From NCBI GenBank assembly GCA_021818475.1, contig JAKADZ010000001.1:5997-69996 (forward strand): 64,000 nucleotides of DNA, in the 5' to 3' direction. The position numbers and the translations under genes were made by a program. The stretch comes from Nanobdellota archaeon (GTDB lineage Archaea > Nanobdellota > Nanobdellia > Pacearchaeales > GW2011-AR1). This document shows positions 1-64,000 of this stretch, piece after piece. Positions within the stretch are counted from its first letter, which is position 1; each line of letters opens with the position of its first letter. Below the pieces are notes generated by a model that was not told the DNA's origin, searched no databases, and saw nothing but the letters and a program-made list of their open reading frames with translations.

Positions 1-3000
1 CTGGAATTCCCATAAACATTTTTTAACCTTATATCAGATGTGCAAATTATCTGCCCATTTGCATCTGTTGTCAATGAACAGCTTTTTGCAGTTGTTTGAG
101 TTATATTTCCATTAACAGATAATTTTGCAATCGGGCTTGTTGTTCCTATTCCTACATTTCCTGTATTATTTTGTATGTATAATCTTGTTGCAGTTACAGG
201 GCTGTCAACAATAGAATATCCTCCATCACCCGGTCTTAATCCAGTAATCCAATTATAAGTTGCACCTGTTAAATATTGTAACTGTGCAGAATAAGTTATG
301 TTTCCTCTTGAAATATCTATTGCTGTCCCTGCGGAACTATTTACCATAAAATTATCTAATGGGCTTGTTGTTCCTATTCCTACACTTCCTGTTGAACCAT
401 CAATAACTAATGAAGGAGTATAAGTTAAAGCACTTGGGTCTGAACCATAAGCTTGACTATTAGTTGAACGTTGTATTACAAAATTAGGGTAACCTGATGT
501 TCCAAACCCTGTATATGCTGAACCTAATTTAACAGCTCCTTGAGTAGTCCCTAAATCATTTGTTAGATAAACCTGAGAACCATAATCCCCACTTCCAGTG
601 CTTTCTAACCATACGTGCTGATTTGTTGCTGCCCCGAATCTTGAAGTTCCTGCTACATCTAATGTTGCTTGTGGAGTATTTATTCCAATTGCAACATGAC
701 TCACAGGGAAAGCAACAGAATTATCTGTGATATTAAACCTTTGTAAAATGGCTCCTGTTTTTGAAATTCCAAAAATATCCTGACCTGGTGTCCCGAATGA
801 ACCAAACAAACCATGCCCTGTATTATTAACATCAACGACAAATTGTGCAGTCCCATTAACGTGTATTCCATTTGTTGCTGAAGAGCTGAGAACATCAAGA
901 GTATATTGAGGATTAGTTGTTCCTATTCCTACATTTCCCCCTGTTGCTGACAAGAAAACATTCCCTCCTGAATTAATTGATAAATTCTGCCAATTTGCAA
1001 AATTATCTGTTGATGCTCCTATCGCCACTGCACCAACTCCATTGTCTGTTCTCTTAAATACTTGAAGATGAAAATTACTTGCAGTTTGAACATCAAGAGG
1101 ACTATTAGGTAAAGTTGTTCCTATCCCTACATTTCCCGTTCCATTCTGAATTGTTAATCTATTTGTTGCTCCATTTTCATAAATAAAGAAATTTCCATTT
1201 GGATTTGGTCCTCCTCCAGAAGTCCCCATAGCCCATCCAAGATTATTCGCATTTGTATTTATAATATCTAATCCTATTGAATTAGTTGAAGTCCCATTTA
1301 TTAAAAGAGCATTTATTCCATTATAATTTAAAGTTAAAAAATTTGTCGGGCTTGTTGTTCCTATTCCTACATTTCCATTTCTAAGAATAGTCATCTTTGT
1401 TACATAAGGAGATGTTCCTGTCGCTGCAGTATCAAATAATAAATCTCCTCCTCCCCCAGATTGAAGAACAGTTCCAATTCTTGAAATATTATTTACTCCT
1501 GCACTATATCCAAAATTGATATAACTAGTTGTTCCAACACTTCCACCGCTTTGCCAAATTCCAAGGTTTGGAGAAGCAGAATTAATATCTAATATATCAT
1601 CTGGAGAAGTTGTTCCTATTCCAACATTTCCTGAAGTTCCATTAATAAACATTCTTGAAGTTAGAACATAATTTGTATTTGCAGTTAATCCAGAATTTCC
1701 AGAAAATAATAAGTTTCCCAAAGAATCAAACTGAATTACGGATGCGGCAGTTCCTTCCGTTTGCCAATAACCTGCCGTGTTATATTGAGCAGTTCCTACC
1801 CAAGCACCATTACCTGCAGTAACTTGTCCCATAGATAAACTTTGAACACTTGAAGTTCCTTGTTTTAGTTTAAATCCAGTATATCCTCCAATTCCCCCAG
1901 CAGCATTTATTTCTAAAGTTGCTCCTGGGCTTGTTGTTCCTATTCCTACATTCCCCGTTCCATTTGCAATTACTAAATCTTTAACATTTGTTGCACCATC
2001 TGCAATATAAAAATAACCTGCCAAAGGATTTGGTGTTACTGCTACTACTCCTGCATCCCATGCAGAAATACTGTTATTATATCTTATTATTGGATAATTT
2101 GAAGTTCCTGACCCTGCTAAAGTCTGCAACTGTAATAACACCTGAGGATTAGTTGTTCCTATTCCTACATAATTAGAATTTGCATTAACAAATAAAGTCC
2201 CTCCATTCACAGTTAGATTACTGGTTAAATTTGTAGTTCCAACAACGTTTAAAGTTGCCTGAGGATTGCTTGTTCCTATGCCTACATTCCCTCCTGTTCC
2301 CCCCATTAAATAAAGATTATTTCCAATTTGCATAGGGAGGTTTGTAGCATTTGAATAATTTCTTGCATTTAATATACCATAATTTGTGGTAGGGTCAAAA
2401 TTCATAACTATTGCTCCTGATGTTGAACCTAAATCATCATAAGTTGCACTTCCAGTTGAATAAATTCTTCCAGTTGATTTCAATGATGTTGCTCTTGCAT
2501 AACCATTAACATCTAAAGCTACATTAGGTGAGAGTGTTCCAATTCCTACATTCCCTGATTGGAGTATATTAAATACTCTTCCAGAAGAAGAAGTAGTTCC
2601 ATTAACTATGCTTAAAGAGTTAGTTCCATCTTGATTATAATCATTAATAATTGTCCATCTTGGAACATTTCCATCGGTTACAGTATTAATAAAATCAATT
2701 CTTGAAGCTCTGTTAGTTGCCCCGTTTCCTGCAATTAATTTTAAATCTGCTTGTCCTGTTCCCGCACTTGCATTAATATTTATTTGCGAACTTGTTCCTC
2801 CAGAACTTTGAATATCTAATAAAGCATTTGGACTGCTTGTTCCTATTCCTACATTTCCAGTTGTATTTTGAATAGTTAATCTTGTTGCAACTCCTGTTTC
2901 ATCAAAATATAAATTACCCCCAATATTATTTATATCCCATCTTTTCCCCGTGGAAAGTGCGTCTGTAGAATTAAAAATTATTGCTGTGTTATTCCCATCT

Positions 3001-4640
3001 ATCTGAATATACCCTGGACTTGCCCCCCCATTAATTTCTAATAATCTCTGAGGATTTGTTGTTCCAATTCCTACATTCCCCGTGTTAGTAATTATCATTC
3101 TTTGATTAGCACTTGCACTTCCTCCTGTGTAAAAATTTATATTTCCTAAAACACTTACTGCTCCAAGAGTTAGACCTCCAATATCATTTGCTTGTAAAAG
3201 TGTGCTATTTGGTTGTAAAATTCCGCTTCCAGTAAAGTTTGAATTTAAAAAAGCTAAATAACCATAATGTCCACCCGATGTAGATGAACCCATTAAAATT
3301 CTTGATAGTGCAGCGTTATCTGTGGTATCTGGATTTAAGAGATTTATTTGTGTAGCAGCATTTTGATTAACATTTATCTCTAGATTTGCACTCGGACTGC
3401 TTGTTCCTATTCCTACATAATTAGCAGGATTATTCAGATAAATATTACTTCCTGATTGATTCCATGCTGCATTGTTATAAACTGTGTTATTATAAGTTAA
3501 AATATTTTGATTAAATGAAGTGTTCGCAATTATCGACGCTGTCGCATTGTATAAATTTTGAATGTTTAATGTATTATTAATTGAACTAATCTGCAAATTA
3601 GTATAAACATTTGCAGGAGCTGTCTGATTAAATGCAAATTGAGAAATGTTTGTTCCTGCTAAAAGAGTTTGAATATTTAATGTATTATTTCCTATCCAGT
3701 TCCCGTTAAAATTAGAAGCATTGATGTATCCTGAAAAAAATCCGTTTCTCCAGTTATAATTAGAATTTCCTATATCAAATAAATTATTAAATGCAGGATA
3801 TAAACTTCCGTTTGTATTTATTGTGCTGACGTTTATTGAACTTATATTATAAACATAAATTGTCTGGGCAAATAAATTTCCGCCCGTAATGCTCACTCCT
3901 CCGCCGCTGAATCCGTTGTTAAAATCAACATTTCCCAATTTTATATTCGTCCCGTTGATTAAATTTTGAATATTTGCTGTGGTATTAATTAATCCAATTC
4001 TTGAATCAGTGTAAGAATTTGCCGGAGCTGTTTGATTATAAGTCCAAGTTGCATAAGTTGAGTTGTAAGTGGAATAAATTCCTGTCGAGTTAATTAAATT
4101 CTGAATGTTTGCTGTGGTATTAATAGAAGAAACATTCTGGCTTATCTTAATAAAAATTGCATCAGTTACCGAATGGACAAATGTTGAAAGATAAGATTCT
4201 AAAATATTTAATATTCCGTTGGAATTTGACATTTGCGTAGTATTAAAATTATCCATTCCCTGCCAGTTAGCTGAATTATTCGCATAAAAAGTGTAAGGAG
4301 TATAAGCAATTTTTGTGACGTTGATTAAACTATTATCCCTGTAGTAACAAAGCCAGTATTGGTCAGAATAATTCAGATTTGTATTTTCTAAATAATACGA
4401 AATTATTCCCCGTGAATCTGTTGTAAGAGTTGAAAAATTTGAATAAACAACATTTGCGCAGTCATTTGTTGTGGAAATATTAAATGTAAAAAGAAAAGTT
4501 CCTGTGGTGATGTCTCCTGAAGAATTTATTGCCTGAATGTTTAAGTGCAAATTATCATTGATGGGAGCAGATGAAACTAAACTTAATGCAAAAACTGAAA
4601 AAAAAATTATTAATGCAAATATCCCCCTTTTCACCATCAT
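1..4640 (-). CDS. Giant secreted tail-fibre-like repeat protein, partial (N-terminus at 4640, C-terminus beyond the left edge)
   Basis: My own minus-strand translation: ATG at 4640 gives MMVKRGIFALIIFFSVFALSLVSSAP, which looks like a signal peptide. The frame was confirmed at motif codons ending at 3417, 1374 and 3. There are 13 copies of G-N-V-G-I-G-T-T-(S/N)-P and the composition is N/T/S/G rich. TSDIRLKNVYG is encoded at 41..9. It is absent from the supplied ORF track, presumably because it has no in-window stop. Confidence 0.85.
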   Translation of the reverse strand, partial: MMVKRGIFALIIFFSVFALSLVSSAPINDNLHLNIQAINSSGDITTGTFLFTFNISTTNDCANVVYSNFSTLTTDSRGIISYYLENTNLNYSDQYWLCYYRDNSLINVTKIAYTPYTFYANNSANWQGMDNFNTTQMSNSNGILNILESYLSTFVHSVTDAIFIKISQNVSSINTTANIQNLINSTGIYSTYNSTYATWTYNQTAPANSYTDSRIGLINTTANIQNLINGTNIKLGNVDFNNGFSGGGVSITGGNLFAQTIYVYNISSINVSTINTNGSLYPAFNNLFDIGNSNYNWRNGFFSGYINASNFNGNWIGNNTLNIQTLLAGTNISQFAFNQTAPANVYTNLQISSINNTLNIQNLYNATASIIANTSFNQNILTYNNTVYNNAAWNQSGSNIYLNNPANYVGIGTSSPSANLEINVNQNAATQINLLNPDTTDNAALSRILMGSSTSGGHYGYLAFLNSNFTGSGILQPNSTLLQANDIGGLTLGAVSVLGNINFYTGGSASANQRMIITNTGNVGIGTTNPQRLLEINGGASPGYIQIDGNNTAIIFNSTDALSTGKRWDINNIGGNLYFDETGVATRLTIQNTTGNVGIGTSSPNALLDIQSSGGTSSQININASAGTGQADLKLIAGNGATNRASRIDFINTVTDGNVPRWTIINDYNQDGTNSLSIVNGTTSSSGRVFNILQSGNVGIGTLSPNVALDVNGYARATSLKSTGRIYSTGSATYDDLGSTSGAIVMNFDPTTNYGILNARNYSNATNLPMQIGNNLYLMGGTGGNVGIGTSNPQATLNVVGTTNLTSNLTVNGGTLFVNANSNYVGIGTTNPQVLLQLQTLAGSGTSNYPIIRYNNSISAWDAGVVAVTPNPLAGYFYIADGATNVKDLVIANGTGNVGIGTTSPGATLEINAAGGIGGYTGFKLKQGTSSVQSLSMGQVTAGNGAWVGTAQYNTAGYWQTEGTAASVIQFDSLGNLLFSGNSGLTANTNYVLTSRMFINGTSGNVGIGTTSPDDILDINSASPNLGIWQSGGSVGTTSYINFGYSAGVNNISRIGTVLQSGGGGDLLFDTAATGTSPYVTKMTILRNGNVGIGTTSPTNFLTLNYNGINALLINGTSTNSIGLDIINTNANNLGWAMGTSGGGPNPNGNFFIYENGATNRLTIQNGTGNVGIGTTLPNSPLDVQTASNFHLQVFKRTDNGVGAVAIGASTDNFANWQNLSINSGGNVFLSATGGNVGIGTTNPQYTLDVLSSSATNGIHVNGTAQFVVDVNNTGHGLFGSFGTPGQDIFGISKTGAILQRFNITDNSVAFPVSHVAIGINTPQATLDVAGTSRFGAATNQHVWLESTGSGDYGSQVYLTNDLGTTQGAVKLGSAYTGFGTSGYPNFVIQRSTNSQAYGSDPSALTYTPSLVIDGSTGSVGIGTTSPLDNFMVNSSAGTAIDISRGNITYSAQLQYLTGATYNWITGLRPGDGGYSIVDSPVTATRLYIQNNTGNVGIGTTSPIAKLSVNGNITQTTAKSCSLTTDANGQIICTSDIRLKNVYGNS

Positions 4641-4849
4641 ATTTTTAGGGCTTAAAGGTTTAAAAATCTTGTTGGAGAGTAGAGTAAAAATTTTCCCTAC
4701 CCTTAATAACCCCGTCGTGAAAATTTTGTTTTAAAGATTTTATTTCGCAAAAACAAAGAATTTTATTTTTTAATAAAAAATAGAATTAAATCAGGAAATT
4801 TTTGAAATTTTTTACTGCTAAATTCTTATCTTTTGAGGAAAGTTTGATA

Positions 4850-5057
4850 AAGAAACCGCGTAGGTTTCGTTCATCAGCCTTGAGCACACTTTCAAGGGGA
4901 AAATGATTGTAAAGAAACCGCGTAGGTTTCGTTCATCAGCCTTGAGCACACTTTCAAGGGGAAAATGATTGTAAAGAAACCGCGTAGGTTTCGTTCATCA
5001 GCCTTGAGCAGTATCTTAAAGGGAGATGTTGATAAGAAGAACCGATAAGGTTCTGCT
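4850..5057 (-). repeat. Tandem 62-bp repeat array (family A): three near-identical units plus one diverged unit
   Basis: The unit hairpin GAAACC starts at 4852, 4914 and 4976 (period 62), with a diverged unit at about 5039. On the minus strand each unit reads TGAACGAAACCTACGCGGTTTC...CCTTGAAAGTGTGCTCAAGGCTGA, with two 6-bp hairpins and a CTGATGA junction. Confidence 0.9.
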
Positions 5058-5058
5058 T

Positions 5059-5077
5059 ATGAGCCTACACGGATTTG
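5059..5077 (-). repeat. Duplicate of the 3' end of tRNA-Ile (19 nt)
   Basis: atgagcctacacggatttg at 5059..5077 is identical to 5170..5188 (T-loop/T-stem/acceptor 3' strand of tRNA-Ile), 111 bp further downstream on the tRNA strand. Confidence 0.9.
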
Positions 5078-5170
5078 GGCATCACTAAAGTTCAGCCTCA
5101 TTCGTCAAAGCCAAATGAAACCGCAAGCGGTTCAAATCAAGAAATAAAATCCGATTTGCAATCGGATAAA

Positions 5171-5299
5171 TGAGCCTACACGGATTTGAACCGTGGACCC
5201 CTGCCTTTCTTAGGATTCAATCGAGTCCTTGAAAACAAATTCCTAAACGGGATTTGCTCTTATAAGAGCAGTGCTCTAACCGGGCTGAGCTATAGGCTC
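5171..5299 (-). tRNA. tRNA-Ile (anticodon UAU) with an intron of about 54 nt at 37/38
   Basis: Manual fold: acceptor GAGCCTA/TAGGCTC, D arm GCTC-AGCCCGGTTA-GAGC, anticodon stem CTGCT/GGCAG, loop CTTATAA, T arm CACGG-TTCAAAT-CCGTG, discriminator A. Loop positions 32-35 (CTTA) pair with intron TAAG, followed by a 3-nt bulge, as in a bulge-helix-bulge (BHB) splice motif. Confidence 0.8.
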
Positions 5300-5398
5300 C
5301 TCATCTTTGTATCTGAGCCAGGATACTTTATTTATAACATCGGCTCCTCGTATAATTGAAACAAACTTAGTATATTTAAAATTTCTTATTTAGAAAAT

Positions 5399-5410
5399 AA
5401 TGCCCCGTCC
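5399..5410 (-). repeat. Duplicate of the 3' end of tRNA-Glu (12 nt)
   Basis: aatgccccgtcc at 5399..5410 equals 5528..5539. A degenerate T-arm copy (AACCCGAATCGAATCCGAGAG on the minus strand) lies at about 5462-5482. Confidence 0.75.
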
Positions 5411-5466
5411 AGCTCGAGCCTCCGCTCATTGCTATTATATTTTTTCCAGCACTCGTGAAAACTCTC
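5409..5466 (-). repeat. Dispersed repeat family C copy (TTTTCACGAGTGCTGGAAAA...GCAATGAGCGGAGGCTCGAG)
   Basis: By eye it aligns over about 60 nt with 8475..8536 (+) and over about 45 nt with 9824..9872 (+). Confidence 0.75.
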
Positions 5467-5529
5467 GGATTCGATTCGGGTTCCCCTCGCTTAAATCTTC
5501 AGAAAAAACAGGATTTACAATCCTGTAAA

Positions 5530-5678
5530 TGCCCCGTCCGAGATTCGAACTCGGGTTACAGCCTTCCTTTGCAGGATTCGGATGAATCCGAATGAAAGTA
5601 AAGTTCTTGCGAACTTTTCATTCAATCCGCTTTCGCGTCTTGAAAGGGATGTGTCCTTGGCCTCTAGACTAACGGGGC
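5530..5678 (-). tRNA. tRNA-Glu (anticodon UUC) with a 76-nt highly structured intron at 37/38
   Basis: Acceptor GCCCCGT/ACGGGGC, D arm GTCTAGAGGCCAAGGAC (as in canonical tRNA-Glu), stem CATCC/GGCTG (one T-C mismatch), loop CTTTCA-intron-A, variable TAAC, T arm CCGAG-TTCGAAT-CTCGG. CTTT pairs with intron AAAG, followed by a GAA bulge. Confidence 0.75.
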
Positions 5679-5763
5679 ATAAAACCGTTAAGAGACTCCC
5701 TTAATGACAGTAAGGAGAGAAAAAATTAGTTTTTAAACATAACTAATAGACTATAGCCTTGAA

Positions 5764-6081
5764 TTATTCAAATTTTTTTATTAATTCATCTTTTATCATT
5801 TTTTTCTTTTCTTTTGAAATATTGAACAGAAAAGATTTAATCATTTTCTCAGAGATAGTAAATATATAATTTAATTTTATTACACTATCTTTTGGCATAC
5901 CCTCTTGTTTTGTCAAAGAAATTCCTTTCATCTTTAAATTGCTGGTTATCCCTGCAACTACAACATTCCCCTGTTCTTCAAATAAAATCAATGCAGGTCT
6001 TGTTTTAACTTCAAATGTGTCTGTATATTGGACTTCCGCTAAAACTACCTGACCAAAATTAAATTTCATCCCAAATTTCAT
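5764..6081 (-). CDS. MazF/PemK-like toxin (type II toxin-antitoxin)
   Basis: 105 aa from MKFGMKFNFGQVVLAEV...RPALIL...VVAGITSN, which resembles a PemK fold. The start overlaps the end of the upstream small gene. The track's longer ORF (to 6144) would overlap the antitoxin by 86 nt. Confidence 0.65.
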   Translation of the reverse strand: MKFGMKFNFGQVVLAEVQYTDTFEVKTRPALILFEEQGNVVVAGITSNLKMKGISLTKQEGMPKDSVIKLNYIFTISEKMIKSFLFNISKEKKKMIKDELIKKFE

Positions 6082-6286
6082 CCTCTTTATTATTCCATAA
6101 TTCTTCCATTTTAGGCTGCTGGATTTTATGCAGGAACTCATCATACTGATTTCTCTTCTTTAGAATAATAAACGTTTTTGCCATCTTTTCTAATAATTCA
6201 CTGTAAGTTTGTCGGGGGTGATCTTTTGCTTCCTTGAGCAGTTCAATCACTTTTTTATCTATCAGGATAGTTGAATCTTTTACCAT
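6059..6286 (-). CDS. Putative antitoxin partner of the MazF-like toxin
   Basis: 75 aa starting at ATG 6286 (MVKDSTILIDKKVIELLKEAK...). The track's start at 6307 is a TTG. A TTTATATA box lies about 27 nt upstream of the ATG, and the gene overlaps the toxin start by 23 nt. Confidence 0.55.
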   Translation of the reverse strand: MVKDSTILIDKKVIELLKEAKDHPRQTYSELLEKMAKTFIILKKRNQYDEFLHKIQQPKMEELWNNKEDEIWDEI

Positions 6287-6365
6287 ATATAAGTTATTAT
6301 ATATCAACTATATAAATATTTTTATATTAAATTTAGATAAACAAATTAATTAAGGGCAGAAAAGA

Positions 6366-7721
6366 CTAAATTTTCTTAACCATATAACTATCTTCCAATT
6401 TATATCCCAACTTACGATAATATTCTCTTACTCCTATTCCTGAGATTACCAGAATTTTTTTTGCACCCTCTGCTTTTGCTATTTTTTCAGCTTCTTTCAT
6501 CAGCATTTTCCCCATTCCTCGATGCTGGCTTGCTGCCGAAGATTTTTTATGAATTTCTAATGATTTTCCATAAACATGAAGTTCTCTGACAATTGCAGTT
6601 TTATCTTTTCTTGGTCTAAGTCTCAAAAGTCCGAATAGAATATCTTCATCATTTACTATTTCAATGAAAAATTCTTTGCCTTCAGAAGCATCATATCTTG
6701 TAACTTTCAATTTCATATTAATATTTTCAGTAGGATTGAACCCAATCTCTCTGAATCTTATTTCAACAATTTTATTTTTTTGTCTTCTTAATTTTTCTTC
6801 AACGTCTTTTCTTAAGTCAATTTTAGTAGTCCCTGCAATAAGATATTCCGGGGGAATCTCCCTCATAATTCTCATGACTCTGCAATATCGCGGAACAACT
6901 CTCAGCATTTCAATAAGGAGATTTTCAATCTGTTCTTTTGTATACGGCTTGTATCTCTTTTTCCAGAAATCTTTTTCAAGTTCTGCCCCTTTAATTATCT
7001 GGCACGGATAAATTTTAAGCTGATCTGGTTTAAATCTTTCATCAGAAAAAATTTTTTTGAAAAGTTCTAAATCTTTTTTTTCATTGCTTCCTGGAAGGCC
7101 GGGCATTATGTGATAACCAACTTTAAATCCGGCGTCTTTCAGCGCCTTTGTCGCATCAGCAACATCTTTCACAGAATGTCCCCTCTTTATCTTTTTGTAA
7201 ATTTTATCATCGGGCATCTGAACCCCAAGCTCGACTCTTGTTACACCAAAATCTCTCATTTCTTTTATGTACTGAATGCAGTCATCAGGCCTGGTCTCGA
7301 CGCAAAGTGCAACACATCTATGTTTGGATTTTTCATTTAATTTCTGTGCTTCAGTCAAACTCTTTGAAACCTTTTCATTGAGGGCATCAAAACATTTTTT
7401 TATAAAATCATTTTTGAATTTCTTTGGATACTGCAAAAAAGTCCCCCCCATAATTATCAGTTCAATTTTTTCAGTCGGATGATGCATAACTTCAAATGCT
7501 TTTATTCTTGCTTTAACCTGCTCATAAGCGTCGTATTTAACTTCAGACGCTCTCATGACAACAGGACTTTTTGGGGTATAACTTTGGGGGACATTTAAAG
7601 AAGGGCAATAAGTGCATGTCCCATGTTTGCAAGCTCTTGGAGGAAGCATTACTGCTACAGGAGTAATCCCGGAAATAGTCTTAGTCGGTTTTCTTATTTC
7701 ATTTTTCTTTGGATTTAACAT
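6366..7721 (-). CDS. elp3: Elp3-type radical SAM/GNAT tRNA modification enzyme
   Basis: 451 aa with an N-terminal CKHGTCTYC cluster motif and a C-terminal GNAT motif QHRGMGKMLM, colinear with archaeal Elp3. Confidence 0.85.
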   Translation of the reverse strand: MLNPKKNEIRKPTKTISGITPVAVMLPPRACKHGTCTYCPSLNVPQSYTPKSPVVMRASEVKYDAYEQVKARIKAFEVMHHPTEKIELIIMGGTFLQYPKKFKNDFIKKCFDALNEKVSKSLTEAQKLNEKSKHRCVALCVETRPDDCIQYIKEMRDFGVTRVELGVQMPDDKIYKKIKRGHSVKDVADATKALKDAGFKVGYHIMPGLPGSNEKKDLELFKKIFSDERFKPDQLKIYPCQIIKGAELEKDFWKKRYKPYTKEQIENLLIEMLRVVPRYCRVMRIMREIPPEYLIAGTTKIDLRKDVEEKLRRQKNKIVEIRFREIGFNPTENINMKLKVTRYDASEGKEFFIEIVNDEDILFGLLRLRPRKDKTAIVRELHVYGKSLEIHKKSSAASQHRGMGKMLMKEAEKIAKAEGAKKILVISGIGVREYYRKLGYKLEDSYMVKKI

Positions 7722-7761
7722 AATATCTCCTTATCGATATTCCTTTTAAAATTATCTAGAA

Positions 7762-7998
7762 TTATTTTTTATTCTCACGCTTTATAACAAAATAGTAAAT
7801 TAATGCTCCGATGAAATAAGTTAATATAATCACAAGAACCCAGATTATTTTTTCAGTGTCATTTTTGAATTTTCTTTTTACACAATCAATAAGCATTAAA
7901 ATCCAGAATACGAATGCAAATACTGCAAGCCCGAATGCAATTAACGCAAAAAAGAATCCAAAAAACCCGACTCCCCACATCATGTTTGTCCAATCCAT
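7762..7998 (-). CDS. Small membrane protein, PLD-nuclease N-terminal (PLDc_N)-like
   Basis: 78 aa with two TM helices and the pattern WILMLIDCVKR...IIWVLVIILTYFIGALIYYF. Confidence 0.6.
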   Translation of the reverse strand: MDWTNMMWGVGFFGFFFALIAFGLAVFAFVFWILMLIDCVKRKFKNDTEKIIWVLVIILTYFIGALIYYFVIKRENKK

Positions 7999-8058
7999 AA
8001 TTTAACTAATGAAAAAGAGTTTAAAAATATTTTTAAAGATTATTTCCCTGCCTTATCT

Positions 8059-8358
8059 GTGACAGAAAAAAGATTAGTTGCTAAAAAACCAGTTGCAAAG
8101 AAAAAACCTAAACCCCTGACAGAAGAGGAATATAATTATTCCCTTGAACAAGAAGTTATTAATATACTAAAATTAAGAGGACTTTATTCTGATATAGAAG
8201 AATTTGCAAAAAGATATTACCGTTCATGTTCTCCAAATATGCGGAAAAATTATCCTAAATTTGAATATTTCAAGGAATTTTTAGAATATCAAACCCAGGA
8301 ACACATAAAAAATCTCGAGAAAATTGTGAGGCAAAAATATTCCAAGGGCTTGCCTTAA
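8059..8358 (+). CDS. Hypothetical Lys-rich protein (GTG start)
   Basis: 99-aa ORF with no in-frame ATG near the 5' end and no recognisable motif. Confidence 0.4.
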   Translation: MTEKRLVAKKPVAKKKPKPLTEEEYNYSLEQEVINILKLRGLYSDIEEFAKRYYRSCSPNMRKNYPKFEYFKEFLEYQTQEHIKNLEKIVRQKYSKGLP

Positions 8359-8408
8359 TAAAACATCTTTTCTAATCACTAAATCCTTTTAAATTAATTT
8401 TACTTTAT

Positions 8409-8474
8409 CGTCGTATGGAAATCAGCCTTGAGCAAGACTTTCAGTGGGAAAGTCAGGCGAACGAAACCGGAGGC
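8409..8474 (-). repeat. Diverged family A unit
   Basis: atcagccttgagcaagactttcagtgggaaagt matches atcagccttgagcacactttcaaggggaaaatg of the 4850 array. Confidence 0.6.
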
Positions 8475-8536
8475 GAGAGTTTTCGCGAATGCAAAGAAAA
8501 TCTTAAATGCAATGAGCGGGGGCTCGAGTAAGTCGC
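8475..8536 (+). repeat. Family C repeat copy abutting the start codon of the MTAP-APRT gene
   Basis: gagagttttcgcgaatgcaaagaaaatcttaaatgcaatgagcgggggctcgagtaagtcgc aligns with the minus strand of 5409..5466. Confidence 0.7.
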
Positions 8537-9823
8537 ATGGGGAAATTAAAGATTGGTATAATCGGAGGGAGTGGACTGGAAGATCCAAATCTCCTCGATG
8601 ATTATAAAGAAAAAGAGGTGGATACTCCGTTTGGTAAACCTTCATCTAAATTAATCACAGGAAAATTATTCGGAATTGATGTTGTAATAATTTCACGCCA
8701 CGGAAAGAAACACGAGATTCCTCCGACGCAGGTGAATAATAAAGCAAACATTTTTGCACTAAAATATGAGGGATGCAAATACATTTTGGCAACAACTGCA
8801 GTTGGTTCTTTAAGAGAAGAAATCAAACGCGGCGATTTTGTAATCCTTGACCAATTCATTGATTTTACAAAAAGAAGAGATGTAACTTTTTATGACAAAT
8901 TTGAATTCGGGGCAATTCATACTCCGATGGCAAATCCATTCTCTGAAAAATTGAGAAAAAAATTAATTGAAGCATGTTCTGAATTCAATTTCTCTCATCA
9001 TAAAACCGGGACAGTTATTACAATCGAAGGTTCAAGATTTTCAACAAGAGCAGAGAGTTATATGTTCCGCCAATGGGGGGCAGACGTAATAAATATGTCA
9101 ATAGCTCCAGAAGCAATTTTAGCAAATGAAGCAGAAGTTGAATATGCAACAATAGCAATGACTACAGATTATGACTGCTGGAAAAACGATGAGGAGCCGG
9201 TGAGCTGGGAGATGGTAAAAGAAATTATGAAAGATAATGTAGAGAAAGTAAAAAAAATTTTATTGAGGGTTGTTGAATCTTTTTCAAGGGAAGAAGAAAT
9301 AAGGAAGTTAAAAGAAAATATCAGAACTATTCCTGATTTCCCAAAACCCGGGATTATGTTCCGCGATATTACTACATTGCTGAAAGATAAGGAAAATGTG
9401 AAAAAGCTAATTGATCTTTTTTATGACAGATATAAAGAAATGGAAATAGATGCTATCGCCGGAATAGAATCGAGGGGATTTGCACTTGCGGGAATGCTTG
9501 CAGGCAGATTGGGTACAGGATTGGTTTTAATAAGAAAACCGGGAAAACTTCCTGCTGAAACAATTTCAGAAGTTTATAATCTGGAATACGGGGTTGACAG
9601 CGTTGAAATTCATAAAGATTCAATTTCTCCCGGACAAAAAATCCTTTTAATAGACGATTTAATAGCAACAGGCGGAACAGCCGGAGCATCATGCAAATTA
9701 ATCGAAGCACTTAAAGGGGAAATTGTCGAATGTTGTTTTGTAATCGAACTTCCCGATTTAAAAGGAAAAGAAAAATTAGCAAGATATCCTGTTTTCTCTC
9801 TGATTAAGTTTGAAGGCGAGTGA
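8537..9823 (+). CDS. mtnP-apt: Fusion protein: 5'-methylthioadenosine phosphorylase (N-terminal) plus adenine phosphoribosyltransferase (C-terminal)
   Basis: 428 aa. The N-terminal ~255 aa carry IGIIGGSGL, ISRHGKKHEIPP and TTDYDCW. The C-terminal ~170 aa carry PDFPKPGIMFRDIT, IAGIESRGF and LLIDDLIATGGT. Confidence 0.85.
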   Translation: MGKLKIGIIGGSGLEDPNLLDDYKEKEVDTPFGKPSSKLITGKLFGIDVVIISRHGKKHEIPPTQVNNKANIFALKYEGCKYILATTAVGSLREEIKRGDFVILDQFIDFTKRRDVTFYDKFEFGAIHTPMANPFSEKLRKKLIEACSEFNFSHHKTGTVITIEGSRFSTRAESYMFRQWGADVINMSIAPEAILANEAEVEYATIAMTTDYDCWKNDEEPVSWEMVKEIMKDNVEKVKKILLRVVESFSREEEIRKLKENIRTIPDFPKPGIMFRDITTLLKDKENVKKLIDLFYDRYKEMEIDAIAGIESRGFALAGMLAGRLGTGLVLIRKPGKLPAETISEVYNLEYGVDSVEIHKDSISPGQKILLIDDLIATGGTAGASCKLIEALKGEIVECCFVIELPDLKGKEKLARYPVFSLIKFEGE

Positions 9824-9872
9824 TTTCACGAGTGCTGGAAATTTAGTATTGCAATGAGCGAGATCAGGAGCA
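9824..9872 (+). repeat. Family C repeat copy directly after the stop codon of mtnP-apt
   Basis: tttcacgagtgctggaaatttagtattgcaatgagcgag matches the minus strand of 5409..5466. Confidence 0.7.
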
Positions 9873-9918
9873 GACCCTTTTCTAAGAATAATAACCATTT
9901 GAAAAGATATTTTTAACA

Positions 9919-10668
9919 TTAAGCAGAACTCGAAACTGAACAGACACATTGGGCAACAACTTTGCCATTAACTGTTTCTCCGCCTGTATTTGTCGGATAA
10001 AAATTTACGCCGCCGCAATTGCTTGCAGTTCCGCTTACATCTGCTTGTTCAACATAATTTGTAACCAAGCCAATAAAACTTCCGCTGATTGCAGAGCATG
10101 CAGAATTACATGGGACTTGCCAGATAGTATTTGTCGTAGGATTAGCCGGACGATAAGCACTGGCACTGACATACATTGCCCCGCTGCATGACGCAACTGA
10201 ATAAAATTTTGAATCAACTTTGCTTCCAACCTGGTCGCTTCCTCCTGAATTTAAAACAGGAGCAATGTCAATTTCTGTTGGAACCGAGATACTTCCTAAA
10301 TCACTTGGAGAAAAAGTAAAAGTCTGGCTTCCCAGTTCCTGAATTGAAGTGCTTTCTTTTACTACCTGACTATTTTTGCCGTCAGAAAAAACAAAATCTA
10401 TTCCGGTCAAATCTCCCTGCCCGGTCCCTCTGGAAATTGTAACAAGATAATTTCCATTTGAGTCAACTAAAACTTTGTCAATTTTTAAATCAAGGAATAA
10501 AGTTCCGAACTGAAAGCTTGCCTGCTGTGTTCCTGATTTTAACATATTTGAAACAACAACCCAGACAACTCCGATTGCAACTAAAGATAAAACAATTATT
10601 ATTAATGTGACGACAATATCTGACAAACCTTTCTTATCCCTTACTTCATTCACCTTTCTTTTTTTCAT
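9919..10668 (-). CDS. Archaeal type IV pilin-like protein (class III signal peptide)
   Basis: 249 aa. KKG|LSDIVVTLIIIVLSLVAIGVVWVVVS is a typical prepilin/archaellin-like N-terminus, and 36 aa are identical to the product of 38204..38686. Confidence 0.75.
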   Translation of the reverse strand: MKKRKVNEVRDKKGLSDIVVTLIIIVLSLVAIGVVWVVVSNMLKSGTQQASFQFGTLFLDLKIDKVLVDSNGNYLVTISRGTGQGDLTGIDFVFSDGKNSQVVKESTSIQELGSQTFTFSPSDLGSISVPTEIDIAPVLNSGGSDQVGSKVDSKFYSVASCSGAMYVSASAYRPANPTTNTIWQVPCNSACSAISGSFIGLVTNYVEQADVSGTASNCGGVNFYPTNTGGETVNGKVVAQCVCSVSSSA

Positions 10669-10720
10669 CTAATAAATTAGGTTTTTTTATTTTTAAATTA
10701 TTGTTTTGTTACCCATTAAG

Positions 10721-10846
10721 ATTAGGTGTCGTAATCAGTCTTGAACCTCTCTCAAAGGAAAGTTTGATAAAGAAAACGATTAGGTGTCGTAATCAGTCTT
10801 GAACCTCTCTCAAAGGAAAGTTTGATAAAGAAAACGATTAGTTGTC
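10721..10846 (-). repeat. Tandem 58-bp repeat (family A variant), two full units plus a partial third
   Basis: attaggtgtc recurs at 10721 and 10779, and atta at 10837 (period 58). The array begins at the stop codon of the upstream minus-strand gene. Confidence 0.85.
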
Positions 10847-11659
10847 TTTATATTTGAAGATTCCGTAAAAATAATTTCCTCTGTCATCATACTTAAAAAA
10901 TGATTGTCTGTCTTTATCATTCAAAAAATCTCCTATCTCTTTGGTATTTATTGTGTCTGAATCAAAATTCATATTCATTTCTGCTTTTAACGACGGCCAT
11001 TTTCCAAGGCTTACAAAATTTATTTCAAAATAATCATTTTCAAAAGAAGGGAGTCTGTCAAGTTTATACCCAAACTGTACCAAATTGTTGTTATACCCTT
11101 TGAACAAAAAAACAAACCTTACTGCATCAAGAAGATTGCAGTTATCCATAAGATTCTGAAAAGTCTGATTGGGTTTTGTTTTTTTGATTTCTTTTAATAC
11201 CCTGCTGTAACGGAGATAACTATATGCGATTAAATCTTCGATATTGTCCTGTGGTTTAAAATCTTCAGCAAAAAATTTTCCCAAATCTGTTTTCTCATGA
11301 ATTTCAATTTTTTTAAAGGGGAATCTGCTCTTAATCAGGGAGAGATAATCAGAATATTCTTTTTCATCTTCTGATTTCAGGAATTTATCTGCAATATCAA
11401 AAAGCTGAACTTCTTTTACTTCATTTATTGCCGCACGGATAGGCCTGAAAAAAGAAAAATTCTCCCCATCATTCATAATAGTTACTAAATCTGCTTTTCT
11501 GTCTGAGTTAAAATCATAGATATCCAGGGATAAATTTTTTTCTCTTACTTCTGTTTCTGTTTTGCTGACAGGAATAATTTCATAGTCTTTTGCTTCTGAT
11601 TGTGCAATAAGTAAACTTCCGCTGAGTGCAAGACTTAGCAATAATTTTTTCAGTTTCAT
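10838..11659 (-). CDS. Secreted hypothetical protein
   Basis: 273 aa with a signal-peptide-like N-terminus, MKLKKLLLSLALSGSLLIAQSEA. Confidence 0.6.
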   Translation of the reverse strand: MKLKKLLLSLALSGSLLIAQSEAKDYEIIPVSKTETEVREKNLSLDIYDFNSDRKADLVTIMNDGENFSFFRPIRAAINEVKEVQLFDIADKFLKSEDEKEYSDYLSLIKSRFPFKKIEIHEKTDLGKFFAEDFKPQDNIEDLIAYSYLRYSRVLKEIKKTKPNQTFQNLMDNCNLLDAVRFVFLFKGYNNNLVQFGYKLDRLPSFENDYFEINFVSLGKWPSLKAEMNMNFDSDTINTKEIGDFLNDKDRQSFFKYDDRGNYFYGIFKYKDN

Positions 11660-11736
11660 AAGTGGAATGCGAAAATGTTCTTTATTAAATTTATGTAAAT
11701 AAGATAGTTTTTTAATTTGTATTTCTATCTAATCTT

Positions 11737-12339
11737 ATGAAGCCCAATCAAAAAGAAGTATGGAACAGAATTGCAGAAGAGTGGTATGAATTTAAGACTT
11801 CTCCTGCAGAACATGTTTTAAGATTCTTAAAAGGTAAGAAAGGGAAAATACTTGACTTAGGTTCAGGGGCAGGAAGACATCTAAAAAAAATCAGAAATGG
11901 AAAAATGTATCTTGTTGATTTTTCTGAGAATATGATAAATCTTGCAAAGAAAAAGGCAGAACAAAAAAAAATAGATGCAGAATTTTTTGTTTCTGATCTG
12001 GCAAAACTCCCATTTGAAGATAATTTTTTTGATGCAGCAATTTTTATTGCTGCTCTTCATTGTATTGAAGGGGAGAAAAACAGAAAAAAAACAGTTGAAG
12101 AGCTTTATCGGGTTCTTAAGCCAAAAGCCAAGGCTGAAATTGCAGTATGGAATAAAAATTCAAAGAAATTCATGAAGTCTGCAAAAGAGAGGTATGTAAA
12201 ATGGAGAGAAAAAGGGGAAAGGTATTATTATCTCTTTGATGCAGATGAAATCTATAAATTATTTGAACAGGCAGGATTTAAGATAACATTTAAAGAAGAA
12301 CCGACAAGAAATATAGTTTTTGAAGTTCAAAAAATATAA
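11737..12339 (+). CDS. Class I SAM-dependent methyltransferase
   Basis: 200 aa with motif I ILDLGSGAGRH and a Methyltransf_11-like layout. Confidence 0.75.
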   Translation: MKPNQKEVWNRIAEEWYEFKTSPAEHVLRFLKGKKGKILDLGSGAGRHLKKIRNGKMYLVDFSENMINLAKKKAEQKKIDAEFFVSDLAKLPFEDNFFDAAIFIAALHCIEGEKNRKKTVEELYRVLKPKAKAEIAVWNKNSKKFMKSAKERYVKWREKGERYYYLFDADEIYKLFEQAGFKITFKEEPTRNIVFEVQKI

Positions 12340-13734
12340 TTATTCTTCTCTCTCTTTCTTAATCTGCTCTGCAATGAAGAAAGCATGATTTGATTCAGCT
12401 TCGTGAACTTCTCCGTCTTTCTCAAAAATAGCAGTTGTTGTAGGAAGAGCAAACTTTCCAAGGACACCGACTTTAGAATAAATTATATATGATAATATTC
12501 TTGTTTCTCCTTCCTGTAATTTATCAAAATGCCATTCTATTCTTTTATTTGCTTCATCAACTTTTCTTGGCATTTCTCCTCCGAATTTTTCATGAAGTTT
12601 TACCAGAGGAGGAAGTCTGTCTATGATATTTACTTTCTCAACAAATTTTCTTGCATTAACAACTATTGAAACTTTCAGCGCAAATTCTCCGCCCTTTGCC
12701 CTTACAAAACTTACTTTCTTCTTGAGTGACAGGCTGGTCTTTGAAAATTGTTTGGTTAGGATGACAATAGCAATTACCAATAAAACTGCAAGCAGAGGCA
12801 ATAGCCAGTTAGTTGTTACAACAATCTGCAGCTGGTCTCCTGGTTTTAATTGCCTTTCCCAGGTATAATAAACAACAAGTCCTTCTCTCTGAACTAAATC
12901 TGGTTCAGGACTGAATGTGGTGAAAAGTCTCGACAGTATATTTTTCTTTAGAACAGTTGTTGAACTTGAGATGACATTCCCTTCATTTACTTTTGTTATT
13001 TTTTTTGTATTAATTATAAATCCATATTCATCCTGAGAACTTGTGACAATATCTTTTTCTGAGAATTCCATAACTCCCTGAACATTTGTATTTTTATTAT
13101 TTGCAGTAATTTCAGCATTTAATGTGTAATATCCTGCCATTAAATCCCTAAACTGCTCTTTATTCAAGGTTATCTCAAAACTTTTCTTTTCATAAGGGTC
13201 CAACGAAATTGTCCTCTCAAAATTAAAAAAAGGAGATTTGAAAGCTACATTTATATTGTCAAAATTAAAATTCGCTAAATTTTTTATATAAACTGAAACA
13301 TTATTTGAGTCTGGTTTGAATTCTTCTGCGCCAACTTCAAATGCCTGATCTAATGTTATCACATTTACTGTCAGAGGATATGTTGCCTGATCGCCATTTT
13401 GTCCTTTTACATAAACATCAAAAGTTACCCTCCCTGTCTGGGTCATATCATCTCTTGGATAAATTCCAATCTGAATATCTTTTGTTTCACCTCCTCCTAT
13501 CTGAACAGTTCCTTTAGGGAACATACTTGAACCAAAAAAATTGTAGAACATTAAATTATCACTGGGACCCATGTTTGTGACATTCAAATCGAAAATTGCA
13601 GGCATATCAAGTCCGCGGATCATTGCAACATCCTGTGTTTCCTGCTGAACATTTAATGTCAATGCAGAAACTGAAGGTAAAATAATCATAGAAAATAGAA
13701 TCAACATCACCAAAACTCTTTTTTCCATAAACAA
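12340..13734 (-). CDS. Secreted, membrane-anchored hypothetical protein with a DUF11-like C-terminal domain
   Basis: 464 aa with a signal peptide and a TM helix (LLPLLAVLLVIAIVILT). The C-terminal pattern DRLPP...W.F..L..GE...LSY resembles the conserved repeat domain. Confidence 0.55.
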   Translation of the reverse strand: MFMEKRVLVMLILFSMIILPSVSALTLNVQQETQDVAMIRGLDMPAIFDLNVTNMGPSDNLMFYNFFGSSMFPKGTVQIGGGETKDIQIGIYPRDDMTQTGRVTFDVYVKGQNGDQATYPLTVNVITLDQAFEVGAEEFKPDSNNVSVYIKNLANFNFDNINVAFKSPFFNFERTISLDPYEKKSFEITLNKEQFRDLMAGYYTLNAEITANNKNTNVQGVMEFSEKDIVTSSQDEYGFIINTKKITKVNEGNVISSSTTVLKKNILSRLFTTFSPEPDLVQREGLVVYYTWERQLKPGDQLQIVVTTNWLLPLLAVLLVIAIVILTKQFSKTSLSLKKKVSFVRAKGGEFALKVSIVVNARKFVEKVNIIDRLPPLVKLHEKFGGEMPRKVDEANKRIEWHFDKLQEGETRILSYIIYSKVGVLGKFALPTTTAIFEKDGEVHEAESNHAFFIAEQIKKEREE

Positions 13735-13788
13735 AATGAGAATAATTTGTATTTAAACATTTCGTTAAGAATTTTTTTGATTTCTTAA

Positions 13789-14292
13789 TTATCTTTTTCC
13801 TTCCAGATCAAGGTATGCTTTTGCCTGTGATAAAAATCCGTCGCAGTCTGATGCAATTTTTCCCTGAAACTCTTCAACTCTCTCGGGTATAACAAATTTT
13901 TCATAAACACTTCTTATGAATTTTTGAAATCCTGTTTTCTCAAATTTCCCTTTGTAATCTCTTACCAGAGTCCCTTTAATGCTGACTTCCACACTTCCTT
14001 TGTTTGTTTTTATTTTCTTTCCGTCCTCTGTAATCTCGACGGGAGTGAGTCCATTTCCTGCTAAAGACACTTTTACTTCCATCTTAAAATAATCAGACAT
14101 TTCTCTTGCACCTGACCAGTCTGCATTAATTGTTTTCGAATCTCCGCTTAATTTTTCAGAATATTTATCCTCGGAAACCCCAAGACCCATTTCATCTTTC
14201 AGCCAGTCATAACAGAATTTATAAAAATCTGCGAAGTTGACAATTCCGCTGTATTTTATTTTGCTTGCAAATATCTTATCTTTTTCTGCCAT
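13789..14292 (-). CDS. Hypothetical protein
   Basis: 167-aa ORF with no recognisable motif. Confidence 0.5.
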   Translation of the reverse strand: MAEKDKIFASKIKYSGIVNFADFYKFCYDWLKDEMGLGVSEDKYSEKLSGDSKTINADWSGAREMSDYFKMEVKVSLAGNGLTPVEITEDGKKIKTNKGSVEVSIKGTLVRDYKGKFEKTGFQKFIRSVYEKFVIPERVEEFQGKIASDCDGFLSQAKAYLDLEGKR

Positions 14293-14380
14293 TGTAATCT
14301 AATAAAAATAGCAAACTTAATTTAAATATTTAACTAGAAAGAGCAATAAAATTTAAAAACAAACATTATCCATCTTTTTT

Positions 14381-14734
14381 ATGGAAAAATATTTTTTGCA
14401 GGATGATATAATTATAGGACATAAATTAATTGTGAATGATGCTAAACCCTTTGGGAAAAAATTATCACTGCAGGATGTTTATTACAATGAATTTATCGGG
14501 GAAGTCAGAAGGGGGCTGGAAGAAATTCCGTTTTATGAAGTGACCGGTTATATGGGGTCTTTTATCCGATATAATATGGAGTTAAACAAAATAAATCATA
14601 TTTCTTTCCGAAATGGCGGGCAGGGAGCAGGAAAAACTGACTTAGAAAAACGAATAAATCTTTTGCAGTATAGATTTGCTGATTCTTATCTGAAAAAAGC
14701 ATTAAAAATTCTTGAAGGGCAGATTAAACATTAA
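14381..14734 (+). CDS. Hypothetical protein
   Basis: 117-aa ORF that overlaps the convergent CBS gene by 4 nt. Confidence 0.45.
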   Translation: MEKYFLQDDIIIGHKLIVNDAKPFGKKLSLQDVYYNEFIGEVRRGLEEIPFYEVTGYMGSFIRYNMELNKINHISFRNGGQGAGKTDLEKRINLLQYRFADSYLKKALKILEGQIKH

Positions 14735-15288
14735 ATTTCATCTCTGCATGATTCGCATATCATTCTTCCGTCGATTTTGAATAATATTCCTTCATGTCCG
14801 CATTCCTCACAGATTCCTTCTCTTCCTTTTCCTTCTGCTTTTTTTATCCGGTTTAACTTTTCAGATTCTTCTTTTATCTTTGCAAACTCTTCAATCTCCG
14901 GATAAAATTCCGGATGAACATTCAGGATATCCCTTGCAGTTATAAATCCGACAAGCTTATTTTTATGAACAACAGGCAGCCTTTCAAATTTTAATCTATT
15001 CATTTTTTCTATCACCTCTCTTATTGTGTTACTTGGGCTTATGATTGCAATTTTTTTAGGAGAAATGTCAATTGCCTTTATTTTTTCAAGGTCATTATGC
15101 GATTTTTTTATCAGCGCCCATAAAATATCCCGTTGTGAAATCAAACCGACAAGCTTTTCTTTGTCTACAATTACCACGTTGCTGACTCTGTTCCTGACCA
15201 TTTTATTTGCACACTCCAGGAGATTTGAATCAGGAGAAACCGTTACTAGTTCTCTTGTCATTATATCTGAGACAAGGATATTTTTCAT
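14731..15288 (-). CDS. CBS-domain pair protein with a C-terminal zinc ribbon
   Basis: 185 aa with two CBS-like repeats and CEECGHEG...CESC at the C-terminus. Confidence 0.75.
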   Translation of the reverse strand: MKNILVSDIMTRELVTVSPDSNLLECANKMVRNRVSNVVIVDKEKLVGLISQRDILWALIKKSHNDLEKIKAIDISPKKIAIISPSNTIREVIEKMNRLKFERLPVVHKNKLVGFITARDILNVHPEFYPEIEEFAKIKEESEKLNRIKKAEGKGREGICEECGHEGILFKIDGRMICESCRDEI

Positions 15289-15376
15289 TGATTATTAAGA
15301 GCTCTCTTACTTATAAATTTTCTTTAACTGCAATATATTATAACAATTTTTAAAAACATAATTTCTATAAAATAAT

Positions 15377-15799
15377 ATGGGTCATTATTATGCAGAGATG
15401 TTTCCGAATGGAGAAGATAAGACTTTTGGATTTAGATGGGCAGATTATCAAAAAGCATGTGCAAGAGAAATTTCTGATATAATTAAAGAAAATCCGATAA
15501 AATTAGATGAAGTTGAAATCGGTGATGAACTGACTTTATATGAGCCATTAAAGGGATTAAGTAAAATAAGATTTGATGACGAAGGTGAATTTCATAAAAT
15601 AAGGGAACTTTTTGGAAGCAGGGCAAAATATTCTAGTTGGGAATTTTGGTCATTGGCCAACTGTGATAATTTTACATGTTATGATAAAAGGATAGTGACC
15701 TGTGACGGCAAGGAATTTCCAGAAGTTAGAACTGACAAACCAAGGAAATTTGACTGGCCGCAGTTTTGGCTTCCTCTTAAGTATTTTCAGAAGAAATAA
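15377..15799 (+). CDS. Hypothetical protein
   Basis: 140-aa ORF preceded by an AT-rich TATA-like region. Confidence 0.5.
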   Translation: MGHYYAEMFPNGEDKTFGFRWADYQKACAREISDIIKENPIKLDEVEIGDELTLYEPLKGLSKIRFDDEGEFHKIRELFGSRAKYSSWEFWSLANCDNFTCYDKRIVTCDGKEFPEVRTDKPRKFDWPQFWLPLKYFQKK

Positions 15800-15885
15800 T
15801 TTTTTCAATCACGATAATGCTTAAAAAATGGGTTTTTCTTTTAGAAAAAGAAAAGCTACACTATAAAAGAAAACTATAATAGAAT

Positions 15886-17493
15886 ATGACAGAAAAACCA
15901 GTTGTTCTTATGCCGGAAGATATTCAGAGAATTATGGGAAAAGATGCGCAGAGAAATAATATTCTTGCAGCACGAATGGTGGCAGAGATGGTTAAAACAA
16001 CACTCGGACCAAAAGGAATGGATAAAATGCTTGTCTCTCCGACAAATGAAATAATTGTTACAAATGACGGAGTAACAATTCTTGAGGAAATGCAGATTGA
16101 GCATCCTGCTGCGAAGATGATGGTTGACATTGCAAGGACGCAGGATTCTGAAGTCGGCGACGGGACTACAAGCGTCGTTATGATTGCTGGAAAATTATTG
16201 GAAAATGCCGAGAGATTACTTGACAAGAAAATTCATCCAACTGTGATCGCAAAAGGTTACAAAATCGCTGCAGAAAAAAGTCAGGAAATCTTAAATGAAA
16301 TTGCACTAAAAATAATTCCGGATAACGATGATATTCTGAAACAGGTGGCGATGACATCAATGACCGGAAAAGGTGCAGAAAGTTCAAAGGAAAAATTTGC
16401 AGATATAATCGTAAAAGCAATAAAGCAGATACAAACTGATGGAAAAATTGACCTGAATGATATTAAAATAGAAAAATCAAAGGGAGACGGCATGGCTGAT
16501 ACAGAATTAATTTCGGGGATAGTTATAGATAAAGAAAAAATTTCAAACGATATGCCTCCCGTCGTAAATGGTGCAAGAATTGTTCTTATAGACTTTCCTC
16601 TTGAATTAAAAAACCCCGAGATAGACACGAAAATTTCAATTTCCTCTCCGGAACAATTGCAGGGATTTCTGAATCAGGAAGAGAGATTGATAAAAGAGAT
16701 GGTTTCTAAAGTTAAAGATACTAACGCAAATGTTGTTTTCTGCCAGAAGGGAGTTGATGAATTTGCGCAATATCTTCTTTCAAAATCAGGAATTTACGCC
16801 TGCAGGAGAGTTGCAAAGAGTGATATGGAAAAATTAGCGAAGGCAACAGGAGGAAAAATTGTCAGCAATCTTAATGAATTATCTCCTTCAGAATTGGGAT
16901 TTGCAGAAACAGTAGAGCAGATAAAACATGGAGACGATTCTTTTACCTATGTTCGTGGTTGCAGGAATCCAAAAGCAGTAACGATTTTAATTCATGGAGG
17001 GACAAGCCACATAATCGATGAGATTGAAAGAGCATTTAAAGACGGGCTTGGAGTTGTAGCTTCTTCATTAAAAACAAGAATGGTTGTTCCGGGTGGAGGG
17101 GCAATTGAAATGGAGCTGGCAAAAAGATTGAGAACTTTTGGACAGTCCCTCAACGGGAGAGAACAACTGGCTGTTGAAGAATTCGCTTCTGCTTTGGAAT
17201 TTATCCCATCAACTCTTGCAGAGAATGCAGGACTTGATCCGATAGACGTTCTTACAGAATTAAAATCAAAACATGATGCAGGGGAAAGAAATGCAGGATT
17301 AAATTTATTCAACAATAAAATTGAAGATGTATTGGCTGCAAGGATAATTGAACCTTACAAGATAAAATCTCAGGCAATTAATTCAGCGAGCGAAGTTGCT
17401 AATATGATTTTAAGAATTGACGATGTTATTGCTTCAAACGGAAAAGGAAAATCCGGAAGCAGCATGCGGACAGAAATGAACGAGGAATTCTGA
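15886..17493 (+). CDS. ths: Thermosome subunit (group II chaperonin)
   Basis: 535 aa with [28 protein letters not shown] and IIEPYKIK, the classic thermosome/CCT signatures. Confidence 0.95.
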
Positions 17494-17564
17494 TTTGATT
17501 TCATCATTTCTTGTTAATTTCTTAAGTTATATGCCCTCGGCTTTGCCCCGAATTACCTTGCTCC

Positions 17565-17586
17565 GAAATCGACTTCGCCAGATTTC
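17565..17586 (+). repeat. 22-nt covarying 3'-end hairpin (GAAATC-GACTTCGCCA-GATTTC)
   Basis: 6-bp stem; lies 72 nt downstream of the thermosome stop on the same strand. Confidence 0.7.
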
Positions 17587-17665
17587 TCCGCCAGAAAATA
17601 ATTAATGGGGGAAAATTTAACATCTGGTTCAACTTTCAATTTTACGGAGACAGATTTTGAGTGAA

Positions 17666-17687
17666 GCATCTTGACAGAGTCTGATGC
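17666..17687 (-). repeat. 22-nt covarying 3'-end hairpin (minus strand GCATC-AGACTCTGTCAA-GATGC)
   Basis: 5-bp outer stem plus an inner GAC/GTC stem; lies 67 nt downstream of the stop of the minus-strand gene 17754..18233. Confidence 0.7.
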
Positions 17688-17753
17688 GGAACGGTATAAA
17701 ATAATTTGAAAATCTTAAAGATTTTCAACAAGATTGCGAAGCAAGAAATTTCC

Positions 17754-18233
17754 TTATTCCTTAATCGGCTGGGCGTCAACAAATTTATTTTCTAAGAATT
17801 TTCTTTCGAGAAGTTTTTCTTTTTCTATTGTATCCTCGTTATATTCATAAACTGCACCATAAACTTCTTGATAACTGACATCTGCTTTATCTTCTAATTT
17901 AAATCGGTCAAATATTTCTTTATTATCTACTTCGAAATCTACTTTCCCGGAAAATACAACTTCATACTTTTCGGGGGTTGTTCCAGTGACGACATTCATT
18001 CCTCCAAGACCATATCCGAATCCGTTGGTTCCAAAACCAAATCCTCCTTCGTGATTAGTAATCGACACTCCTATATCGGTTTCTGTTTTTTCAGGAACAT
18101 ATTTATGTAAAGTTACTATCGCAGTTTCATGTTTTATTTCAGAATATTCTGTTTTATACTCACTACATGCTCCAATTCCCAAACTTGCTACAGCGAGAAT
18201 TCCTATCCCTAAAATTTTGGTTATGTTTTTCAT
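17754..18233 (-). CDS. Putative lipoprotein, hypothetical
   Basis: 159 aa with a signal peptide and a lipobox-like LGIGAC. The start lies 1 nt after the stop of the upstream gene. Confidence 0.6.
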   Translation of the reverse strand: MKNITKILGIGILAVASLGIGACSEYKTEYSEIKHETAIVTLHKYVPEKTETDIGVSITNHEGGFGFGTNGFGYGLGGMNVVTGTTPEKYEVVFSGKVDFEVDNKEIFDRFKLEDKADVSYQEVYGAVYEYNEDTIEKEKLLERKFLENKFVDAQPIKE

Positions 18234-18234
18234 T

Positions 18235-19653
18235 TTATTTTTTCTTCATTGATTTAACTTTCTTGAATAAAGCAGTTGATACAACAGCAATTCCTAATCC
18301 TGTTGTTGCGATGATTAAATAAAATAAATTTGCAACTGAAGAATTTTGTTTTGAAACATTTGAGACAATTGCGCTTGTTGACGTTGATTTTACTTTTGCC
18401 GATTGCTGGGAATTTCCATATAAAATTATTTCACTTCCGCCATTTCCTCCGGAAATTTTGTTCACGTCAAAACTGACACTTGTTGTCGCCTGATTTCCTG
18501 AAGTATCTGTTGCAGAAAATATTATTGTATGTTCTCCATTCTCAAGATTGCTTAAATCATAAGTGAAAACATGGTCATAAAGGTTGCTCATTAATTTGCT
18601 TACTCCTCCGTCTAATCTGAAACTTACTGTTGCATCTTCATCGGTTGCAACTTCAACAGTAATATTTCGGGATTTTATTTTTTCATTCTGTATTGGTTCC
18701 ATTAAACTAATAACCGGTGCGGTTGTATCAGGAACAGAAGTATTAACATTAAAACTGACGCTTGCACTGTCTGAATTTCCTGCAGAATCTGTCGCATAAA
18801 CAATCCATTTGTTTGTTCCTTCAGAAGCAGTTAATTGAATGCTTTCTAAAACTCCTGAACTGCATTGTGTTGAAATTTTAGTAACTCCGTTGTCAGTGCT
18901 GTATGCACATGAATATAAATCTGAATCTGTGGCAATGAATTTTAATGTCTGACTGGTTGAAGTATAAGTTGTTCCTGCTGTTGGCGACTGAATAACAATT
19001 GCCGGAGCGGTTGTGTCTGTGTTTGGGTTTGCAATTACTTTAATGGTTCGTGTTGCTGTTGCAACATTTCCTGCAGCATCGGAAACTGTATAAGTAACAG
19101 TGTATGTTCCTACAACATTTGTATTTACAGTTCCTGAAATAATTATTTTTGAAGTTAAACTCCCGTCAACATTATCTGTGGCAGTTGCTCCCTCTTCTGT
19201 GTATGTCCCGCCGACAATTATTGTTTCAGGATTCTGTCCGAGCAAAGTTATAACCGGTGCGGTTGTATCTGCAGGTGTTATGGAATTAACTTTAAGATTT
19301 AACTGATAACTCTGCGCAGAATTTGAATCTGTTCCGGATGCAATAACAGTGAAACTTCCTGCATTTTTGTAAATGCTTTTCGGAATAGTGTATGAAGCAG
19401 AATACTCTCTGCTTGAAACCTGCTGATTAAAAAATGTGTAAACTGGATTGTCTGATGAATCATATAATGTAACTTTCAGATTCATGGGGGGCATCATTGC
19501 GAAAAAATCAACATTGAATACTGCTGAATTTCCGTCATCAATTGTTAATGATTGTGCGCTGTTGCTCCAGTCTGCATAAGTTGTTACTGCAGAAACCCCG
19601 TTAAATAAAAAGATAGTAAAAATTAAGAGAGGGATAACTTTAACAAAGTTCAT
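18235..19653 (-). CDS. Secreted Ig-like (DUF5011-type) repeat protein with a C-terminal TM anchor
   Basis: 472 aa. TTAPVITLLG...TATDNVDG...VGTYTVTYTVSDAAGN is a DUF5011-like pattern, and the C-terminal hydrophobic helix is followed by KKVKSMKKK. Confidence 0.7.
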   Translation of the reverse strand: MNFVKVIPLLIFTIFLFNGVSAVTTYADWSNSAQSLTIDDGNSAVFNVDFFAMMPPMNLKVTLYDSSDNPVYTFFNQQVSSREYSASYTIPKSIYKNAGSFTVIASGTDSNSAQSYQLNLKVNSITPADTTAPVITLLGQNPETIIVGGTYTEEGATATDNVDGSLTSKIIISGTVNTNVVGTYTVTYTVSDAAGNVATATRTIKVIANPNTDTTAPAIVIQSPTAGTTYTSTSQTLKFIATDSDLYSCAYSTDNGVTKISTQCSSGVLESIQLTASEGTNKWIVYATDSAGNSDSASVSFNVNTSVPDTTAPVISLMEPIQNEKIKSRNITVEVATDEDATVSFRLDGGVSKLMSNLYDHVFTYDLSNLENGEHTIIFSATDTSGNQATTSVSFDVNKISGGNGGSEIILYGNSQQSAKVKSTSTSAIVSNVSKQNSSVANLFYLIIATTGLGIAVVSTALFKKVKSMKKK

Positions 19654-19654
19654 T

Positions 19655-21127
19655 TTAATTTTTGGAAACCGGGATTTCCATTCCTAATTTAGCATAAGCC
19701 CCTTTGTTTGATTCCCCGCCAATTATAATGTTGAATCTGATTCCTTTTTTATTCCCCATATCAAGTCCAACCCCGCCGTAATAATCAATTTGATTCCCCG
19801 AAATTGAGTATGAGTTTTGCGCAAGTACCTCTCCTGTTTTAGAAAAGATTTTTTCCTCAACTTTTTCATTTGTTGGAATATATACTGCTCCGCCTTCAAT
19901 CAAAAGTCCGAATGCAAGCTTAGAAGTTGGTTTACTTAATTCTAGCCTTGCTTCAAGTCCTGCTTTTAATCTGATAATTTCCTGCATGGTTATCTTTCCT
20001 TCATCATGTCTCCCTGTTATGGGTGAATCATCTCCAAGATACGAATCAATTAATTCTGAACTTCCGGCTCCTGCACCAATTTCTGCGCCAATTCCAACTC
20101 TGCCAAAATCATATCTTATTCCAAATTCTCCGTCATATCCAACAGGCGAATTATTATTGTCTAAAACCAATCCTGCATTAACTGAGATAACTGCTCCTCT
20201 GTAATCAGGATATACTTTTGGCTGGGGGATAGTAAAATTATTTATCAAAACACTCATATCTTCATCACTGCCTTTTCCTCTTTTTTCTTGTTGGGTCTTA
20301 TCATTAACCGGAGTTGCGGTTTCTTCACGTTTGGCATTTTGAGGAACATTAACTTCTGATATTGTTCTCTCCAGCTGTCCTATCTTTGATTTTGAATCTG
20401 CTAATTCTTTTTCAAGTTCGCTTATTTTTGAATTATATTCTTCTTTTGTGCTCTGCAGATCAGATATTAATTTGAGATATTGCGCAGTTTTTGTCGGGTC
20501 GGAATTATTGGAATACTGAATGATTGTCGCATTCAGATTATTTATTCTGTTTTTATATTCACTTTCTTCTTTTTCAAAATCTTTTACATTTTTTCTTAAT
20601 GAATTTATCTGAAGTATAATCCCTTTAACTTTTGAGTTTGCAATACTGTCAAAACTTTGGCTCATATAATGTTCATTCCTGTCCTTTTTTCCATTCCCAT
20701 TCGCATCGTAGAACCATCTTGATTCACTCCCAATTGAATACGGACCGAAAGTTACCGAACCATCGCTCCATAAATTAAAGCAATTTTTCTGTTTCTCTGC
20801 ATTTGTATATTCAAAATAATCAACTAATGTAATTCCACTTTTAGATTTCCCTCCAGAAATTTTCAGGACTTTTTCAACTTCCTGCCCGAATTTGACCGGC
20901 ATAATTTTCCCCTCTCTTGTCCATTTTCCGTTTTTATCTGTTATAATGACATCATCTTTCCCTGAGGCTATGTTTCCATTCTGCAAAACAAAATAAATTC
21001 CATTTTCAAATTCAAAAGCAGTTTTAATTTCAGAAATATCTTGGGGAGTGTAAGCTGAAATTGATTTTCCTGCTAAAAATAAAGACAGTGCTCCAATCGC
21101 TAATTTCCTGCCTAAGTTTTTCATCAT
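19655..21127 (-). CDS. Secreted protein with a central coiled coil and a C-terminal beta-rich, barrel-like domain
   Basis: 490 aa with a signal peptide and a heptad-rich region (about aa 170-250). The last ~190 aa show alternating hydrophobic/Gly-rich strands. Confidence 0.55.
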   Translation of the reverse strand: MMKNLGRKLAIGALSLFLAGKSISAYTPQDISEIKTAFEFENGIYFVLQNGNIASGKDDVIITDKNGKWTREGKIMPVKFGQEVEKVLKISGGKSKSGITLVDYFEYTNAEKQKNCFNLWSDGSVTFGPYSIGSESRWFYDANGNGKKDRNEHYMSQSFDSIANSKVKGIILQINSLRKNVKDFEKEESEYKNRINNLNATIIQYSNNSDPTKTAQYLKLISDLQSTKEEYNSKISELEKELADSKSKIGQLERTISEVNVPQNAKREETATPVNDKTQQEKRGKGSDEDMSVLINNFTIPQPKVYPDYRGAVISVNAGLVLDNNNSPVGYDGEFGIRYDFGRVGIGAEIGAGAGSSELIDSYLGDDSPITGRHDEGKITMQEIIRLKAGLEARLELSKPTSKLAFGLLIEGGAVYIPTNEKVEEKIFSKTGEVLAQNSYSISGNQIDYYGGVGLDMGNKKGIRFNIIIGGESNKGAYAKLGMEIPVSKN

Positions 21128-21192
21128 CTTCCTTCTTAAAAAATCTAATTTATAAACTTTTGTATAATGTAATCACTGTTAAGTTTATATTC

Positions 21193-22044
21193 TTATGTAA
21201 AAAGTACATAAGCAACACACCCAAGAATTATAAGCGAAGACAAAATATTCTTCCAGTTTAATTTTTCTTTAAGGAATTTATTTGCAAGTATATAAGTTTC
21301 AATTGGTGCAATCATCATTATCAAAGTTGTGAGAATTATTCCATAATGCTGATACCCGTAATAGTTGGCAACTCTGTAGATTACATATATTATTTCAGTG
21401 ATTAATATTACGAATACACTTTTTTTATCTACCCCTTTAAAATTCGGCTTGAAAATCATAAGACTAATAATCAGCACAAAGGCGCATCTGAGAAAATAGA
21501 ATGTTAATGGAGAGTAATAATCAAGAATAAATTTGGACAGCACCAGTTCCAGTCCGAATAAAAAACTGCCGGAAATTGCGGCAATAAAATATTTGTTTAT
21601 GTGGAGATGTTCTTTTTTTATAAAAGGAAAAATTAAAGCAGCTAATGCAATAAGCGTCGGAATTATAACCTTGGTGTTTGTATCAGAAAATCCCTTGATA
21701 AATAATCCTATTATTAAAGTTATAATAATTACAAAAAAAGTTTCAACAATTAGGGCAGGTTCAATATTTGTTATCTTTGTCCTTTTTTCAGAATGAAACA
21801 TGAGAAAGTTTGCGCCTACTGCTGAAATTATTACTGCAAAAAAAATTAATACATTCTTTAGTTCAAACGCAGACGAATCCAGTTTCCAGAAAAAAAATGT
21901 TAGCGGGATCATGACAAGAACAAGAAATAAAAAACTAAGACTTTGATACAGTTTGACTCCTATTTTTTTATTCAGAAGGTTAAATTTATCGAGCACAGTC
22001 CCTGCCCCAAGTGCAATTGCCCCCAAAATTGGAATCGTTATCAT
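21193..22044 (-). CDS. EamA/DMT-family transporter
   Basis: 283 aa with about 10 predicted TM helices in two similar halves. Confidence 0.65.
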   Translation of the reverse strand: MITIPILGAIALGAGTVLDKFNLLNKKIGVKLYQSLSFLFLVLVMIPLTFFFWKLDSSAFELKNVLIFFAVIISAVGANFLMFHSEKRTKITNIEPALIVETFFVIIITLIIGLFIKGFSDTNTKVIIPTLIALAALIFPFIKKEHLHINKYFIAAISGSFLFGLELVLSKFILDYYSPLTFYFLRCAFVLIISLMIFKPNFKGVDKKSVFVILITEIIYVIYRVANYYGYQHYGIILTTLIMMIAPIETYILANKFLKEKLNWKNILSSLIILGCVAYVLFT

Positions 22045-22045
22045 T

Positions 22046-22105
22046 TGAACGACACCTCCGGTTTCTTTACACTCATTTTCCCCCTGAATTTGCCGTCAAG
22101 CCTGA
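22046..22105 (+). repeat. Left arm of a perfect 60-bp inverted repeat (one family A unit)
   Basis: tgaacgacacctccggtttctttacactcattttccccctgaatttgccgtcaagcctga is the exact reverse complement of 23095..23154 (checked base by base). Confidence 0.9.
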
Positions 22106-22219
22106 TTACCATCTCTTTTAATTAATATAATAGTAAGAGGTTTAAAAGAATTATGCACTCCCCTCCAAAGGGAAATTTTTTATCACCTCTTTTTTCATAG
22201 ATAGTTTATTATATTTATC

Positions 22220-22328
22220 AGTTGAGCAAACGCGTTAAATTTTTCTTCATTAATAATTTTTCCTAAACGGAGAAATCTGACAGAGTCGATTTCGTAGCAG
22301 TTAATCTGCGAGCGAAGCGAGCGTATCA
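22220..22328. repeat. Dispersed ~110-bp repeat family B1 copy, containing the 22-nt hairpin at 22272..22293
   Basis: AGTTGAGCAAACGCG...TTTTTCTTCATTAATAA...GAGAAATCTGACAGAGTCGATTTCGTAGCAG...GCGAGCGAAGCGAGCG aligns with 27554..27662 and 34892..34990. The hairpin is 53 nt downstream of the tRNA-Gly 3' end on the minus strand. Confidence 0.75.
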
Positions 22329-22345
22329 TAAATATTTCAAAGAAA

Positions 22346-22447
22346 TGCGCGGGCCGAGAGTCGGACTCGGATCTCCTCGTCTTTGCTGGTGAAGAGCTTA
22401 AAGTTCCCCATTGGCAACGAGAAATTCTGCCGTTTAACTACCCGCGC
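22346..22447 (-). tRNA. tRNA-Gly (anticodon GCC) with an intron of about 31 nt
   Basis: Acceptor GCGCGGG/CCCGCGC, anticodon stem TCTCG/CGAGG (T-G wobble), loop TTGCCA-intron-A, T arm CCGAG-TCCGACT-CTCGG (unusual T loop) and a weak 3-bp D stem. TTGC pairs with intron GCAA, followed by an AGA bulge. Confidence 0.7.
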
Positions 22448-22498
22448 TTATTGATTGTTATTTTTATTAGAAAACTATCATTTAAAAAATTAACACAT

Positions 22499-22969
22499 TC
22501 ATCTCTTCAGCTGATTATATTCCCACCAAGTCAAGGTAATTACCACCAAATCTAGAATGGTTAATCCTAAGAGATAAACTGAATTAGAAATTGTATACCT
22601 GTAAATCTGGTAGATAACAAAAATACTAAAGACTATTTCTGCAGTGATATAAGTCCATAATTTCTTTTTCCATAATCCGATTATCAGACCAAGTTTAATA
22701 ATTCCATGTATAAACAAATATATCGCAAGGAATAACTCTGTTTTGATAAATAAATTTGAGGAAAAATTTATCAGAAAATTTGCAACCAGATCATGCGGAT
22801 CTTCCAATAATTCATAGTGAAAAATAAACTCGAAGAATGTGCTGATTTGTTCGGGTCTGATAAAGAAGAGCAAAATTCCCCCGATAACTTCAAGAAAACT
22901 ATCCAGCCCCTTAATAAAAATACTGATATTAAATAGCTTATTCAAAATTTTTTTATTTAACAACTGCAT
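22499..22969 (-). CDS. DUF2127-like membrane protein
   Basis: 156 aa with 4 TM helices and the N-terminal pattern FIKGLDSFLEVIGGILLFF. Confidence 0.55.
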   Translation of the reverse strand: MQLLNKKILNKLFNISIFIKGLDSFLEVIGGILLFFIRPEQISTFFEFIFHYELLEDPHDLVANFLINFSSNLFIKTELFLAIYLFIHGIIKLGLIIGLWKKKLWTYITAEIVFSIFVIYQIYRYTISNSVYLLGLTILDLVVITLTWWEYNQLKR

Positions 22970-23004
22970 AAGAAAATTAAGAAAAGAGATTATATATTAT
23001 TTTC

Positions 23005-23154
23005 TTTAAATAAACCGCGTAGGTGTCGTTCATCAGGCTTGACCACACTTTCAAGGGGAAAATGATTGTAAAGAAACCGCGTAGGTGTCGTTCATCAGGC
23101 TTGACGGCAAATTCAGGGGGAAAATGAGTGTAAAGAAACCGGAGGTGTCGTTCA
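23005..23154 (-). repeat. Tandem 62-bp family A array directly abutting the tRNA-Val 3' end (right inverted-repeat arm = 23095..23154)
   Basis: Unit hairpins start at 23011, 23073 and 23135 (period 62). On the minus strand the first unit begins TGAACGACACC immediately after the tRNA-Val discriminator A. Confidence 0.9.
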
Positions 23155-23226
23155 TGGTCCATAGAGGAGTCGAACCTCTCCTTCCTCGGTGTAAACGAGG
23201 TGTTCTAGCCGATAGACTAATGGACC
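23155..23226 (-). tRNA. tRNA-Val (anticodon UAC), no intron
   Basis: Acceptor GGTCCAT/ATGGACC, anticodon stem CCTCG/CGAGG, loop TTTACAC, T arm AGAGG-TTCGACT-CCTCT, discriminator A; 72 nt. Confidence 0.85.
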
Positions 23227-23265
23227 CTGTATTTACTAAAAAATAATCATTTATAAGTTTAGTGA

Positions 23266-24210
23266 TTATCCGATTATACTGCTGACAAAAAATTCTGCAA
23301 AAACAAAGAGAACATAAACTAATATTAATATCAACCCTTCAATTTTACTTAAGGTTTTGTTTGTTCTCATAAACAAAATTGTCAAAGCTCCGACAAGGAA
23401 CATTATCCCTCCCGTCATGAACATCTTTAGGGGATTGTAACTGAATGGAGAAATCAAAGCAACTAATCCAAGAACAATTGTGGCATCAGTTATTACTGTT
23501 CCCAATATGTCCCCCAATGCTAATTCATCCTGATTATTCTTTACTGCTTTTATGGAGAAGAATAGCTCCGGCAGGCATGTTCCCAGGGCAAGGATAGTCA
23601 TCCCTATTAATATCTCCGGAACTTTCGAATCACTTGCAAAATTAATTGCAAATTTAACTGTGTAAAATGCGCCAATCAATAAAATTCCAAGACTGACTAC
23701 CAGATATAATGAACTCTTGAGAAGAGGATACTTTCGGGTATAATTAAACTTTTTTCTGAATCTTCTGCTTTCTAAATAGATTTTTATAAAAAATATAATT
23801 CCGAGCGCGATTAATATTGCGCCGTCAATTCTCGATAAATTACCATCGAATCCAAGAATTACAGGAGCCAATAATAAAATCAGGTAGAAAAAATTGTTCC
23901 CTAATATTTTACTCTTGACATTTATTCCTCCGGAGGAGAAGAAGGATACGATTCCAAAAACAAAAGTAAGGTCCATAATATTTGAACCAAGCAGAGTTCC
24001 CAGTCCAAGTTCCGGGGAGCCGTTAAGTGCAGAGAGAATTGAGATGGTGGTTTCAGGAAGAACAGAGATAACTGCAACTATAAAAAAACTTACAACAAAT
24101 TCCGGAAGACGAAGGTCCTTGGCAATTCGTGAGGAATATTTTATTGAATATCCCGCACCCTTAATAAGTACGAATAAAAAAACCAGTGAAAGTATCAAAT
24201 TTGCTATCAT
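23266..24210 (-). CDS. Na+/Ca2+ exchanger (CaCA family, YrbG-like)
   Basis: 314 aa with two alpha-repeat regions (LPETTISI and GTCLPELFFSI) and about 10 TM helices. Confidence 0.8.
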   Translation of the reverse strand: MIANLILSLVFLFVLIKGAGYSIKYSSRIAKDLRLPEFVVSFFIVAVISVLPETTISILSALNGSPELGLGTLLGSNIMDLTFVFGIVSFFSSGGINVKSKILGNNFFYLILLLAPVILGFDGNLSRIDGAILIALGIIFFIKIYLESRRFRKKFNYTRKYPLLKSSLYLVVSLGILLIGAFYTVKFAINFASDSKVPEILIGMTILALGTCLPELFFSIKAVKNNQDELALGDILGTVITDATIVLGLVALISPFSYNPLKMFMTGGIMFLVGALTILFMRTNKTLSKIEGLILILVYVLFVFAEFFVSSIIG

Positions 24211-24289
24211 CTTTTTTAATCTTAGAATAACCTGACTTTTAAATTTTCTTAATAATAACTTTTATAAATTATATTTTTTCAGTCTATCT

Positions 24290-24496
24290 ATGAAAGAAAT
24301 ATTGGAAAAGAAGATTAAGGGAATGCATTTTTGCTGGCATCCTCTTCACGTTGGTATAATCAATCCGGAAAGCGCAGGAGAATGCATACTCGGAGGATCT
24401 AAATGCAGGCATTATAAGTTCAGGCCGGATTTGGAATATAACTCCAAAAACACGGAAAAAAAATTACCGTGTAATTTTGCTGATTATGAACAGTAA
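24290..24496 (+). CDS. Hypothetical Cys/His-containing small protein
   Basis: 68-aa ORF with a TATA-like CTTTTATAAATT about 25 nt upstream. Confidence 0.45.
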   Translation: MKEILEKKIKGMHFCWHPLHVGIINPESAGECILGGSKCRHYKFRPDLEYNSKNTEKKLPCNFADYEQ

Positions 24497-24547
24497 TTGT
24501 TACTTCCCATTAGTAATCTTTATATATCTAACACGTTTATTTTTAAA

Positions 24548-26113
24548 ATGAGCGAAGACAAAGAACAGGAAATTCCTGGAATGAATCTGGATAACAAATA
24601 TTCTAAAAACAAAGATTTAATCCCTGAAAACCAGGAAAAAATGAAGCAGGAATTAGACAAAACCAAAAAAGAAATTGAAAAATTGAAAACTTTTATTCTT
24701 AAGAAATACCCTTTCACACAGTCACTTAGCATTTTGCCCCCGGCTTCAATAAAATATTTTATTGAGGAAGAGGAAGTTCCGAAAGAAACAGAAAAATATG
24801 TTCATTTGTTTATGGTAATACCGGAAGAAAATTTTAAGGAAGCAAAAAAAATTCAGGAAGAGATAGTAAAACAGATTGATGAACTAAAACAAAAAATCTG
24901 GCTGCACATCAAAAGTCCTGAAGATTTATGGGAAATCTGTCTTGACAGCAAATTTGAATTAATCGGGGCTATTGCAATGTCTTTCCCTCTTCATGATACC
25001 GGAATTCTTGGGGCGTTAAGAGTTGCAGAAATTCACAAATCTCTTGTTCTTCAGAAATTTGAAAAATATGTTGTAAGTTATGTTATTGCCGGAAGTTTAG
25101 TAAGAGGAGAGGCGGTTCCGACTTCAGATGTTGATGTTTTCATCATCATAAATGATACCGATGTCAAGAGAATGCCAAGATTAGAACTTAAGGAAAGACT
25201 TAGGGCAATGATTTACCAGTATGTTGCCGAAGCCTCTGCTTATGCGGGAGTGAAAAATAAACTATCTCCGCAGGTTTATCTTCTTACAGATTTCTGGGAA
25301 TCAGTAAAAGATGCCCATCCTGTTATTTTCACTTTTATCCGTGATGGAATCCCAATTTATGACCGAGGAACTTTCATGCCATGGAAATCTCTTTTGAAAA
25401 TGGGAAAATTGAAGCCTTCCCCAGAAGCAATTGACATGTTCATGTCTATGGGAGACAAAACTGTAAAGAGAGTAAAGAGCGCTCTTCTCGACGTTGTAGT
25501 TAATGAAATATTCTGGGGAGTCACAACCCCAAGTCAGGCATTGCTCATGCTTTACGGACTTCCTCCACCAACACCAAAACATGGATTAGTAACCGAGATG
25601 AATAAAATATTTGTTGAAAAAGAAAAAATGCTTGAGAAGAGATACATAAATATCCTCGAGAAAGTTGTTGAGATATGGAGAGATTACGAACATGAGAAGA
25701 TAAAGGAAATTTCCGGAACAGAAGTAGATAAGCTTTTGAAAGATTCTGAAGATTACATTAAAAGATTAAAAGAATTAAGGGAACAAATTGAAAAACGCGC
25801 TCAGGAAAAAACAATCGAGCAGATTTATCAGGACGTATTTTCAATTTTGAAATCAATGCTTGGAAATAAATCCCAGGAAAAAATAATTGAAGAATTCGAG
25901 GACAAATTTGTCAAGAAAGCTAAATTTGCTCCTCAGCATCTGAGAATTTTGAAAGATATTGTTCATGCAAGAACTGAATTCAAGAAAGGAAAATCCGATT
26001 CTCATAAAGTTGATGAAGCAAGAAAAAATGCCTCAATATTAATCAATGACCTGATTGAATACAATCAGAGATGTGAACTAATTTCAAAGAATTCTGAAAA
26101 GAAGAAGGAATAA
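24548..26113 (+). CDS. Nucleotidyltransferase-domain protein (Pol-beta superfamily) with long helical flanks
   Basis: GSLVRGEAVPTSDVDVFIIIND is the GS...DxD minimal NTase motif. The start was moved to ATG 24548 (MSEDKEQ), because the track's start at 24497 is a TTG directly after the previous stop. Confidence 0.7.
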   Translation: MSEDKEQEIPGMNLDNKYSKNKDLIPENQEKMKQELDKTKKEIEKLKTFILKKYPFTQSLSILPPASIKYFIEEEEVPKETEKYVHLFMVIPEENFKEAKKIQEEIVKQIDELKQKIWLHIKSPEDLWEICLDSKFELIGAIAMSFPLHDTGILGALRVAEIHKSLVLQKFEKYVVSYVIAGSLVRGEAVPTSDVDVFIIINDTDVKRMPRLELKERLRAMIYQYVAEASAYAGVKNKLSPQVYLLTDFWESVKDAHPVIFTFIRDGIPIYDRGTFMPWKSLLKMGKLKPSPEAIDMFMSMGDKTVKRVKSALLDVVVNEIFWGVTTPSQALLMLYGLPPPTPKHGLVTEMNKIFVEKEKMLEKRYINILEKVVEIWRDYEHEKIKEISGTEVDKLLKDSEDYIKRLKELREQIEKRAQEKTIEQIYQDVFSILKSMLGNKSQEKIIEEFEDKFVKKAKFAPQHLRILKDIVHARTEFKKGKSDSHKVDEARKNASILINDLIEYNQRCELISKNSEKKKE

Positions 26114-26280
26114 TTTTTAATCTCTCAATACTTGTTTTTTCTAGCGGTTTGAAAAAATTCTTACGGATTTTTTCTCCTGTCCTCGGCGGGAAACCTGCGG
26201 ATACAAAATTCCCGAGGAATTTGCATAATGACAGAAACAGGAAATTTCAGCACAAATACAAAATCGGGAGATTTTGCATA

Positions 26281-27429
26281 ATGAAATACTTATTTATCCT
26301 TGGAAGAAACGTTGAACTTTCAATTGCTGAAATAAAATCTTTTTTAGAAAGAGAAAAAATTAATTTTAAAATTATATCTAAAATCAGCAACGGCATTTTA
26401 ATTGAAACGGAGAACCTCCAGCGGGTTCTTCCCAGTTCCAGCAACCAGATTAAAGAAAAAAATCTGAAAGGGATAATAGAAAAATTAGGCGGAACTATTT
26501 CTATCGGGGAGGTTTTAACCGAAGGAACTCCGGAAAAAGTTTCAAAAGAACTTGATAAAATAACTCTTTATTCAGGAAAAGAAAACAAACTTAACTATGT
26601 AGTTTTCAATTTTCACGGAAAATATTACATCGACATTTTAATTTATCTAAAACAGAGATTCAGGGAAGAAAAATTAAAAGCAACTGAGAAAAAAATTACA
26701 GGAAATATAAAACTTCAGAGCGGAGAGCTTGTCCCAAATCTTACTTCAAAATTAATCGGGGAAAAATATTTTGTATTCGAGGACTGTTTTGGCAAAATAA
26801 TAGAAACTGTTGATTACGAGAAAATTGAAAAACGGGATATGGAAAAACCTGTAAGAAGAGAGGAACTTTCAATTTCTCCGAGGCTGGCAAAAATTATGAT
26901 TAATCTTTCAAAAGTAAAAGAAGGAGAAACTTTGCTTGACCCTTTCTGCGGAATAGGTGTTGTTCTTCAGGAAGCACTTTTGCAGAATATAAAAGTAATT
27001 GGGGTTGATATCGATAAAGAGGCAGTGAAAAATGCGAAATTAAATCTTGAATGGTTCAAATTTCCTAAAGAAAATTACCAGTTAATCAACGAAGATTCCT
27101 CAAAAATAAAAATCCCAAAAGTTCAGGCAATTGCAACAGAACCCGATTTGGGCGAGCTTCAGAAAAAAATACCTTCTTTGCAGAAAGCAGAGGAAATTGT
27201 AAATGGTTTTGAAAAATTGATAATAAAAATAATAAACAATCTGAAGAAAAATGTCGAGGGCAGAATAGTTTTCACTGCCCCTTTGGTTAGAACAGGAAAA
27301 AATAAAATCGAATGCGATTTTAACAGGATAAGTTCATCAACTGGATTGAAGATTGCAAAGGGATTTCCAATCCCCGAATTTCGCGAAGATTCCATAGTCG
27401 GAAGAAGCATTGTGGTGCTGGAGAAATAG
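26281..27429 (+). CDS. Trm11/Trm-G10-family tRNA guanine-N2 methyltransferase (putative)
   Basis: Starts MKYLFILGRNVELSIAEIKSFL, with methylase motifs LLDPFCGIGVV and TEPDLG. The start was moved to ATG 26281; the stop is TAG. Confidence 0.6.
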   Translation: MKYLFILGRNVELSIAEIKSFLEREKINFKIISKISNGILIETENLQRVLPSSSNQIKEKNLKGIIEKLGGTISIGEVLTEGTPEKVSKELDKITLYSGKENKLNYVVFNFHGKYYIDILIYLKQRFREEKLKATEKKITGNIKLQSGELVPNLTSKLIGEKYFVFEDCFGKIIETVDYEKIEKRDMEKPVRREELSISPRLAKIMINLSKVKEGETLLDPFCGIGVVLQEALLQNIKVIGVDIDKEAVKNAKLNLEWFKFPKENYQLINEDSSKIKIPKVQAIATEPDLGELQKKIPSLQKAEEIVNGFEKLIIKIINNLKKNVEGRIVFTAPLVRTGKNKIECDFNRISSSTGLKIAKGFPIPEFREDSIVGRSIVVLEK

Positions 27430-27444
27430 TCCAAAGATTTGATA

Positions 27445-27520
27445 CACTCGCTTCAAAGTCGCTCGCAAATTTTCTGGTTCAGAAACTGACTCTGTCAAGT
27501 TTCTTCACAATTTTTATTTG
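27445..27520 (+). repeat. Dispersed repeat family B2 copy, containing the 22-nt hairpin at 27482..27503
   Basis: cactcgcttc...attttctggttcaGAAACTGACTCTGTCAAGTTTCttcacaattttt aligns with 52598..52663. The hairpin is 53 nt downstream of the Trm gene stop. Confidence 0.75.
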
Positions 27521-27553
27521 TTATAACAGAAAAATTAAAATGCGTTTATAATT

Positions 27554-27662
27554 AGTTGAACAATCTTATTTCAAATTTTATCTTTTAACTTTTTCCTTTG
27601 AGGAGAAATCTGCTGGATGCGATTTCGGAGCAATAATTTAACGAACGAAGTGAGTGAATTGA
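27554..27662. repeat. Family B1 repeat copy with a degenerate hairpin at 27605..27626
   Basis: agttgaacaatc...tttttcctttgaggaGAAATCtgctggatgcGATTTCggagcaataatttaacgaacgaagtgagtg aligns with 22220..22328. Confidence 0.7.
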
Positions 27663-27775
27663 CTCCGAATTCTTTAATCAACGTTTGCTTAACTATTTAA
27701 CCTTAAAAAAGGGGTGATAAAATTTTCTTAAAACCCCCTAACTTAGTGTAAATAATACATATACTAAACCCCAAT

Positions 27776-27789
27776 AATCTTTAAATAGT
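27776..27789 (+). promoter_or_regulatory. Archaeal BRE/TATA-like box AATCTTTAAATAGT
   Basis: Lies about 25 nt upstream of ATG 27809 and is the same 14-mer as 45388..45401. Confidence 0.5.
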
Positions 27790-27808
27790 GTAATAAATAC
27801 ATTAAGTT

Positions 27809-28666
27809 ATGGAAAAACAAACAAGAATTACTTATGTCGAAGGATGGCCTGAAAATGTCCCGCTTAGCTTCGATTATCTTCAATCATTAAAAATTACAGA
27901 GAGATTAACTGGTACGGGAGATTTGTACAGAGCAGGAAGAGTTTGGAATTATGAGGGGTCTTTAGAAAGAGAAGATTTTGACGCGATTGATAAAATATTT
28001 CGCTCAGACCAATATCTTGAATTGGCTTCAGATAAAGAAAAATTTTTAGAAAGATTAAAACTTGCTTTAAATAAAGAGAAACTATTAACAAATACATTGC
28101 ATGAAACTCAAATTATTCATCCTCTTCCAAAACGAACTCCCCGAAAAGGCATAATCGGGAAATTATTTAGACAATATGATTTTGTAGAACAAGAACCTTA
28201 TAAAAAAGAAACAGATCACATTGGAAATATTGAGCTTCAGACAAGTAAAAATCTTATTGGAGAATTGGAAAAAATAATCGAGAAATACGGGATGCCTGAT
28301 TCAGCTATTTCTGCCCAATCATTGATTTTAAAAGAAGCCAAAAGGAATGGGGACTATTCTAAAATTGGAGAATACTTAGAATTTGTAAAGTCTAATCATT
28401 CGAATATAACTGTTTTTTTGGATAATGAACTTAAGGGAACGATACAATTTATTCCAGATGAAGAAAAAAGAAACTCTTATATTGGAGCTTATCCTGGAGA
28501 ATATGACCCCGTAAATATAAGAATTGATGTGAACGGAAAAGTGATCACAATTGAAAAAAATATGTGGTGTTGTGGTCAGGGAAATGTCACTCTTTGGGAA
28601 TTGGATGAGAAAATAAGAGAAGAAATATTAAATGAGAAGGTTGCTCATAGATTTGTAGAAGGATGA
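27809..28666 (+). CDS. Hypothetical protein, overlaps the Nudix gene start by 4 nt
   Basis: 285-aa ORF with no recognisable motif; ATGA-type coupling to the next gene. Confidence 0.55.
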   Translation: MEKQTRITYVEGWPENVPLSFDYLQSLKITERLTGTGDLYRAGRVWNYEGSLEREDFDAIDKIFRSDQYLELASDKEKFLERLKLALNKEKLLTNTLHETQIIHPLPKRTPRKGIIGKLFRQYDFVEQEPYKKETDHIGNIELQTSKNLIGELEKIIEKYGMPDSAISAQSLILKEAKRNGDYSKIGEYLEFVKSNHSNITVFLDNELKGTIQFIPDEEKRNSYIGAYPGEYDPVNIRIDVNGKVITIEKNMWCCGQGNVTLWELDEKIREEILNEKVAHRFVEG

Positions 28667-29328
28667 AATTTGCTGATTTTCCAAAACCATCGGTTACAGC
28701 AGATATAGTAATTTATACAATTCAGAATAAAGAATTGAAAGTATTATTGGTCAAAAGAAATATTGAACCTTTCAGGAATAAATGGGCATTGCCGGGGGGA
28801 TTTGTTCGGATAGAAGAATCATTGGAAGATGCTGCAAAAAGAGAACTTCGGGAGGAAACTGGTGTTGAGGAAGTTTATCTTGAACAGCTTTACACATTTG
28901 GAGAACCCAAACGAGACCCAAGGGGAAGAGTGATAACTGTTGCTTATATGGCTTTGATTAATTCAGAAAATATTTCTCTAAAAGCATCAACCGATGTTTC
29001 AGAAGCTGGATGGGTTATGATAAAAAAAATTCCTGAACTTGCATTTGACCATAAAAAAATCCTCGATTATTCCCTGAAACGATTAAGATGGAAATTTGAA
29101 TATACTCCTGTAGCATTTTCTCTCCTTCCTAAGAAATTCACCTTAAGCCAGATTCAAAGAATCTACGAAATCGTTTTCAATAAAAAATTTGACAAGAGAA
29201 ATTTTAACAAAAAGATTCTTTCACTTAATATCCTAAAAGAAGAGGGCATAAATAAAGACGTTCCATACCGCCCCCCAATGATGTACTCACTTAAGAAAAA
29301 TATCGATGAGATAGTCGAAATCCTTTAA
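28663..29328 (+). CDS. Nudix hydrolase with a C-terminal NrtR-like winged-helix domain
   Basis: Nudix box GGFVRIEESLEDAAKRELREETGV. The C-terminal ~90 aa (FDHKKILDYSLKRLRWKFEY...FTLSQIQRIYE) resemble the NrtR DNA-binding domain. Confidence 0.75.
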   Translation: MKFADFPKPSVTADIVIYTIQNKELKVLLVKRNIEPFRNKWALPGGFVRIEESLEDAAKRELREETGVEEVYLEQLYTFGEPKRDPRGRVITVAYMALINSENISLKASTDVSEAGWVMIKKIPELAFDHKKILDYSLKRLRWKFEYTPVAFSLLPKKFTLSQIQRIYEIVFNKKFDKRNFNKKILSLNILKEEGINKDVPYRPPMMYSLKKNIDEIVEIL

Positions 29329-29421
29329 CCAAAGTTTTTTAAACTAATTTTCTTGATAAACTAATATGACAGAATCAAAATCAGGAAGATTTTGATTGCC
29401 AAAATTTAAGGAGAAAAATTT

Positions 29422-29679
29422 ATGGAAGGAAGAATTATTCAGTTCCGAAGAGGAAGGAAGACAATAGTGGAAAAGCATTTTCTTATAGAAATAGACGGAG
29501 TTTCCGATAAGGAAAAAGCCGCAAAATTTGTGGGGAAAGAAGTTGTCTGGACTTCACCTGCAGGCAAAAAAATTAAAGGAAAAGTTTCTGCTGCTCACGG
29601 AAATAACGGCATCATAAGAGCAATTTTCGAAAGCGGACTTCCGGGTCAGGCAGTTACAACTAAAGTGGAGATAAAGTAA
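29422..29679 (+). CDS. rpl35ae: 50S ribosomal protein L35Ae (eL33)
   Basis: 85 aa with FVGKEVVW...GKVSAAHGNNGIIRAIFESGLPGQA; AAGGAG lies 8 nt upstream. Confidence 0.85.
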   Translation: MEGRIIQFRRGRKTIVEKHFLIEIDGVSDKEKAAKFVGKEVVWTSPAGKKIKGKVSAAHGNNGIIRAIFESGLPGQAVTTKVEIK

Positions 29680-29680
29680 A

Positions 29681-29902
29681 ATGATAACTTTGGATGTAAA
29701 ATTATCTAACAATTTTAAATTAGCTCCTGATGATTATCGTGGAGGAAGATTTGAAAATGTTGATGTTGATTCGGATGGAGATGCAATTAAAGTTTATTCT
29801 GATCTAGTAAATAATGATCTAAGTATCGGAATACAACCCTCAGGAACAGATCATGAAGGATACAAAGATTTAGGAATAATTGATTTGGGAGACTTATATT
29901 AA
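29681..29902 (+). CDS. Hypothetical acidic small protein inside the ribosomal-protein operon
   Basis: 73 aa. It starts 1 nt after the rpl35ae stop, and the next gene starts immediately after its own stop. Confidence 0.5.
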   Translation: MITLDVKLSNNFKLAPDDYRGGRFENVDVDSDGDAIKVYSDLVNNDLSIGIQPSGTDHEGYKDLGIIDLGDLY

Positions 29903-30238
29903 ATGGAACAAAAAAAAGAATTAACTTCAATTGAAAAAAAATATCCCGAGATATTGGAAAATCTAAAAAAGCAAAAAAAAGGATCTAATGTTGATAATAT
30001 AATAACCTCTTTTATCAAGGATACATTAGCTAAAATAAAAAATAAAAAAATAAATGAATTAGATATTGGAAATGCTTTTCAAATAGGAATTTTCGCAGAT
30101 AAATATGGTCTTAAAATGTCCCAAAAATTGCATGATTTTCTATTAGAACTTAGCGACTATAAAATTGAACAGGCTGGAAGATTGATGACTATTTCTGCGG
30201 TTGAGAAAGAATTAAATAAGTTGAAAATAACACAATAA
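29903..30238 (+). CDS. Hypothetical small protein inside the ribosomal-protein operon
   Basis: 111 aa; no spacing to the flanking genes on the upstream side and 1 nt to rpl10e. Confidence 0.5.
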   Translation: MEQKKELTSIEKKYPEILENLKKQKKGSNVDNIITSFIKDTLAKIKNKKINELDIGNAFQIGIFADKYGLKMSQKLHDFLLELSDYKIEQAGRLMTISAVEKELNKLKITQ

Positions 30239-30239
30239 A

Positions 30240-30800
30240 ATGGGATTAAGAAAAGCATCATCATATTCTAAGAAGCATGTTGTTCCTTTCACAAGAATCA
30301 GCAAGCAGAAAAAATACGCTTATGCAAAAGTAGTTCCGCCAAAACAAATTGTAAAATTCATTATGGGAAATCAGAAAGCAAATGGCGACGGAAAATTCCC
30401 TCACCTTCTGACTTTGGTTGCAGATCATAATGTTCAGATAAGACAAAATGCATTGGAAGCATGCAGACAATTCGTCGACAGAAAATTATTTGCCCAGATA
30501 AACGGACAGTATTTATTCAGGGTTATTCCTTACACACATCATATTCAGAGAGAAAATAAAATGTTGACAGGAGCAGGAGCAGACAGAACCCAGAAGGGAA
30601 TGCAGTTGTCATTCGGAAGAGCAATTGCAAAAGCTGCAATCGTAAAAAAAGGAGAAGGAATAATGTCAGTCGCTGTTGCAAATCCAAAAGCAGTAGCTCT
30701 TGTAAGGACACTTTTCAAGCAGATAAAATCAAAGCTGCCATGTACAACAAGAATTGAATATGAGTTTACTTCTAAACCAGCTGCAATAACTGCTCAATAA
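30240..30800 (+). CDS. rpl10e: 50S ribosomal protein L10e (uL16)
   Basis: 186 aa with MGLRKASSYSKK...FTRISK...RENKMLTGAGADR. Confidence 0.9.
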   Translation: MGLRKASSYSKKHVVPFTRISKQKKYAYAKVVPPKQIVKFIMGNQKANGDGKFPHLLTLVADHNVQIRQNALEACRQFVDRKLFAQINGQYLFRVIPYTHHIQRENKMLTGAGADRTQKGMQLSFGRAIAKAAIVKKGEGIMSVAVANPKAVALVRTLFKQIKSKLPCTTRIEYEFTSKPAAITAQ

Positions 30801-30835
30801 TTGTTACTTTTAGTTAGTAATAACAAAACAAAACA

Positions 30836-30843
30836 TTTATATA
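30836..30843 (+). promoter_or_regulatory. TATA-like box TTTATATA
   Basis: Centred about 25 nt upstream of ATG 30865. Confidence 0.4.
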
Positions 30844-30864
30844 GTTTAAAGTTATGGATATAAT

Positions 30865-31455
30865 ATGACCGAGGAAAAAGAAAAACCACCATACTTTGAG
30901 GATTTAAACAGATATCAGTATGCTAATATCGCTGCAAGATTCTCAACTAGCGAAGAAACTGCTCCATTTGCAGCCAGCGCTTTGGAAAAATTAATTTCAG
31001 GTTTCAATCTAGATAAAGATGTTTTAGAAGGGTTAAAAGCAGGAACTTTCGCTTCAAAGGAAGGAATAGAAACTGCTATTAATGTTTATGCAGGAAAATA
31101 CCAGAAAGCATTGAATTCTTTCACCCTTCCGGAATTTTATGAAGTAAGATTTTCTACATTAAAATCTGTCCTTGGAGAGGAAAAGGCAAATGCTGCAAAA
31201 GAATTTTTTGAAAAATACAAGGACCAGACAATCGGTTCAGTAATAAAAAAAGTTTCTCAGGCTAAGGCAAAAATTGAAGACCAGACCGGATTATTTGATG
31301 ACAAGGCAAAAGAAGAAGCAAAGAAAACTTTGGAAAAATTAAATCCCCTGGCAAAAGTAATCAGTTTTCTTGAGAACAGAAAATTCGAGGAAATGAGAGC
31401 AGATGCAACAAAATCAGCTTACAAGGAAAATCTCACACAACTTTTGGGAGTTTAA
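30865..31455 (+). CDS. Hypothetical helical protein
   Basis: 196-aa ORF, Ala/Lys/Glu rich. Confidence 0.5.
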   Translation: MTEEKEKPPYFEDLNRYQYANIAARFSTSEETAPFAASALEKLISGFNLDKDVLEGLKAGTFASKEGIETAINVYAGKYQKALNSFTLPEFYEVRFSTLKSVLGEEKANAAKEFFEKYKDQTIGSVIKKVSQAKAKIEDQTGLFDDKAKEEAKKTLEKLNPLAKVISFLENRKFEEMRADATKSAYKENLTQLLGV

Positions 31456-31550
31456 TTTTTATTAGATTATTTTAATTCATACTCTTTTATCACTTATTTT
31501 TTATGAACTTTTTTCTAAACTAATTTTTCTACTCTCTCATATATTTCCTG

Positions 31551-31590
31551 CGCTCCGCGCCAGACTTCGTCAAGGCGCTACGCTAAAAAT
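31551..31590 (+). repeat. Dispersed 40-nt repeat containing the 22-nt hairpin at 31557..31578 (GCGCC-AGACTTCGTCAA-GGCGC)
   Basis: cgctccgcgccagacttcgtcaaggcgctacgctaaaaat is the near reverse complement of 52716..52756. The hairpin is 102 nt downstream of the stop at 31455. Confidence 0.75.
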
Positions 31591-31611
31591 CCGTTATCGC
31601 CGCAAATTGAA

Positions 31612-31668
31612 AGTTGAACAAACGCGTTGTAATTAATTGAATCCCGATAATTTTTCTCATTAACAATT
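31612..31668 (+). repeat. Family B1 5' module only (AGTTGAACAAACGCGTTGTAATT...TTTTTCTCATTAACAAT)
   Basis: Aligns with the first ~55 nt of 22220..22328. Confidence 0.6.
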
Positions 31669-31686
31669 ATTTTTCAAGAATTTTTT

Positions 31687-32532
31687 CTAACTTTTTTCTA
31701 CACTTTGATTAACCAACTCTGCCATTACTTTCATAAATTCCTGAGTCCTTCCCTGCCACATATCAATCTCAACGCCTTTAAGGTCATTAATTTCTCCGTG
31801 GACTATTCCTTTATGAAGAACAAGCAAGTCTCTGTACCAGATAACGTATTTTAAGCTTAATCTTTTACTGTCTACAAAAGTTTCTTTCAGATCATTTGGG
31901 ATATGTTCCGGTGATGCAGGAGGAATTCCGGCGGAAATTAATGCTGCCTGTGCCGAATCAACCATCGCCCAGTATAATCCTTCTATCGAATTAAGTTCAG
32001 CAGCTTTGCTTCTGAGAATATGTGTTGGTGCTCTCTGAAGACAGTTATAAATCGCTTCAGGAGTTGATTTTATTTTTCCATTCAGCAATAAAAATTTCAA
32101 TGGCTCGAAAAATCCTGCAAAGTCAATCATCGCTTCGCCGTACCTTAAAACATTTATCACAACAGGGTCTCCTTTCATTATATCTTCCCACCATGTGCTT
32201 AATTTTATTGTATTAATATGCAGGCTTTTTTGGTAAGGATTTTTTCTGAGCAATTTATCAAGTTCTTCACGATACCATGCGATTAATTCTTCATCCCATT
32301 TTATTGCAACATCATCTATAATGATTATAATATCAATATCCGAGCCTGCAACTGCACTTTGTTTGACAGAACTTCCGAAGAGAACAACTGATTTTACCAG
32401 TTTGTTGAAATTTTCATAAACTTTTGTTGCAAAATCCATAGCAATCTCTGATTCAAGTTTCAGATTCAGTGTAGGAAAATCTTTTTTCGATGATTTAGCT
32501 GCAGCTTTTTTTGCCTCTTTTTTCTTTGCCAT
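31687..32532 (-). CDS. Nucleotidyltransferase-domain protein with a helical (HEPN-like) C-terminal half
   Basis: 281 aa with VVLFGSSVKQSAVAGSDIDIIIIIDD, the GS-x9-11-DxD minimal NTase motif. Confidence 0.7.
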   Translation of the reverse strand: MAKKKEAKKAAAKSSKKDFPTLNLKLESEIAMDFATKVYENFNKLVKSVVLFGSSVKQSAVAGSDIDIIIIIDDVAIKWDEELIAWYREELDKLLRKNPYQKSLHINTIKLSTWWEDIMKGDPVVINVLRYGEAMIDFAGFFEPLKFLLLNGKIKSTPEAIYNCLQRAPTHILRSKAAELNSIEGLYWAMVDSAQAALISAGIPPASPEHIPNDLKETFVDSKRLSLKYVIWYRDLLVLHKGIVHGEINDLKGVEIDMWQGRTQEFMKVMAELVNQSVEKS

Positions 32533-32582
32533 ATTTATATCATGTTTTATATATTTTTAAATATATATTTTATTTTTCATTT

Positions 32583-34319
32583 TTATTCCATTCCCTTTCC
32601 ACTCATTCTGCTTCCTTCTGCTCCCTGTCTCTGTCCTCCGAGTTCTACGGGCAAATGCGCAAATCCAGCGCCGAACATTTCATAATTTGTCTGTGGGAGC
32701 ATCTGTCCGTAGCCGGGAAAATAATCCTGCTGAAGTCCGAGATTCTGATTCCAGTACGGAGCCATGTTCATAGAATAAATCGGAGAGCCAAATGCCTCCA
32801 GAGTTTCCTTGAAAGGCGGGGTCTGAAAATGCTGCCACCAGTTTCCTGCTTCAATAATTTTCTTAGCATCAAATCCTTCCTTCCCGATTTTTTCAAGAAT
32901 TTCTTTTATAGGGACATTCCCCATTCCCATCGGCAGTTCAGTATGTTCCATTCCGAAGTTATCCGATAAGTGAATATGCTTAATGAAAGGCGCAACTTTT
33001 TCAGTCTCTTCGATAATATTTTCTTTTTCATATCCGTATTTTCTAATCATGTTAATATGCCCAACGTCCCATGTAACTCCTATCATTTTTTCTGCAGCCT
33101 TTTTTGCCTCGCTTTCTTTCATCCCGCTTTGGATTGCTTTCTCCTCGAATTTTTTTCTCGCTTCTTCAATAAGCCCTCTTAAATCTTCGCCTCTGCCAAA
33201 AGCTCCTCCTGCCGGCGGATTTTCAATGCTCAAAAATGGGGCCTTATCTTTGAATTTTTTATAAGAGCCAAAAGCAACATTGGAAATAGTTTCAGCTGCC
33301 TTGTCTTTTGCAAAATCATTCAGCCCGACAATTAGTTTAGGGTTGAGTTCCTTTAACAGTTCAATTCCGTCGTCGATTATTTCTTTCATCATCAACGCGC
33401 TTTTTATTTCATTCGGATTTTTTGTGATATTTGTTGCTTTTGATTCTATCTGTTTATAAAAATCATTTATCTTCCCTTTTTCAGTTTCTGAAGAACCAGT
33501 ATATGCGGTTTCAAAAAGTTGTTTCATATCATTATAAGAACTGTTAAGATAAACTGCTCCTTTACTGAATGATTTCTGCGCTTCGACTTCTTCTTCGGTT
33601 AATTCTTTCTTTGCTTTTTTTTCTGCTTCTGCAAGCACCGCAGTAAAAGCAGGTTTGCTTAACTCATCCCCGACAATTCTGACTCTTTGCCCGACCTGGT
33701 CAAGTCTCTCAAGCCAGTGTTCTTTATTATACCGTTCAATTTCTGCCTTGGGATCTTTCTTTTTTTCTTCACCCGGAAAAGTTCTTTCCTTGATGGGAAT
33801 TGCTCCGTAATTTCCGCTTTCAGGCATGATTACCATTACTGATTCTGCAGTTTTTCCTTTCTGGGGAATCTGATCAGGAAGCATAGCAGACGAATGAAAT
33901 GTCACGGGTATATTTTCGTCAGGACTGACTAAATGGCTCCTCTCAACGGCAGAAAGCATTTGTCTTTCAATTGCCTGCCTGTTTGATTCCGAAAATCCTT
34001 CTTTAGTCAACCCGGAGGGTTCAAGAATTGGCCCATGGACAGAAACAGTTGCACCAACTAATTTAGCGAGTCGATTCATTTCTTTTAAATGCTCGTCGGG
34101 AATTGATTCAAAAACTTCAGGAGTGACTGCGGAAATTTCTATATGCCTCGCTCCAGTGTGAAATTTATTCGCAGCATCTTTTACAATATTTGCAGTTCGC
34201 GGGTCAGTAGTCATCCCGAGAGTTCGAGGATTAACACGATAATTTGTGAATATGCTTCCATACTGCGGAGAAAGAGAAGAGTAACCTCCCTGATAAATAC
34301 TGCTCGTGTTATCACCCAT
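32583..34319 (-). CDS. Xylose-isomerase-like TIM-barrel protein with a long helical insertion (function unknown)
   Basis: 578 aa. The N-terminal HIEISAV...VSVHGP and C-terminal WDVGHINM...IKHIHLSDN resemble AP_endonuc_2 barrel halves, separated by about 250 aa of charged sequence. Confidence 0.5.
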   Translation of the reverse strand: MGDNTSSIYQGGYSSLSPQYGSIFTNYRVNPRTLGMTTDPRTANIVKDAANKFHTGARHIEISAVTPEVFESIPDEHLKEMNRLAKLVGATVSVHGPILEPSGLTKEGFSESNRQAIERQMLSAVERSHLVSPDENIPVTFHSSAMLPDQIPQKGKTAESVMVIMPESGNYGAIPIKERTFPGEEKKKDPKAEIERYNKEHWLERLDQVGQRVRIVGDELSKPAFTAVLAEAEKKAKKELTEEEVEAQKSFSKGAVYLNSSYNDMKQLFETAYTGSSETEKGKINDFYKQIESKATNITKNPNEIKSALMMKEIIDDGIELLKELNPKLIVGLNDFAKDKAAETISNVAFGSYKKFKDKAPFLSIENPPAGGAFGRGEDLRGLIEEARKKFEEKAIQSGMKESEAKKAAEKMIGVTWDVGHINMIRKYGYEKENIIEETEKVAPFIKHIHLSDNFGMEHTELPMGMGNVPIKEILEKIGKEGFDAKKIIEAGNWWQHFQTPPFKETLEAFGSPIYSMNMAPYWNQNLGLQQDYFPGYGQMLPQTNYEMFGAGFAHLPVELGGQRQGAEGSRMSGKGME

Positions 34320-34389
34320 AAACTACCAACGAAGATTTTATTTATTAATTTATCCATAAGTATATAAAATTTAATTTCGTAAATAAATT

Positions 34390-34830
34390 ATGGAAAAAAT
34401 TCCTTTATGGTTCAGTTTTTTATTTCTTGCAGGAGGATTGATTTTAATCGGGGATATTTCCCTTTCAAAAATTACAGGGAACGTTATTGCAGAAACTCCT
34501 TCACTGGGGATTTCATCAATAGGATTTTTATTTTTGATTTTGGGAATTGTTTTATTTGTTGTTGCACAGGAATCAAGATTAGAAAGAAATCTTGCACTGG
34601 AAATTAAAAAAAGCGGAAGAGTAATTGACAAGCCGAAAGAATTACTTCACGTTGCTAAAAAAATGGGATATGATTTGAGGAAACCTGTCCGTGAGGGAAT
34701 TCCTGTTTATAGTTCATCCGGTGATTACATAACTGTTATACCAACTCATGCAGTTTCTCCGGGAGTATCAAGAGGGATAATCAGCGAACTCGCGAAAGGA
34801 GAATCTACTTTCAGAAAAAGAAATTATTAA
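34390..34830 (+). CDS. Membrane-anchored protein with a HicA/YcfA-like C-terminal domain (tentative)
   Basis: 146 aa with two N-terminal TM helices. The C-terminus (LLHVAKKMGYDLRK...ITVIPTH...GVSRGIISELAKG) follows the HicA pattern but lacks an obvious catalytic GSH. Confidence 0.4.
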   Translation: MEKIPLWFSFLFLAGGLILIGDISLSKITGNVIAETPSLGISSIGFLFLILGIVLFVVAQESRLERNLALEIKKSGRVIDKPKELLHVAKKMGYDLRKPVREGIPVYSSSGDYITVIPTHAVSPGVSRGIISELAKGESTFRKRNY

Positions 34831-34891
34831 TTTTAAAATATTTTATTGAAATAAACCGAATTTATTTTAAGCTTAAACTGAACTAATAAAT

Positions 34892-34990
34892 AGTTGAACA
34901 AGAATTTAGGATTTTTCTTAATTAACAAATCCCTGCGAAGAAATCTGACGAAGTCGATTTCGAAGTAAAGTAGATTTTGCGAATCAAGAA
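34892..34990. repeat. Family B1 repeat copy, containing the 22-nt hairpin at 34940..34961
   Basis: agttgaacaag...atttttcttaattaacaaatccctgcgaaGAAATCTGACGAAGTCGATTTCgaagtaaag aligns with 22220..22328. On the minus strand the hairpin is 99 nt downstream of the stop of 35060..36469. Confidence 0.75.
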
Positions 34991-35059
34991 TTATTCTGAA
35001 TTAAATTTTTTTCCTGTAGGAATTTTTCCCAATTAACATTATCAGAATTAATTTGTTGT

Positions 35060-36469
35060 TTAACTATAACTTGTCATTCCGTGAGATTTTTTATAAGCAT
35101 CAAAAAGGTCAAAAACTTTTGCTTTTGCATTTTCTGCAGTAAGCGGGCGGAGATAATTAGATTCAACCCAGTTATCAGGAGCGACGACAATTTCTTTTGG
35201 CGCTTCTTTTTTTGGTTCTTCTTTTTTTTCAAACGCGCCAAACATTGCAGTGAAAGGTTCAAAAATCTCTTTAAGGCCCATTTTTTTCTCTTCCTTTGGT
35301 TTTTCCTCTTTTGGTTTCTCTTCTAAAAATGAATTAATATCTTCCTGCAGCGGACCCAGACTGTCAGTAGTCATTCCGTTTATCAGGCTGAGAACATCAT
35401 TAACCTCAGATTTTTTCATTTCCTCGTCGAATTTTTTCAGTTCATCATCATTAAGAGCATAAGCTTTGAATGTGATATCTACTCTTCCGCCGAATGCATA
35501 ATGTCCCTGCTGAACTCTCTGTGGAATTCCCCTGAATACAAAATCAACCAAAATACAAGTGTAATAACTTCTCTGTTTGTCCAAAAATTTCGGATTTGTA
35601 AGGTCCATGGACACATTTCCTTTGGATGCTTCATCAGCAATATCTAATTTATTCTTCCCCATAAGTGTAAGTTCTAAAATAACAGTATCAAACATTTTAA
35701 CGAGAGAAGGATTCATTCCCATTTCTTTTTGTTCCAATCCTTGTGCTGCAGTAAGATAAGGTTTTACCCATCTTGAATAAAGTTTAAGGCTGTTCACCTG
35801 GCTTCTTAAATAATTTTTTTCTATGTCATATCTTTTTCTAAGTTCTTTTTCCGACTCTCCTACCCAGATATTAAATTCGTGAATTCTTGGTTTCAAAATT
35901 CTTTTTACCTGATCATTCAATTCTATTTTGTCTATGTCTTTTTCATCTTTCGCAACTAAAAAAGCATCTATCAATGTCTGGAATCCTGCCTGCCCCAATG
36001 CCATTGCCTTTATGCTGGAATTTCCTTTTGCAATATCGACCTTATCCATCCAGATTTGTTTTAACGCCAAGAATGCCCCCTCCTGCTCATTCTTGTCTTT
36101 TGATTTAACCCCGTCATAAGTCGCTAATCTTGTTTTGAATTCTTTCAGATCATAAACAATATTCAATACACTTCTCAGGACAGTATTCACATCTCCGAGG
36201 ATTTTGCTTGCCTGCTGCTGCATTATGCTTGCTCTTTGTCCGAATTCGCTGAAATGTCCGCTGCCAGGACTCGAACTGAAATTATCTACTAGTTTTTGCG
36301 GAGCAAGTCCCATATCATTCATCAAATCTAGCATAAAAAAATAAACAGGCTCAAGAGTTTCTGTAGAAGAATCATAGACGATTGTATGCGAAGCTTCCGG
36401 CGCTTTTTTCTTTTGATAATAAGGGCTGACGCTTTCAATTATTTGTGAGATTGTTTTCACCTCTGCCAT
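35060..36469 (-). CDS. Hypothetical protein with a C-terminal EEKPKEEKPKEEK low-complexity tract
   Basis: 469-aa ORF with no motif I recognise. Confidence 0.6.
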   Translation of the reverse strand: MAEVKTISQIIESVSPYYQKKKAPEASHTIVYDSSTETLEPVYFFMLDLMNDMGLAPQKLVDNFSSSPGSGHFSEFGQRASIMQQQASKILGDVNTVLRSVLNIVYDLKEFKTRLATYDGVKSKDKNEQEGAFLALKQIWMDKVDIAKGNSSIKAMALGQAGFQTLIDAFLVAKDEKDIDKIELNDQVKRILKPRIHEFNIWVGESEKELRKRYDIEKNYLRSQVNSLKLYSRWVKPYLTAAQGLEQKEMGMNPSLVKMFDTVILELTLMGKNKLDIADEASKGNVSMDLTNPKFLDKQRSYYTCILVDFVFRGIPQRVQQGHYAFGGRVDITFKAYALNDDELKKFDEEMKKSEVNDVLSLINGMTTDSLGPLQEDINSFLEEKPKEEKPKEEKKMGLKEIFEPFTAMFGAFEKKEEPKKEAPKEIVVAPDNWVESNYLRPLTAENAKAKVFDLFDAYKKSHGMTSYS

Positions 36470-36544
36470 TTAAAGAAGAGATAAAAGATATTAAAAAATG
36501 TTTCTAAACGCATAATTTAAAAATAAAAACTTCTTCTCTAAGTG

Positions 36545-36901
36545 ATGGGGTTGTTTGGAAAAAGGGAAAAAGTGATTGACTGGAGTGAAGGTTATCGCCA
36601 GGCTTCATCAATGAAAAGGTCTTCTGCAAGAGAAGTCAAACCAAGGGAAGAAGATAATGATGCTATTGGATTTCTGGGAAATATTGCAAATTCGAGTTCT
36701 GAATTATCAACAAATTCAGATATATCCTGGGACAATGAAGCCCCTTCACAAACTGTAGGAGATTATCAGAACAAAAAACAGAAGCTTGCAAAAAGACTCC
36801 TGGAAATGACAGACAAAATTGAGGATTTGTCGAATCAGATTTATCATTTAAAACAGAGGATGGAAGTTATTGAAAAAAAACTGAAAATTAGTTTCAGCTG
36901 A
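36545..36901 (+). CDS. Hypothetical protein with a C-terminal coiled coil
   Basis: 118 aa from ATG 36545 (the track starts at the GTG 3 nt earlier); divergent from 35060..36469. Confidence 0.5.
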   Translation: MGLFGKREKVIDWSEGYRQASSMKRSSAREVKPREEDNDAIGFLGNIANSSSELSTNSDISWDNEAPSQTVGDYQNKKQKLAKRLLEMTDKIEDLSNQIYHLKQRMEVIEKKLKISFS

Positions 36902-36938
36902 TAATTAAATTTATTAATCCATTTCTCTTTTTTATTCT

Positions 36939-38138
36939 ATGAAAGACTTGGAAAAGAAAACCCGCGCCTATGCGTTGAAAAATGCTTTGGCTCACGAAGG
37001 AAAAGCGATGCAGGGACCGGTTATTTCTTCTTTGTTTATCGAAGGACTGAAAAAAGATGAAGTTGGAAAATATGCAAAAAAAATTTCTGAAATAATAAGG
37101 GAAATAAATTCACTTACTCCGGAACAGCAAAAAAAAGAATTTGAAAAACTTGAAGATGAAGTAAGCGAAAGAGAAACTCACGAAGGGCTGGATGAGCTTC
37201 CTGATTCTGAAAAAGGCGTTACAATGAGATTCCGCCCTGCGCCGTCGGGACCTTTGCATCTTGGACATATAATTTCAAACATGGCTTCATCACTTTATGT
37301 AAAAAAATACGGCGGAAAATTTTACGTAATTATCGACGATACAGACCCAAAAACAACTTTGGCAAGCGCGTACAAAGATATTCCCCGCGACTGCGACTGG
37401 ATTTTCGGAAATGTTTCAGAATACATAATATCCTCGGATAGAATGGCTCTTTATTACAAATATGTTGAGAAATTACTTGAAAAAAAATCTGCTTATATCT
37501 GCACATGCTCTTCAGATAAATTCAAGGAATATTCAGAAAAACAAAAAGATTGCCCATGCAGAAAATTAACTCTTAAGGAAAATTTAGAGAGATGGGAAAA
37601 AATGCTGGACAAAAAAGGGTACAAAGAGGGAGAGGCAGTTTTGAGATTTAAATCTTCAATGAAACATAAAAATCCTGCAATGAGAGATTTTCCTCTTGCA
37701 AGAATAAGCGAGACAAAACATCCGAGACAGGGAGACAAATACCGTGTCTGGCCGTTGATGAATTTAGCTGTTGCAGTTGATGACATGGAATTAAAAATGA
37801 GTCACGTTATCAGGGGAAAAGACCATCGTGATAATGCTGAAAGGCAGAGAATGATATTCGATGTCTTCAAAAAGAAATTTCCCTGGGTATTTTTCATCGG
37901 CAGATTCAAATTTACTGACCTGGTTATGTCAAAGAGAAAATTAACTGCTGCAATTCAGAGCGGAGAATTTGCAGGCGAAGAAGATGAGAGAATTCCGACA
38001 ATGGCTTCATTGCGAAAAAGAGGATACCGGCCAGTTGCGTTTTCTAAATTTATAGAGCAAAGAGGTTTAAGCGAAGTGGATAAGGTTATGGATTCAAAAG
38101 AATTTTTTAAGCTCCTCGATAATTTCAATAAAGAATGA
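36939..38138 (+). CDS. gltX: Glutamyl-tRNA synthetase catalytic core without the anticodon-binding domain
   Basis: 399 aa with an archaeal-type N-terminal YqeY-like extension (YALKNALAHEGKA), HIGH motif = HLGH (PSGPLHLGH), KMSKS = VMSKRK, and a CTC...CPC zinc motif. The ORF ends where the beta-barrel anticodon-binding domains normally begin. Confidence 0.75.
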   Translation: MKDLEKKTRAYALKNALAHEGKAMQGPVISSLFIEGLKKDEVGKYAKKISEIIREINSLTPEQQKKEFEKLEDEVSERETHEGLDELPDSEKGVTMRFRPAPSGPLHLGHIISNMASSLYVKKYGGKFYVIIDDTDPKTTLASAYKDIPRDCDWIFGNVSEYIISSDRMALYYKYVEKLLEKKSAYICTCSSDKFKEYSEKQKDCPCRKLTLKENLERWEKMLDKKGYKEGEAVLRFKSSMKHKNPAMRDFPLARISETKHPRQGDKYRVWPLMNLAVAVDDMELKMSHVIRGKDHRDNAERQRMIFDVFKKKFPWVFFIGRFKFTDLVMSKRKLTAAIQSGEFAGEEDERIPTMASLRKRGYRPVAFSKFIEQRGLSEVDKVMDSKEFFKLLDNFNKE

Positions 38139-38203
38139 AAATGTTTTTAAAGTTAACAGGCTCTATAAATTAAATAATGCTAATAACATTAAAAGGAGGT
38201 AAG

Positions 38204-38686
38204 ATGGAAAACAAAAAAGGTTTATCTGATATTGTTGTTACTTTGATAATTATAGTATTATCTTTAGTGGCAATTGGTGTTGTCTGGGTTGTTGTTAGCA
38301 ACATGCTAAAAAGCGGAACAGCAAGTGCAGACATCGGAGCAAAATGTATCGGTGTTCAGGTAAGCGCAATCAATGCTAATTGCAGTGATGCAACATCTAA
38401 TGTTTGTACAGTTTCATTATCAAGAACAGGAACTGATAATTCTCCAATTGGAGGAGTCAAACTTGTTTTCAGGAATGAAAGTGCAGGGGTTAGTTCAGGA
38501 GTTGTTGATGTTCCGGGAGACATTGCCCAGTTGGCAGGTTCAATAGTAACTGTTGATACAGGGGTTGCCAAAACAGCATTCCTGGGAAATTTCAGTAAAG
38601 TTGAAGTAACTGTTTATTTCAAGGATGCATCAGGAACTGCTCAGGTTTGTCAGCAGACAAGTCCGTTTACATTCGTCTCTTCTTAA
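38204..38686 (+). CDS. Archaeal type IV pilin-like protein (class III signal peptide)
   Basis: MENKKG|LSDIVVTLIIIVLSLVAIGVVWVVVS. The start was moved to ATG 38204, 5 nt downstream of AAAGGAGGT. Confidence 0.75.
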   Translation: MENKKGLSDIVVTLIIIVLSLVAIGVVWVVVSNMLKSGTASADIGAKCIGVQVSAINANCSDATSNVCTVSLSRTGTDNSPIGGVKLVFRNESAGVSSGVVDVPGDIAQLAGSIVTVDTGVAKTAFLGNFSKVEVTVYFKDASGTAQVCQQTSPFTFVSS

Positions 38687-38710
38687 TTTTTTATTTTTTA
38701 TTTCTTCTTT

Positions 38711-38953
38711 TTATTTAAAAAATTCTTCTATTCTTTTTTCCAAGTATTTTACATCTTCAAGAGATTCGGGATAACTTCCCATCATTGTTGTATCTCTCTG
38801 CCATTTTTCCATTTCTAATTCATCAGGTTCTTCCAGGATAATCTGCCCATCTTCAAAAAATTTACCTCTCTTATGAACAACTGAAATTCCGCGGGTAAAA
38901 TTTAACGGGATATCAATATATTTTCCTTCTCCAATACAGATATACCTTTTCAT
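38711..38953 (-). CDS. Hypothetical small protein
   Basis: 80-aa ORF. Confidence 0.45.
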   Translation of the reverse strand: MKRYICIGEGKYIDIPLNFTRGISVVHKRGKFFEDGQIILEEPDELEMEKWQRDTTMMGSYPESLEDVKYLEKRIEEFFK

Positions 38954-38985
38954 AGGATTGTTAAAATAATTTATCTTTAAATTTT

Positions 38986-40164
38986 TTATCCTTTTTTTAT
39001 AACATAAACCTCGTCGCCCTTCCTTACCAGTTCAGGAACTTTTATCCCGACTTCATCTCCTTTTTTTGCCTTCTCAACAGATTTTCCTTTAATCTCAAGA
39101 GAACCAATTTTTGAATTAACTATTCCGGTTGTATTTCCGATAATAGAAATATTTTCCCCTGTTTTTAATTCAGAGACTAATTTTACCGCAGCAACTTCAG
39201 CTTTGTCAAAATAATGAATAACCTTACCGACAAAATGTTTTCTCTCTACTGATGCATTGCTTTGTATTCTCGAGAAATCATCTGCTGTTGGCATTTTTAG
39301 ATAAAATCCTGATGAATATCCCTTATTGTAAATTTTGTTTAATTCTTCAAGTCCAGAATCAATTTCTTTTTCAGTTAATTTTTTATCTAAAGCTTTTTTG
39401 TAAATTCTCACGACGGTGTCAACATATCTCGCATCCCTGTTTCTTCCTTCTATTTTAAAAGAGGTTATTCCTGCTTTTTTCATTTTTTCAATAAACGGAA
39501 GAGTGCACAAATCTTTTGCTGAGAAAACCTGGCTGTTTTCAACTTTCAGTTCATTCCCCTCTTCATCTCTCACAAAATATTTTCTTCTGCATGGCTGAAG
39601 ACATTCTCCTCTGTTGGCTGATTTGCATGACAGGAATTGAGATGTGAAACATCTTCCGGAAATAGAAACGCACATTGCTCCGTGAATGAAACATTCAACT
39701 TTCACAACTTTTGATATTTCTTTAATCTGCTTTAGATTTAATTCTCTAGCTAAAACAATCTGCTTTGCCCCAAGACTTTTGTAGAATTTTGCAGATTCAG
39801 AATTTGAAACTGAAGCCTGAGTGGAAATTATAAACGGAATTTTATACTTCCTGCAAAAATTAACAACTGATAAATCCCAGCAGATTATTGCATCAATTTT
39901 CCCCTTTACTTTTTTTATTGTCTCTTCAACTTTTTTTAATTCTTTGTCATAAATAATTGTGTTAAGTGTCAGATATCTTTTCACCTTTTTTGGCTTGCAT
40001 ATTTTTTCTATTTCATCTAAATCTTTGATTGTGAAATTCTTAGCTGCCGCTCTCATTGAAAATTCTTTCAAGCCGAAATAAACCGCGTTAGCTCCTGCAT
40101 TAACTGCCGCAGATAACATTGAAAAATCTCCTGCCGGAGCTAAAAGTTCATACTTGTTTTTCAT
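38986..40164 (-). CDS. Peptidase U32 family protein
   Basis: 392 aa with ELLAPAGDFSMLSAAVNAGANAVYFG and the Cys-rich FIHGAMCVSISGRC...C motif typical of U32. Confidence 0.85.
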   Translation of the reverse strand: MKNKYELLAPAGDFSMLSAAVNAGANAVYFGLKEFSMRAAAKNFTIKDLDEIEKICKPKKVKRYLTLNTIIYDKELKKVEETIKKVKGKIDAIICWDLSVVNFCRKYKIPFIISTQASVSNSESAKFYKSLGAKQIVLARELNLKQIKEISKVVKVECFIHGAMCVSISGRCFTSQFLSCKSANRGECLQPCRRKYFVRDEEGNELKVENSQVFSAKDLCTLPFIEKMKKAGITSFKIEGRNRDARYVDTVVRIYKKALDKKLTEKEIDSGLEELNKIYNKGYSSGFYLKMPTADDFSRIQSNASVERKHFVGKVIHYFDKAEVAAVKLVSELKTGENISIIGNTTGIVNSKIGSLEIKGKSVEKAKKGDEVGIKVPELVRKGDEVYVIKKG

Positions 40165-40196
40165 ATTTTTAAGAAGAAAATATTGTTTATATAAAT

Positions 40197-40625
40197 TTAC
40201 TGAAGGGAATTTGGACTAGTCCCATATATGTTAACTTGTTTTGTTCCATTAACTTGATGAATTTTATCCATTAAATCCTGAGACCTATATTGTTTACCTA
40301 CTTTTAGTCCATACTTTTGAAGTTCTTTTCTATCCGCTCTTGCTAGATCTTCACTTAAACACAAAGTGTCACGATTTGTTGGAAGATGTGGACAACCTCC
40401 CGAACATATTGAATCAAGACCTTCCACAATTATAACAGGAACATCCAATTCAAAAGCAATTTTTGACAATTGTCTACCAACATATTCCGAAAATTGAGGT
40501 GTATGAACTAATCGATTAAATTCTAAAGTTTGTGAATCTATTTCTCCCTTTAACATCCCCAAAACAGCATTATAATGTCTATATAATTCTTTTATGTGAT
40601 GTCCTCTTAATTCTATTTGATTCAT
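40197..40625 (-). CDS. DUF1284-like Cys-rich protein
   Basis: 142 aa with LRGHHI near the N-terminus and DSICSGGCPH...C. Confidence 0.5.
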   Translation of the reverse strand: MNQIELRGHHIKELYRHYNAVLGMLKGEIDSQTLEFNRLVHTPQFSEYVGRQLSKIAFELDVPVIIVEGLDSICSGGCPHLPTNRDTLCLSEDLARADRKELQKYGLKVGKQYRSQDLMDKIHQVNGTKQVNIYGTSPNSLQ

Positions 40626-40881
40626 AAAAATAAAGTTATTTTTATCCTTTATAAATCCTTCTTTTGTTACTACTCAGAAGTGTTTATTAATAAGCAAAAA
40701 CCCAATTTCACGATTCGCAAAATTTCTATTAACAATTTATTAGATTAAATTTAAAAACTCTCTGAATTTGCTATTTTTATGACAACTAAACTTTGGGGTT
40801 GTCCCCACAGCGATTAAAGAAGATTTCTCTAGCTGTGCGAATATTTTTATACCATTTTTGATTCAGTTTATTAACTATAAT

Positions 40882-40953
40882 GGCGATTGTAGTTCAGTGG
40901 CAGAACGCGCGACTGTGGCTCGCGTAATGGGAGTTCGATTCTCCCCAATCGCC
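40882..40953 (+). tRNA. tRNA-His (anticodon GUG) with genome-encoded G-1
   Basis: G-1 precedes acceptor GCGATTG/CAATCGC, with C73 opposite G-1; anticodon stem CGCGA/TCGCG, loop CTGTGGC, T arm GGGAG-TTCGATT-CTCCC. Confidence 0.9.
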
Positions 40954-41009
40954 CTTAAAGAAAAAGCAGGGGAAGATTGCATTTGGACAAACAAAAAGGA
41001 GGAAAGAAA

Positions 41010-41426
41010 ATGAATATATTATTTATCTGTAAATACAACGCATTCCGTAGTAGGATTTCTGAAGAATATTTCAAAAAGATAAATAAAAATCCTAAAGTGG
41101 AAGCAATAAGTCGGGGATTTATTATGGATACAGATTCTGACTCAGAACAAAAAAAGCTATCAAAACAACTTCTTGGAATAGATATCTCTAAAAGAAAACC
41201 TTTGCCGATAACACTTAAGGATCTCATAAAATCTGATTTGATAATTGTTGCTGCAGATGACATTCCCAAGATAATGTTCAATTATCCTCTTGTGAATATT
41301 CAGAAAAAAGTTGTTATCTGGAAAATAAAAGATGAGCAAAGGCAAAACAAAGAAAATATTAAGCGCATTATCCTTAAGATTAAAAAGAAAGTTGACAAAC
41401 TCAATCAACAACTGGAGAAAAAATGA
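41010..41426 (+). CDS. Low-molecular-weight phosphotyrosine phosphatase / ArsC-like
   Basis: MNILFICKYNAFRS gives the CX5R(S) P-loop. The start was moved to ATG 41010, downstream of AAAGGAGG; the stop overlaps the hisS start (ATGA). Confidence 0.75.
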   Translation: MNILFICKYNAFRSRISEEYFKKINKNPKVEAISRGFIMDTDSDSEQKKLSKQLLGIDISKRKPLPITLKDLIKSDLIIVAADDIPKIMFNYPLVNIQKKVVIWKIKDEQRQNKENIKRIILKIKKKVDKLNQQLEKK

Positions 41427-42559
41427 ACACTGAATTAGTTAAAGGATTTCGAGATTACACCGGAGAAGATGCATGGAAAAGAGCAAAGATAAAAGAAATT
41501 ATGGAAAAGACTTTTCAGTCTTATGGGTTCGAGCCTGCAGAGACGCCGATAATTGAGAATGAAGAATTTGTTGTTGGGGAAAATCCTAACGACGAGGCAG
41601 TTTCTGATAGATATAAATTAGAAGACAAGGGAAAGAGAAAACTTGCTTTGAGATATGAGTTTACTTTTCAGCTGAAGAGAATTGCCAACAACAAGAAACT
41701 TCCATGGAAAAGATACGAGATTGGACCTGTTTTTCGTGATGAACCTGTAAGTGCAAATCGTGTAAGACAGCTGACTCAGTGTGATGTTGATGTTATCGGA
41801 AGCACATTAAGAGACGAAGCAGAAGTCCTGAAAACTTTTTCCGAAGCTCTGAAAAATCTTAATATAAAATTCAAAATTTATGTTAATAACAGAAAACTGC
41901 TCAATGAAATTCTGGATGAGCTGAAGATTGAAGACAAAAATAAAGAGCAGGTAATAAGAGAGATAGACAAACTTGACAAACTTTCAAAAGAGGAAATAAA
42001 ATCCAACCTGAAAAAATTAAAGGCAGAAAAAGCGCTTGACATTTTCACGAAGCCGGAGTCTTATTTTGAAAAATATTCTGCGTATAATGAAATTAAAGAA
42101 CTGAAAAAATTCTGCAGGGAATACAAAGTTGATTTTGAATTTGCTCCTTTCCTTGCGAGAGGTCTGGCATATTATAACGGAAGTGTCTTTGAAATTAAAA
42201 CTGATAAAATAAAAGAGACAATCTGTGGCGGAGGAAGTTATATGATTAAAGGAATTCAGGCAACAGGAATCTCAGCAAGCATTGAGCGGCTCGAACTTCT
42301 TGCTAAAATAGAAGATGGCTCTGAAAAATATCTCGTTGTTTCTCTTGACGAAGATAAAAAAGCAATTGAACTCGGCCAAAAACTTAGAGAATCAGGAAAA
42401 ATAGTTTCAACATTTTACGGCAAGCCGAGCAAGGCGCTTGATTATGCTAATTCATACAAATACGGAAAAGTTATCTTCGTTGGAGCTGACGAAGTTAAAT
42501 CGGGAAAATTCAAAGTGAAGGATATGATTTCTGGCCGAGAGACGAGTTTAAAGGTTTAG
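41423..42559 (+). CDS. hisS: Histidyl-tRNA synthetase (short form)
   Basis: 378 aa with class II motifs (VKGFRDY, FRDEP...R.LTQCDVDVIG) and a C-terminal anticodon-binding fold (KYLVVSLDED...VIFVGADE); the stop is TAG. Confidence 0.8.
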   Translation: MNTELVKGFRDYTGEDAWKRAKIKEIMEKTFQSYGFEPAETPIIENEEFVVGENPNDEAVSDRYKLEDKGKRKLALRYEFTFQLKRIANNKKLPWKRYEIGPVFRDEPVSANRVRQLTQCDVDVIGSTLRDEAEVLKTFSEALKNLNIKFKIYVNNRKLLNEILDELKIEDKNKEQVIREIDKLDKLSKEEIKSNLKKLKAEKALDIFTKPESYFEKYSAYNEIKELKKFCREYKVDFEFAPFLARGLAYYNGSVFEIKTDKIKETICGGGSYMIKGIQATGISASIERLELLAKIEDGSEKYLVVSLDEDKKAIELGQKLRESGKIVSTFYGKPSKALDYANSYKYGKVIFVGADEVKSGKFKVKDMISGRETSLKV

Positions 42560-42563
42560 ATAA

Positions 42564-42573
42564 TTTTTTATAC
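42564..42573 (+). promoter_or_regulatory. TATA-like box TTTTTTATAC upstream of hsdR
   Basis: Centred about 25 nt upstream of ATG 42594. Confidence 0.4.
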
Positions 42574-42593
42574 TTCTAGAAAGTAACATCATC

Positions 42594-45344
42594 ATGGTTA
42601 ATCTAACTGAAGCTCAAACAAGAAAGGAATTGATTGATCCTATTTTGGAAAGGACGGGATGGAAAGTTAAAGGACATTATGTTAAGGAAGAAATTAACCC
42701 TGTCAAATCTAATTTTCTAACTAAAGAATACGTTGGTCTTGAGGCAGGGATAGAAAGAAATGTTGACCGATTTATAGATTATTTATTACTGGATGAAGAT
42801 AGAAGCCCTCTTGCAATAATTGAAGCAAAAAAAACTTCTGTTAGTGTTGAAAAAGGAGAAATTCAAGCAAGAACGTATAGAGATGATATTGAAAAACAGA
42901 TTAAAATTAAAATTCCAATTTTCTTAACTAATGGAACAACTTGGTATTATGTTGATGATTTAGACAGAAGGAGGCAAGTTCTCTTACCTTTCTCACAAAA
43001 AGATTTGCATAGAATAATTAGTTTAATGCAAAAGAGGAAAGATCCCTCAAATGTTAAAGTCAGTTCTACAATTCTAAATAGAAAGATGTGCGTTGAAGCA
43101 GTTAAGACAGTATTGGAACATTTTTCAAAAGGACATCGGGAAGCTCTTATTAATATGGCTACTGGAACAGGAAAAACAAGAGTAGCAATGGCTTTGATAG
43201 ATTGTTTGATAAAATCAGAATACGCTCAAAAAGTTCTGTTTGTTGTTGATAGAATTTCTTTGGGGAATCAAGCAAAAGAAAAAGGATTTAAGAAATTTTT
43301 CCCAGAAAGCCCTATTTGTGAATTAAATGAAGAGGGGTATTCAAGCAGTGCGAGATTTTATGTTTCCACAATTCAAACTTTAATGTCTCCGCAAAAACCA
43401 AGAGGAAAGTTTTATGAAAAATTTGGTCCTGGAGCATTTGACTTAATTGTTTTTGATGAAGCACACCGTTCTTACTATGATAAGAATAATGATATCTTCA
43501 AATATTTTGACGCTCTAAAAGTTGGGTTAACCGCTACTCCTTCTTCAGAGGAAACAAGAAATACTTTTGATCTCTTTAATTGCGATAATGGAAAACCCAC
43601 ATTCAGATATGATTATGATTCTGCAGTAAGAGACAAGATTTTAGCTCCTTATGTGGCGGAAATTATTGAGACAAGTGTTCTTTCATTAGGAATTGAAGGG
43701 AAAAAATTGAATAAAGAGTTACAACAGGCATTAAAGCAACAAGAAGAAGACCCAGAGAAATTTCAAACACCTGGTTCTAAATTTGAAAGATTTTTTACAG
43801 ATGAGAAGACTAATGAACTAATTATTAGAGAATTTGTAGATAGGTGTTATAAATCTGATGATAATAGACCTTGTAAGAGTATTTTCTTCTGTGCAAGTGT
43901 AAAACATGCAGAATCTTTGGAAAAATTATTCCAGAAACTTTATCCTTATTTGGCAAAAGATGTAAAGGTTATTACTTCTGACAAATCTCGTTATATGGAT
44001 GAGGTCAAGAGATTTGAAAAAAGAGATAGCCCAAGAATCGCTTTATCTGTGGGGGTTTTAGATACAGGGGTGGATGTTCCTGAAGTCATGAATTTAGTTT
44101 TTGTTAAACCCGTAATGTCTTCTATCAGATTCTGGCAAATGTTGGGAAGAGGAACAAGAAGTTTATCTGCTTGTGAAAATAAAGAATGGTTGCCAACAGA
44201 TAAGGATGGACAGCACATAAAAGAAGATTTTTTAATATTAGATTTTAAGTTTGGGGATTGGTCTAATGTGATGCAACATAAATTGAACGCTATAAAACAA
44301 AAATCTTCTGGAACAGATGCTAAGACAAGAATCTTTTTAGAACAAGTTGATGCTTTAGAAAAAAATCTAAGTGAAAAAGAAAGAAAGGTAGTGGAGAAAC
44401 AAATCATAGACACAATTAAAGAAATTGATATTGAATCTCCTTTGGTTATTGAAAAGAAAAATATAATAAAAAAGGTTATCTCTTCTAAATTTGATTTAAA
44501 GGAGCATGTTGAGGAATTAAGAAATGAAATAGCCCCCCTTTTAATCTATACTCCGTCGGAGAATTCAAAAGTTTATGGTTTTATCTCTCAATGTGTTAAA
44601 CTCTTTGATTGCATTAAAACAGGAAATAAAAACAAAATTGCTAAGATTGAGGAATTTGTTGTTACAAGAGCAGAGGCAATTTGGGACAAAAATTTAGATG
44701 CAATAAAACAAAAAAGAGACGATCTTATAAGAATACAAAAAGAACCTTTCTGGGAAGATATTACTTTTGAAGATGTTGATTTTTTAGTTAGAGAAATTTC
44801 TCATTTAATGATTTTTTATGAAGAGGAAAGAAAAGGAATGGTACGAGTTAATGCTCCTGATGTGGTTATGAAAGTTGAAAAAGAGGCAATGGAACTTAAA
44901 GAAGATGAAGACTTCAAAACTTTCTTAAATAATAATCCTCTCATGCAAAAAATTAAAGATAGTGAAGGAGTTACATCAAAGGAACTTTTAGTTATTGAAA
45001 AGAAATTAAGAGAGTTAAATCCTATGTTGACAATTGACAATATCCAACAAAGTAAAGACTTTATTTTATTTTTAAGAGATTTATTGGAAGTCAAGGGATT
45101 GCCTGACCCACAAGAGATGATTAAGTGGGAGTTTGATAAATTTGTTATGGATAAAAACGAGCATTACAATTCCCAACAACTAAAGTTTTTAAGGCTATTA
45201 GAACAGGTATTTGTAAGAGCTAAACATGTTGAACTAAAGAACTTTGCAGAACACCCCTTAGCAGAGGGAAGACCCTTAGATGCCTTTACTAAGGAACAGC
45301 TGGAGAAATTAGTCCAAAAATGTAATAGCTTAAAGTGGAAATAG
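42594..45344 (+). CDS. hsdR: Type I restriction enzyme R subunit (EcoEI-like C-terminal domain)
   Basis: 916 aa with N-terminal TEAQTRKELIDPILERTGW and the nuclease-like IDYLLLDE...IIEAKK, helicase motifs ATGTGKT and FDEAHR, and a C-terminal QQLKFLRLLEQVF region; the stop is TAG. Confidence 0.9.
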   Translation: MVNLTEAQTRKELIDPILERTGWKVKGHYVKEEINPVKSNFLTKEYVGLEAGIERNVDRFIDYLLLDEDRSPLAIIEAKKTSVSVEKGEIQARTYRDDIEKQIKIKIPIFLTNGTTWYYVDDLDRRRQVLLPFSQKDLHRIISLMQKRKDPSNVKVSSTILNRKMCVEAVKTVLEHFSKGHREALINMATGTGKTRVAMALIDCLIKSEYAQKVLFVVDRISLGNQAKEKGFKKFFPESPICELNEEGYSSSARFYVSTIQTLMSPQKPRGKFYEKFGPGAFDLIVFDEAHRSYYDKNNDIFKYFDALKVGLTATPSSEETRNTFDLFNCDNGKPTFRYDYDSAVRDKILAPYVAEIIETSVLSLGIEGKKLNKELQQALKQQEEDPEKFQTPGSKFERFFTDEKTNELIIREFVDRCYKSDDNRPCKSIFFCASVKHAESLEKLFQKLYPYLAKDVKVITSDKSRYMDEVKRFEKRDSPRIALSVGVLDTGVDVPEVMNLVFVKPVMSSIRFWQMLGRGTRSLSACENKEWLPTDKDGQHIKEDFLILDFKFGDWSNVMQHKLNAIKQKSSGTDAKTRIFLEQVDALEKNLSEKERKVVEKQIIDTIKEIDIESPLVIEKKNIIKKVISSKFDLKEHVEELRNEIAPLLIYTPSENSKVYGFISQCVKLFDCIKTGNKNKIAKIEEFVVTRAEAIWDKNLDAIKQKRDDLIRIQKEPFWEDITFEDVDFLVREISHLMIFYEEERKGMVRVNAPDVVMKVEKEAMELKEDEDFKTFLNNNPLMQKIKDSEGVTSKELLVIEKKLRELNPMLTIDNIQQSKDFILFLRDLLEVKGLPDPQEMIKWEFDKFVMDKNEHYNSQQLKFLRLLEQVFVRAKHVELKNFAEHPLAEGRPLDAFTKEQLEKLVQKCNSLKWK

Positions 45345-45373
45345 TTCACAAGTTATACAATTTATGAACAAAA

Positions 45374-45387
45374 AGGTGTATACACCT
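45374..45387. promoter_or_regulatory. Perfect 14-bp palindrome AGGTGTATACACCT (candidate operator)
   Basis: Abuts the TATA-like box of the downstream operon, whose first gene encodes a ribbon-helix-helix (RHH)-like protein. Confidence 0.55.
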
Positions 45388-45401
45388 AAATCTTTAAATA
45401 G
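45388..45401 (+). promoter_or_regulatory. BRE/TATA-like box AAATCTTTAAATAG
   Basis: Lies about 25 nt upstream of ATG 45423 and shares AATCTTTAAATAG with 27776..27789. Confidence 0.5.
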
Positions 45402-45422
45402 TAGCGATTTCTTATTTTTATT

Positions 45423-45596
45423 ATGGTTTTAAAGAATCATGATTTAAGCGGGGAAGAGAGGAAGATTGTTTCTACAAGATTGTATAAGAGTGAATTCCTT
45501 TTTTTCAAGAAACTATGTGACCAGGAAGGCAAAACAATAAATACAAAACTCCGAGAGATGATTAGAGAAGAGACTGGGTTGGAGGAGGAAGAATAA
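45423..45596 (+). CDS. Ribbon-helix-helix (CopG-like) small protein, candidate controller
   Basis: 57 aa, below the track cutoff: MVLKNHDLSGEERKIVSTRLYKSEFLFFKKLCDQEGKTINTKLREMIREETGLEEEE, which fits a beta-strand/helix/helix pattern. Confidence 0.55.
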   Translation: MVLKNHDLSGEERKIVSTRLYKSEFLFFKKLCDQEGKTINTKLREMIREETGLEEEE

Positions 45597-45754
45597 TGGG
45601 AGATGATTTAGATAAAGCAATAAAAATTGGATTAGGATTACTTGGGGGTTTTATTTTATTGAATATCTTGTTTCCTGAAATTAAATGTAAAGTATGTGGA
45701 AGAAGTTTTCCTTCTGGGAGAGAAAGATGTCCGCATTGTGGAGCGGAAAAATGA
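45596..45754 (+). CDS. Small TM protein with a C-terminal zinc ribbon
   Basis: 52 aa: MGDDLDKAIKIGLGLLGGFILLNILFPEIKCKVCGRSFPSGRERCPHCGAEK. Its start overlaps the previous stop (TAATG). Confidence 0.5.
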   Translation: MGDDLDKAIKIGLGLLGGFILLNILFPEIKCKVCGRSFPSGRERCPHCGAEK

Positions 45755-46014
45755 GTCTAGATTTTGATATTGAAAAAACTATAAAACCTTTTGTTAAAGG
45801 GAGTTCACTTGGTTTAATGATATGTTCCTTAATTCTTTTATTTATCCATTACAATTTTAATAAATACTTTGGATTTTTAGTTCCAAATTGGATAGTTTTT
45901 ATTTTATGGATATATTTTATTGGTAATTCAATTGCATTATTTCTTTTTTTAAGGAACAATTTATTTGAATGCCCCAACTGCAAAAGGAGGCATAAGGAAA
46001 GAAAAAATGGATAA
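45751..46014 (+). CDS. Two-TM small protein ending in a CPNC motif
   Basis: 87 aa from MSLDFDIEK, with an ATGA overlap to the previous gene. The track's longer version (45694) would overlap that gene by 61 nt. Confidence 0.5.
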   Translation: MSLDFDIEKTIKPFVKGSSLGLMICSLILLFIHYNFNKYFGFLVPNWIVFILWIYFIGNSIALFLFLRNNLFECPNCKRRHKERKNG

Positions 46015-46636
46015 TGAAGTAAAACAGAGAGTCTTTCAGCAAGTTATGGATATCTGGATCAATCCCGAGATAGAAAAAAGAAGAAAAGAAGGAATAATCA
46101 AAGATGGAACTCAAATAACTAAAATGCAAATTGTTTTTTCTTTAGACAATGGAAACAAAATAAGATTAAATGATGAAGTTAAGGCAATCATCACAGGCAA
46201 GGCTACAAGAAATATACAAAAAGGCGAAGCAATTTATGAGAAAGATCTAAGCGGGATTGAAAATATACAATTAACTGATGAAGACACTAATTGTGGACAT
46301 ATCACATTGTTATTATTTAAGAATAATTGGATAATCTGTTTTGATGCAAGATATAATAAAGATATAATAAAGGAACATATTATTGCTTCAAAAGAATTCT
46401 ATGAAAGTGCAAAAGAAAGTTTAGAAAAAAATAGATTAAGACCATTTTATGAAAATGCCTTTGCAGTTGCTGAACTTTCTGCTAAAGGAATTTTATTGAC
46501 ATTGCCAGATAAAAAAATTTTAGAGGGTAAAAACCACAAAGATAGGATTAAGAAATTTAGAAATTGGGCTGAACTTGGTAATGTGAAAATGGAATTTAAT
46601 ACAACACTCTCTAAATTAAATGGGTTAAGAAGTTAG
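46007..46636 (+). CDS. HEPN-like domain protein, ended by a TAG inside the domain (the frame stays open to 46738)
   Basis: Starts MDNEVKQRV, overlapping the previous stop. The C-terminal half (AFAVAELSAKGILL...NHKDRIKKF...LNGLRS*ARYLASDAFKKEDANKILVTIEEMIKFAE) follows the HEPN helix pattern across the TAG at 46634..46636. The extended frame ends in an ATGA overlap with the next gene. Confidence 0.6.
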   Translation: MDNEVKQRVFQQVMDIWINPEIEKRRKEGIIKDGTQITKMQIVFSLDNGNKIRLNDEVKAIITGKATRNIQKGEAIYEKDLSGIENIQLTDEDTNCGHITLLLFKNNWIICFDARYNKDIIKEHIIASKEFYESAKESLEKNRLRPFYENAFAVAELSAKGILLTLPDKKILEGKNHKDRIKKFRNWAELGNVKMEFNTTLSKLNGLRS

Positions 46637-46734
46637 GCAAGATACCTTGCTTCTGATGCTTTTAAAAAAGAAGATGCAAATAAAATACTTGTTACAATTG
46701 AAGAGATGATTAAATTTGCAGAGGATTCAATAAA

Positions 46735-47805
46735 ATGAAAACTAAGGATAAAATTAAATTAGAAGATGTTATTCTTAAAATTTTAGAAGACCAAATTAAA
46801 AAGAGGAAGAAAAAAATATCTAATAGAGAAATTAAAAAAATCACTCAAGATATAACTAAAAAATCAATCTTAAAACTTTCTGAAGAAACTAAAAAAAATT
46901 TAGATAAAGAGATAAAAAAGAGAGTTTTAGAGGAAGAAAAAATTAGAAATGGTTTTGAGAATAGGTTATATTCCAAATGGGAAAAAGCGATTAATCTGTA
47001 TGAGATTCTTGGAATAATATCTTTAGAAATTGCCGAAAATGTAAAAAAGAATATTTCTCAAACTAAAAAAGTTATGGGATTTAAAGAATCAGCAATTTTC
47101 AAAATTCATGCAAGAGCACTAAGAATTTATAAGGAAATTTTTTGCTTGATTAAATCGGGATATGTAGACGGAGCAAATGCAAGGTGGAGAAGTTTATATG
47201 AACTTACCGTTATATGCTTATTTTTATCTAAGAATAATGAGAATGTCTCAGAAAGATATTTGCGATATGAACCCGTTTTGGCATTAAGAGAAGCCGAAGA
47301 ATATAAAAAAAATTATAAGAGATTAAACTTTCGTTCACTTGGAAAAAAAGTTTTTTCAGATTTAAAGAAAGAAGTTAGAAAATTGGAAAATCAATTTGGA
47401 AGTGAATTTGTAGAAAGAGGAGATTATTGCTGGATTCCTAAGACAATTTTATCTAATAGAAATTTTGCTGAGTTAGAGAAAAATATTAAATTAAACAAAT
47501 GGAGACCTTTTTACAAATTTTCTTGTAATTTCGTTCACGGTGGACCACGAGGATTAAATTCTTCTGGGATGTTGAATTGGAATGCACAAAATATTTTATT
47601 AGTGGGTCCAACAAATTATGGATTAACAGATCCTATGCAAAACAGTGCAATTTCTCTTCTTCAAATAACTTCTTGTTTATCTGTCCTTAAACCAAACTTA
47701 GAAGTCGCTATTTTTTCAAAAATAATGGACTTATACATTACAACCCTCCAGAATGAATCAATAAAAATACAAAAACAAATTGAGAAGGAGGAGAAACAGA
47801 AATGA
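46735..47805 (+). CDS. Hypothetical 356-aa protein, DUF5677-like (tentative)
   Basis: The core CLIKSGYVDGANARWRSLYELTVICLFL resembles the DUF5677 helix pair as I recall it. There is an ATGA overlap with hsdS. Confidence 0.55.
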   Translation: MKTKDKIKLEDVILKILEDQIKKRKKKISNREIKKITQDITKKSILKLSEETKKNLDKEIKKRVLEEEKIRNGFENRLYSKWEKAINLYEILGIISLEIAENVKKNISQTKKVMGFKESAIFKIHARALRIYKEIFCLIKSGYVDGANARWRSLYELTVICLFLSKNNENVSERYLRYEPVLALREAEEYKKNYKRLNFRSLGKKVFSDLKKEVRKLENQFGSEFVERGDYCWIPKTILSNRNFAELEKNIKLNKWRPFYKFSCNFVHGGPRGLNSSGMLNWNAQNILLVGPTNYGLTDPMQNSAISLLQITSCLSVLKPNLEVAIFSKIMDLYITTLQNESIKIQKQIEKEEKQK

Positions 47806-48980
47806 AACAACAAATGCAAACTAATCACATTGAATGGAGAGAAATAAGGTTAAAAGAGATTGCTCAATTCATAAACGGACGAGCATTCAAACCTTCAGAT
47901 TGGGAATCTAATGGGAAATTAATAATCCGTATTCAGGATCTTACTGGTTCAATTACAAATCCAAATTATACAACTAAAACTTTTGAAGACAAATATTTGG
48001 TTAGGAAAGGAGATTTGTTAATCTCTTGGTCTGCAACCTTAGACGCTTTTATTTGGAGTAAAGAAGAGGGGTGGTTAAATCAACATATTTTCAAAGTAGT
48101 TCCAGATAATAAATTTGTAGATAAAAAATATTTATATTATTTTGTAAAACAAACGATTAATCTTTTTCTTAATGAAACTCACGGGTCAACTATGAAACAT
48201 ATAACTAAGGGAAGATTTGAATCAATCAAAATTTTACTCCCTTTCTCCAATGGAAAACCAGACTTAAAAGAACAAGAGAGAATCGTTAATATTTTAGAAG
48301 GGGCAGAGAAATTAAATGAAAGAGGAAAGAAGATAGAAATTTTATTTGATGAATATTTGAAAAGTATTTTTTATGAAATGTTTTTGAAAGAAAAAGGAAA
48401 GTTTAAAGAAGTGTCATTAGGTGAAGTTTTTGAAATTGCAAGAGGGGGATCTCCAAGACCAATACAAAATTATATCACCAAAGAAAAAAACGGAATTAAT
48501 TGGATAAGAATAAGTGATACAAAAAATAACACCAAATATATTTATCAAACAGAAGAAAGGATAAAACCAGAAGGATTAAAAAAAACAAGATTAGTTCAGG
48601 AAGGAGATTTTTTATTATCTAATTCAATGAGTTTTGGTAGACCTTATATTATGAGAACAAAAGGATGTATCCATGATGGTTGGCTGGTCATTAGAGATGT
48701 AAATAAGGTAACTAACAATGATTATCTTTATTCTATTTTAAGTTCAGATTATCTTTATTCCCAATTTTTATCTTCTGTTGCGGGTACGACTGTTAAAAAT
48801 TTAAAAATTGAGGTAGTTAAAAAAGTGAAAATCCCTCTCCCCCCTCTTCCCCTCCAACAAAAATTTGCGAAGATTGTTGAACAAGTTGAAAAAATGAAAG
48901 AAAGCATTAATAAAACTAAACAAAAATCCGAAGAATTATTTAATTCTCTTGTTAGTAAAGGTTTCAGGGGGGAATTGTAA
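47802..48980 (+). CDS. hsdS: Type I restriction enzyme S (specificity) subunit
   Basis: 392 aa with two target-recognition halves, each starting W.E..L.E....I.G/ARGGSPRP and followed by conserved LPPLPLQQKFAKIVEQVE helices. Confidence 0.9.
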   Translation: MKQQMQTNHIEWREIRLKEIAQFINGRAFKPSDWESNGKLIIRIQDLTGSITNPNYTTKTFEDKYLVRKGDLLISWSATLDAFIWSKEEGWLNQHIFKVVPDNKFVDKKYLYYFVKQTINLFLNETHGSTMKHITKGRFESIKILLPFSNGKPDLKEQERIVNILEGAEKLNERGKKIEILFDEYLKSIFYEMFLKEKGKFKEVSLGEVFEIARGGSPRPIQNYITKEKNGINWIRISDTKNNTKYIYQTEERIKPEGLKKTRLVQEGDFLLSNSMSFGRPYIMRTKGCIHDGWLVIRDVNKVTNNDYLYSILSSDYLYSQFLSSVAGTTVKNLKIEVVKKVKIPLPPLPLQQKFAKIVEQVEKMKESINKTKQKSEELFNSLVSKGFRGEL

Positions 48981-48981
48981 A

Positions 48982-49959
48982 ATGAAAAAGATTGTTTATA
49001 TTGTTCTTATTGTCTTTGTAGGTTTTTTAATTGTTTCATTTATTTTTGATTTTCCAAAGTGGCTAAATTGGATTACTTTTGCATTCACAATATTCTCTTT
49101 TATTTATAATAATTGGAAGAATAAACCAGATGACTTAACTAAAGTGGAACAAAAACTTCAAACAATTATTGATGAACAAGAATCACAAAATGTTTCTGAA
49201 GAGAAGATAAAGATTTTAGAAAAAGAAAGGGATGAAATTGAGGCTTCGATAAAAGAAGTAAATATTAAACTTAATGAAGAAAAGATTTCCAAAGAAGAGT
49301 TAATAAGAGAACTAAAAGAGGATACCGAAGTAGTATTATTAATAAAACATGCAGAAGGAAATAAAGATGAACCGAAACCAATAAAAGACGCTTTGAAAAA
49401 TAGAGGATTTAGAAGTGTTAATTATGGAATGTATATTTTACCCCCTTATTTATCCCCGCACTTTAAAGAAACAGAGGAAATGAACAAATGGGTAACAACA
49501 AACATATTAAAGAAAATACCTCAAGACCATCGTTATAAAATGTCAATAATGTTTGTAGATTTAAAGAGGGTTCTTGTAAAAGAACAAGGAGAGAACCATA
49601 TGAAATCTATAATCGAAAAATTGGATTTTACTGATTTAGTTAGATTAGAAAAACTTAGTAATTTTATAAAAAAGAAAAAGAATATTTCTATAATGGACAT
49701 AATGCAAATCCCACATTTGATGAGATTAATAGAGATTGGGCATTTTGGATATAATGATAAAAAAATTATCTCAGAAAAAGAAAAAGAAATTTTAAAAGAT
49801 ATTGCAAATTTTTTAGGTTCAGAAGAACTTAAAACTAAAGAAATATATAAAATTTCTAAGGAAGAGTTAATAAAAATTTTAGAGAAGTATAATATAAATA
49901 AAAAAGAACAAATATCCGAAGATATAATGAAAAATAGTAAATTTTGGAGTCAATTTTAA
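48982..49959 (+). CDS. Membrane-anchored coiled-coil protein of unknown function between hsdS and hsdM
   Basis: 325 aa from MKKIVYIVLIVFVGFLIV, with two N-terminal TM helices, a charged coiled-coil segment and a ~200-aa unknown domain. It starts 1 nt after the hsdS stop. Confidence 0.6.
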   Translation: MKKIVYIVLIVFVGFLIVSFIFDFPKWLNWITFAFTIFSFIYNNWKNKPDDLTKVEQKLQTIIDEQESQNVSEEKIKILEKERDEIEASIKEVNIKLNEEKISKEELIRELKEDTEVVLLIKHAEGNKDEPKPIKDALKNRGFRSVNYGMYILPPYLSPHFKETEEMNKWVTTNILKKIPQDHRYKMSIMFVDLKRVLVKEQGENHMKSIIEKLDFTDLVRLEKLSNFIKKKKNISIMDIMQIPHLMRLIEIGHFGYNDKKIISEKEKEILKDIANFLGSEELKTKEIYKISKEELIKILEKYNINKKEQISEDIMKNSKFWSQF

Positions 49960-49962
49960 AAC

Positions 49963-51420
49963 ATGTTACACGCAGAACTTAAACAAAAAATAAGAAAATT
50001 ATGGGATAAATTTTGGAGTGGAGGAATTAGCAATCCTCTTCAGGCAATTGAGCAAATATCCTATTTAATTTTTATGAGAAAATTAGAAGATAGAGATGTT
50101 TTAGAAGAACAAAATGCAGTTCTTAAAGGGATTAAATACAAATCTATTTTTGCAGGTCATGAAAATTGTAAGTGGTCTGTTTGGAGTGAATATTCTTCTG
50201 ATAAAATCTTAGCCCATGTCCGAGATATGGTCTTTCCATTTATGAGAAATTTGGGAGAAGAAAATTCCTCTTATGCTAAATATATGAAAGATGCAAGTTT
50301 TTCTCTTCCAACAGCATCTCTCTTAATTGAAGCAGTTAGTATAATCAATGATTTGCATATTAAAGAGCAAAATCAGGACACTCAAGGAGACATATACGAA
50401 TATCTCTTGTCAGAATTGCAGACAGCAGGAAAAAATGGGCAATTTAGGACACCAAGACATATAATCAAGATGATGGTTGAATTAGCAAATCCAGAATATG
50501 GAGATAGAATTTTAGATCCTGCTTGTGGAACAGCTGGTTTCTTAGTTAATGCTTATGAACATATTTTAAGAACAAATCAAAAGAATGGAGTAAGTACTTT
50601 AACCCCTGAAAAAAAGAAAATCCTTGACGAAGAGTCTCTTTATGGGTATGATATTGATAGGACAATGGTTAGAATTGCAGTCATGAATTTAATGATGCAC
50701 GGAATAACAAATCCCAAGATTACTGGTGAAGATACCCTCTCAAAAAGATATAACGAAAACGGAGTTTATGATTTAGTTTTAGCAAATCCTCCTTTCAAAG
50801 GTTCTATTAATGAAAGCGAGAAATCAGATGAACTTACAATAAGCACAAGTAAGACAGAATTGCTTTTCTTAGAACTTATGTATAATTCTCTTTCAGTAGG
50901 CGGAAGATGTGCCGTAATAGTCCCTGAAGGTGTTTTATTCGGTAACTCAAATGCTCACAAGTCAATTAAAAAACTTTTATTAGAAAAGTGCCGTCTTGAT
51001 GCAGTTATCTCTATGCCCTCAGGAATCTTTAAGCCTTATGCAGGAGTATCAACAGCAGTCCTTTATTTCACAAAAGGGGAGCCTACAGAAAAGGTTTGGT
51101 TCTACAATATGGAAGCAGATGGTTACAGTTTAGATGATAAGAGAACAGAGCAACCCGATAAAAATGATATTCCTGATATCTTAGAAAGATTTGAAAAGAG
51201 AAACAAAGAAGACAACAAAAGCAGATTTGAAAAACACTTTTTTGTTCCAATTGAAGAGATTAAGGAAAAAGACTGGGACCTTTCAATCAACAGATACAAA
51301 AAAGAAAAAGAAAAAGAAGTTAATTACAGAGATAGCAAAGTCATTATTGAAGAAGCAAAGAAAGAAGTCAAAGAACTTTTGGAAGGATTTGAAGAGTTGG
51401 AAAAATTAATCACGGTATAA
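49963..51420 (+). CDS. hsdM: Type I restriction enzyme M subunit (N6-adenine methyltransferase)
   Basis: 485 aa with FRTPRHI, motif I DPACGTAGF, motif IV ANPPFKG, and an N-terminal HsdM_N-like helix bundle. Confidence 0.92.
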   Translation: MLHAELKQKIRKLWDKFWSGGISNPLQAIEQISYLIFMRKLEDRDVLEEQNAVLKGIKYKSIFAGHENCKWSVWSEYSSDKILAHVRDMVFPFMRNLGEENSSYAKYMKDASFSLPTASLLIEAVSIINDLHIKEQNQDTQGDIYEYLLSELQTAGKNGQFRTPRHIIKMMVELANPEYGDRILDPACGTAGFLVNAYEHILRTNQKNGVSTLTPEKKKILDEESLYGYDIDRTMVRIAVMNLMMHGITNPKITGEDTLSKRYNENGVYDLVLANPPFKGSINESEKSDELTISTSKTELLFLELMYNSLSVGGRCAVIVPEGVLFGNSNAHKSIKKLLLEKCRLDAVISMPSGIFKPYAGVSTAVLYFTKGEPTEKVWFYNMEADGYSLDDKRTEQPDKNDIPDILERFEKRNKEDNKSRFEKHFFVPIEEIKEKDWDLSINRYKKEKEKEVNYRDSKVIIEEAKKEVKELLEGFEELEKLITV

Positions 51421-52528
51421 TTTCCGGTCCAAAATACTTTTCATAACTAAAATCATCTTCATGTATTAACCCTTGTTTTATCAATTCAGTTATTTTCGGC
51501 ATAGCTTTTTTCATTTCCTCAATAAAATATTTTATTGTTGAGCAAATTTGCATTTCTCCTTCCTCTGGCCAGAGCTTTGCATGATTTGAATAAAGGCATC
51601 TTCCCCCGCATAATTCAAAATAACTGCAGGAAGGGCACGGTTCAATTACAGAAATTTCCTTCAGTTCATTTGGATTGCTTTTTTTAATATCTCCAACTTC
51701 AAAATCTTTTATGCAGTTCATTATTGGGCAAGTAACTATTTTCCCATTTGTTGTTATAGTATAATTTGCATAACCACTGCCGCATCTTAATTTTGTTTTT
51801 GTATTATGATAAAGCGAATCGAAAAGCCCAAGGAACGGATAAATTTTCAAGACTTTTCCCTGTTTCATATTTTCAATCCAGAACTCAACCAGTTTTGAAA
51901 CTTCTTCATTATATTTTTTTATAAAATCCTCAACCTGTTTTTTGTCATAATCTGATTCATAAAATCCCATGTCTAGCTGCCAGTGAACAGAATCAAATCT
52001 TATCTCAAACAAATGCTTTACCTGTTTAAGCAAATCAGTAAATCCGTCAGAAAAACTTATTGTCATTCTTGCAACAACTTCTCCTACGAATCCGTTCTTC
52101 CTTATTAAATCAAGATTCTTCAAAACCAAATCATAAGTCCCCTTTCCTCTGTTAAAATCAGTTCTTTCCTTATCTCCGTCTATAGAGATTAAAATTTTTG
52201 AAAATCGGTTCATGTATTCAGAAGGCAATTCGTGAAGCAGTTTTCCGTTTGTTTGCATATAATATTTTGCTTCAGGAATTGCATCCATGATTTCAACAAT
52301 TTTTCCCCTGTTCACCAAAGGCTCACCGCCGTAAAAAATAATTTTCGGTTCCTTGTCCTTGAGAATAAACTTTCTAAGTTCTTTAACATCTACTTCAGAA
52401 TTTTCGGGCGCAGAAAAATCAAATTTGAATTTCTCATTAAGTTTTTCCCCGAATTCTCTCTCTGATTTCTCATAGCAATATCTGCACTGCGAATTGCATC
52501 TTTCTGTAAGTATTATATGGAAATACAT
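51410..52528 (-). CDS. Radical SAM protein with a SPASM-like C-terminal Cys cluster
   Basis: 372 aa with CNSQCRYC (CX3CX2C) at residues 11-18 and C-terminal CPSCSYFELCGGRC. The 3' ends overlap hsdM by 11 nt (convergent). Confidence 0.8.
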   Translation of the reverse strand: MYFHIILTERCNSQCRYCYEKSEREFGEKLNEKFKFDFSAPENSEVDVKELRKFILKDKEPKIIFYGGEPLVNRGKIVEIMDAIPEAKYYMQTNGKLLHELPSEYMNRFSKILISIDGDKERTDFNRGKGTYDLVLKNLDLIRKNGFVGEVVARMTISFSDGFTDLLKQVKHLFEIRFDSVHWQLDMGFYESDYDKKQVEDFIKKYNEEVSKLVEFWIENMKQGKVLKIYPFLGLFDSLYHNTKTKLRCGSGYANYTITTNGKIVTCPIMNCIKDFEVGDIKKSNPNELKEISVIEPCPSCSYFELCGGRCLYSNHAKLWPEEGEMQICSTIKYFIEEMKKAMPKITELIKQGLIHEDDFSYEKYFGPEIIP

Positions 52529-52597
52529 AATTAATCCTCAATAAATTAATTATTAAATTTTGTGTAAATCGCTCGGCTCACGCCTCGCTTAAAAATT

Positions 52598-52663
52598 CAT
52601 TCGCTTCGCTCATATTTTCTGAATCAAAACTGACTTCGTCAAGTTTTTCACAATTTATTTATT
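52598..52663 (+). repeat. Family B2 repeat copy, containing the 22-nt hairpin at 52626..52647
   Basis: cattcgcttcgctcatattttctgaatcAAAACTGACTTCGTCAAGTTTTtcacaatttatttatt aligns with 27445..27520. Confidence 0.75.
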
Positions 52664-52715
52664 AAAACCAAAAGAATTTGGGGTTTGTTTAGCTTTAATT
52701 TTATCTCGATAACTA

Positions 52716-52756
52716 ATTTCTTAGCGGAGCGCCTTAACAGAGTTTGGCGCGGAGCG
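52716..52756 (-). repeat. Inverted copy of the 31551..31590 repeat, containing the 22-nt hairpin at 52729..52750
   Basis: The minus strand reads cgctccgcgccaaactctgttaaggcgctccgctaagaaat. The hairpin is 74 nt downstream of the SIMPL gene stop. Confidence 0.75.
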
Positions 52757-52823
52757 AATTTATTTTGCGTTAGTACAATTAAATAAAAAAATAAAAATAA
52801 ATAATAAATAAAGTAGATTAGGC

Positions 52824-53567
52824 TTATACCAGTCTGAATGTTGCACTGATTCTTCCGGTAATTTCCTGCTGGCTTGGCTGTATGTTTGCTACAGATTCTT
52901 TTGCTGCAACTGCATCAGTTGAGCTTGTTCCTGCTGACGCATATACATTCCATGGAACATATCCAAAGTCGCTGACCTGAACTGATACAAGTTCTCCTCT
53001 AATCTTGCCGAATCCTTTTGCAATAGCATCAGCTTTTGCCTGTGCATCTTTTGAAGCTAATTCAAGAGCTTGTGCCTTGTAGTCGTTCTGCGCTTCAGGA
53101 GTCAATTCAAAATTTATAGAACTGATTCCAGCCCCGGAATTAATCCCTGCATCCAAAACACCATCCAGTTTGTCAATCTTATCTGTAGAAAATTCAATCT
53201 TCAGGGAATGAGATGCAATGTACCCGTCCTGAATTTGTTTTCCGTTATTCCAGTAATAATTTGGATAAATGTTATAACTTTGAGTTGTAAGGTTATTTCC
53301 TGCAAATCCAAGTGCGGTTATAGCATTAGTCAGATTATTGAAGATTAAAGTGTTGGCATCTTTAGCTTCTACGCTGGTTTGCCCCTTTGTTTCAATTGTG
53401 AAATAAACTGTTATCAGATTAGGTTCTACTTTTATAGTAGACGTTCCGTCAACAGTAACAACATCCTTGGAAATCGGTGCAAAAGTTGTAAGCGCAATTA
53501 TTGCTATCACAAAAATAAATGTGGATATTATTGTGGTTATAGCAATTGCGTTATTTATCTTTTTCAT
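52824..53567 (-). CDS. SIMPL (DUF541) domain protein, membrane anchored
   Basis: 247 aa with an N-terminal TM helix and SIMPL-like beta/alpha repeats (VEPNLITVYFTIET...AKDANT...). Confidence 0.7.
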   Translation of the reverse strand: MKKINNAIAITTIISTFIFVIAIIALTTFAPISKDVVTVDGTSTIKVEPNLITVYFTIETKGQTSVEAKDANTLIFNNLTNAITALGFAGNNLTTQSYNIYPNYYWNNGKQIQDGYIASHSLKIEFSTDKIDKLDGVLDAGINSGAGISSINFELTPEAQNDYKAQALELASKDAQAKADAIAKGFGKIRGELVSVQVSDFGYVPWNVYASAGTSSTDAVAAKESVANIQPSQQEITGRISATFRLV

Positions 53568-53591
53568 TTTTTACACATTTACCTCCTTTCA

Positions 53592-54182
53592 TTACAATTT
53601 CCTCCAATTTACAATTGTAAAAATAATTATTGCCAACAGTCCGCCTGCTAAGAACCAGCCCCATAAAGGAAATGGCTGCGGAGAAGTCAGATAAACTGAA
53701 ATTCCGGTTTCTGCTGCTTTAGAAACAGTTGACGTTGCATATTCTGGAAGATTATAATCTGCAGAAAGAACATTTGTTGCTCCGGCATTTCTTATATGTT
53801 CATATACTCCAATTGCAAAAGTAACTGCTGAAGTAAGAATAATTGCGGGAACAATTGATTTGATTTTTTCCCCAACCGATTTTTTAGGAGAGATAATTAT
53901 TGATTTATCTGAAATTTCATACATAATAATTTTCTTGCCCTTCGCACTCCAGAAAAAGTTTTTCTTTTTCTGAATAAATCCTGAAGATAATAATTTTTTT
54001 ATGTTGTAATCAAGAGTGTTCATTGGAATCTTCAGATTATCCGACAAATCTTTCTGGCTGGCTTCTTTATTTTCAGATAAGTATTGGATTACTTTTTTGC
54101 AGGTTTTGCTTCCGAGAACTTCAGAAATCTCTTTAGACTTTGAATCTTCCAGCGAAACTAAGATGAAATTTTTTTCATTCAT
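53592..54182 (-). CDS. ArsR-like winged-helix protein with C-terminal TM helices
   Basis: 196 aa with an HTH region (CKKVIQYLSENKEASQKDLSDNLKIPMNTLDYNIKKLLSSGFI) and two C-terminal TM segments. Confidence 0.65.
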   Translation of the reverse strand: MNEKNFILVSLEDSKSKEISEVLGSKTCKKVIQYLSENKEASQKDLSDNLKIPMNTLDYNIKKLLSSGFIQKKKNFFWSAKGKKIIMYEISDKSIIISPKKSVGEKIKSIVPAIILTSAVTFAIGVYEHIRNAGATNVLSADYNLPEYATSTVSKAAETGISVYLTSPQPFPLWGWFLAGGLLAIIIFTIVNWRKL

Positions 54183-54240
54183 AACATTTCTTATGAATTT
54201 TATTTTATAAATGGTTTGAAGACTTCAAACTTAATTGAAG

Positions 54241-54771
54241 TTATGGAATGTGAACAAAATTTTTTATCATTAATTCATTTCTGACCTCGGGATGGAATAA
54301 AACTCCGTAAATTTCCCTTGTCTTGTGTTTTATTGCCTGAGGAATTTTGCTTTTTGTAAATGATTCAAAATCTTTCGGAATTGTTGCATAATTATTATGA
54401 AGATGATAAACTTCTTTTTCCGACGACATTCCCAAAAATTCATAAGCAAATTTTTCTTTATAAAATCCAATTTCAGTTTCTTTTTTCAGCTTCGCTCCGT
54501 ATATCAGTGAAATAACCTGCATTCCCGCGCAAATTCCCAGAATTGGTTTTCTGTAATTTCTGATCCATTCAAATTTTTTCAAATCTTTGACAAATTGATT
54601 GTCTTTCAGTGAAGTTCCGCAGATTATAACCTTGTCTGCTTTTCTCAAATCACTTTCGTCCACTTTTGAATAATGTTTTACAAAAAAATCTTTTCCGATA
54701 ATTTCTTCAACAGGTTTTACAAATTCAAAATAATGCAGTTTTTCTTTGCAGACATTTATCAGAAGAATCAT
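54241..54771 (-). CDS. Class I glutamine amidotransferase (GuaA N-domain-like)
   Basis: 176 aa with the nucleophile elbow ILGICAGMQ and a C-terminal FHPE. Confidence 0.65.
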   Translation of the reverse strand: MILLINVCKEKLHYFEFVKPVEEIIGKDFFVKHYSKVDESDLRKADKVIICGTSLKDNQFVKDLKKFEWIRNYRKPILGICAGMQVISLIYGAKLKKETEIGFYKEKFAYEFLGMSSEKEVYHLHNNYATIPKDFESFTKSKIPQAIKHKTREIYGVLFHPEVRNELMIKNFVHIP

Positions 54772-54820
54772 TTTATTTCTCCCCCAGTCGATTTTATCGC
54801 TGGCAAAATGAATTTCATGT

Positions 54821-55483
54821 TCATTTTATTTCTCTCCTCCAGCTGTTATCATGTCCGAAATCCTTGAATGAACTTATTTTCAGTCCCTTTTTGAATAAGG
54901 GGCAATTCACGACGAGAGTTTCAAATTCCCCTCCTTCCCCGATAACTGAAATTTTATATTTTCTGTGAAGTTCTTTAATTTCTTCTATGAATTTTTCATC
55001 AATCTCCCTGCCCAGCCAGCTTTTATCAAAGGGATATGCAAGAACTCCCGTGATTATAACCCTGAATTTATTTTTAATTAACTCTTCAAGATATTCATTT
55101 TCATTTTTTTGCCAAAGAGGATTAAAACATTCAATTCCTAATTTATTGCAAATTTTCTGGATTCTGACACTCTGATAAACGCTCTGAATTGCTCCTGTAA
55201 CAACTCCCTCTATTTTATGCTCTTTTATAGCAAGGATTATCGCTTTTTCCAAATCTTTAAGTTCTTCTTCTTTTTTCCCTTCACTTTCCCAGACAATTAT
55301 GGGAATGCCGATTAATTTTGCCTGCTCCTCAGTTTTTTTTATTGAAGGAGTATGAAACATGTAACTTTCTTCATTTTCAGAATGCACAGAAATCAGGCAA
55401 CTGACTTCATATCCTATCTTCTTTGCCAAATATGCTGCATAAGTAGAATCTTTCCCCCCTGAAAATAAAACTCCGAGCCTCAT
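54821..55483 (-). CDS. Dph6/MJ0570-type ATP pyrophosphatase (diphthine-ammonia ligase-like)
   Basis: 220 aa with the PP-loop LFSGGKDS and EGGEFETLV near the C-terminus. Confidence 0.8.
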   Translation of the reverse strand: MRLGVLFSGGKDSTYAAYLAKKIGYEVSCLISVHSENEESYMFHTPSIKKTEEQAKLIGIPIIVWESEGKKEEELKDLEKAIILAIKEHKIEGVVTGAIQSVYQSVRIQKICNKLGIECFNPLWQKNENEYLEELIKNKFRVIITGVLAYPFDKSWLGREIDEKFIEEIKELHRKYKISVIGEGGEFETLVVNCPLFKKGLKISSFKDFGHDNSWRREIK

Positions 55484-56373
55484 TCCTCTTCAGAAACCTC
55501 TTCATTTAATTCTTCAGGCATTTCTTTCTCCAGATTCTTCTCAAATTCAGCTAATTCTTTTCTCAAATCTTCAAATGGATCAGGATTATTTTTCAGAAAT
55601 TCCTCCCTAAGCCAAATATGAATTTCATCAAAGGGGACTTTTTGGTCAAGCCAGACTTTTTTTTGATCTTCAAGATAAAGCAGAGGAAGGAATGAAATTA
55701 TTTTTTCTTCTTTTTCTTTTATGAATTCGCTGTATGGGATTTTCTTCTCGCTTTTTTTCTCAAATAATTTTGTTAAGTTGGAATAAATTTCTGCTATTTT
55801 GTCTTTTATGCTGAATTTTCTTTTTGGAAGTGAAAATGAACTTTCTCTGAATCCATTTTTTATTGTGATCTCTTTTTTTATTCTCCTGTTTTCTGTTATT
55901 ATCGCTTTATTCAGTGATTCCATCAGTTCTTTTAAGGTGACTTTCCTGAACCTTGGCATCGGGCTTCTCGCAATTAATTCAGGGATTTCTTCCTCCAGTT
56001 CAATTCTTTCCAACGTCGGTTTAATCGGTTCTTTCTTCCCAAAAAGTATTTCATCAATGCTTTTTACATATTTGTTCAGCAGAATTTCTGATTTTATCCT
56101 CAAAAGCAGCGAAGCTGCAAGTAAAACTTTGCTGGAAACGAAAAAATCCATTTCTTCCATCTCTTTTATTTTCCCCATATATTTATCTGTAAGAATTATT
56201 ATATCAATATCCCATGGATCCAGCTGTTCAGTATTTATCAAATCGTAAATAATTTCCTGCCATCCGAGCTCACGATTGAATAATAAGTCGTGAATTTGCT
56301 CCTGTTTAACGAGTTTATGATTAGGTAAATTAGAAATTTCTTCATGATTTACAGAATTTTTTTCTTCATCCAT
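55480..56373 (-). CDS. scpA: Segregation and condensation protein A
   Basis: WQEIIYDLINTEQLDPWDIDIIILTDKY...SKVLLAASLLLRIKSEILL. The start was moved to ATG 56373, 7 nt downstream of AAGGAG; the track's start at 56472 adds 33 aa. Confidence 0.75.
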   Translation of the reverse strand: MDEEKNSVNHEEISNLPNHKLVKQEQIHDLLFNRELGWQEIIYDLINTEQLDPWDIDIIILTDKYMGKIKEMEEMDFFVSSKVLLAASLLLRIKSEILLNKYVKSIDEILFGKKEPIKPTLERIELEEEIPELIARSPMPRFRKVTLKELMESLNKAIITENRRIKKEITIKNGFRESSFSLPKRKFSIKDKIAEIYSNLTKLFEKKSEKKIPYSEFIKEKEEKIISFLPLLYLEDQKKVWLDQKVPFDEIHIWLREEFLKNNPDPFEDLRKELAEFEKNLEKEMPEELNEEVSEEE

Positions 56374-56754
56374 CGTGATAATCTCCTTTTTTATAACAAT
56401 ATCAACGAAAATGGCTTTTATATTTCTTCTCTCCCGCCCCCACTCCTTGCAATTAATCTCCCCGACAGTCATGAAAACGCTCTGCTCCCGATCTCGCTTT
56501 CAAATCACTGACCTTACTTCCGCGAAATCGCTCGGTAGTACCTAAAAAATATATTTGTAGTGCCTAAATTATCTGATTTTTTTGCGCCCGATTTACTACT
56601 TTAAGATAATCTATGCTTGTCATTTTCTAAGGGTAACAAAATAGAAACATTTAAATAGCCAGAATATCTCTAATTCTTATCACCTCTTTTTCCCCAGGAG
56701 AGGCTTCAGGTTATCTATTTGATCAACTTGAAGAATCTCCCAGGGTTATATTCA

Positions 56755-57468
56755 CTATCTCTTGAGTTTACTCTCTTGAATATAACCTTCTTTAATTTGG
56801 AGATAATTTTGAAAACTAGGGGCATAGTCCAAACGAGTTGAAAAATTCTTCATAATTTGTTCTTGTCTTTCAGTTTCTTCAATTAGTTTATTTGCTATTC
56901 CAGAATCAACTTTTTTAAGTGAATCATAAACAATTTTTCTGATATCTGGGTAATTTTGTCTATTTTTTCCATTGACTGGGCGAGAATATTCACTGCCCTT
57001 TATTGGAACCGGTACTCCTGTTAATGTTAAAATGTTTAATATTGCTCCTAAATCTACTCTCGGGGTAACTGGAATATGATAGTCTATTGGAGTAAAACCA
57101 TTTTTTTCATCATAGAATAAATTTCTTGCATGAGCTTCAAAGACTACTCCTTTATTTTGCATTTGAATTAAAGTGTCAAATAAATCTTCCAACTGGCTCG
57201 AAGTATATTTTAAAATCCCTGTTTCAAATTCTCCTGAATTCTCATTTAACAAATGCCCTTTTACTAATCGGGTAGTTAAAACCTTCTCAATATCATTATA
57301 ATCAACAAATTGTTGTGTTCTTGGAATATTTTTAACTCTCTTTAAGGCTTGAACTTCATTTTCTGGATGGCGTTCATAATAATTCCCATAAAATTTGTAT
57401 ACAAGACTCCCGTCTGTGTAAACCTCTTGTCCTAAGAGTTTCAAATTTTCCTTTTTTGGAATTTTCAT
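56755..57468 (-). CDS. Hypothetical protein with a faint protein-kinase-like pattern
   Basis: 237 aa. GSLVYKFYG, HARNLFYD and IDY loosely resemble a Gly-loop, catalytic loop and DFG motif; this is not convincing. Confidence 0.4.
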   Translation of the reverse strand: MKIPKKENLKLLGQEVYTDGSLVYKFYGNYYERHPENEVQALKRVKNIPRTQQFVDYNDIEKVLTTRLVKGHLLNENSGEFETGILKYTSSQLEDLFDTLIQMQNKGVVFEAHARNLFYDEKNGFTPIDYHIPVTPRVDLGAILNILTLTGVPVPIKGSEYSRPVNGKNRQNYPDIRKIVYDSLKKVDSGIANKLIEETERQEQIMKNFSTRLDYAPSFQNYLQIKEGYIQESKLKR

Positions 57469-57523
57469 AAATCAAAGATTAAAAAACCGTATTTAACTCT
57501 TTCGTAAAGTTAGATTATTAGAA

Positions 57524-57736
57524 TTACTTCTTTCCTTCGTACTCTGTATAATGGCACTTTCCGCAGTAAAGTCTTCCTTTGTTGTTCATTAAGAAAACTC
57601 CCGGCCCACAACGAGGACAAGATTTTTCTCTTGTGACTTTGTCTCCGCTAATCTTATACTTAGTATATTTTTTGCTTGTTGGTTTGTTTTTATGCGGCTT
57701 CTTTCCCTTCTTTTTTGCCTTTGCTTTTTTTGCCAT
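57524..57736 (-). CDS. rps27ae: 30S ribosomal protein S27ae (eS31)
   Basis: 70 aa with the zinc ribbon CPRCGPGVFLMNNKGRLYCGKC. Confidence 0.9.
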   Translation of the reverse strand: MAKKAKAKKKGKKPHKNKPTSKKYTKYKISGDKVTREKSCPRCGPGVFLMNNKGRLYCGKCHYTEYEGKK

Positions 57737-57745
57737 GTTTATTAT

Positions 57746-58030
57746 TTATTTTTTAGCTCCTTTTTTCTTTCTTGGTGTTTTTATTTTTGTTTCTACTTTA
57801 TCCTTTTCTTCTTTTGAAGAATAAATATTTGCAGTGATGATAAAACTGGTTGAACCAAATCTTCCTTTTATCTTCTTGATTTTAACATTCTCCGGATTTG
57901 CTGAAAATTCTTTTCCAACCAATTCCTCAGCTTCTTTGATTTTTGGACTTACTTCCATTACTGCGCTAATTTCTACTTCCTGCCTGTCAAAAAGAGGATT
58001 CTTCTTCTGGTTTAAAATTGTTATTGTCAT
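57746..58030 (-). CDS. rps24e: 30S ribosomal protein S24e (eS24)
   Basis: 94 aa with NPLFDRQEVEI...IKKIKGRFG. Confidence 0.88.
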   Translation of the reverse strand: MTITILNQKKNPLFDRQEVEISAVMEVSPKIKEAEELVGKEFSANPENVKIKKIKGRFGSTSFIITANIYSSKEEKDKVETKIKTPRKKKGAKK

Positions 58031-58215
58031 TTTGTTTTTATTGCAAAGTTTCCTTTGTCATGTAAATTAAGTTTAGGTGCAATCTCTGATTTTTCAGGAT
58101 TTAATAGGATTATTCTTCCCTTAAAATTTTCAGTAGATTCTCTTGAATCACATTTTGGGCATTTATCATCTTCATAAATTGTGTTGCAGTATTTGCATGC
58201 TCGTGGTTTGCTCAT
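58027..58215 (-). CDS. spt4: Transcription elongation factor Spt4 (RpoE'')
   Basis: 62 aa with ACKYCNTIYEDDKCPKC and GRIILLNPEKSEIA. Confidence 0.85.
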   Translation of the reverse strand: MSKPRACKYCNTIYEDDKCPKCDSRESTENFKGRIILLNPEKSEIAPKLNLHDKGNFAIKTK

Positions 58216-58279
58216 TTTTTCTTCCCTCCCTCAATTTGGTGCGAAAGCGACGAATTGCATTTGAACTTGTTCAAATAAT

Positions 58280-58894
58280 TCATTTTTTCTTCCCTCCCTT
58301 CTTTTCTCCTTTAGCTGCCTTTTCCTCTTCTTTAGCTTCTTTCTGAACAGCTTTATTTTTCTTAGCAGCATCTTCTTTAATCCATTCTAATTTTCCTAGT
58401 CCCGGCTGCCTCATTGTTAAACCTATCTTCAGTTCTCCGCCTTTATGCGATATTGCAACTATTCTTGCAACACACATATCTCCCTGTTTAAGGCTTCTCT
58501 TAGAAACTTTTCCGACAAGTGAATCTGATTTACTGAAACTTACATAATCATCCATTGTCTGACTTATGTGTATCATTCCTTTCATAACTCCCAAATCCAT
58601 GAACGCCCCGAAATTTGTTATTTCCGAAACAATGCCATAAACAAGTTCCTGCAATTCCGGTTTCCATACCAGTAATTTGAATCTTGAGCGGTAATAAGTT
58701 GCGCCGTCTCCGGGGATTAAAACTCCCTCACCAACTTCAAGAACATCAACAATCCCGATAACTCTTCCTACGTCTTTATCATAATAATCGGCATAAGTTT
58801 CTCTCAGCTGTTTTTCTACAGACTCTAAAGTAGGCAAACCGAACAATTTGGGTTCCACCCTGATATAATCCTCTACTTCGATTAAATAGAACAT
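58280..58894 (-). CDS. rpoE: DNA-directed RNA polymerase subunit E' (Rpo7) with a Lys-rich tail
   Basis: 204 aa with N-terminal MFYLIEVEDYIRVEP and an S1 domain (GIVSEITNFGAFMDLG). Confidence 0.88.
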   Translation of the reverse strand: MFYLIEVEDYIRVEPKLFGLPTLESVEKQLRETYADYYDKDVGRVIGIVDVLEVGEGVLIPGDGATYYRSRFKLLVWKPELQELVYGIVSEITNFGAFMDLGVMKGMIHISQTMDDYVSFSKSDSLVGKVSKRSLKQGDMCVARIVAISHKGGELKIGLTMRQPGLGKLEWIKEDAAKKNKAVQKEAKEEEKAAKGEKKGGKKK

Positions 58895-58984
58895 TCTAAA
58901 AATTATAATAAAAATTGGTTTAAAAACCTTTCTCGGGTTTTTGAAATGAACTTATAGCATCAGATTGGACTATTTTATTTTCCA

Positions 58985-59446
58985 TTACAATTTTTTTATT
59001 ATTTTTCTGTATATAAAACTAAACAAATACCCGACAAAAATCCAGATTATTGACATATTCAGGCTGATGATTCCGAAAAAATTAAATGGGTGATTTGAAT
59101 AATCCCAGAATCTTTCATTTAACAAAAGAATTGCAAGTGCCCCTCCGGTTAATTCCCATGCGATAATAATTAATCCGTCGAGAAATCCCCTCAGAAAAAA
59201 TTTAATTTTTTTTCTGTCCAAAAATTTTTCAAACAGAATAAGGACTAATGCTCCTTCACCATAAAAAGGAATGAATACCGATTTTATTCCGAATATTTGG
59301 TATAAAGTCTGATCATATGGAATTGAACTTTTTCCCCGGATAATTCCAAAGAAAAATTCCAGAAGAAAACCGGCAAAAGAAAAAAATAAAAAAAAGAAGA
59401 TATATTTCAGCAAAGGATATTTTTTCAGAATTTCTCTTATTTTCAT
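58985..59446 (-). CDS. Membrane protein, PF06541-like (putative ABC-transporter type IV family)
   Basis: 153 aa with 4 TM helices and RFWDYSNHPFNFFG. Confidence 0.5.
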   Translation of the reverse strand: MKIREILKKYPLLKYIFFFLFFSFAGFLLEFFFGIIRGKSSIPYDQTLYQIFGIKSVFIPFYGEGALVLILFEKFLDRKKIKFFLRGFLDGLIIIAWELTGGALAILLLNERFWDYSNHPFNFFGIISLNMSIIWIFVGYLFSFIYRKIIKKL

Positions 59447-59811
59447 ATTACTTCCAGTTTTCCGTTGCCTCTTATCGTCAGCTTATGATTCTTTATTTTG
59501 CTTTTTATTTCTCTGTCGAGAGTTGCAATGATATAATCTTTGTTTTCCCGTGCAATTTTTACAATTCCATTGTCAACATTTTTTACATTCAGGGATATTG
59601 TTTCGAATTCATTTTTCTTCATAAGAGCAATTGCAATTTTTCCCTCGTCGCTGAATTTTTTCTTTCCCGTTTCAATTATTTTTCTCAGCTCTTCTTTTAC
59701 TTCTTCAGGAATTATGATATTTAATCCCATAAATTTTATCTCATGAAAAAAATCTATTTTTTTCCTTATGCATGACAGAATAAAATTTGTGTCAAGGACA
59801 GCATATTTCAT
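59443..59811 (-). CDS. PIN-domain protein (Fcf1-like)
   Basis: 122 aa with MKYAVLDTNFIL, EEVKEEL and ATLDREIKSKI. Confidence 0.75.
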   Translation of the reverse strand: MKYAVLDTNFILSCIRKKIDFFHEIKFMGLNIIIPEEVKEELRKIIETGKKKFSDEGKIAIALMKKNEFETISLNVKNVDNGIVKIARENKDYIIATLDREIKSKIKNHKLTIRGNGKLEVI

Positions 59812-59876
59812 CCTTTATCCAGTCAAAATGAATATAAAAACTTAACATTTATTAATCAGGTTTTCTTAATTTAATT

Positions 59877-60440
59877 ATGCAGGAAAAAGAGAATGTTCTG
59901 AGGATTCTTCGGGAAGCAAAAATTGCGATTAAAAATAATGACTCTATGCAGTTAAAAGAACTAAGTGACCAAACGATTCATACTGCTTCAATCACACAGG
60001 ACCCGGATAATATTGCAGTGGCGGTAAGCATTTATTCTTTAAGTAAAATAATTGAAAGAAAAAAATATCAGGAATTTAAAGGATGGAATATTTTTTATCA
60101 ATCCCTTATTTCTCTGTTCGATAATTTGCTTGCAGCAATAACAAAAAATAATGATAAAACAATAAAAGATGATCTTATGAAAATTGAAAAATTAATTTCA
60201 AATCTTTCCGGTGATTTGAAAGTGTATATCCAGGATGTTTTCAGAAAAGCTCAGATAAACAAAGCATCAAAAATCTACGAGCACGGAATTTCGATGGAAA
60301 AAACTGCACACCTTTTGGGAATTACTATGTTTGAACTTGCAAGTTATGCGGGACAGAAACCGGAAATTTCAGAACTTCCTCTCGGACAAACTCTCGACGT
60401 AAAATCAAGACTTAAATTAGCTCAGGATATGTTTAAATGA
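59877..60440 (+). CDS. Hypothetical protein with a possible C-terminal HTH
   Basis: 187 aa with ISMEKTAHLLGITMFELASYAG. Confidence 0.5.
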   Translation: MQEKENVLRILREAKIAIKNNDSMQLKELSDQTIHTASITQDPDNIAVAVSIYSLSKIIERKKYQEFKGWNIFYQSLISLFDNLLAAITKNNDKTIKDDLMKIEKLISNLSGDLKVYIQDVFRKAQINKASKIYEHGISMEKTAHLLGITMFELASYAGQKPEISELPLGQTLDVKSRLKLAQDMFK

Positions 60441-60703
60441 TATTCGACATTTACCAAATTGCAGGATGGATTGGAATGATTTTGCTTATTATTGCATATT
60501 TCTTATTATCAATAAAAAAATTGAAATTTAATTCCCTTGTTTATCAATTGCTGAATTTATTTGGTTCAGTCGGAATAATAGCCAGCACAGTTGCAACTAA
60601 TTCCTGGCCTACAGTAACTCTTAATGTGCTTTGGTTTGGGATTGCAGGTTTTTCTATTTTTAAAATAATAACAATTAAACCAGTCTACAAAGAATTAAAA
60701 TGA
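60437..60703 (+). CDS. Small membrane protein (3 TM helices)
   Basis: 88 aa, with 4-nt overlaps to both neighbours. Confidence 0.5.
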   Translation: MIFDIYQIAGWIGMILLIIAYFLLSIKKLKFNSLVYQLLNLFGSVGIIASTVATNSWPTVTLNVLWFGIAGFSIFKIITIKPVYKELK

Positions 60704-61386
60704 ACAGCCAAAAAGTGATTATATTTGATTCAGGGACTTTGATAAACTTTGCAATGAACGGTCTTCTTCAGGAATTTCGCGGATTAAAAAAAATATTTCC
60801 CGGGAAGTTTATAATAACGAGGGAAGTTAAAATGGAAATAATAGACAGGCCATTGACAATTAAGCGATTTGAACTTGAAGCATTAAAACTAAATGAACTT
60901 CTCGAGGAAAATATTCTGGAAATGCCTTATGTTTTGGGGATGGAGGATAATAAAATTTCAAATGCTACTGCAGAAATTCATAACATTGCGAATAATACTT
61001 TTTTTGGACGGGAAAATGCAATTCACATTACCGACTTGGGTGAAGAATCCTGCATCGCGTTGAGCAAATTACTTAATGAAAAAAATATTGTAAATGTTAT
61101 TTCTACCGACGAGAGGACAATAAGGGTTCTCGGGGAAAAACCGGAAAATCTGCTTTCATTATTACAGAAAAAACTGCACACCCAGATAAATGCCAAAACA
61201 GAAAATTACAAATTCTTTCAGGGATTCAGATTTATACGTTCCTCTGAATTGATTTACATAGCATATAAAAAAGGAATTGTAAAACTAAAAAATCATGATG
61301 TTCTTGATGCATTGCTTTATGCAATGAAGTTTAACGGATGCGCAATCTCCGACGAGGAAATTGCTGAGCTAAAAAGAATGAAGTAA
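60700..61386 (+). CDS. Hypothetical protein, possibly PIN-like
   Basis: 228 aa. The acidic residues in IIFDSGT, REVKMEI, LGEES and STDERT are spaced as in PIN folds; this is tentative. Confidence 0.45.
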   Translation: MNSQKVIIFDSGTLINFAMNGLLQEFRGLKKIFPGKFIITREVKMEIIDRPLTIKRFELEALKLNELLEENILEMPYVLGMEDNKISNATAEIHNIANNTFFGRENAIHITDLGEESCIALSKLLNEKNIVNVISTDERTIRVLGEKPENLLSLLQKKLHTQINAKTENYKFFQGFRFIRSSELIYIAYKKGIVKLKNHDVLDALLYAMKFNGCAISDEEIAELKRMK

Positions 61387-61397
61387 CCGGACTTAGG

Positions 61398-61410
61398 AAC
61401 ATTTAAATAA
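61398..61410 (+). promoter_or_regulatory. TATA-like box AACATTTAAATAA
   Basis: Centred about 26 nt upstream of ATG 61431. Confidence 0.4.
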
Positions 61411-61430
61411 CCTCATTCTTCTCACATTTT

Positions 61431-61862
61431 ATGGCAATTAAAGATAAAGACAAAGTAACTTTAGATTATGAAGGAAGATTTGAAAACGGAGAAGTTTTCG
61501 ATACTTCAAAACATGGAGATCATTCTCATCCTTTGACTTTTACAATAGGGGAAGGAAATGTTATTCCCGGATTTGAAAAAGCAGTTATCGGGATGGAAGT
61601 TAATGAAGAAAAAGAATTTTCAATAGAACCCGAAGATGCTTATGGAATGCCTGATGAAAGATTAGTTCAGGAAATTCCAAAAACAGCTTTGCCATCAGAG
61701 CCGGAAGCACAGGTTGGAATGACTTTGGTTATGCAGACTCCTCAGGGAGATATCCCCGTTGTTATTTCAGAAGTAAAAGCAGATTCAGTTGTTCTGAACT
61801 TAAATCATCCTCTCGCAGGAAAGAAATTAATTTTCAAGATTAAAGTTTTGAAAGTTGAGTGA
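61431..61862 (+). CDS. FKBP-type peptidyl-prolyl isomerase (SlyD-like, with IF insert)
   Basis: 143 aa with VTLDYEGRFENGEVFDTS and GEGNVIPGFEKAVIGM. Confidence 0.88.
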   Translation: MAIKDKDKVTLDYEGRFENGEVFDTSKHGDHSHPLTFTIGEGNVIPGFEKAVIGMEVNEEKEFSIEPEDAYGMPDERLVQEIPKTALPSEPEAQVGMTLVMQTPQGDIPVVISEVKADSVVLNLNHPLAGKKLIFKIKVLKVE

Positions 61863-61929
61863 TAATTCTTAAAAAATTGGTGCGGAAGTTGAAATAGAAA
61901 ATTTCTTATTCCTACCAAATCAATCGTTC

Positions 61930-61940
61930 ATGGGCGCGGA
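61930..61940 (-). repeat. Duplicate of the 3' end of tRNA-Trp (11 nt)
   Basis: atgggcgcgga at 61930..61940 equals 61981..61991. On the minus strand the copy is followed by TGAACGA, the family A unit start. Confidence 0.7.
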
Positions 61941-61981
61941 CTGAAAATAGGAAATTTTCGTCTTGTGTCCATTCTAACGAA

Positions 61982-62092
61982 TGGGCGCGGAGGGAGTCGA
62001 ACCCCCATATGCTGCTCTCTCTGCAAATCTGCAAGATTGAGAATCTATGATTCGCTCTGGAGGCAGCCAGTCTGCCGTTGGCCTACGCACCC
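61982..62092 (-). tRNA. tRNA-Trp (anticodon CCA) with a 40-nt intron
   Basis: Acceptor GGGTGCG/CGCGCCC (one G-T), anticodon stem GCTGC/GCAGC, loop CTCCAG-intron-A, T arm GGGGG-TTCGACT-CCCTC. The D stem has one mismatch. Confidence 0.7.
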
Positions 62093-62131
62093 AAACTAAA
62101 ATATTAGAAAAATCTTGTTTTTAATGTTTTC

Positions 62132-63184
62132 TTATTCTCTCAAATCTTCAATCATTTCAAAAATTTCATTTATCTTTGCTTCGCTGAATAAAGGAATTAA
62201 ATCTTCCTTCTTAACTGACAAGATTCCATTAAGGTTTTTGAAATTTTTAATCAGATTCTCTATATCTTCCGGGTACATACCTTCTTTCCCAAGAGCTCTG
62301 TATCCTTTTGGAACAATAAAATCTTCACTGACTCCAAGACACTGTTTTATATTTTCAGTATCTAAAAGCTCATCGTAAGTGAGAACAGAAAGTATTCTTT
62401 TGGATTTCTGGAGCCCAAATTTGGAATAATCCATAATTGTATCATCAACTTCTTTGTCAACTTTATGAAGCAATTCTTTTAATCGGGATTTTACAATCGT
62501 GCCTTCTGTACCGAGTTCTATTAGATACATTTTCAGAGGTTCTGAGGTATTGTGAATAATCATCCCTCTCTGAATCAGCAAAAGCGCCTTTATCAACCGG
62601 GGATTTTTCCTGACTTCTTCTTTATCCAAATCCATTCTGTTTCTGTCAAATATATCTTTATGTTTTTCAACAATCTGCAGGGTTTCTGTAGCTCTTCTGA
62701 TAATGTCATTTGTATCTCTTATTACATATTTCAGATTTTTATAAAAAAGGGCAATCTCATCTCTTCTCTGGGAAACTGCTATAACCATGGTTCCTGCTTG
62801 TTTGGCTGTTCTCTCTGCTGCCTTGTGCCTTGTGCCTGTTTCTTCCGAAGGAATAGAATTATCTGGGGTGAGCAAAACATTGGCGTAAAGAATTTTTTTC
62901 AGGTCTTCAGAAATTATTATTGCTCCGTCCATCTTTCCGAGTTCAACAATCTTCTGGGGGGTAAATCTTGCATTTATTTTAAAACCCCCTTCAAAAAGAT
63001 TTTGGATAAAATCATTGTATGCCACAATCAGTCCGCCGGTTTTCGCCTTCTGAACTCCTTCAATGGCTGTTCTCAGAAAAGTTCCCGGTGCAATAAGTCT
63101 TAATATCTCCCCAATTTCTGCCTCTTTAATCTGTTTCTTCCCTTCCACAAGCCGTGATTGAATCTCTTTTTTTTCCTCTTCCAT
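62132..63184 (-). CDS. disA: DisA-type diadenylate cyclase (DNA integrity scanning protein)
   Basis: 350 aa, colinear with bacterial DisA: LIAPGT.LR, TGGLIV, KMDGAIIIS (DGA), ETGTRHKAAERTAKQ (RHR-type), a linker, and a C-terminal HhH-like end. Confidence 0.88.
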   Translation of the reverse strand: MEEEKKEIQSRLVEGKKQIKEAEIGEILRLIAPGTFLRTAIEGVQKAKTGGLIVAYNDFIQNLFEGGFKINARFTPQKIVELGKMDGAIIISEDLKKILYANVLLTPDNSIPSEETGTRHKAAERTAKQAGTMVIAVSQRRDEIALFYKNLKYVIRDTNDIIRRATETLQIVEKHKDIFDRNRMDLDKEEVRKNPRLIKALLLIQRGMIIHNTSEPLKMYLIELGTEGTIVKSRLKELLHKVDKEVDDTIMDYSKFGLQKSKRILSVLTYDELLDTENIKQCLGVSEDFIVPKGYRALGKEGMYPEDIENLIKNFKNLNGILSVKKEDLIPLFSEAKINEIFEMIEDLRE

Positions 63185-63244
63185 TTTTTGATAGAGATTT
63201 ATAGTCGCTTTCTTTAAAAAACTTTATGTAACTATCTTAATGGG

Positions 63245-63979
63245 TTACCCTAATAGTTTTTTTATCTTTCCGAAGTTGTAAACCTTTTCTTCCCCTACAG
63301 CATGCACATCAAAATTCATGAGAATTTTTTTGGGAATTATTGAAAAATAATCTTCATATTCATTTTCTATATTATTTATCGTCGTCCCTTCGATAGTTGC
63401 GAGAAAACTGGGGAGAACAATAGTTTCTTTTCCCCTGAATTTTCCTGTGAGAAAACATTTGTATTTTTCTTTTTTTATATTCTGTTCGTCGGAAAGTAAT
63501 ACTGAAGGATGAAGATGGCCTATAACAATTGTTTTTATTTTTTTATCCAAAATCTCAGGAAACAAAAGATGTCCGTGAGTAAATGCAAGTTCTCCTTCGA
63601 TAAAATAATCTTTAAGCCTGTCGCTGAAAGAATAATCAATTGTATCGTGATTTCCTTTTATCAGGATTATATTTTTATCCTCAATATATTTTGTTAAAAA
63701 ATTAATAATTTCCTTAAAATAATTTTTTTCTTTCCATTCGTAGGAAAATGAATGTTTTATGTCTCCGATAAATACAATTTTTTTAAGTTTGAATTTTTTA
63801 TCCCGGATTTCTTCAAAAATTTTTTTTAATTCTTCTTTTATCTCTTCTATCTGCATTTCTGGAACGAGCAATCCCGACTGCTGCAGTTTATATTCAAAAC
63901 CAAGATGCAAATCTCCGACTGCAAGAATCCCTTCCTTGGGAAAGAACAGCGTTTTGCCGATAAAGATATAATTCTTCAT
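63245..63979 (-). CDS. Metallophosphoesterase (MJ0037/TIGR00024-like)
   Basis: 244 aa with GDLHLG, FIGDIKH, GNHD and GHLHP. Confidence 0.8.
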   Translation of the reverse strand: MKNYIFIGKTLFFPKEGILAVGDLHLGFEYKLQQSGLLVPEMQIEEIKEELKKIFEEIRDKKFKLKKIVFIGDIKHSFSYEWKEKNYFKEIINFLTKYIEDKNIILIKGNHDTIDYSFSDRLKDYFIEGELAFTHGHLLFPEILDKKIKTIVIGHLHPSVLLSDEQNIKKEKYKCFLTGKFRGKETIVLPSFLATIEGTTINNIENEYEDYFSIIPKKILMNFDVHAVGEEKVYNFGKIKKLLG

Positions 63980-64000
63980 TTGACTTAAGAAGATAAAGGA

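Follow-up and report, generated by a model that had tools for sequence, protein, structure and literature searches.

The type I restriction-modification (R-M) locus at positions 42594 to 51420 of the window (the entire 64,000-nucleotide stretch of DNA under analysis) raises the question of why non-R-M genes are lodged between hsdR and hsdM, and whether they constitute one system or several. The first-pass annotation had interpreted six such genes as a second defence layer, or as a sensor or regulator set wired to the R-M complex, and had considered them a candidate for an undescribed system.

Anatomy of the locus and its promoters

The region is an intact type I (EcoAI/EcoEI-like) R-M locus of a Pacearchaeota-like DPANN archaeon. 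The first-pass annotation had described a complete type I operon with translationally coupled non-R-M genes inside it, eight tightly coupled same-strand ORFs behind hsdR, and a 78-nt gap after hsdR that contains a palindrome and a TATA box; all junction coordinates were reproduced, the gap and its elements were found in place, and the R, S and M genes are intact and could be typed. The features are as follows (related loci carry L numbers).

42594..45344, + strand: hsdR, 916-aa type I restriction subunit, EcoAI/EcoEI-like
45344..45369, + strand: imperfect inverted repeat GTTCACAAG...TTTATGAAC, immediately 3' of the hsdR stop; candidate terminator or second operator
45375..45386, no strand: perfect 12-bp palindrome GGTGTATACACC, directly 5' of the TATA box; candidate operator
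45393..45400, + strand: TATA box TTTAAATA, 22 nt upstream of the p57 ATG
45423..45596, + strand: p57, 57 aa, first gene of the predicted S/M transcription unit; putative ribbon-helix-helix regulator
45596..45754, + strand: p52, one TM helix, zinc ribbon (CxxC...CxxC) at the C-terminus; first member of a mobile gene pair
45751..46014, + strand: p87, two-TM protein with CPNC at its end; second half of the p52/p87 module
46007..46738, + strand: HEPN-domain gene, 243 codons, R-M-associated DPANN family; pseudogene or truncated allele
46735..47805, + strand: all-alpha DUF5677 protein of 356 aa; gene-sized insertion when compared with L035
47802..48980, + strand: hsdS, specificity subunit with two target-recognition domains; Methylase_S 9e-44
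48982..49959, + strand: p325, 325 aa; occupies slot 2
49963..51420, + strand: hsdM, 485-aa N6-adenine methyltransferase subunit; NPPF motif; N6_Mtase 1e-67

HsdR matches Pfam ResIII (1e-37), HSDR_N and EcoEI_R_C as well as PADLOC REase_I (1e-91), the NCBIfam EcoAI-family model being matched below its cut-off (4e-71); a DEAH motif is readable as FDEAHRS. A separate TATA-like box, TTTTTATA, precedes hsdR by about 22 nt. All junctions of the layout are -1, -4 or -8 overlaps or gaps of 1 to 3 nt: TAATG joins p57 to p52, ATGA joins p52 to p87, p87 overlaps the HEPN gene by 8 nt, the hsdS start overlaps the end of the DUF5677 gene by ATGA, and p325 and hsdM follow after gaps of 1 and 3 nt, respectively. 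At most junctions in the window, a GGAG-type motif lies within the end of the upstream gene.

The geometry of archaeal promoters is well established, and the position of the TATA box 22 nt before the p57 ATG predicts a leaderless or near-leaderless transcript. Both the sequence and the position of this box are kept in 10 of 10 loci. The palindrome occurs only once in the window (0.02 occurrences expected), and a core close to GTGTATACA, in some cases with one or two mismatches, is present in 10 of 10 relatives, even where HsdR identity is as low as 67%. The inverted repeat is perfect in L006 and L011 (GTTCATAAA-N8-TTTATGAAC) and recognisable in seven of ten loci; it is missing from L035 and L173, and L174 has a different repeat. 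Immediately behind the conserved promoter, p57 is found in all ten loci that cover the region (59–96% identity by tblastn). Hence p57, which had at first been counted among the cargo, belongs to the conserved core of this R-M lineage. It may be a ribbon-helix-helix protein, as weak matches to DUF6290 (0.026), ParG (0.063) and AvtR (E = 2.1) suggest; a profile search against the PDB was negative. Like the controller (C) proteins of type II R-M systems, p57 is a small putative DNA-binding protein encoded by the first gene of an R-M unit, with a palindromic candidate operator at its own promoter. C-proteins are of the Xre helix-turn-helix type and mostly time the expression of the endonuclease gene; p57, in contrast, resembles ribbon-helix-helix proteins, is part of a type I system, and stands at the head of the S/M unit with its cargo, not in front of the R gene.

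Layout of the lineage and boundaries of the mosaic

Twelve related loci with HsdM proteins 62–95% identical to that of the window were compared, five of them picked by HsdM similarity alone (74–95%) and seven via their cargo. All twelve share one layout: hsdR, followed by the promoter, p57, a first slot with zero to seven genes, hsdS, a second slot with one to three genes, and hsdM. The contiguous R-S-M order, which the first-pass annotation had envisaged for close relatives in case the cargo were a recent unrelated insertion, is absent from all twelve; distant relatives (HsdM 43–51%) possess a plain contiguous hsdR-hsdM-hsdS operon. Members of the HsdM lineage are common among Pacearchaeota, Woesearchaeota and Nanoarchaeota (74–98% identity).

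When compared with L006, L011, L031, L171 and L173, DNA similarity ends at 45594, the p57 stop, and restarts at about 49959, the hsdM start. Between these points only conserved segments of hsdS match, namely its central (48228–48406) and distal (48828–48990) conserved regions, and in L011 and L031 also the HEPN gene. The cargo is completely or largely different despite HsdR identities of 76–96% in L006, L011, L035, L171 and L173, and despite HsdM identities of 85–95% in L005 and L171–L173; in L171, HsdR is 96% and HsdM 94% identical, yet HsdS is only 34% identical and the cargo is entirely different. L035 contains p57, p52, p87 and the HEPN gene but neither the DUF5677 gene nor p325; L011 has only the HEPN gene of this cargo, with other partners; L005, L006 and L010 carry p325 with other partners; and L176/L177 carry p52/p87 alone. 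The cargo is thus a patchwork of four or more independent modules and not one six-gene system.

On balance, we consider it probable that this is an R-M lineage with two hypervariable cargo slots, whose passengers are most likely accessory defence genes. Its standard would be two transcription units, the first comprising hsdR alone and the second running as one coupled string from the palindrome and TATA promoter through p57, slot 1, hsdS and slot 2 to hsdM, with p57 acting as a small autoregulator, probably of the ribbon-helix-helix type. Operons that are nearly identical in other respects would swap cassettes of unrelated passengers, probably by homologous recombination in the 3' end of p57, the conserved regions of hsdS and the 5' end of hsdM, and the passengers would ride on the promoter and the mobility of the methylase/specificity unit. 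In the locus studied here, slot 1 contains three independent modules (the p52/p87 pair, a knocked-out HEPN gene and a recently inserted DUF5677 gene), and slot 2 the lineage-specific, membrane-anchored p325.

The passengers of slots 1 and 2

The p325 protein has an N-terminal membrane anchor, a coiled coil and a C-terminal helical domain; residues ~115–195 possibly form a beta-alpha-beta-beta-alpha-beta domain. Its AF2 model is poor (pLDDT 58), the best Foldseek matches of this low-confidence model are to Cas2/VapD (E >= 0.029), and a search for sequence support for this likeness found none; the best PADLOC match, JetC (E 0.014), is not convincing. The family comprises only 15 proteins and, one decayed remnant excepted, is confined to the interval from hsdS to hsdM in this lineage; that position is found in four of four informative contexts, so that the recurrent flanking about which the first-pass annotation had asked is borne out for this family.

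Among the 12 lineage loci that extend over slot 2, none leaves it empty, and at least one membrane protein is present in 11 of 12 in-lineage loci (12 of 13 with L013). A crude hydropathy scan predicted a TM helix in 13 of 17 independent slot-2 families, compared with 31% of the window's other ORFs (binomial p = 1.3e-4), and, for the gene that directly follows hsdS, it placed a TM helix at the N-terminus in nine of ten families (p = 1.7e-4). This consistency may be a sign that the membrane proteins of slot 2 serve the R-M enzyme itself and are not independent defence genes, as may the confinement of p325 to the hsdS-hsdM position. Some of the supposed cargo would then belong to the R-M machine: p325, and perhaps p52/p87, would anchor or regulate the complex at the membrane, where foreign DNA enters, p57 would set dosage, and function would require slot 2 to be occupied, a part that analogous, fast-evolving proteins would play. 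We regard this as unlikely, since the slot-2 proteins are mutually non-homologous between loci and vary in size and topology, from 79 aa to 361-aa 5-TM proteins, since slot 2 of L174 contains a soluble HEPN protein instead of a membrane protein, and since L172 carries an additional Schlafen/AlbA_2-HATPase_c_4-HTH protein, a type typical of defence islands. Furthermore, type I enzymes require only R, M and S, distant relatives manage with the plain operon, and the TM calls come from the crude scan mentioned above.

Within slot 1, p52 matches Pfam DZR_2 below the cut-off (5e-4), and p87 has no match in Pfam, PADLOC or PHROG. Copies of p52 are 90% identical in L035 and in L176/L177, and p87, each time directly after p52, is 93% identical in L035 and 84% in L176/L177; in the latter, the pair separates hsdM from hsdS in a type I system of another family, whose HsdM is just 29% identical.

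The HEPN gene does begin with the 8-nt overlap previously described, but its end had been misplaced: the 243-codon gene is broken by a nonsense mutation (TCG>TAG), an in-frame TAG at 46634–46636 that stands at a nearly invariant Ser codon (TCG/TCT) of the homologues. Since the frame then stays open to the TGA at 46736–46738, the seeming 98-nt spacer is the gene's severed 3' end, and the true end at 46738 makes an ATGA overlap with the DUF5677 start. The TAG allele is present in four independent assemblies. Full-length homologues (~244 aa) carry Pfam PF05168 behind a novel 125-aa N-terminal domain. The family of 164 proteins has R-M partners of three types (I, III and IIG); among 137 immediate neighbours, counted for 79 family members, are N6_N4_Mtase (15), ResIII (15), MmeI_Mtase (8), N6_Mtase (7), HSDR_N (7), HNH (7) and Methylase_S (6). 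DUF4145 proteins fill the same slot in L006 and L172. The best PADLOC match of the HEPN ORF, PDC-M58B (E 0.0057), is not convincing.

The 356-aa protein is a full-length member of DUF5677 (Pfam PF18928, 1e-28, above the gathering score; PHROG 27456, 2e-49) and had no match to a known fold. Compared with L035, its gene is an indel of exactly gene size, and the closest relative of the protein is only 44% identical. A neighbourhood analysis contradicts a recurrent R-M association: an R-M-type gene lies inside the 8-kb flanks in about 6 of 80 loci, and of the 144 direct neighbours, 4 are N6_Mtase. The family is widespread, and its members usually stand alone, whether on chromosomes, on plasmids or in the prophage-like Bacillus phage SPR; some lie next to recombinases. 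A DUF5677 ORF assayed in Enterococcus was not among the protective ones (PMC12632615).

These properties of DUF5677, together with the fixed pseudogene state of the HEPN passenger, the prevalence of ORFans without family match among the relatives' passengers and the drop in GC content to 0.25–0.30 within the cargo (0.33–0.36 in the flanks), are what one might expect of selfish or neutral hitch-hikers, such as addiction modules, ORFans in decay or small membrane toxins, that accumulate in a strongly retained operon prone to recombination and bring the host no benefit in defence. This account appears even less likely, given that p52/p87 remain 84–93% identical across operons whose R-M proteins are 27–29% identical, that the remaining reading frames are intact and precisely coupled, and that the large HEPN family is conserved with three R-M types. 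The reading of the six genes as components of a single new defence or sensor system wired to R-M is highly improbable, the tight translational coupling from p57 to hsdM notwithstanding, because the six are never found together and one of them is a pseudogene.

Comparison with known embedded genes

Three modules (the HEPN family, p52/p87 and p325) recur within R-M operons elsewhere, a classical accessory-defence signature ("guilt-by-embedding", as for PrrC). To this extent the proposed second defence layer remains likely, the single wired set does not, and the caveat that cargo homologues might occur mainly outside R-M contexts holds for DUF5677. No fewer than 16 HEPN clades have links to R-M systems; PrrC is held silent by its own R-M system and is thought to act as a second line of defence that fires once restriction has been neutralised (PMC3710099). 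As in the EcoprrI type Ic operon with PrrC, a non-R-M gene of the HEPN superfamily resides here inside a type I hsd operon, and the passengers might accordingly form a second layer beside restriction, most likely of the defence or abortive-infection type. The two cases differ in gene order and host domain, and several unrelated passengers are present here. The HEPN protein lacks the ABC-ATPase domain of PrrC, has its own N-terminal domain and is truncated, and the Rx4-6H RNase motif, absent from every family member examined, is replaced in the family by RxSARY; therefore, a PrrC-like RNase layer cannot work here. In the survey of Anantharaman et al. 2013 (including DUF4145), HEPN-R-M associations are mainly bacterial; the PF05168 family recurs beside type I, III and IIG R-M systems here as well, but it is DPANN-archaeal, with the N-terminal domain and the motif described above. 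The DUF5677 protein departs from most of its family in residing in an R-M operon and in having Tyr at the His of the RWRxLH motif (His in most members).

Genes embedded in type I R-M, BREX, DISARM and Hma systems are often defence systems themselves (Payne et al. 2024, bioRxiv 10.1101/2024.01.29.577857); like the passengers here, they are nested between system genes and often variable among relatives. The general idea behind the "undescribed system" has thus been published, and what is not described is the slot layout and these particular passengers, none of which convincingly matches the PADLOC-DB v2 models, including 145 embedded (HEC/PDC) candidates. The words "membrane" and "transmembrane" are absent from the preprint (bioRxiv 10.1101/2024.01.29.577857), whereas slot 2 is biased to membrane proteins. 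Unlike the cases of Payne et al. 2024, the embedding seen here is obligatory for the lineage, uses two fixed, sharp-edged sites, and is accompanied by a dedicated small putative regulator gene.

The type I core and its lineage

The first-pass annotation had described a type I restriction-modification (R-M) operon with six coupled cargo genes, and all of its coordinates and gene junctions were borne out by the ORF listing and the raw sequence. Three genes form the core of this operon:

42594-45344, hsdR, recognised by type I models in Pfam, PADLOC and NCBIfam
47802-48980, hsdS, recognised by type I models in the same three collections
49963-51420, hsdM, recognised by type I models in the same three collections

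HsdR, HsdM and HsdS all score far above the Pfam and PADLOC thresholds. The set that defines a type I system, an HsdR combining a nuclease with an SF2 helicase, an N6-adenine methyltransferase (HsdM) and an HsdS with two TRDs, is encoded together, and the DEAH motif of HsdR and the NPPF motif of HsdM are readable in the translations. The domain complement of HsdR (HSDR_N, ResIII/DEAD, Helicase_C, and EcoEI_R_C at 28.6 bits versus a Pfam cut-off of 24) points to an enzyme of the EcoAI/EcoEI kind and to a predicted placement in family IB; the NCBIfam model restrict_EcoAI gives 240 bits, under its 550-bit cut-off.

Judged from the neighbouring genes (those for ribosomal proteins S27e and S24e, diphthamide synthase and ScpA) and from the names on close homologues, the host is a Pacearchaeota-like DPANN archaeon. 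The GC content drops from 0.33-0.36 in the flanks to 0.25-0.30 within the cargo. HsdM proteins of this lineage are 74-98% identical across Pacearchaeota, Woesearchaeota and Nanoarchaeota; the lineage is abundant and spreads horizontally, and contigs that encode an HsdM with at least 70% identity to this one run into the thousands. A tRNA-His(GTG) gene (40883-40954), the only RNA family that Rfam reports over 40-53 kb, is followed 0.5 kb further on by a short histidyl-tRNA-synthetase-like gene (378 aa, 41423-42559), which immediately precedes hsdR. The R-M locus is thus situated near a tRNA gene; a search for an integrase or an att-like repeat found neither.

The operon reads hsdR, promoter, p57, slot 1 (p52, p87, a HEPN gene and a DUF5677 gene), hsdS, slot 2 (p325) and hsdM, where p57, p52, p87 and p325 are named after their length in amino acids and the slots are variable positions for passenger genes. 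Five relatives (74-95% identity) were sampled by HsdM alone, a choice that avoids the bias of a cargo search, and seven more were found via the cargo. All 12 carry hsdR, a gene for 57-61 amino acids, zero to seven cargo genes, hsdS, one to three cargo genes and hsdM, and in three loci a DUF3800 gene additionally lies between hsdR and the promoter. Hence, the layout found in the window is typical of the lineage and no peculiarity of one genome. Distant type I systems (HsdM 43-51% identical) have a plain contiguous hsdR-hsdM-hsdS arrangement.

Passengers with a DUF3800 domain were seen in six of the compared loci (L029, 240-896; L172, 1-577; L173, 3167-3907; L176, 8406-9209; L006, 3299-4066; L091, 6484-7254), often positioned between hsdR and the p57 promoter of these type I operons, and one DUF3800 gene adjoins a DUF5677 gene in an actinobacterial MAG. 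In three relatives (L005, 5195-10830; L171, 10506-17426; L174, 10585-18866), the same R-M operon stands beside T4SS-type genes, the neighbours being a TraC/VirB4-like ATPase, TrbC/T4SS-pilin genes, an N6_N4 methylase and a tyrosine integrase; these surroundings resemble a conjugative-type element that has integrated into DPANN genomes.

The p57 promoter and the two exchange sites

The p57 gene and its promoter belong to the core of this operon lineage. Each of the 10 loci that extend over this part of the operon has a p57 of 59-96% identity (tblastn), keeps a GGTGTATACACC-type palindrome upstream of it and has a TTTAAATA box 22 nt before its ATG; palindrome and TATA box persist even where HsdR is only 67-68% identical. 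The GGTGTATACACC palindrome is unique in the window (0.02 occurrences expected), and in seven of the 10 loci an inverted repeat can be made out immediately behind the hsdR stop. Set against what is generally known of archaeal promoters, such spacing predicts a leaderless transcript that begins with p57; a separate TATA-like box precedes hsdR. The β-strand/helix/helix pattern of p57 fits that of ribbon-helix-helix (RHH) proteins, which have a β-strand and two helices in about 45 residues, and its matches to RHH families are all sub-threshold (DUF6290, 0.026; ParG, 0.063; AvtR, E = 2.1). Since a cleaner p57 profile gave no RHH match, and with PDB profile searches negative or non-significant, p57 is described here as a putative RHH autoregulator.

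When the operon was compared by blastn with its relatives, similarity stopped at position 45594, the p57 stop codon, and restarted at about 49959, the start of hsdM. Between these two points, only the central (48228-48406) and distal (48828-48990) segments of hsdS match, together with the HEPN gene in loci L011 and L031. One relative (L171) illustrates this particularly well: HsdR, p57 and HsdM are 96%, 94% and 94% identical to those of the window, the cargo is wholly different, and HsdS is 34% identical. The slots are exchange sites. In locus L035, the alignment runs unbroken through p57, p52, p87 and the HEPN gene and resumes at the start of hsdS; the DUF5677 gene (46735-47805), with an ATGA overlap at either end, is therefore an indel of exactly one gene. 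Gene junctions in all loci are overlaps of 1, 4 or 8 nt or gaps of 1-3 nt, and many upstream genes carry a GGAG-type motif within their 3' end. The recombination boundaries, which are sharp and conserved, taken together with the conserved promoter and putative RHH gene, suggest a route of cassette exchange and of co-regulation with methylation.

An origin of the cargo by insertion of a transposon, an integron cassette or a provirus was considered and rejected: neither the cargo nor the locus as a whole is bordered by meaningful repeats, and the window contains no integrase and no T4SS homologue. A viral origin is likewise rejected, given that IMG/VR holds no relatives of p87, p325 or the HEPN protein and that only DUF5677 has a PHROG and one phage match.

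Passengers of slot 1 and slot 2

The first-pass annotation had read the cargo as a second layer of defence, or a sensor/regulator set wired to the R-M complex; this reading is supported in part. The cargo of this genome is a mosaic consisting of a dead HEPN gene, a generic and probably recent DUF5677 insertion, and two R-M-specific modules. What is said here of passenger function is what we infer.

The HEPN gene (243 codons, 46007-46738; its family is referred to as HEPN243) contains an in-frame TAG at 46634-46636, behind which the frame remains open for 33 codons up to a TGA (46736-46738) that makes the ATGA overlap with the start of the DUF5677 gene. A search with the joined 243-aa sequence yielded 164 proteins of about 244 amino acids, and precomputed matches to Pfam HEPN (PF05168) in most of these full-length homologues place the family in the HEPN superfamily; the shortened window ORF itself has no significant Pfam match. 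In relatives, the TAG column is occupied by a nearly invariant Ser of the motif LRxSARYL, encoded by TCG or TCT, and the change in the window (TCG>TAG) is therefore a single C>A. The protein thereby loses its C-terminal helix and the greater part of the conserved RxSARY motif. We read this as a recent, fixed nonsense mutation, because the frame is open after the TAG, relatives have a Ser codon, TAG is an ordinary stop (it ends seven of the 58 long window ORFs, hsdR included), and four assemblies of different samples show an identical allele. The Ser codon and the usage of TAG led us to reject read-through, pyrrolysine insertion and an altered genetic code; the four assemblies dispose of a sequencing error.

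The Rx4-6H motif of HEPN endoRNases (PrrC, RloC, Cas13, MNT-HEPN) is not found in the HEPN243 family, whose consensus LRxSARYL has no His at the position, and a regex scan detected it in none of the four full-length members scanned. The PrrC/RloC architecture is likewise absent from this protein of 243 amino acids, for which Pfam, NCBIfam and PADLOC report no ATPase domain, and a PDB profile search was negative or non-significant. The 137 genes that immediately flank 79 members encode, by Pfam family, N6_N4_Mtase (15), ResIII (15), DEAD (12), MmeI_Mtase (8), N6_Mtase (7), HSDR_N (7), HNH (7) and Methylase_S (6); the family is repeatedly embedded in type I, III and IIG R-M loci.

The DUF5677 protein belongs to PF18928 (100.8 bits versus a cut-off of 27.1), a family with 2746 related representative clusters, the nearest 44% identical. 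Its all-α model is confident (pLDDT 90.8), and Foldseek found nothing in PDB or BFVD below an E-value of 0.25. A genome scan with an 11-sequence alignment found an R-M gene near DUF5677 in only about six of 80 genomes from many phyla, and N6_Mtase, the commonest family among 144 immediate neighbours, occurred four times. Plasmids and Bacillus phage SPR carry DUF5677 too, and it belongs to PHROG 27456; a preprint reports it as enriched beside serine recombinases and does not list it among the ORFs protecting Enterococcus (PMC12632615). Most DUF5677 proteins carry an RWRxLH(E) motif that resembles the Rx4H of HEPN proteins; in the window copy, the His is replaced by Tyr (Y155), as it is by Tyr or Phe in a minority of other members. 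The hhalign comparison with the HEPN243 profile gave a probability of 10%.

The two remaining modules have so far been seen only in R-M surroundings. The p52/p87 pair recurs in L035 (90%/93% identity) and, at 90%/84%, in L176/L177. There it sits between hsdM and the DUF3800-hsdS genes of another type I system, which shares just 29% (HsdM) and 27% (HsdR) identity with that of the window. The pair is therefore a mobile unit of two genes, found to date only inside type I operons. For p325, 15 homologues were recovered, which lie between hsdS and hsdM in every informative context. The protein begins with an anchor, followed by a coiled coil, a predicted central β-α-β-β-α-β unit and a helical C-terminal part; its model is poor (pLDDT 58 overall, 55-68 in the central domain). 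Cas2 or VapD accounted for 11 of the 14 best PDB matches by Foldseek, none of them significant (best E 0.029, prob 0.99, TM-target 0.52). Sequence and PDB profile searches gave no Cas2/VapD support, and the conserved residues K122, E125 and G126 do not match the Cas2 Asp, the conserved acidic residue that closes strand 1. A ferredoxin-fold nuclease of the Cas2/VapD kind is, on this model, only a suggestive lead for the central domain.

In two loci (L008, 10001-10717; L009, 2747-3463), a 238-aa ORF (protein P0014) fuses the HsdR N-terminus to the last ~110 residues of a p325-family protein, with a 5' fragment of hsdM behind it and an NYN-domain gene now in place of the deleted middle. To judge from this arrangement, it is a decayed copy of the operon, a deletion remnant from which the whole middle was lost.

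Slot 2 is biased towards membrane proteins, all counts resting on a simple hydropathy window: at least one is predicted in 12 of 13 loci, a transmembrane helix is present in 13 of 17 independent slot-2 families versus 31% of the other window ORFs (p = 1.3e-4), and the first gene after hsdS encodes an N-terminal helix of this type in nine of 10 families (p = 1.7e-4). These membrane proteins are not homologous to one another. The slot of L172 (7585-8997) holds a protein with Schlafen AlbA_2, HATPase_c_4 and HTH domains, a set typical of defence islands.

Comparison with known systems

That type I operons harbour nested genes serving as a second layer of defence is textbook knowledge, PrrC-EcoprrI being the paradigm. 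This notion has been generalised to HEPN families (PMC3710099) and as 'guilt-by-embedding' (bioRxiv 10.1101/2024.01.29.577857), so the second-layer interpretation offered in the first-pass annotation follows an established paradigm. In contrast to the known cases, embedding is obligatory for the lineage studied here and takes place at two fixed sites, a dedicated small putative regulator gene with its promoter is present, hsdS precedes hsdM, and slot 2 favours membrane proteins. In PADLOC-DB v2, including its HEC and PDC embedded candidates, p57, p52, p87 and DUF5677 were without match, and the HEPN ORF (E = 0.0057 to PDC-M58B) and p325 (E = 0.014 to JetC) had unconvincing ones only.

DPANN archaea have tiny genomes with few recognised defence systems, and we know of no cultured viruses that infect them. 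A recent survey found R-M systems to be under-represented in this group, in which single-gene defence systems predominate (PMC12988326). Since an abundant lineage always carries two hypervariable slots, these amount to a collection, ready for use, of candidate genes for archaeal defence or exclusion that are missed by present tools, PADLOC and Pfam among them. The operon is a source of undescribed DPANN accessory genes and a neat case of cassette exchange within an R-M operon.

A more far-reaching proposal, which we regard as unlikely, is that the operon is a cassette platform: an RHH-controlled, leaderless operon with two exchange sites, of which that between hsdS and hsdM needs a membrane-anchored protein coupled to the R-M complex. 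The slot-2 protein might then tether the enzyme at the DNA-entry site of episymbiotic cells or, alternatively, be released on restriction failure as a suicide or exclusion effector that targets the membrane, and p52/p87 would be a membrane/zinc-ribbon module specialised for life in type I operons. If true, such a platform would represent a new organisational principle for archaeal R-M-linked immunity, with several new effector families.

Two observations concern other parts of the window. Rfam detects a 129-nt tRNA at 5171-5299 (minus strand), presumably intron-containing, that ARAGORN missed. At 3-4730 (minus strand), a reading frame of 1576 codons or more, whose product would have a hydrophobic segment at its N-terminus, runs off the window start; it probably encodes a giant surface protein.
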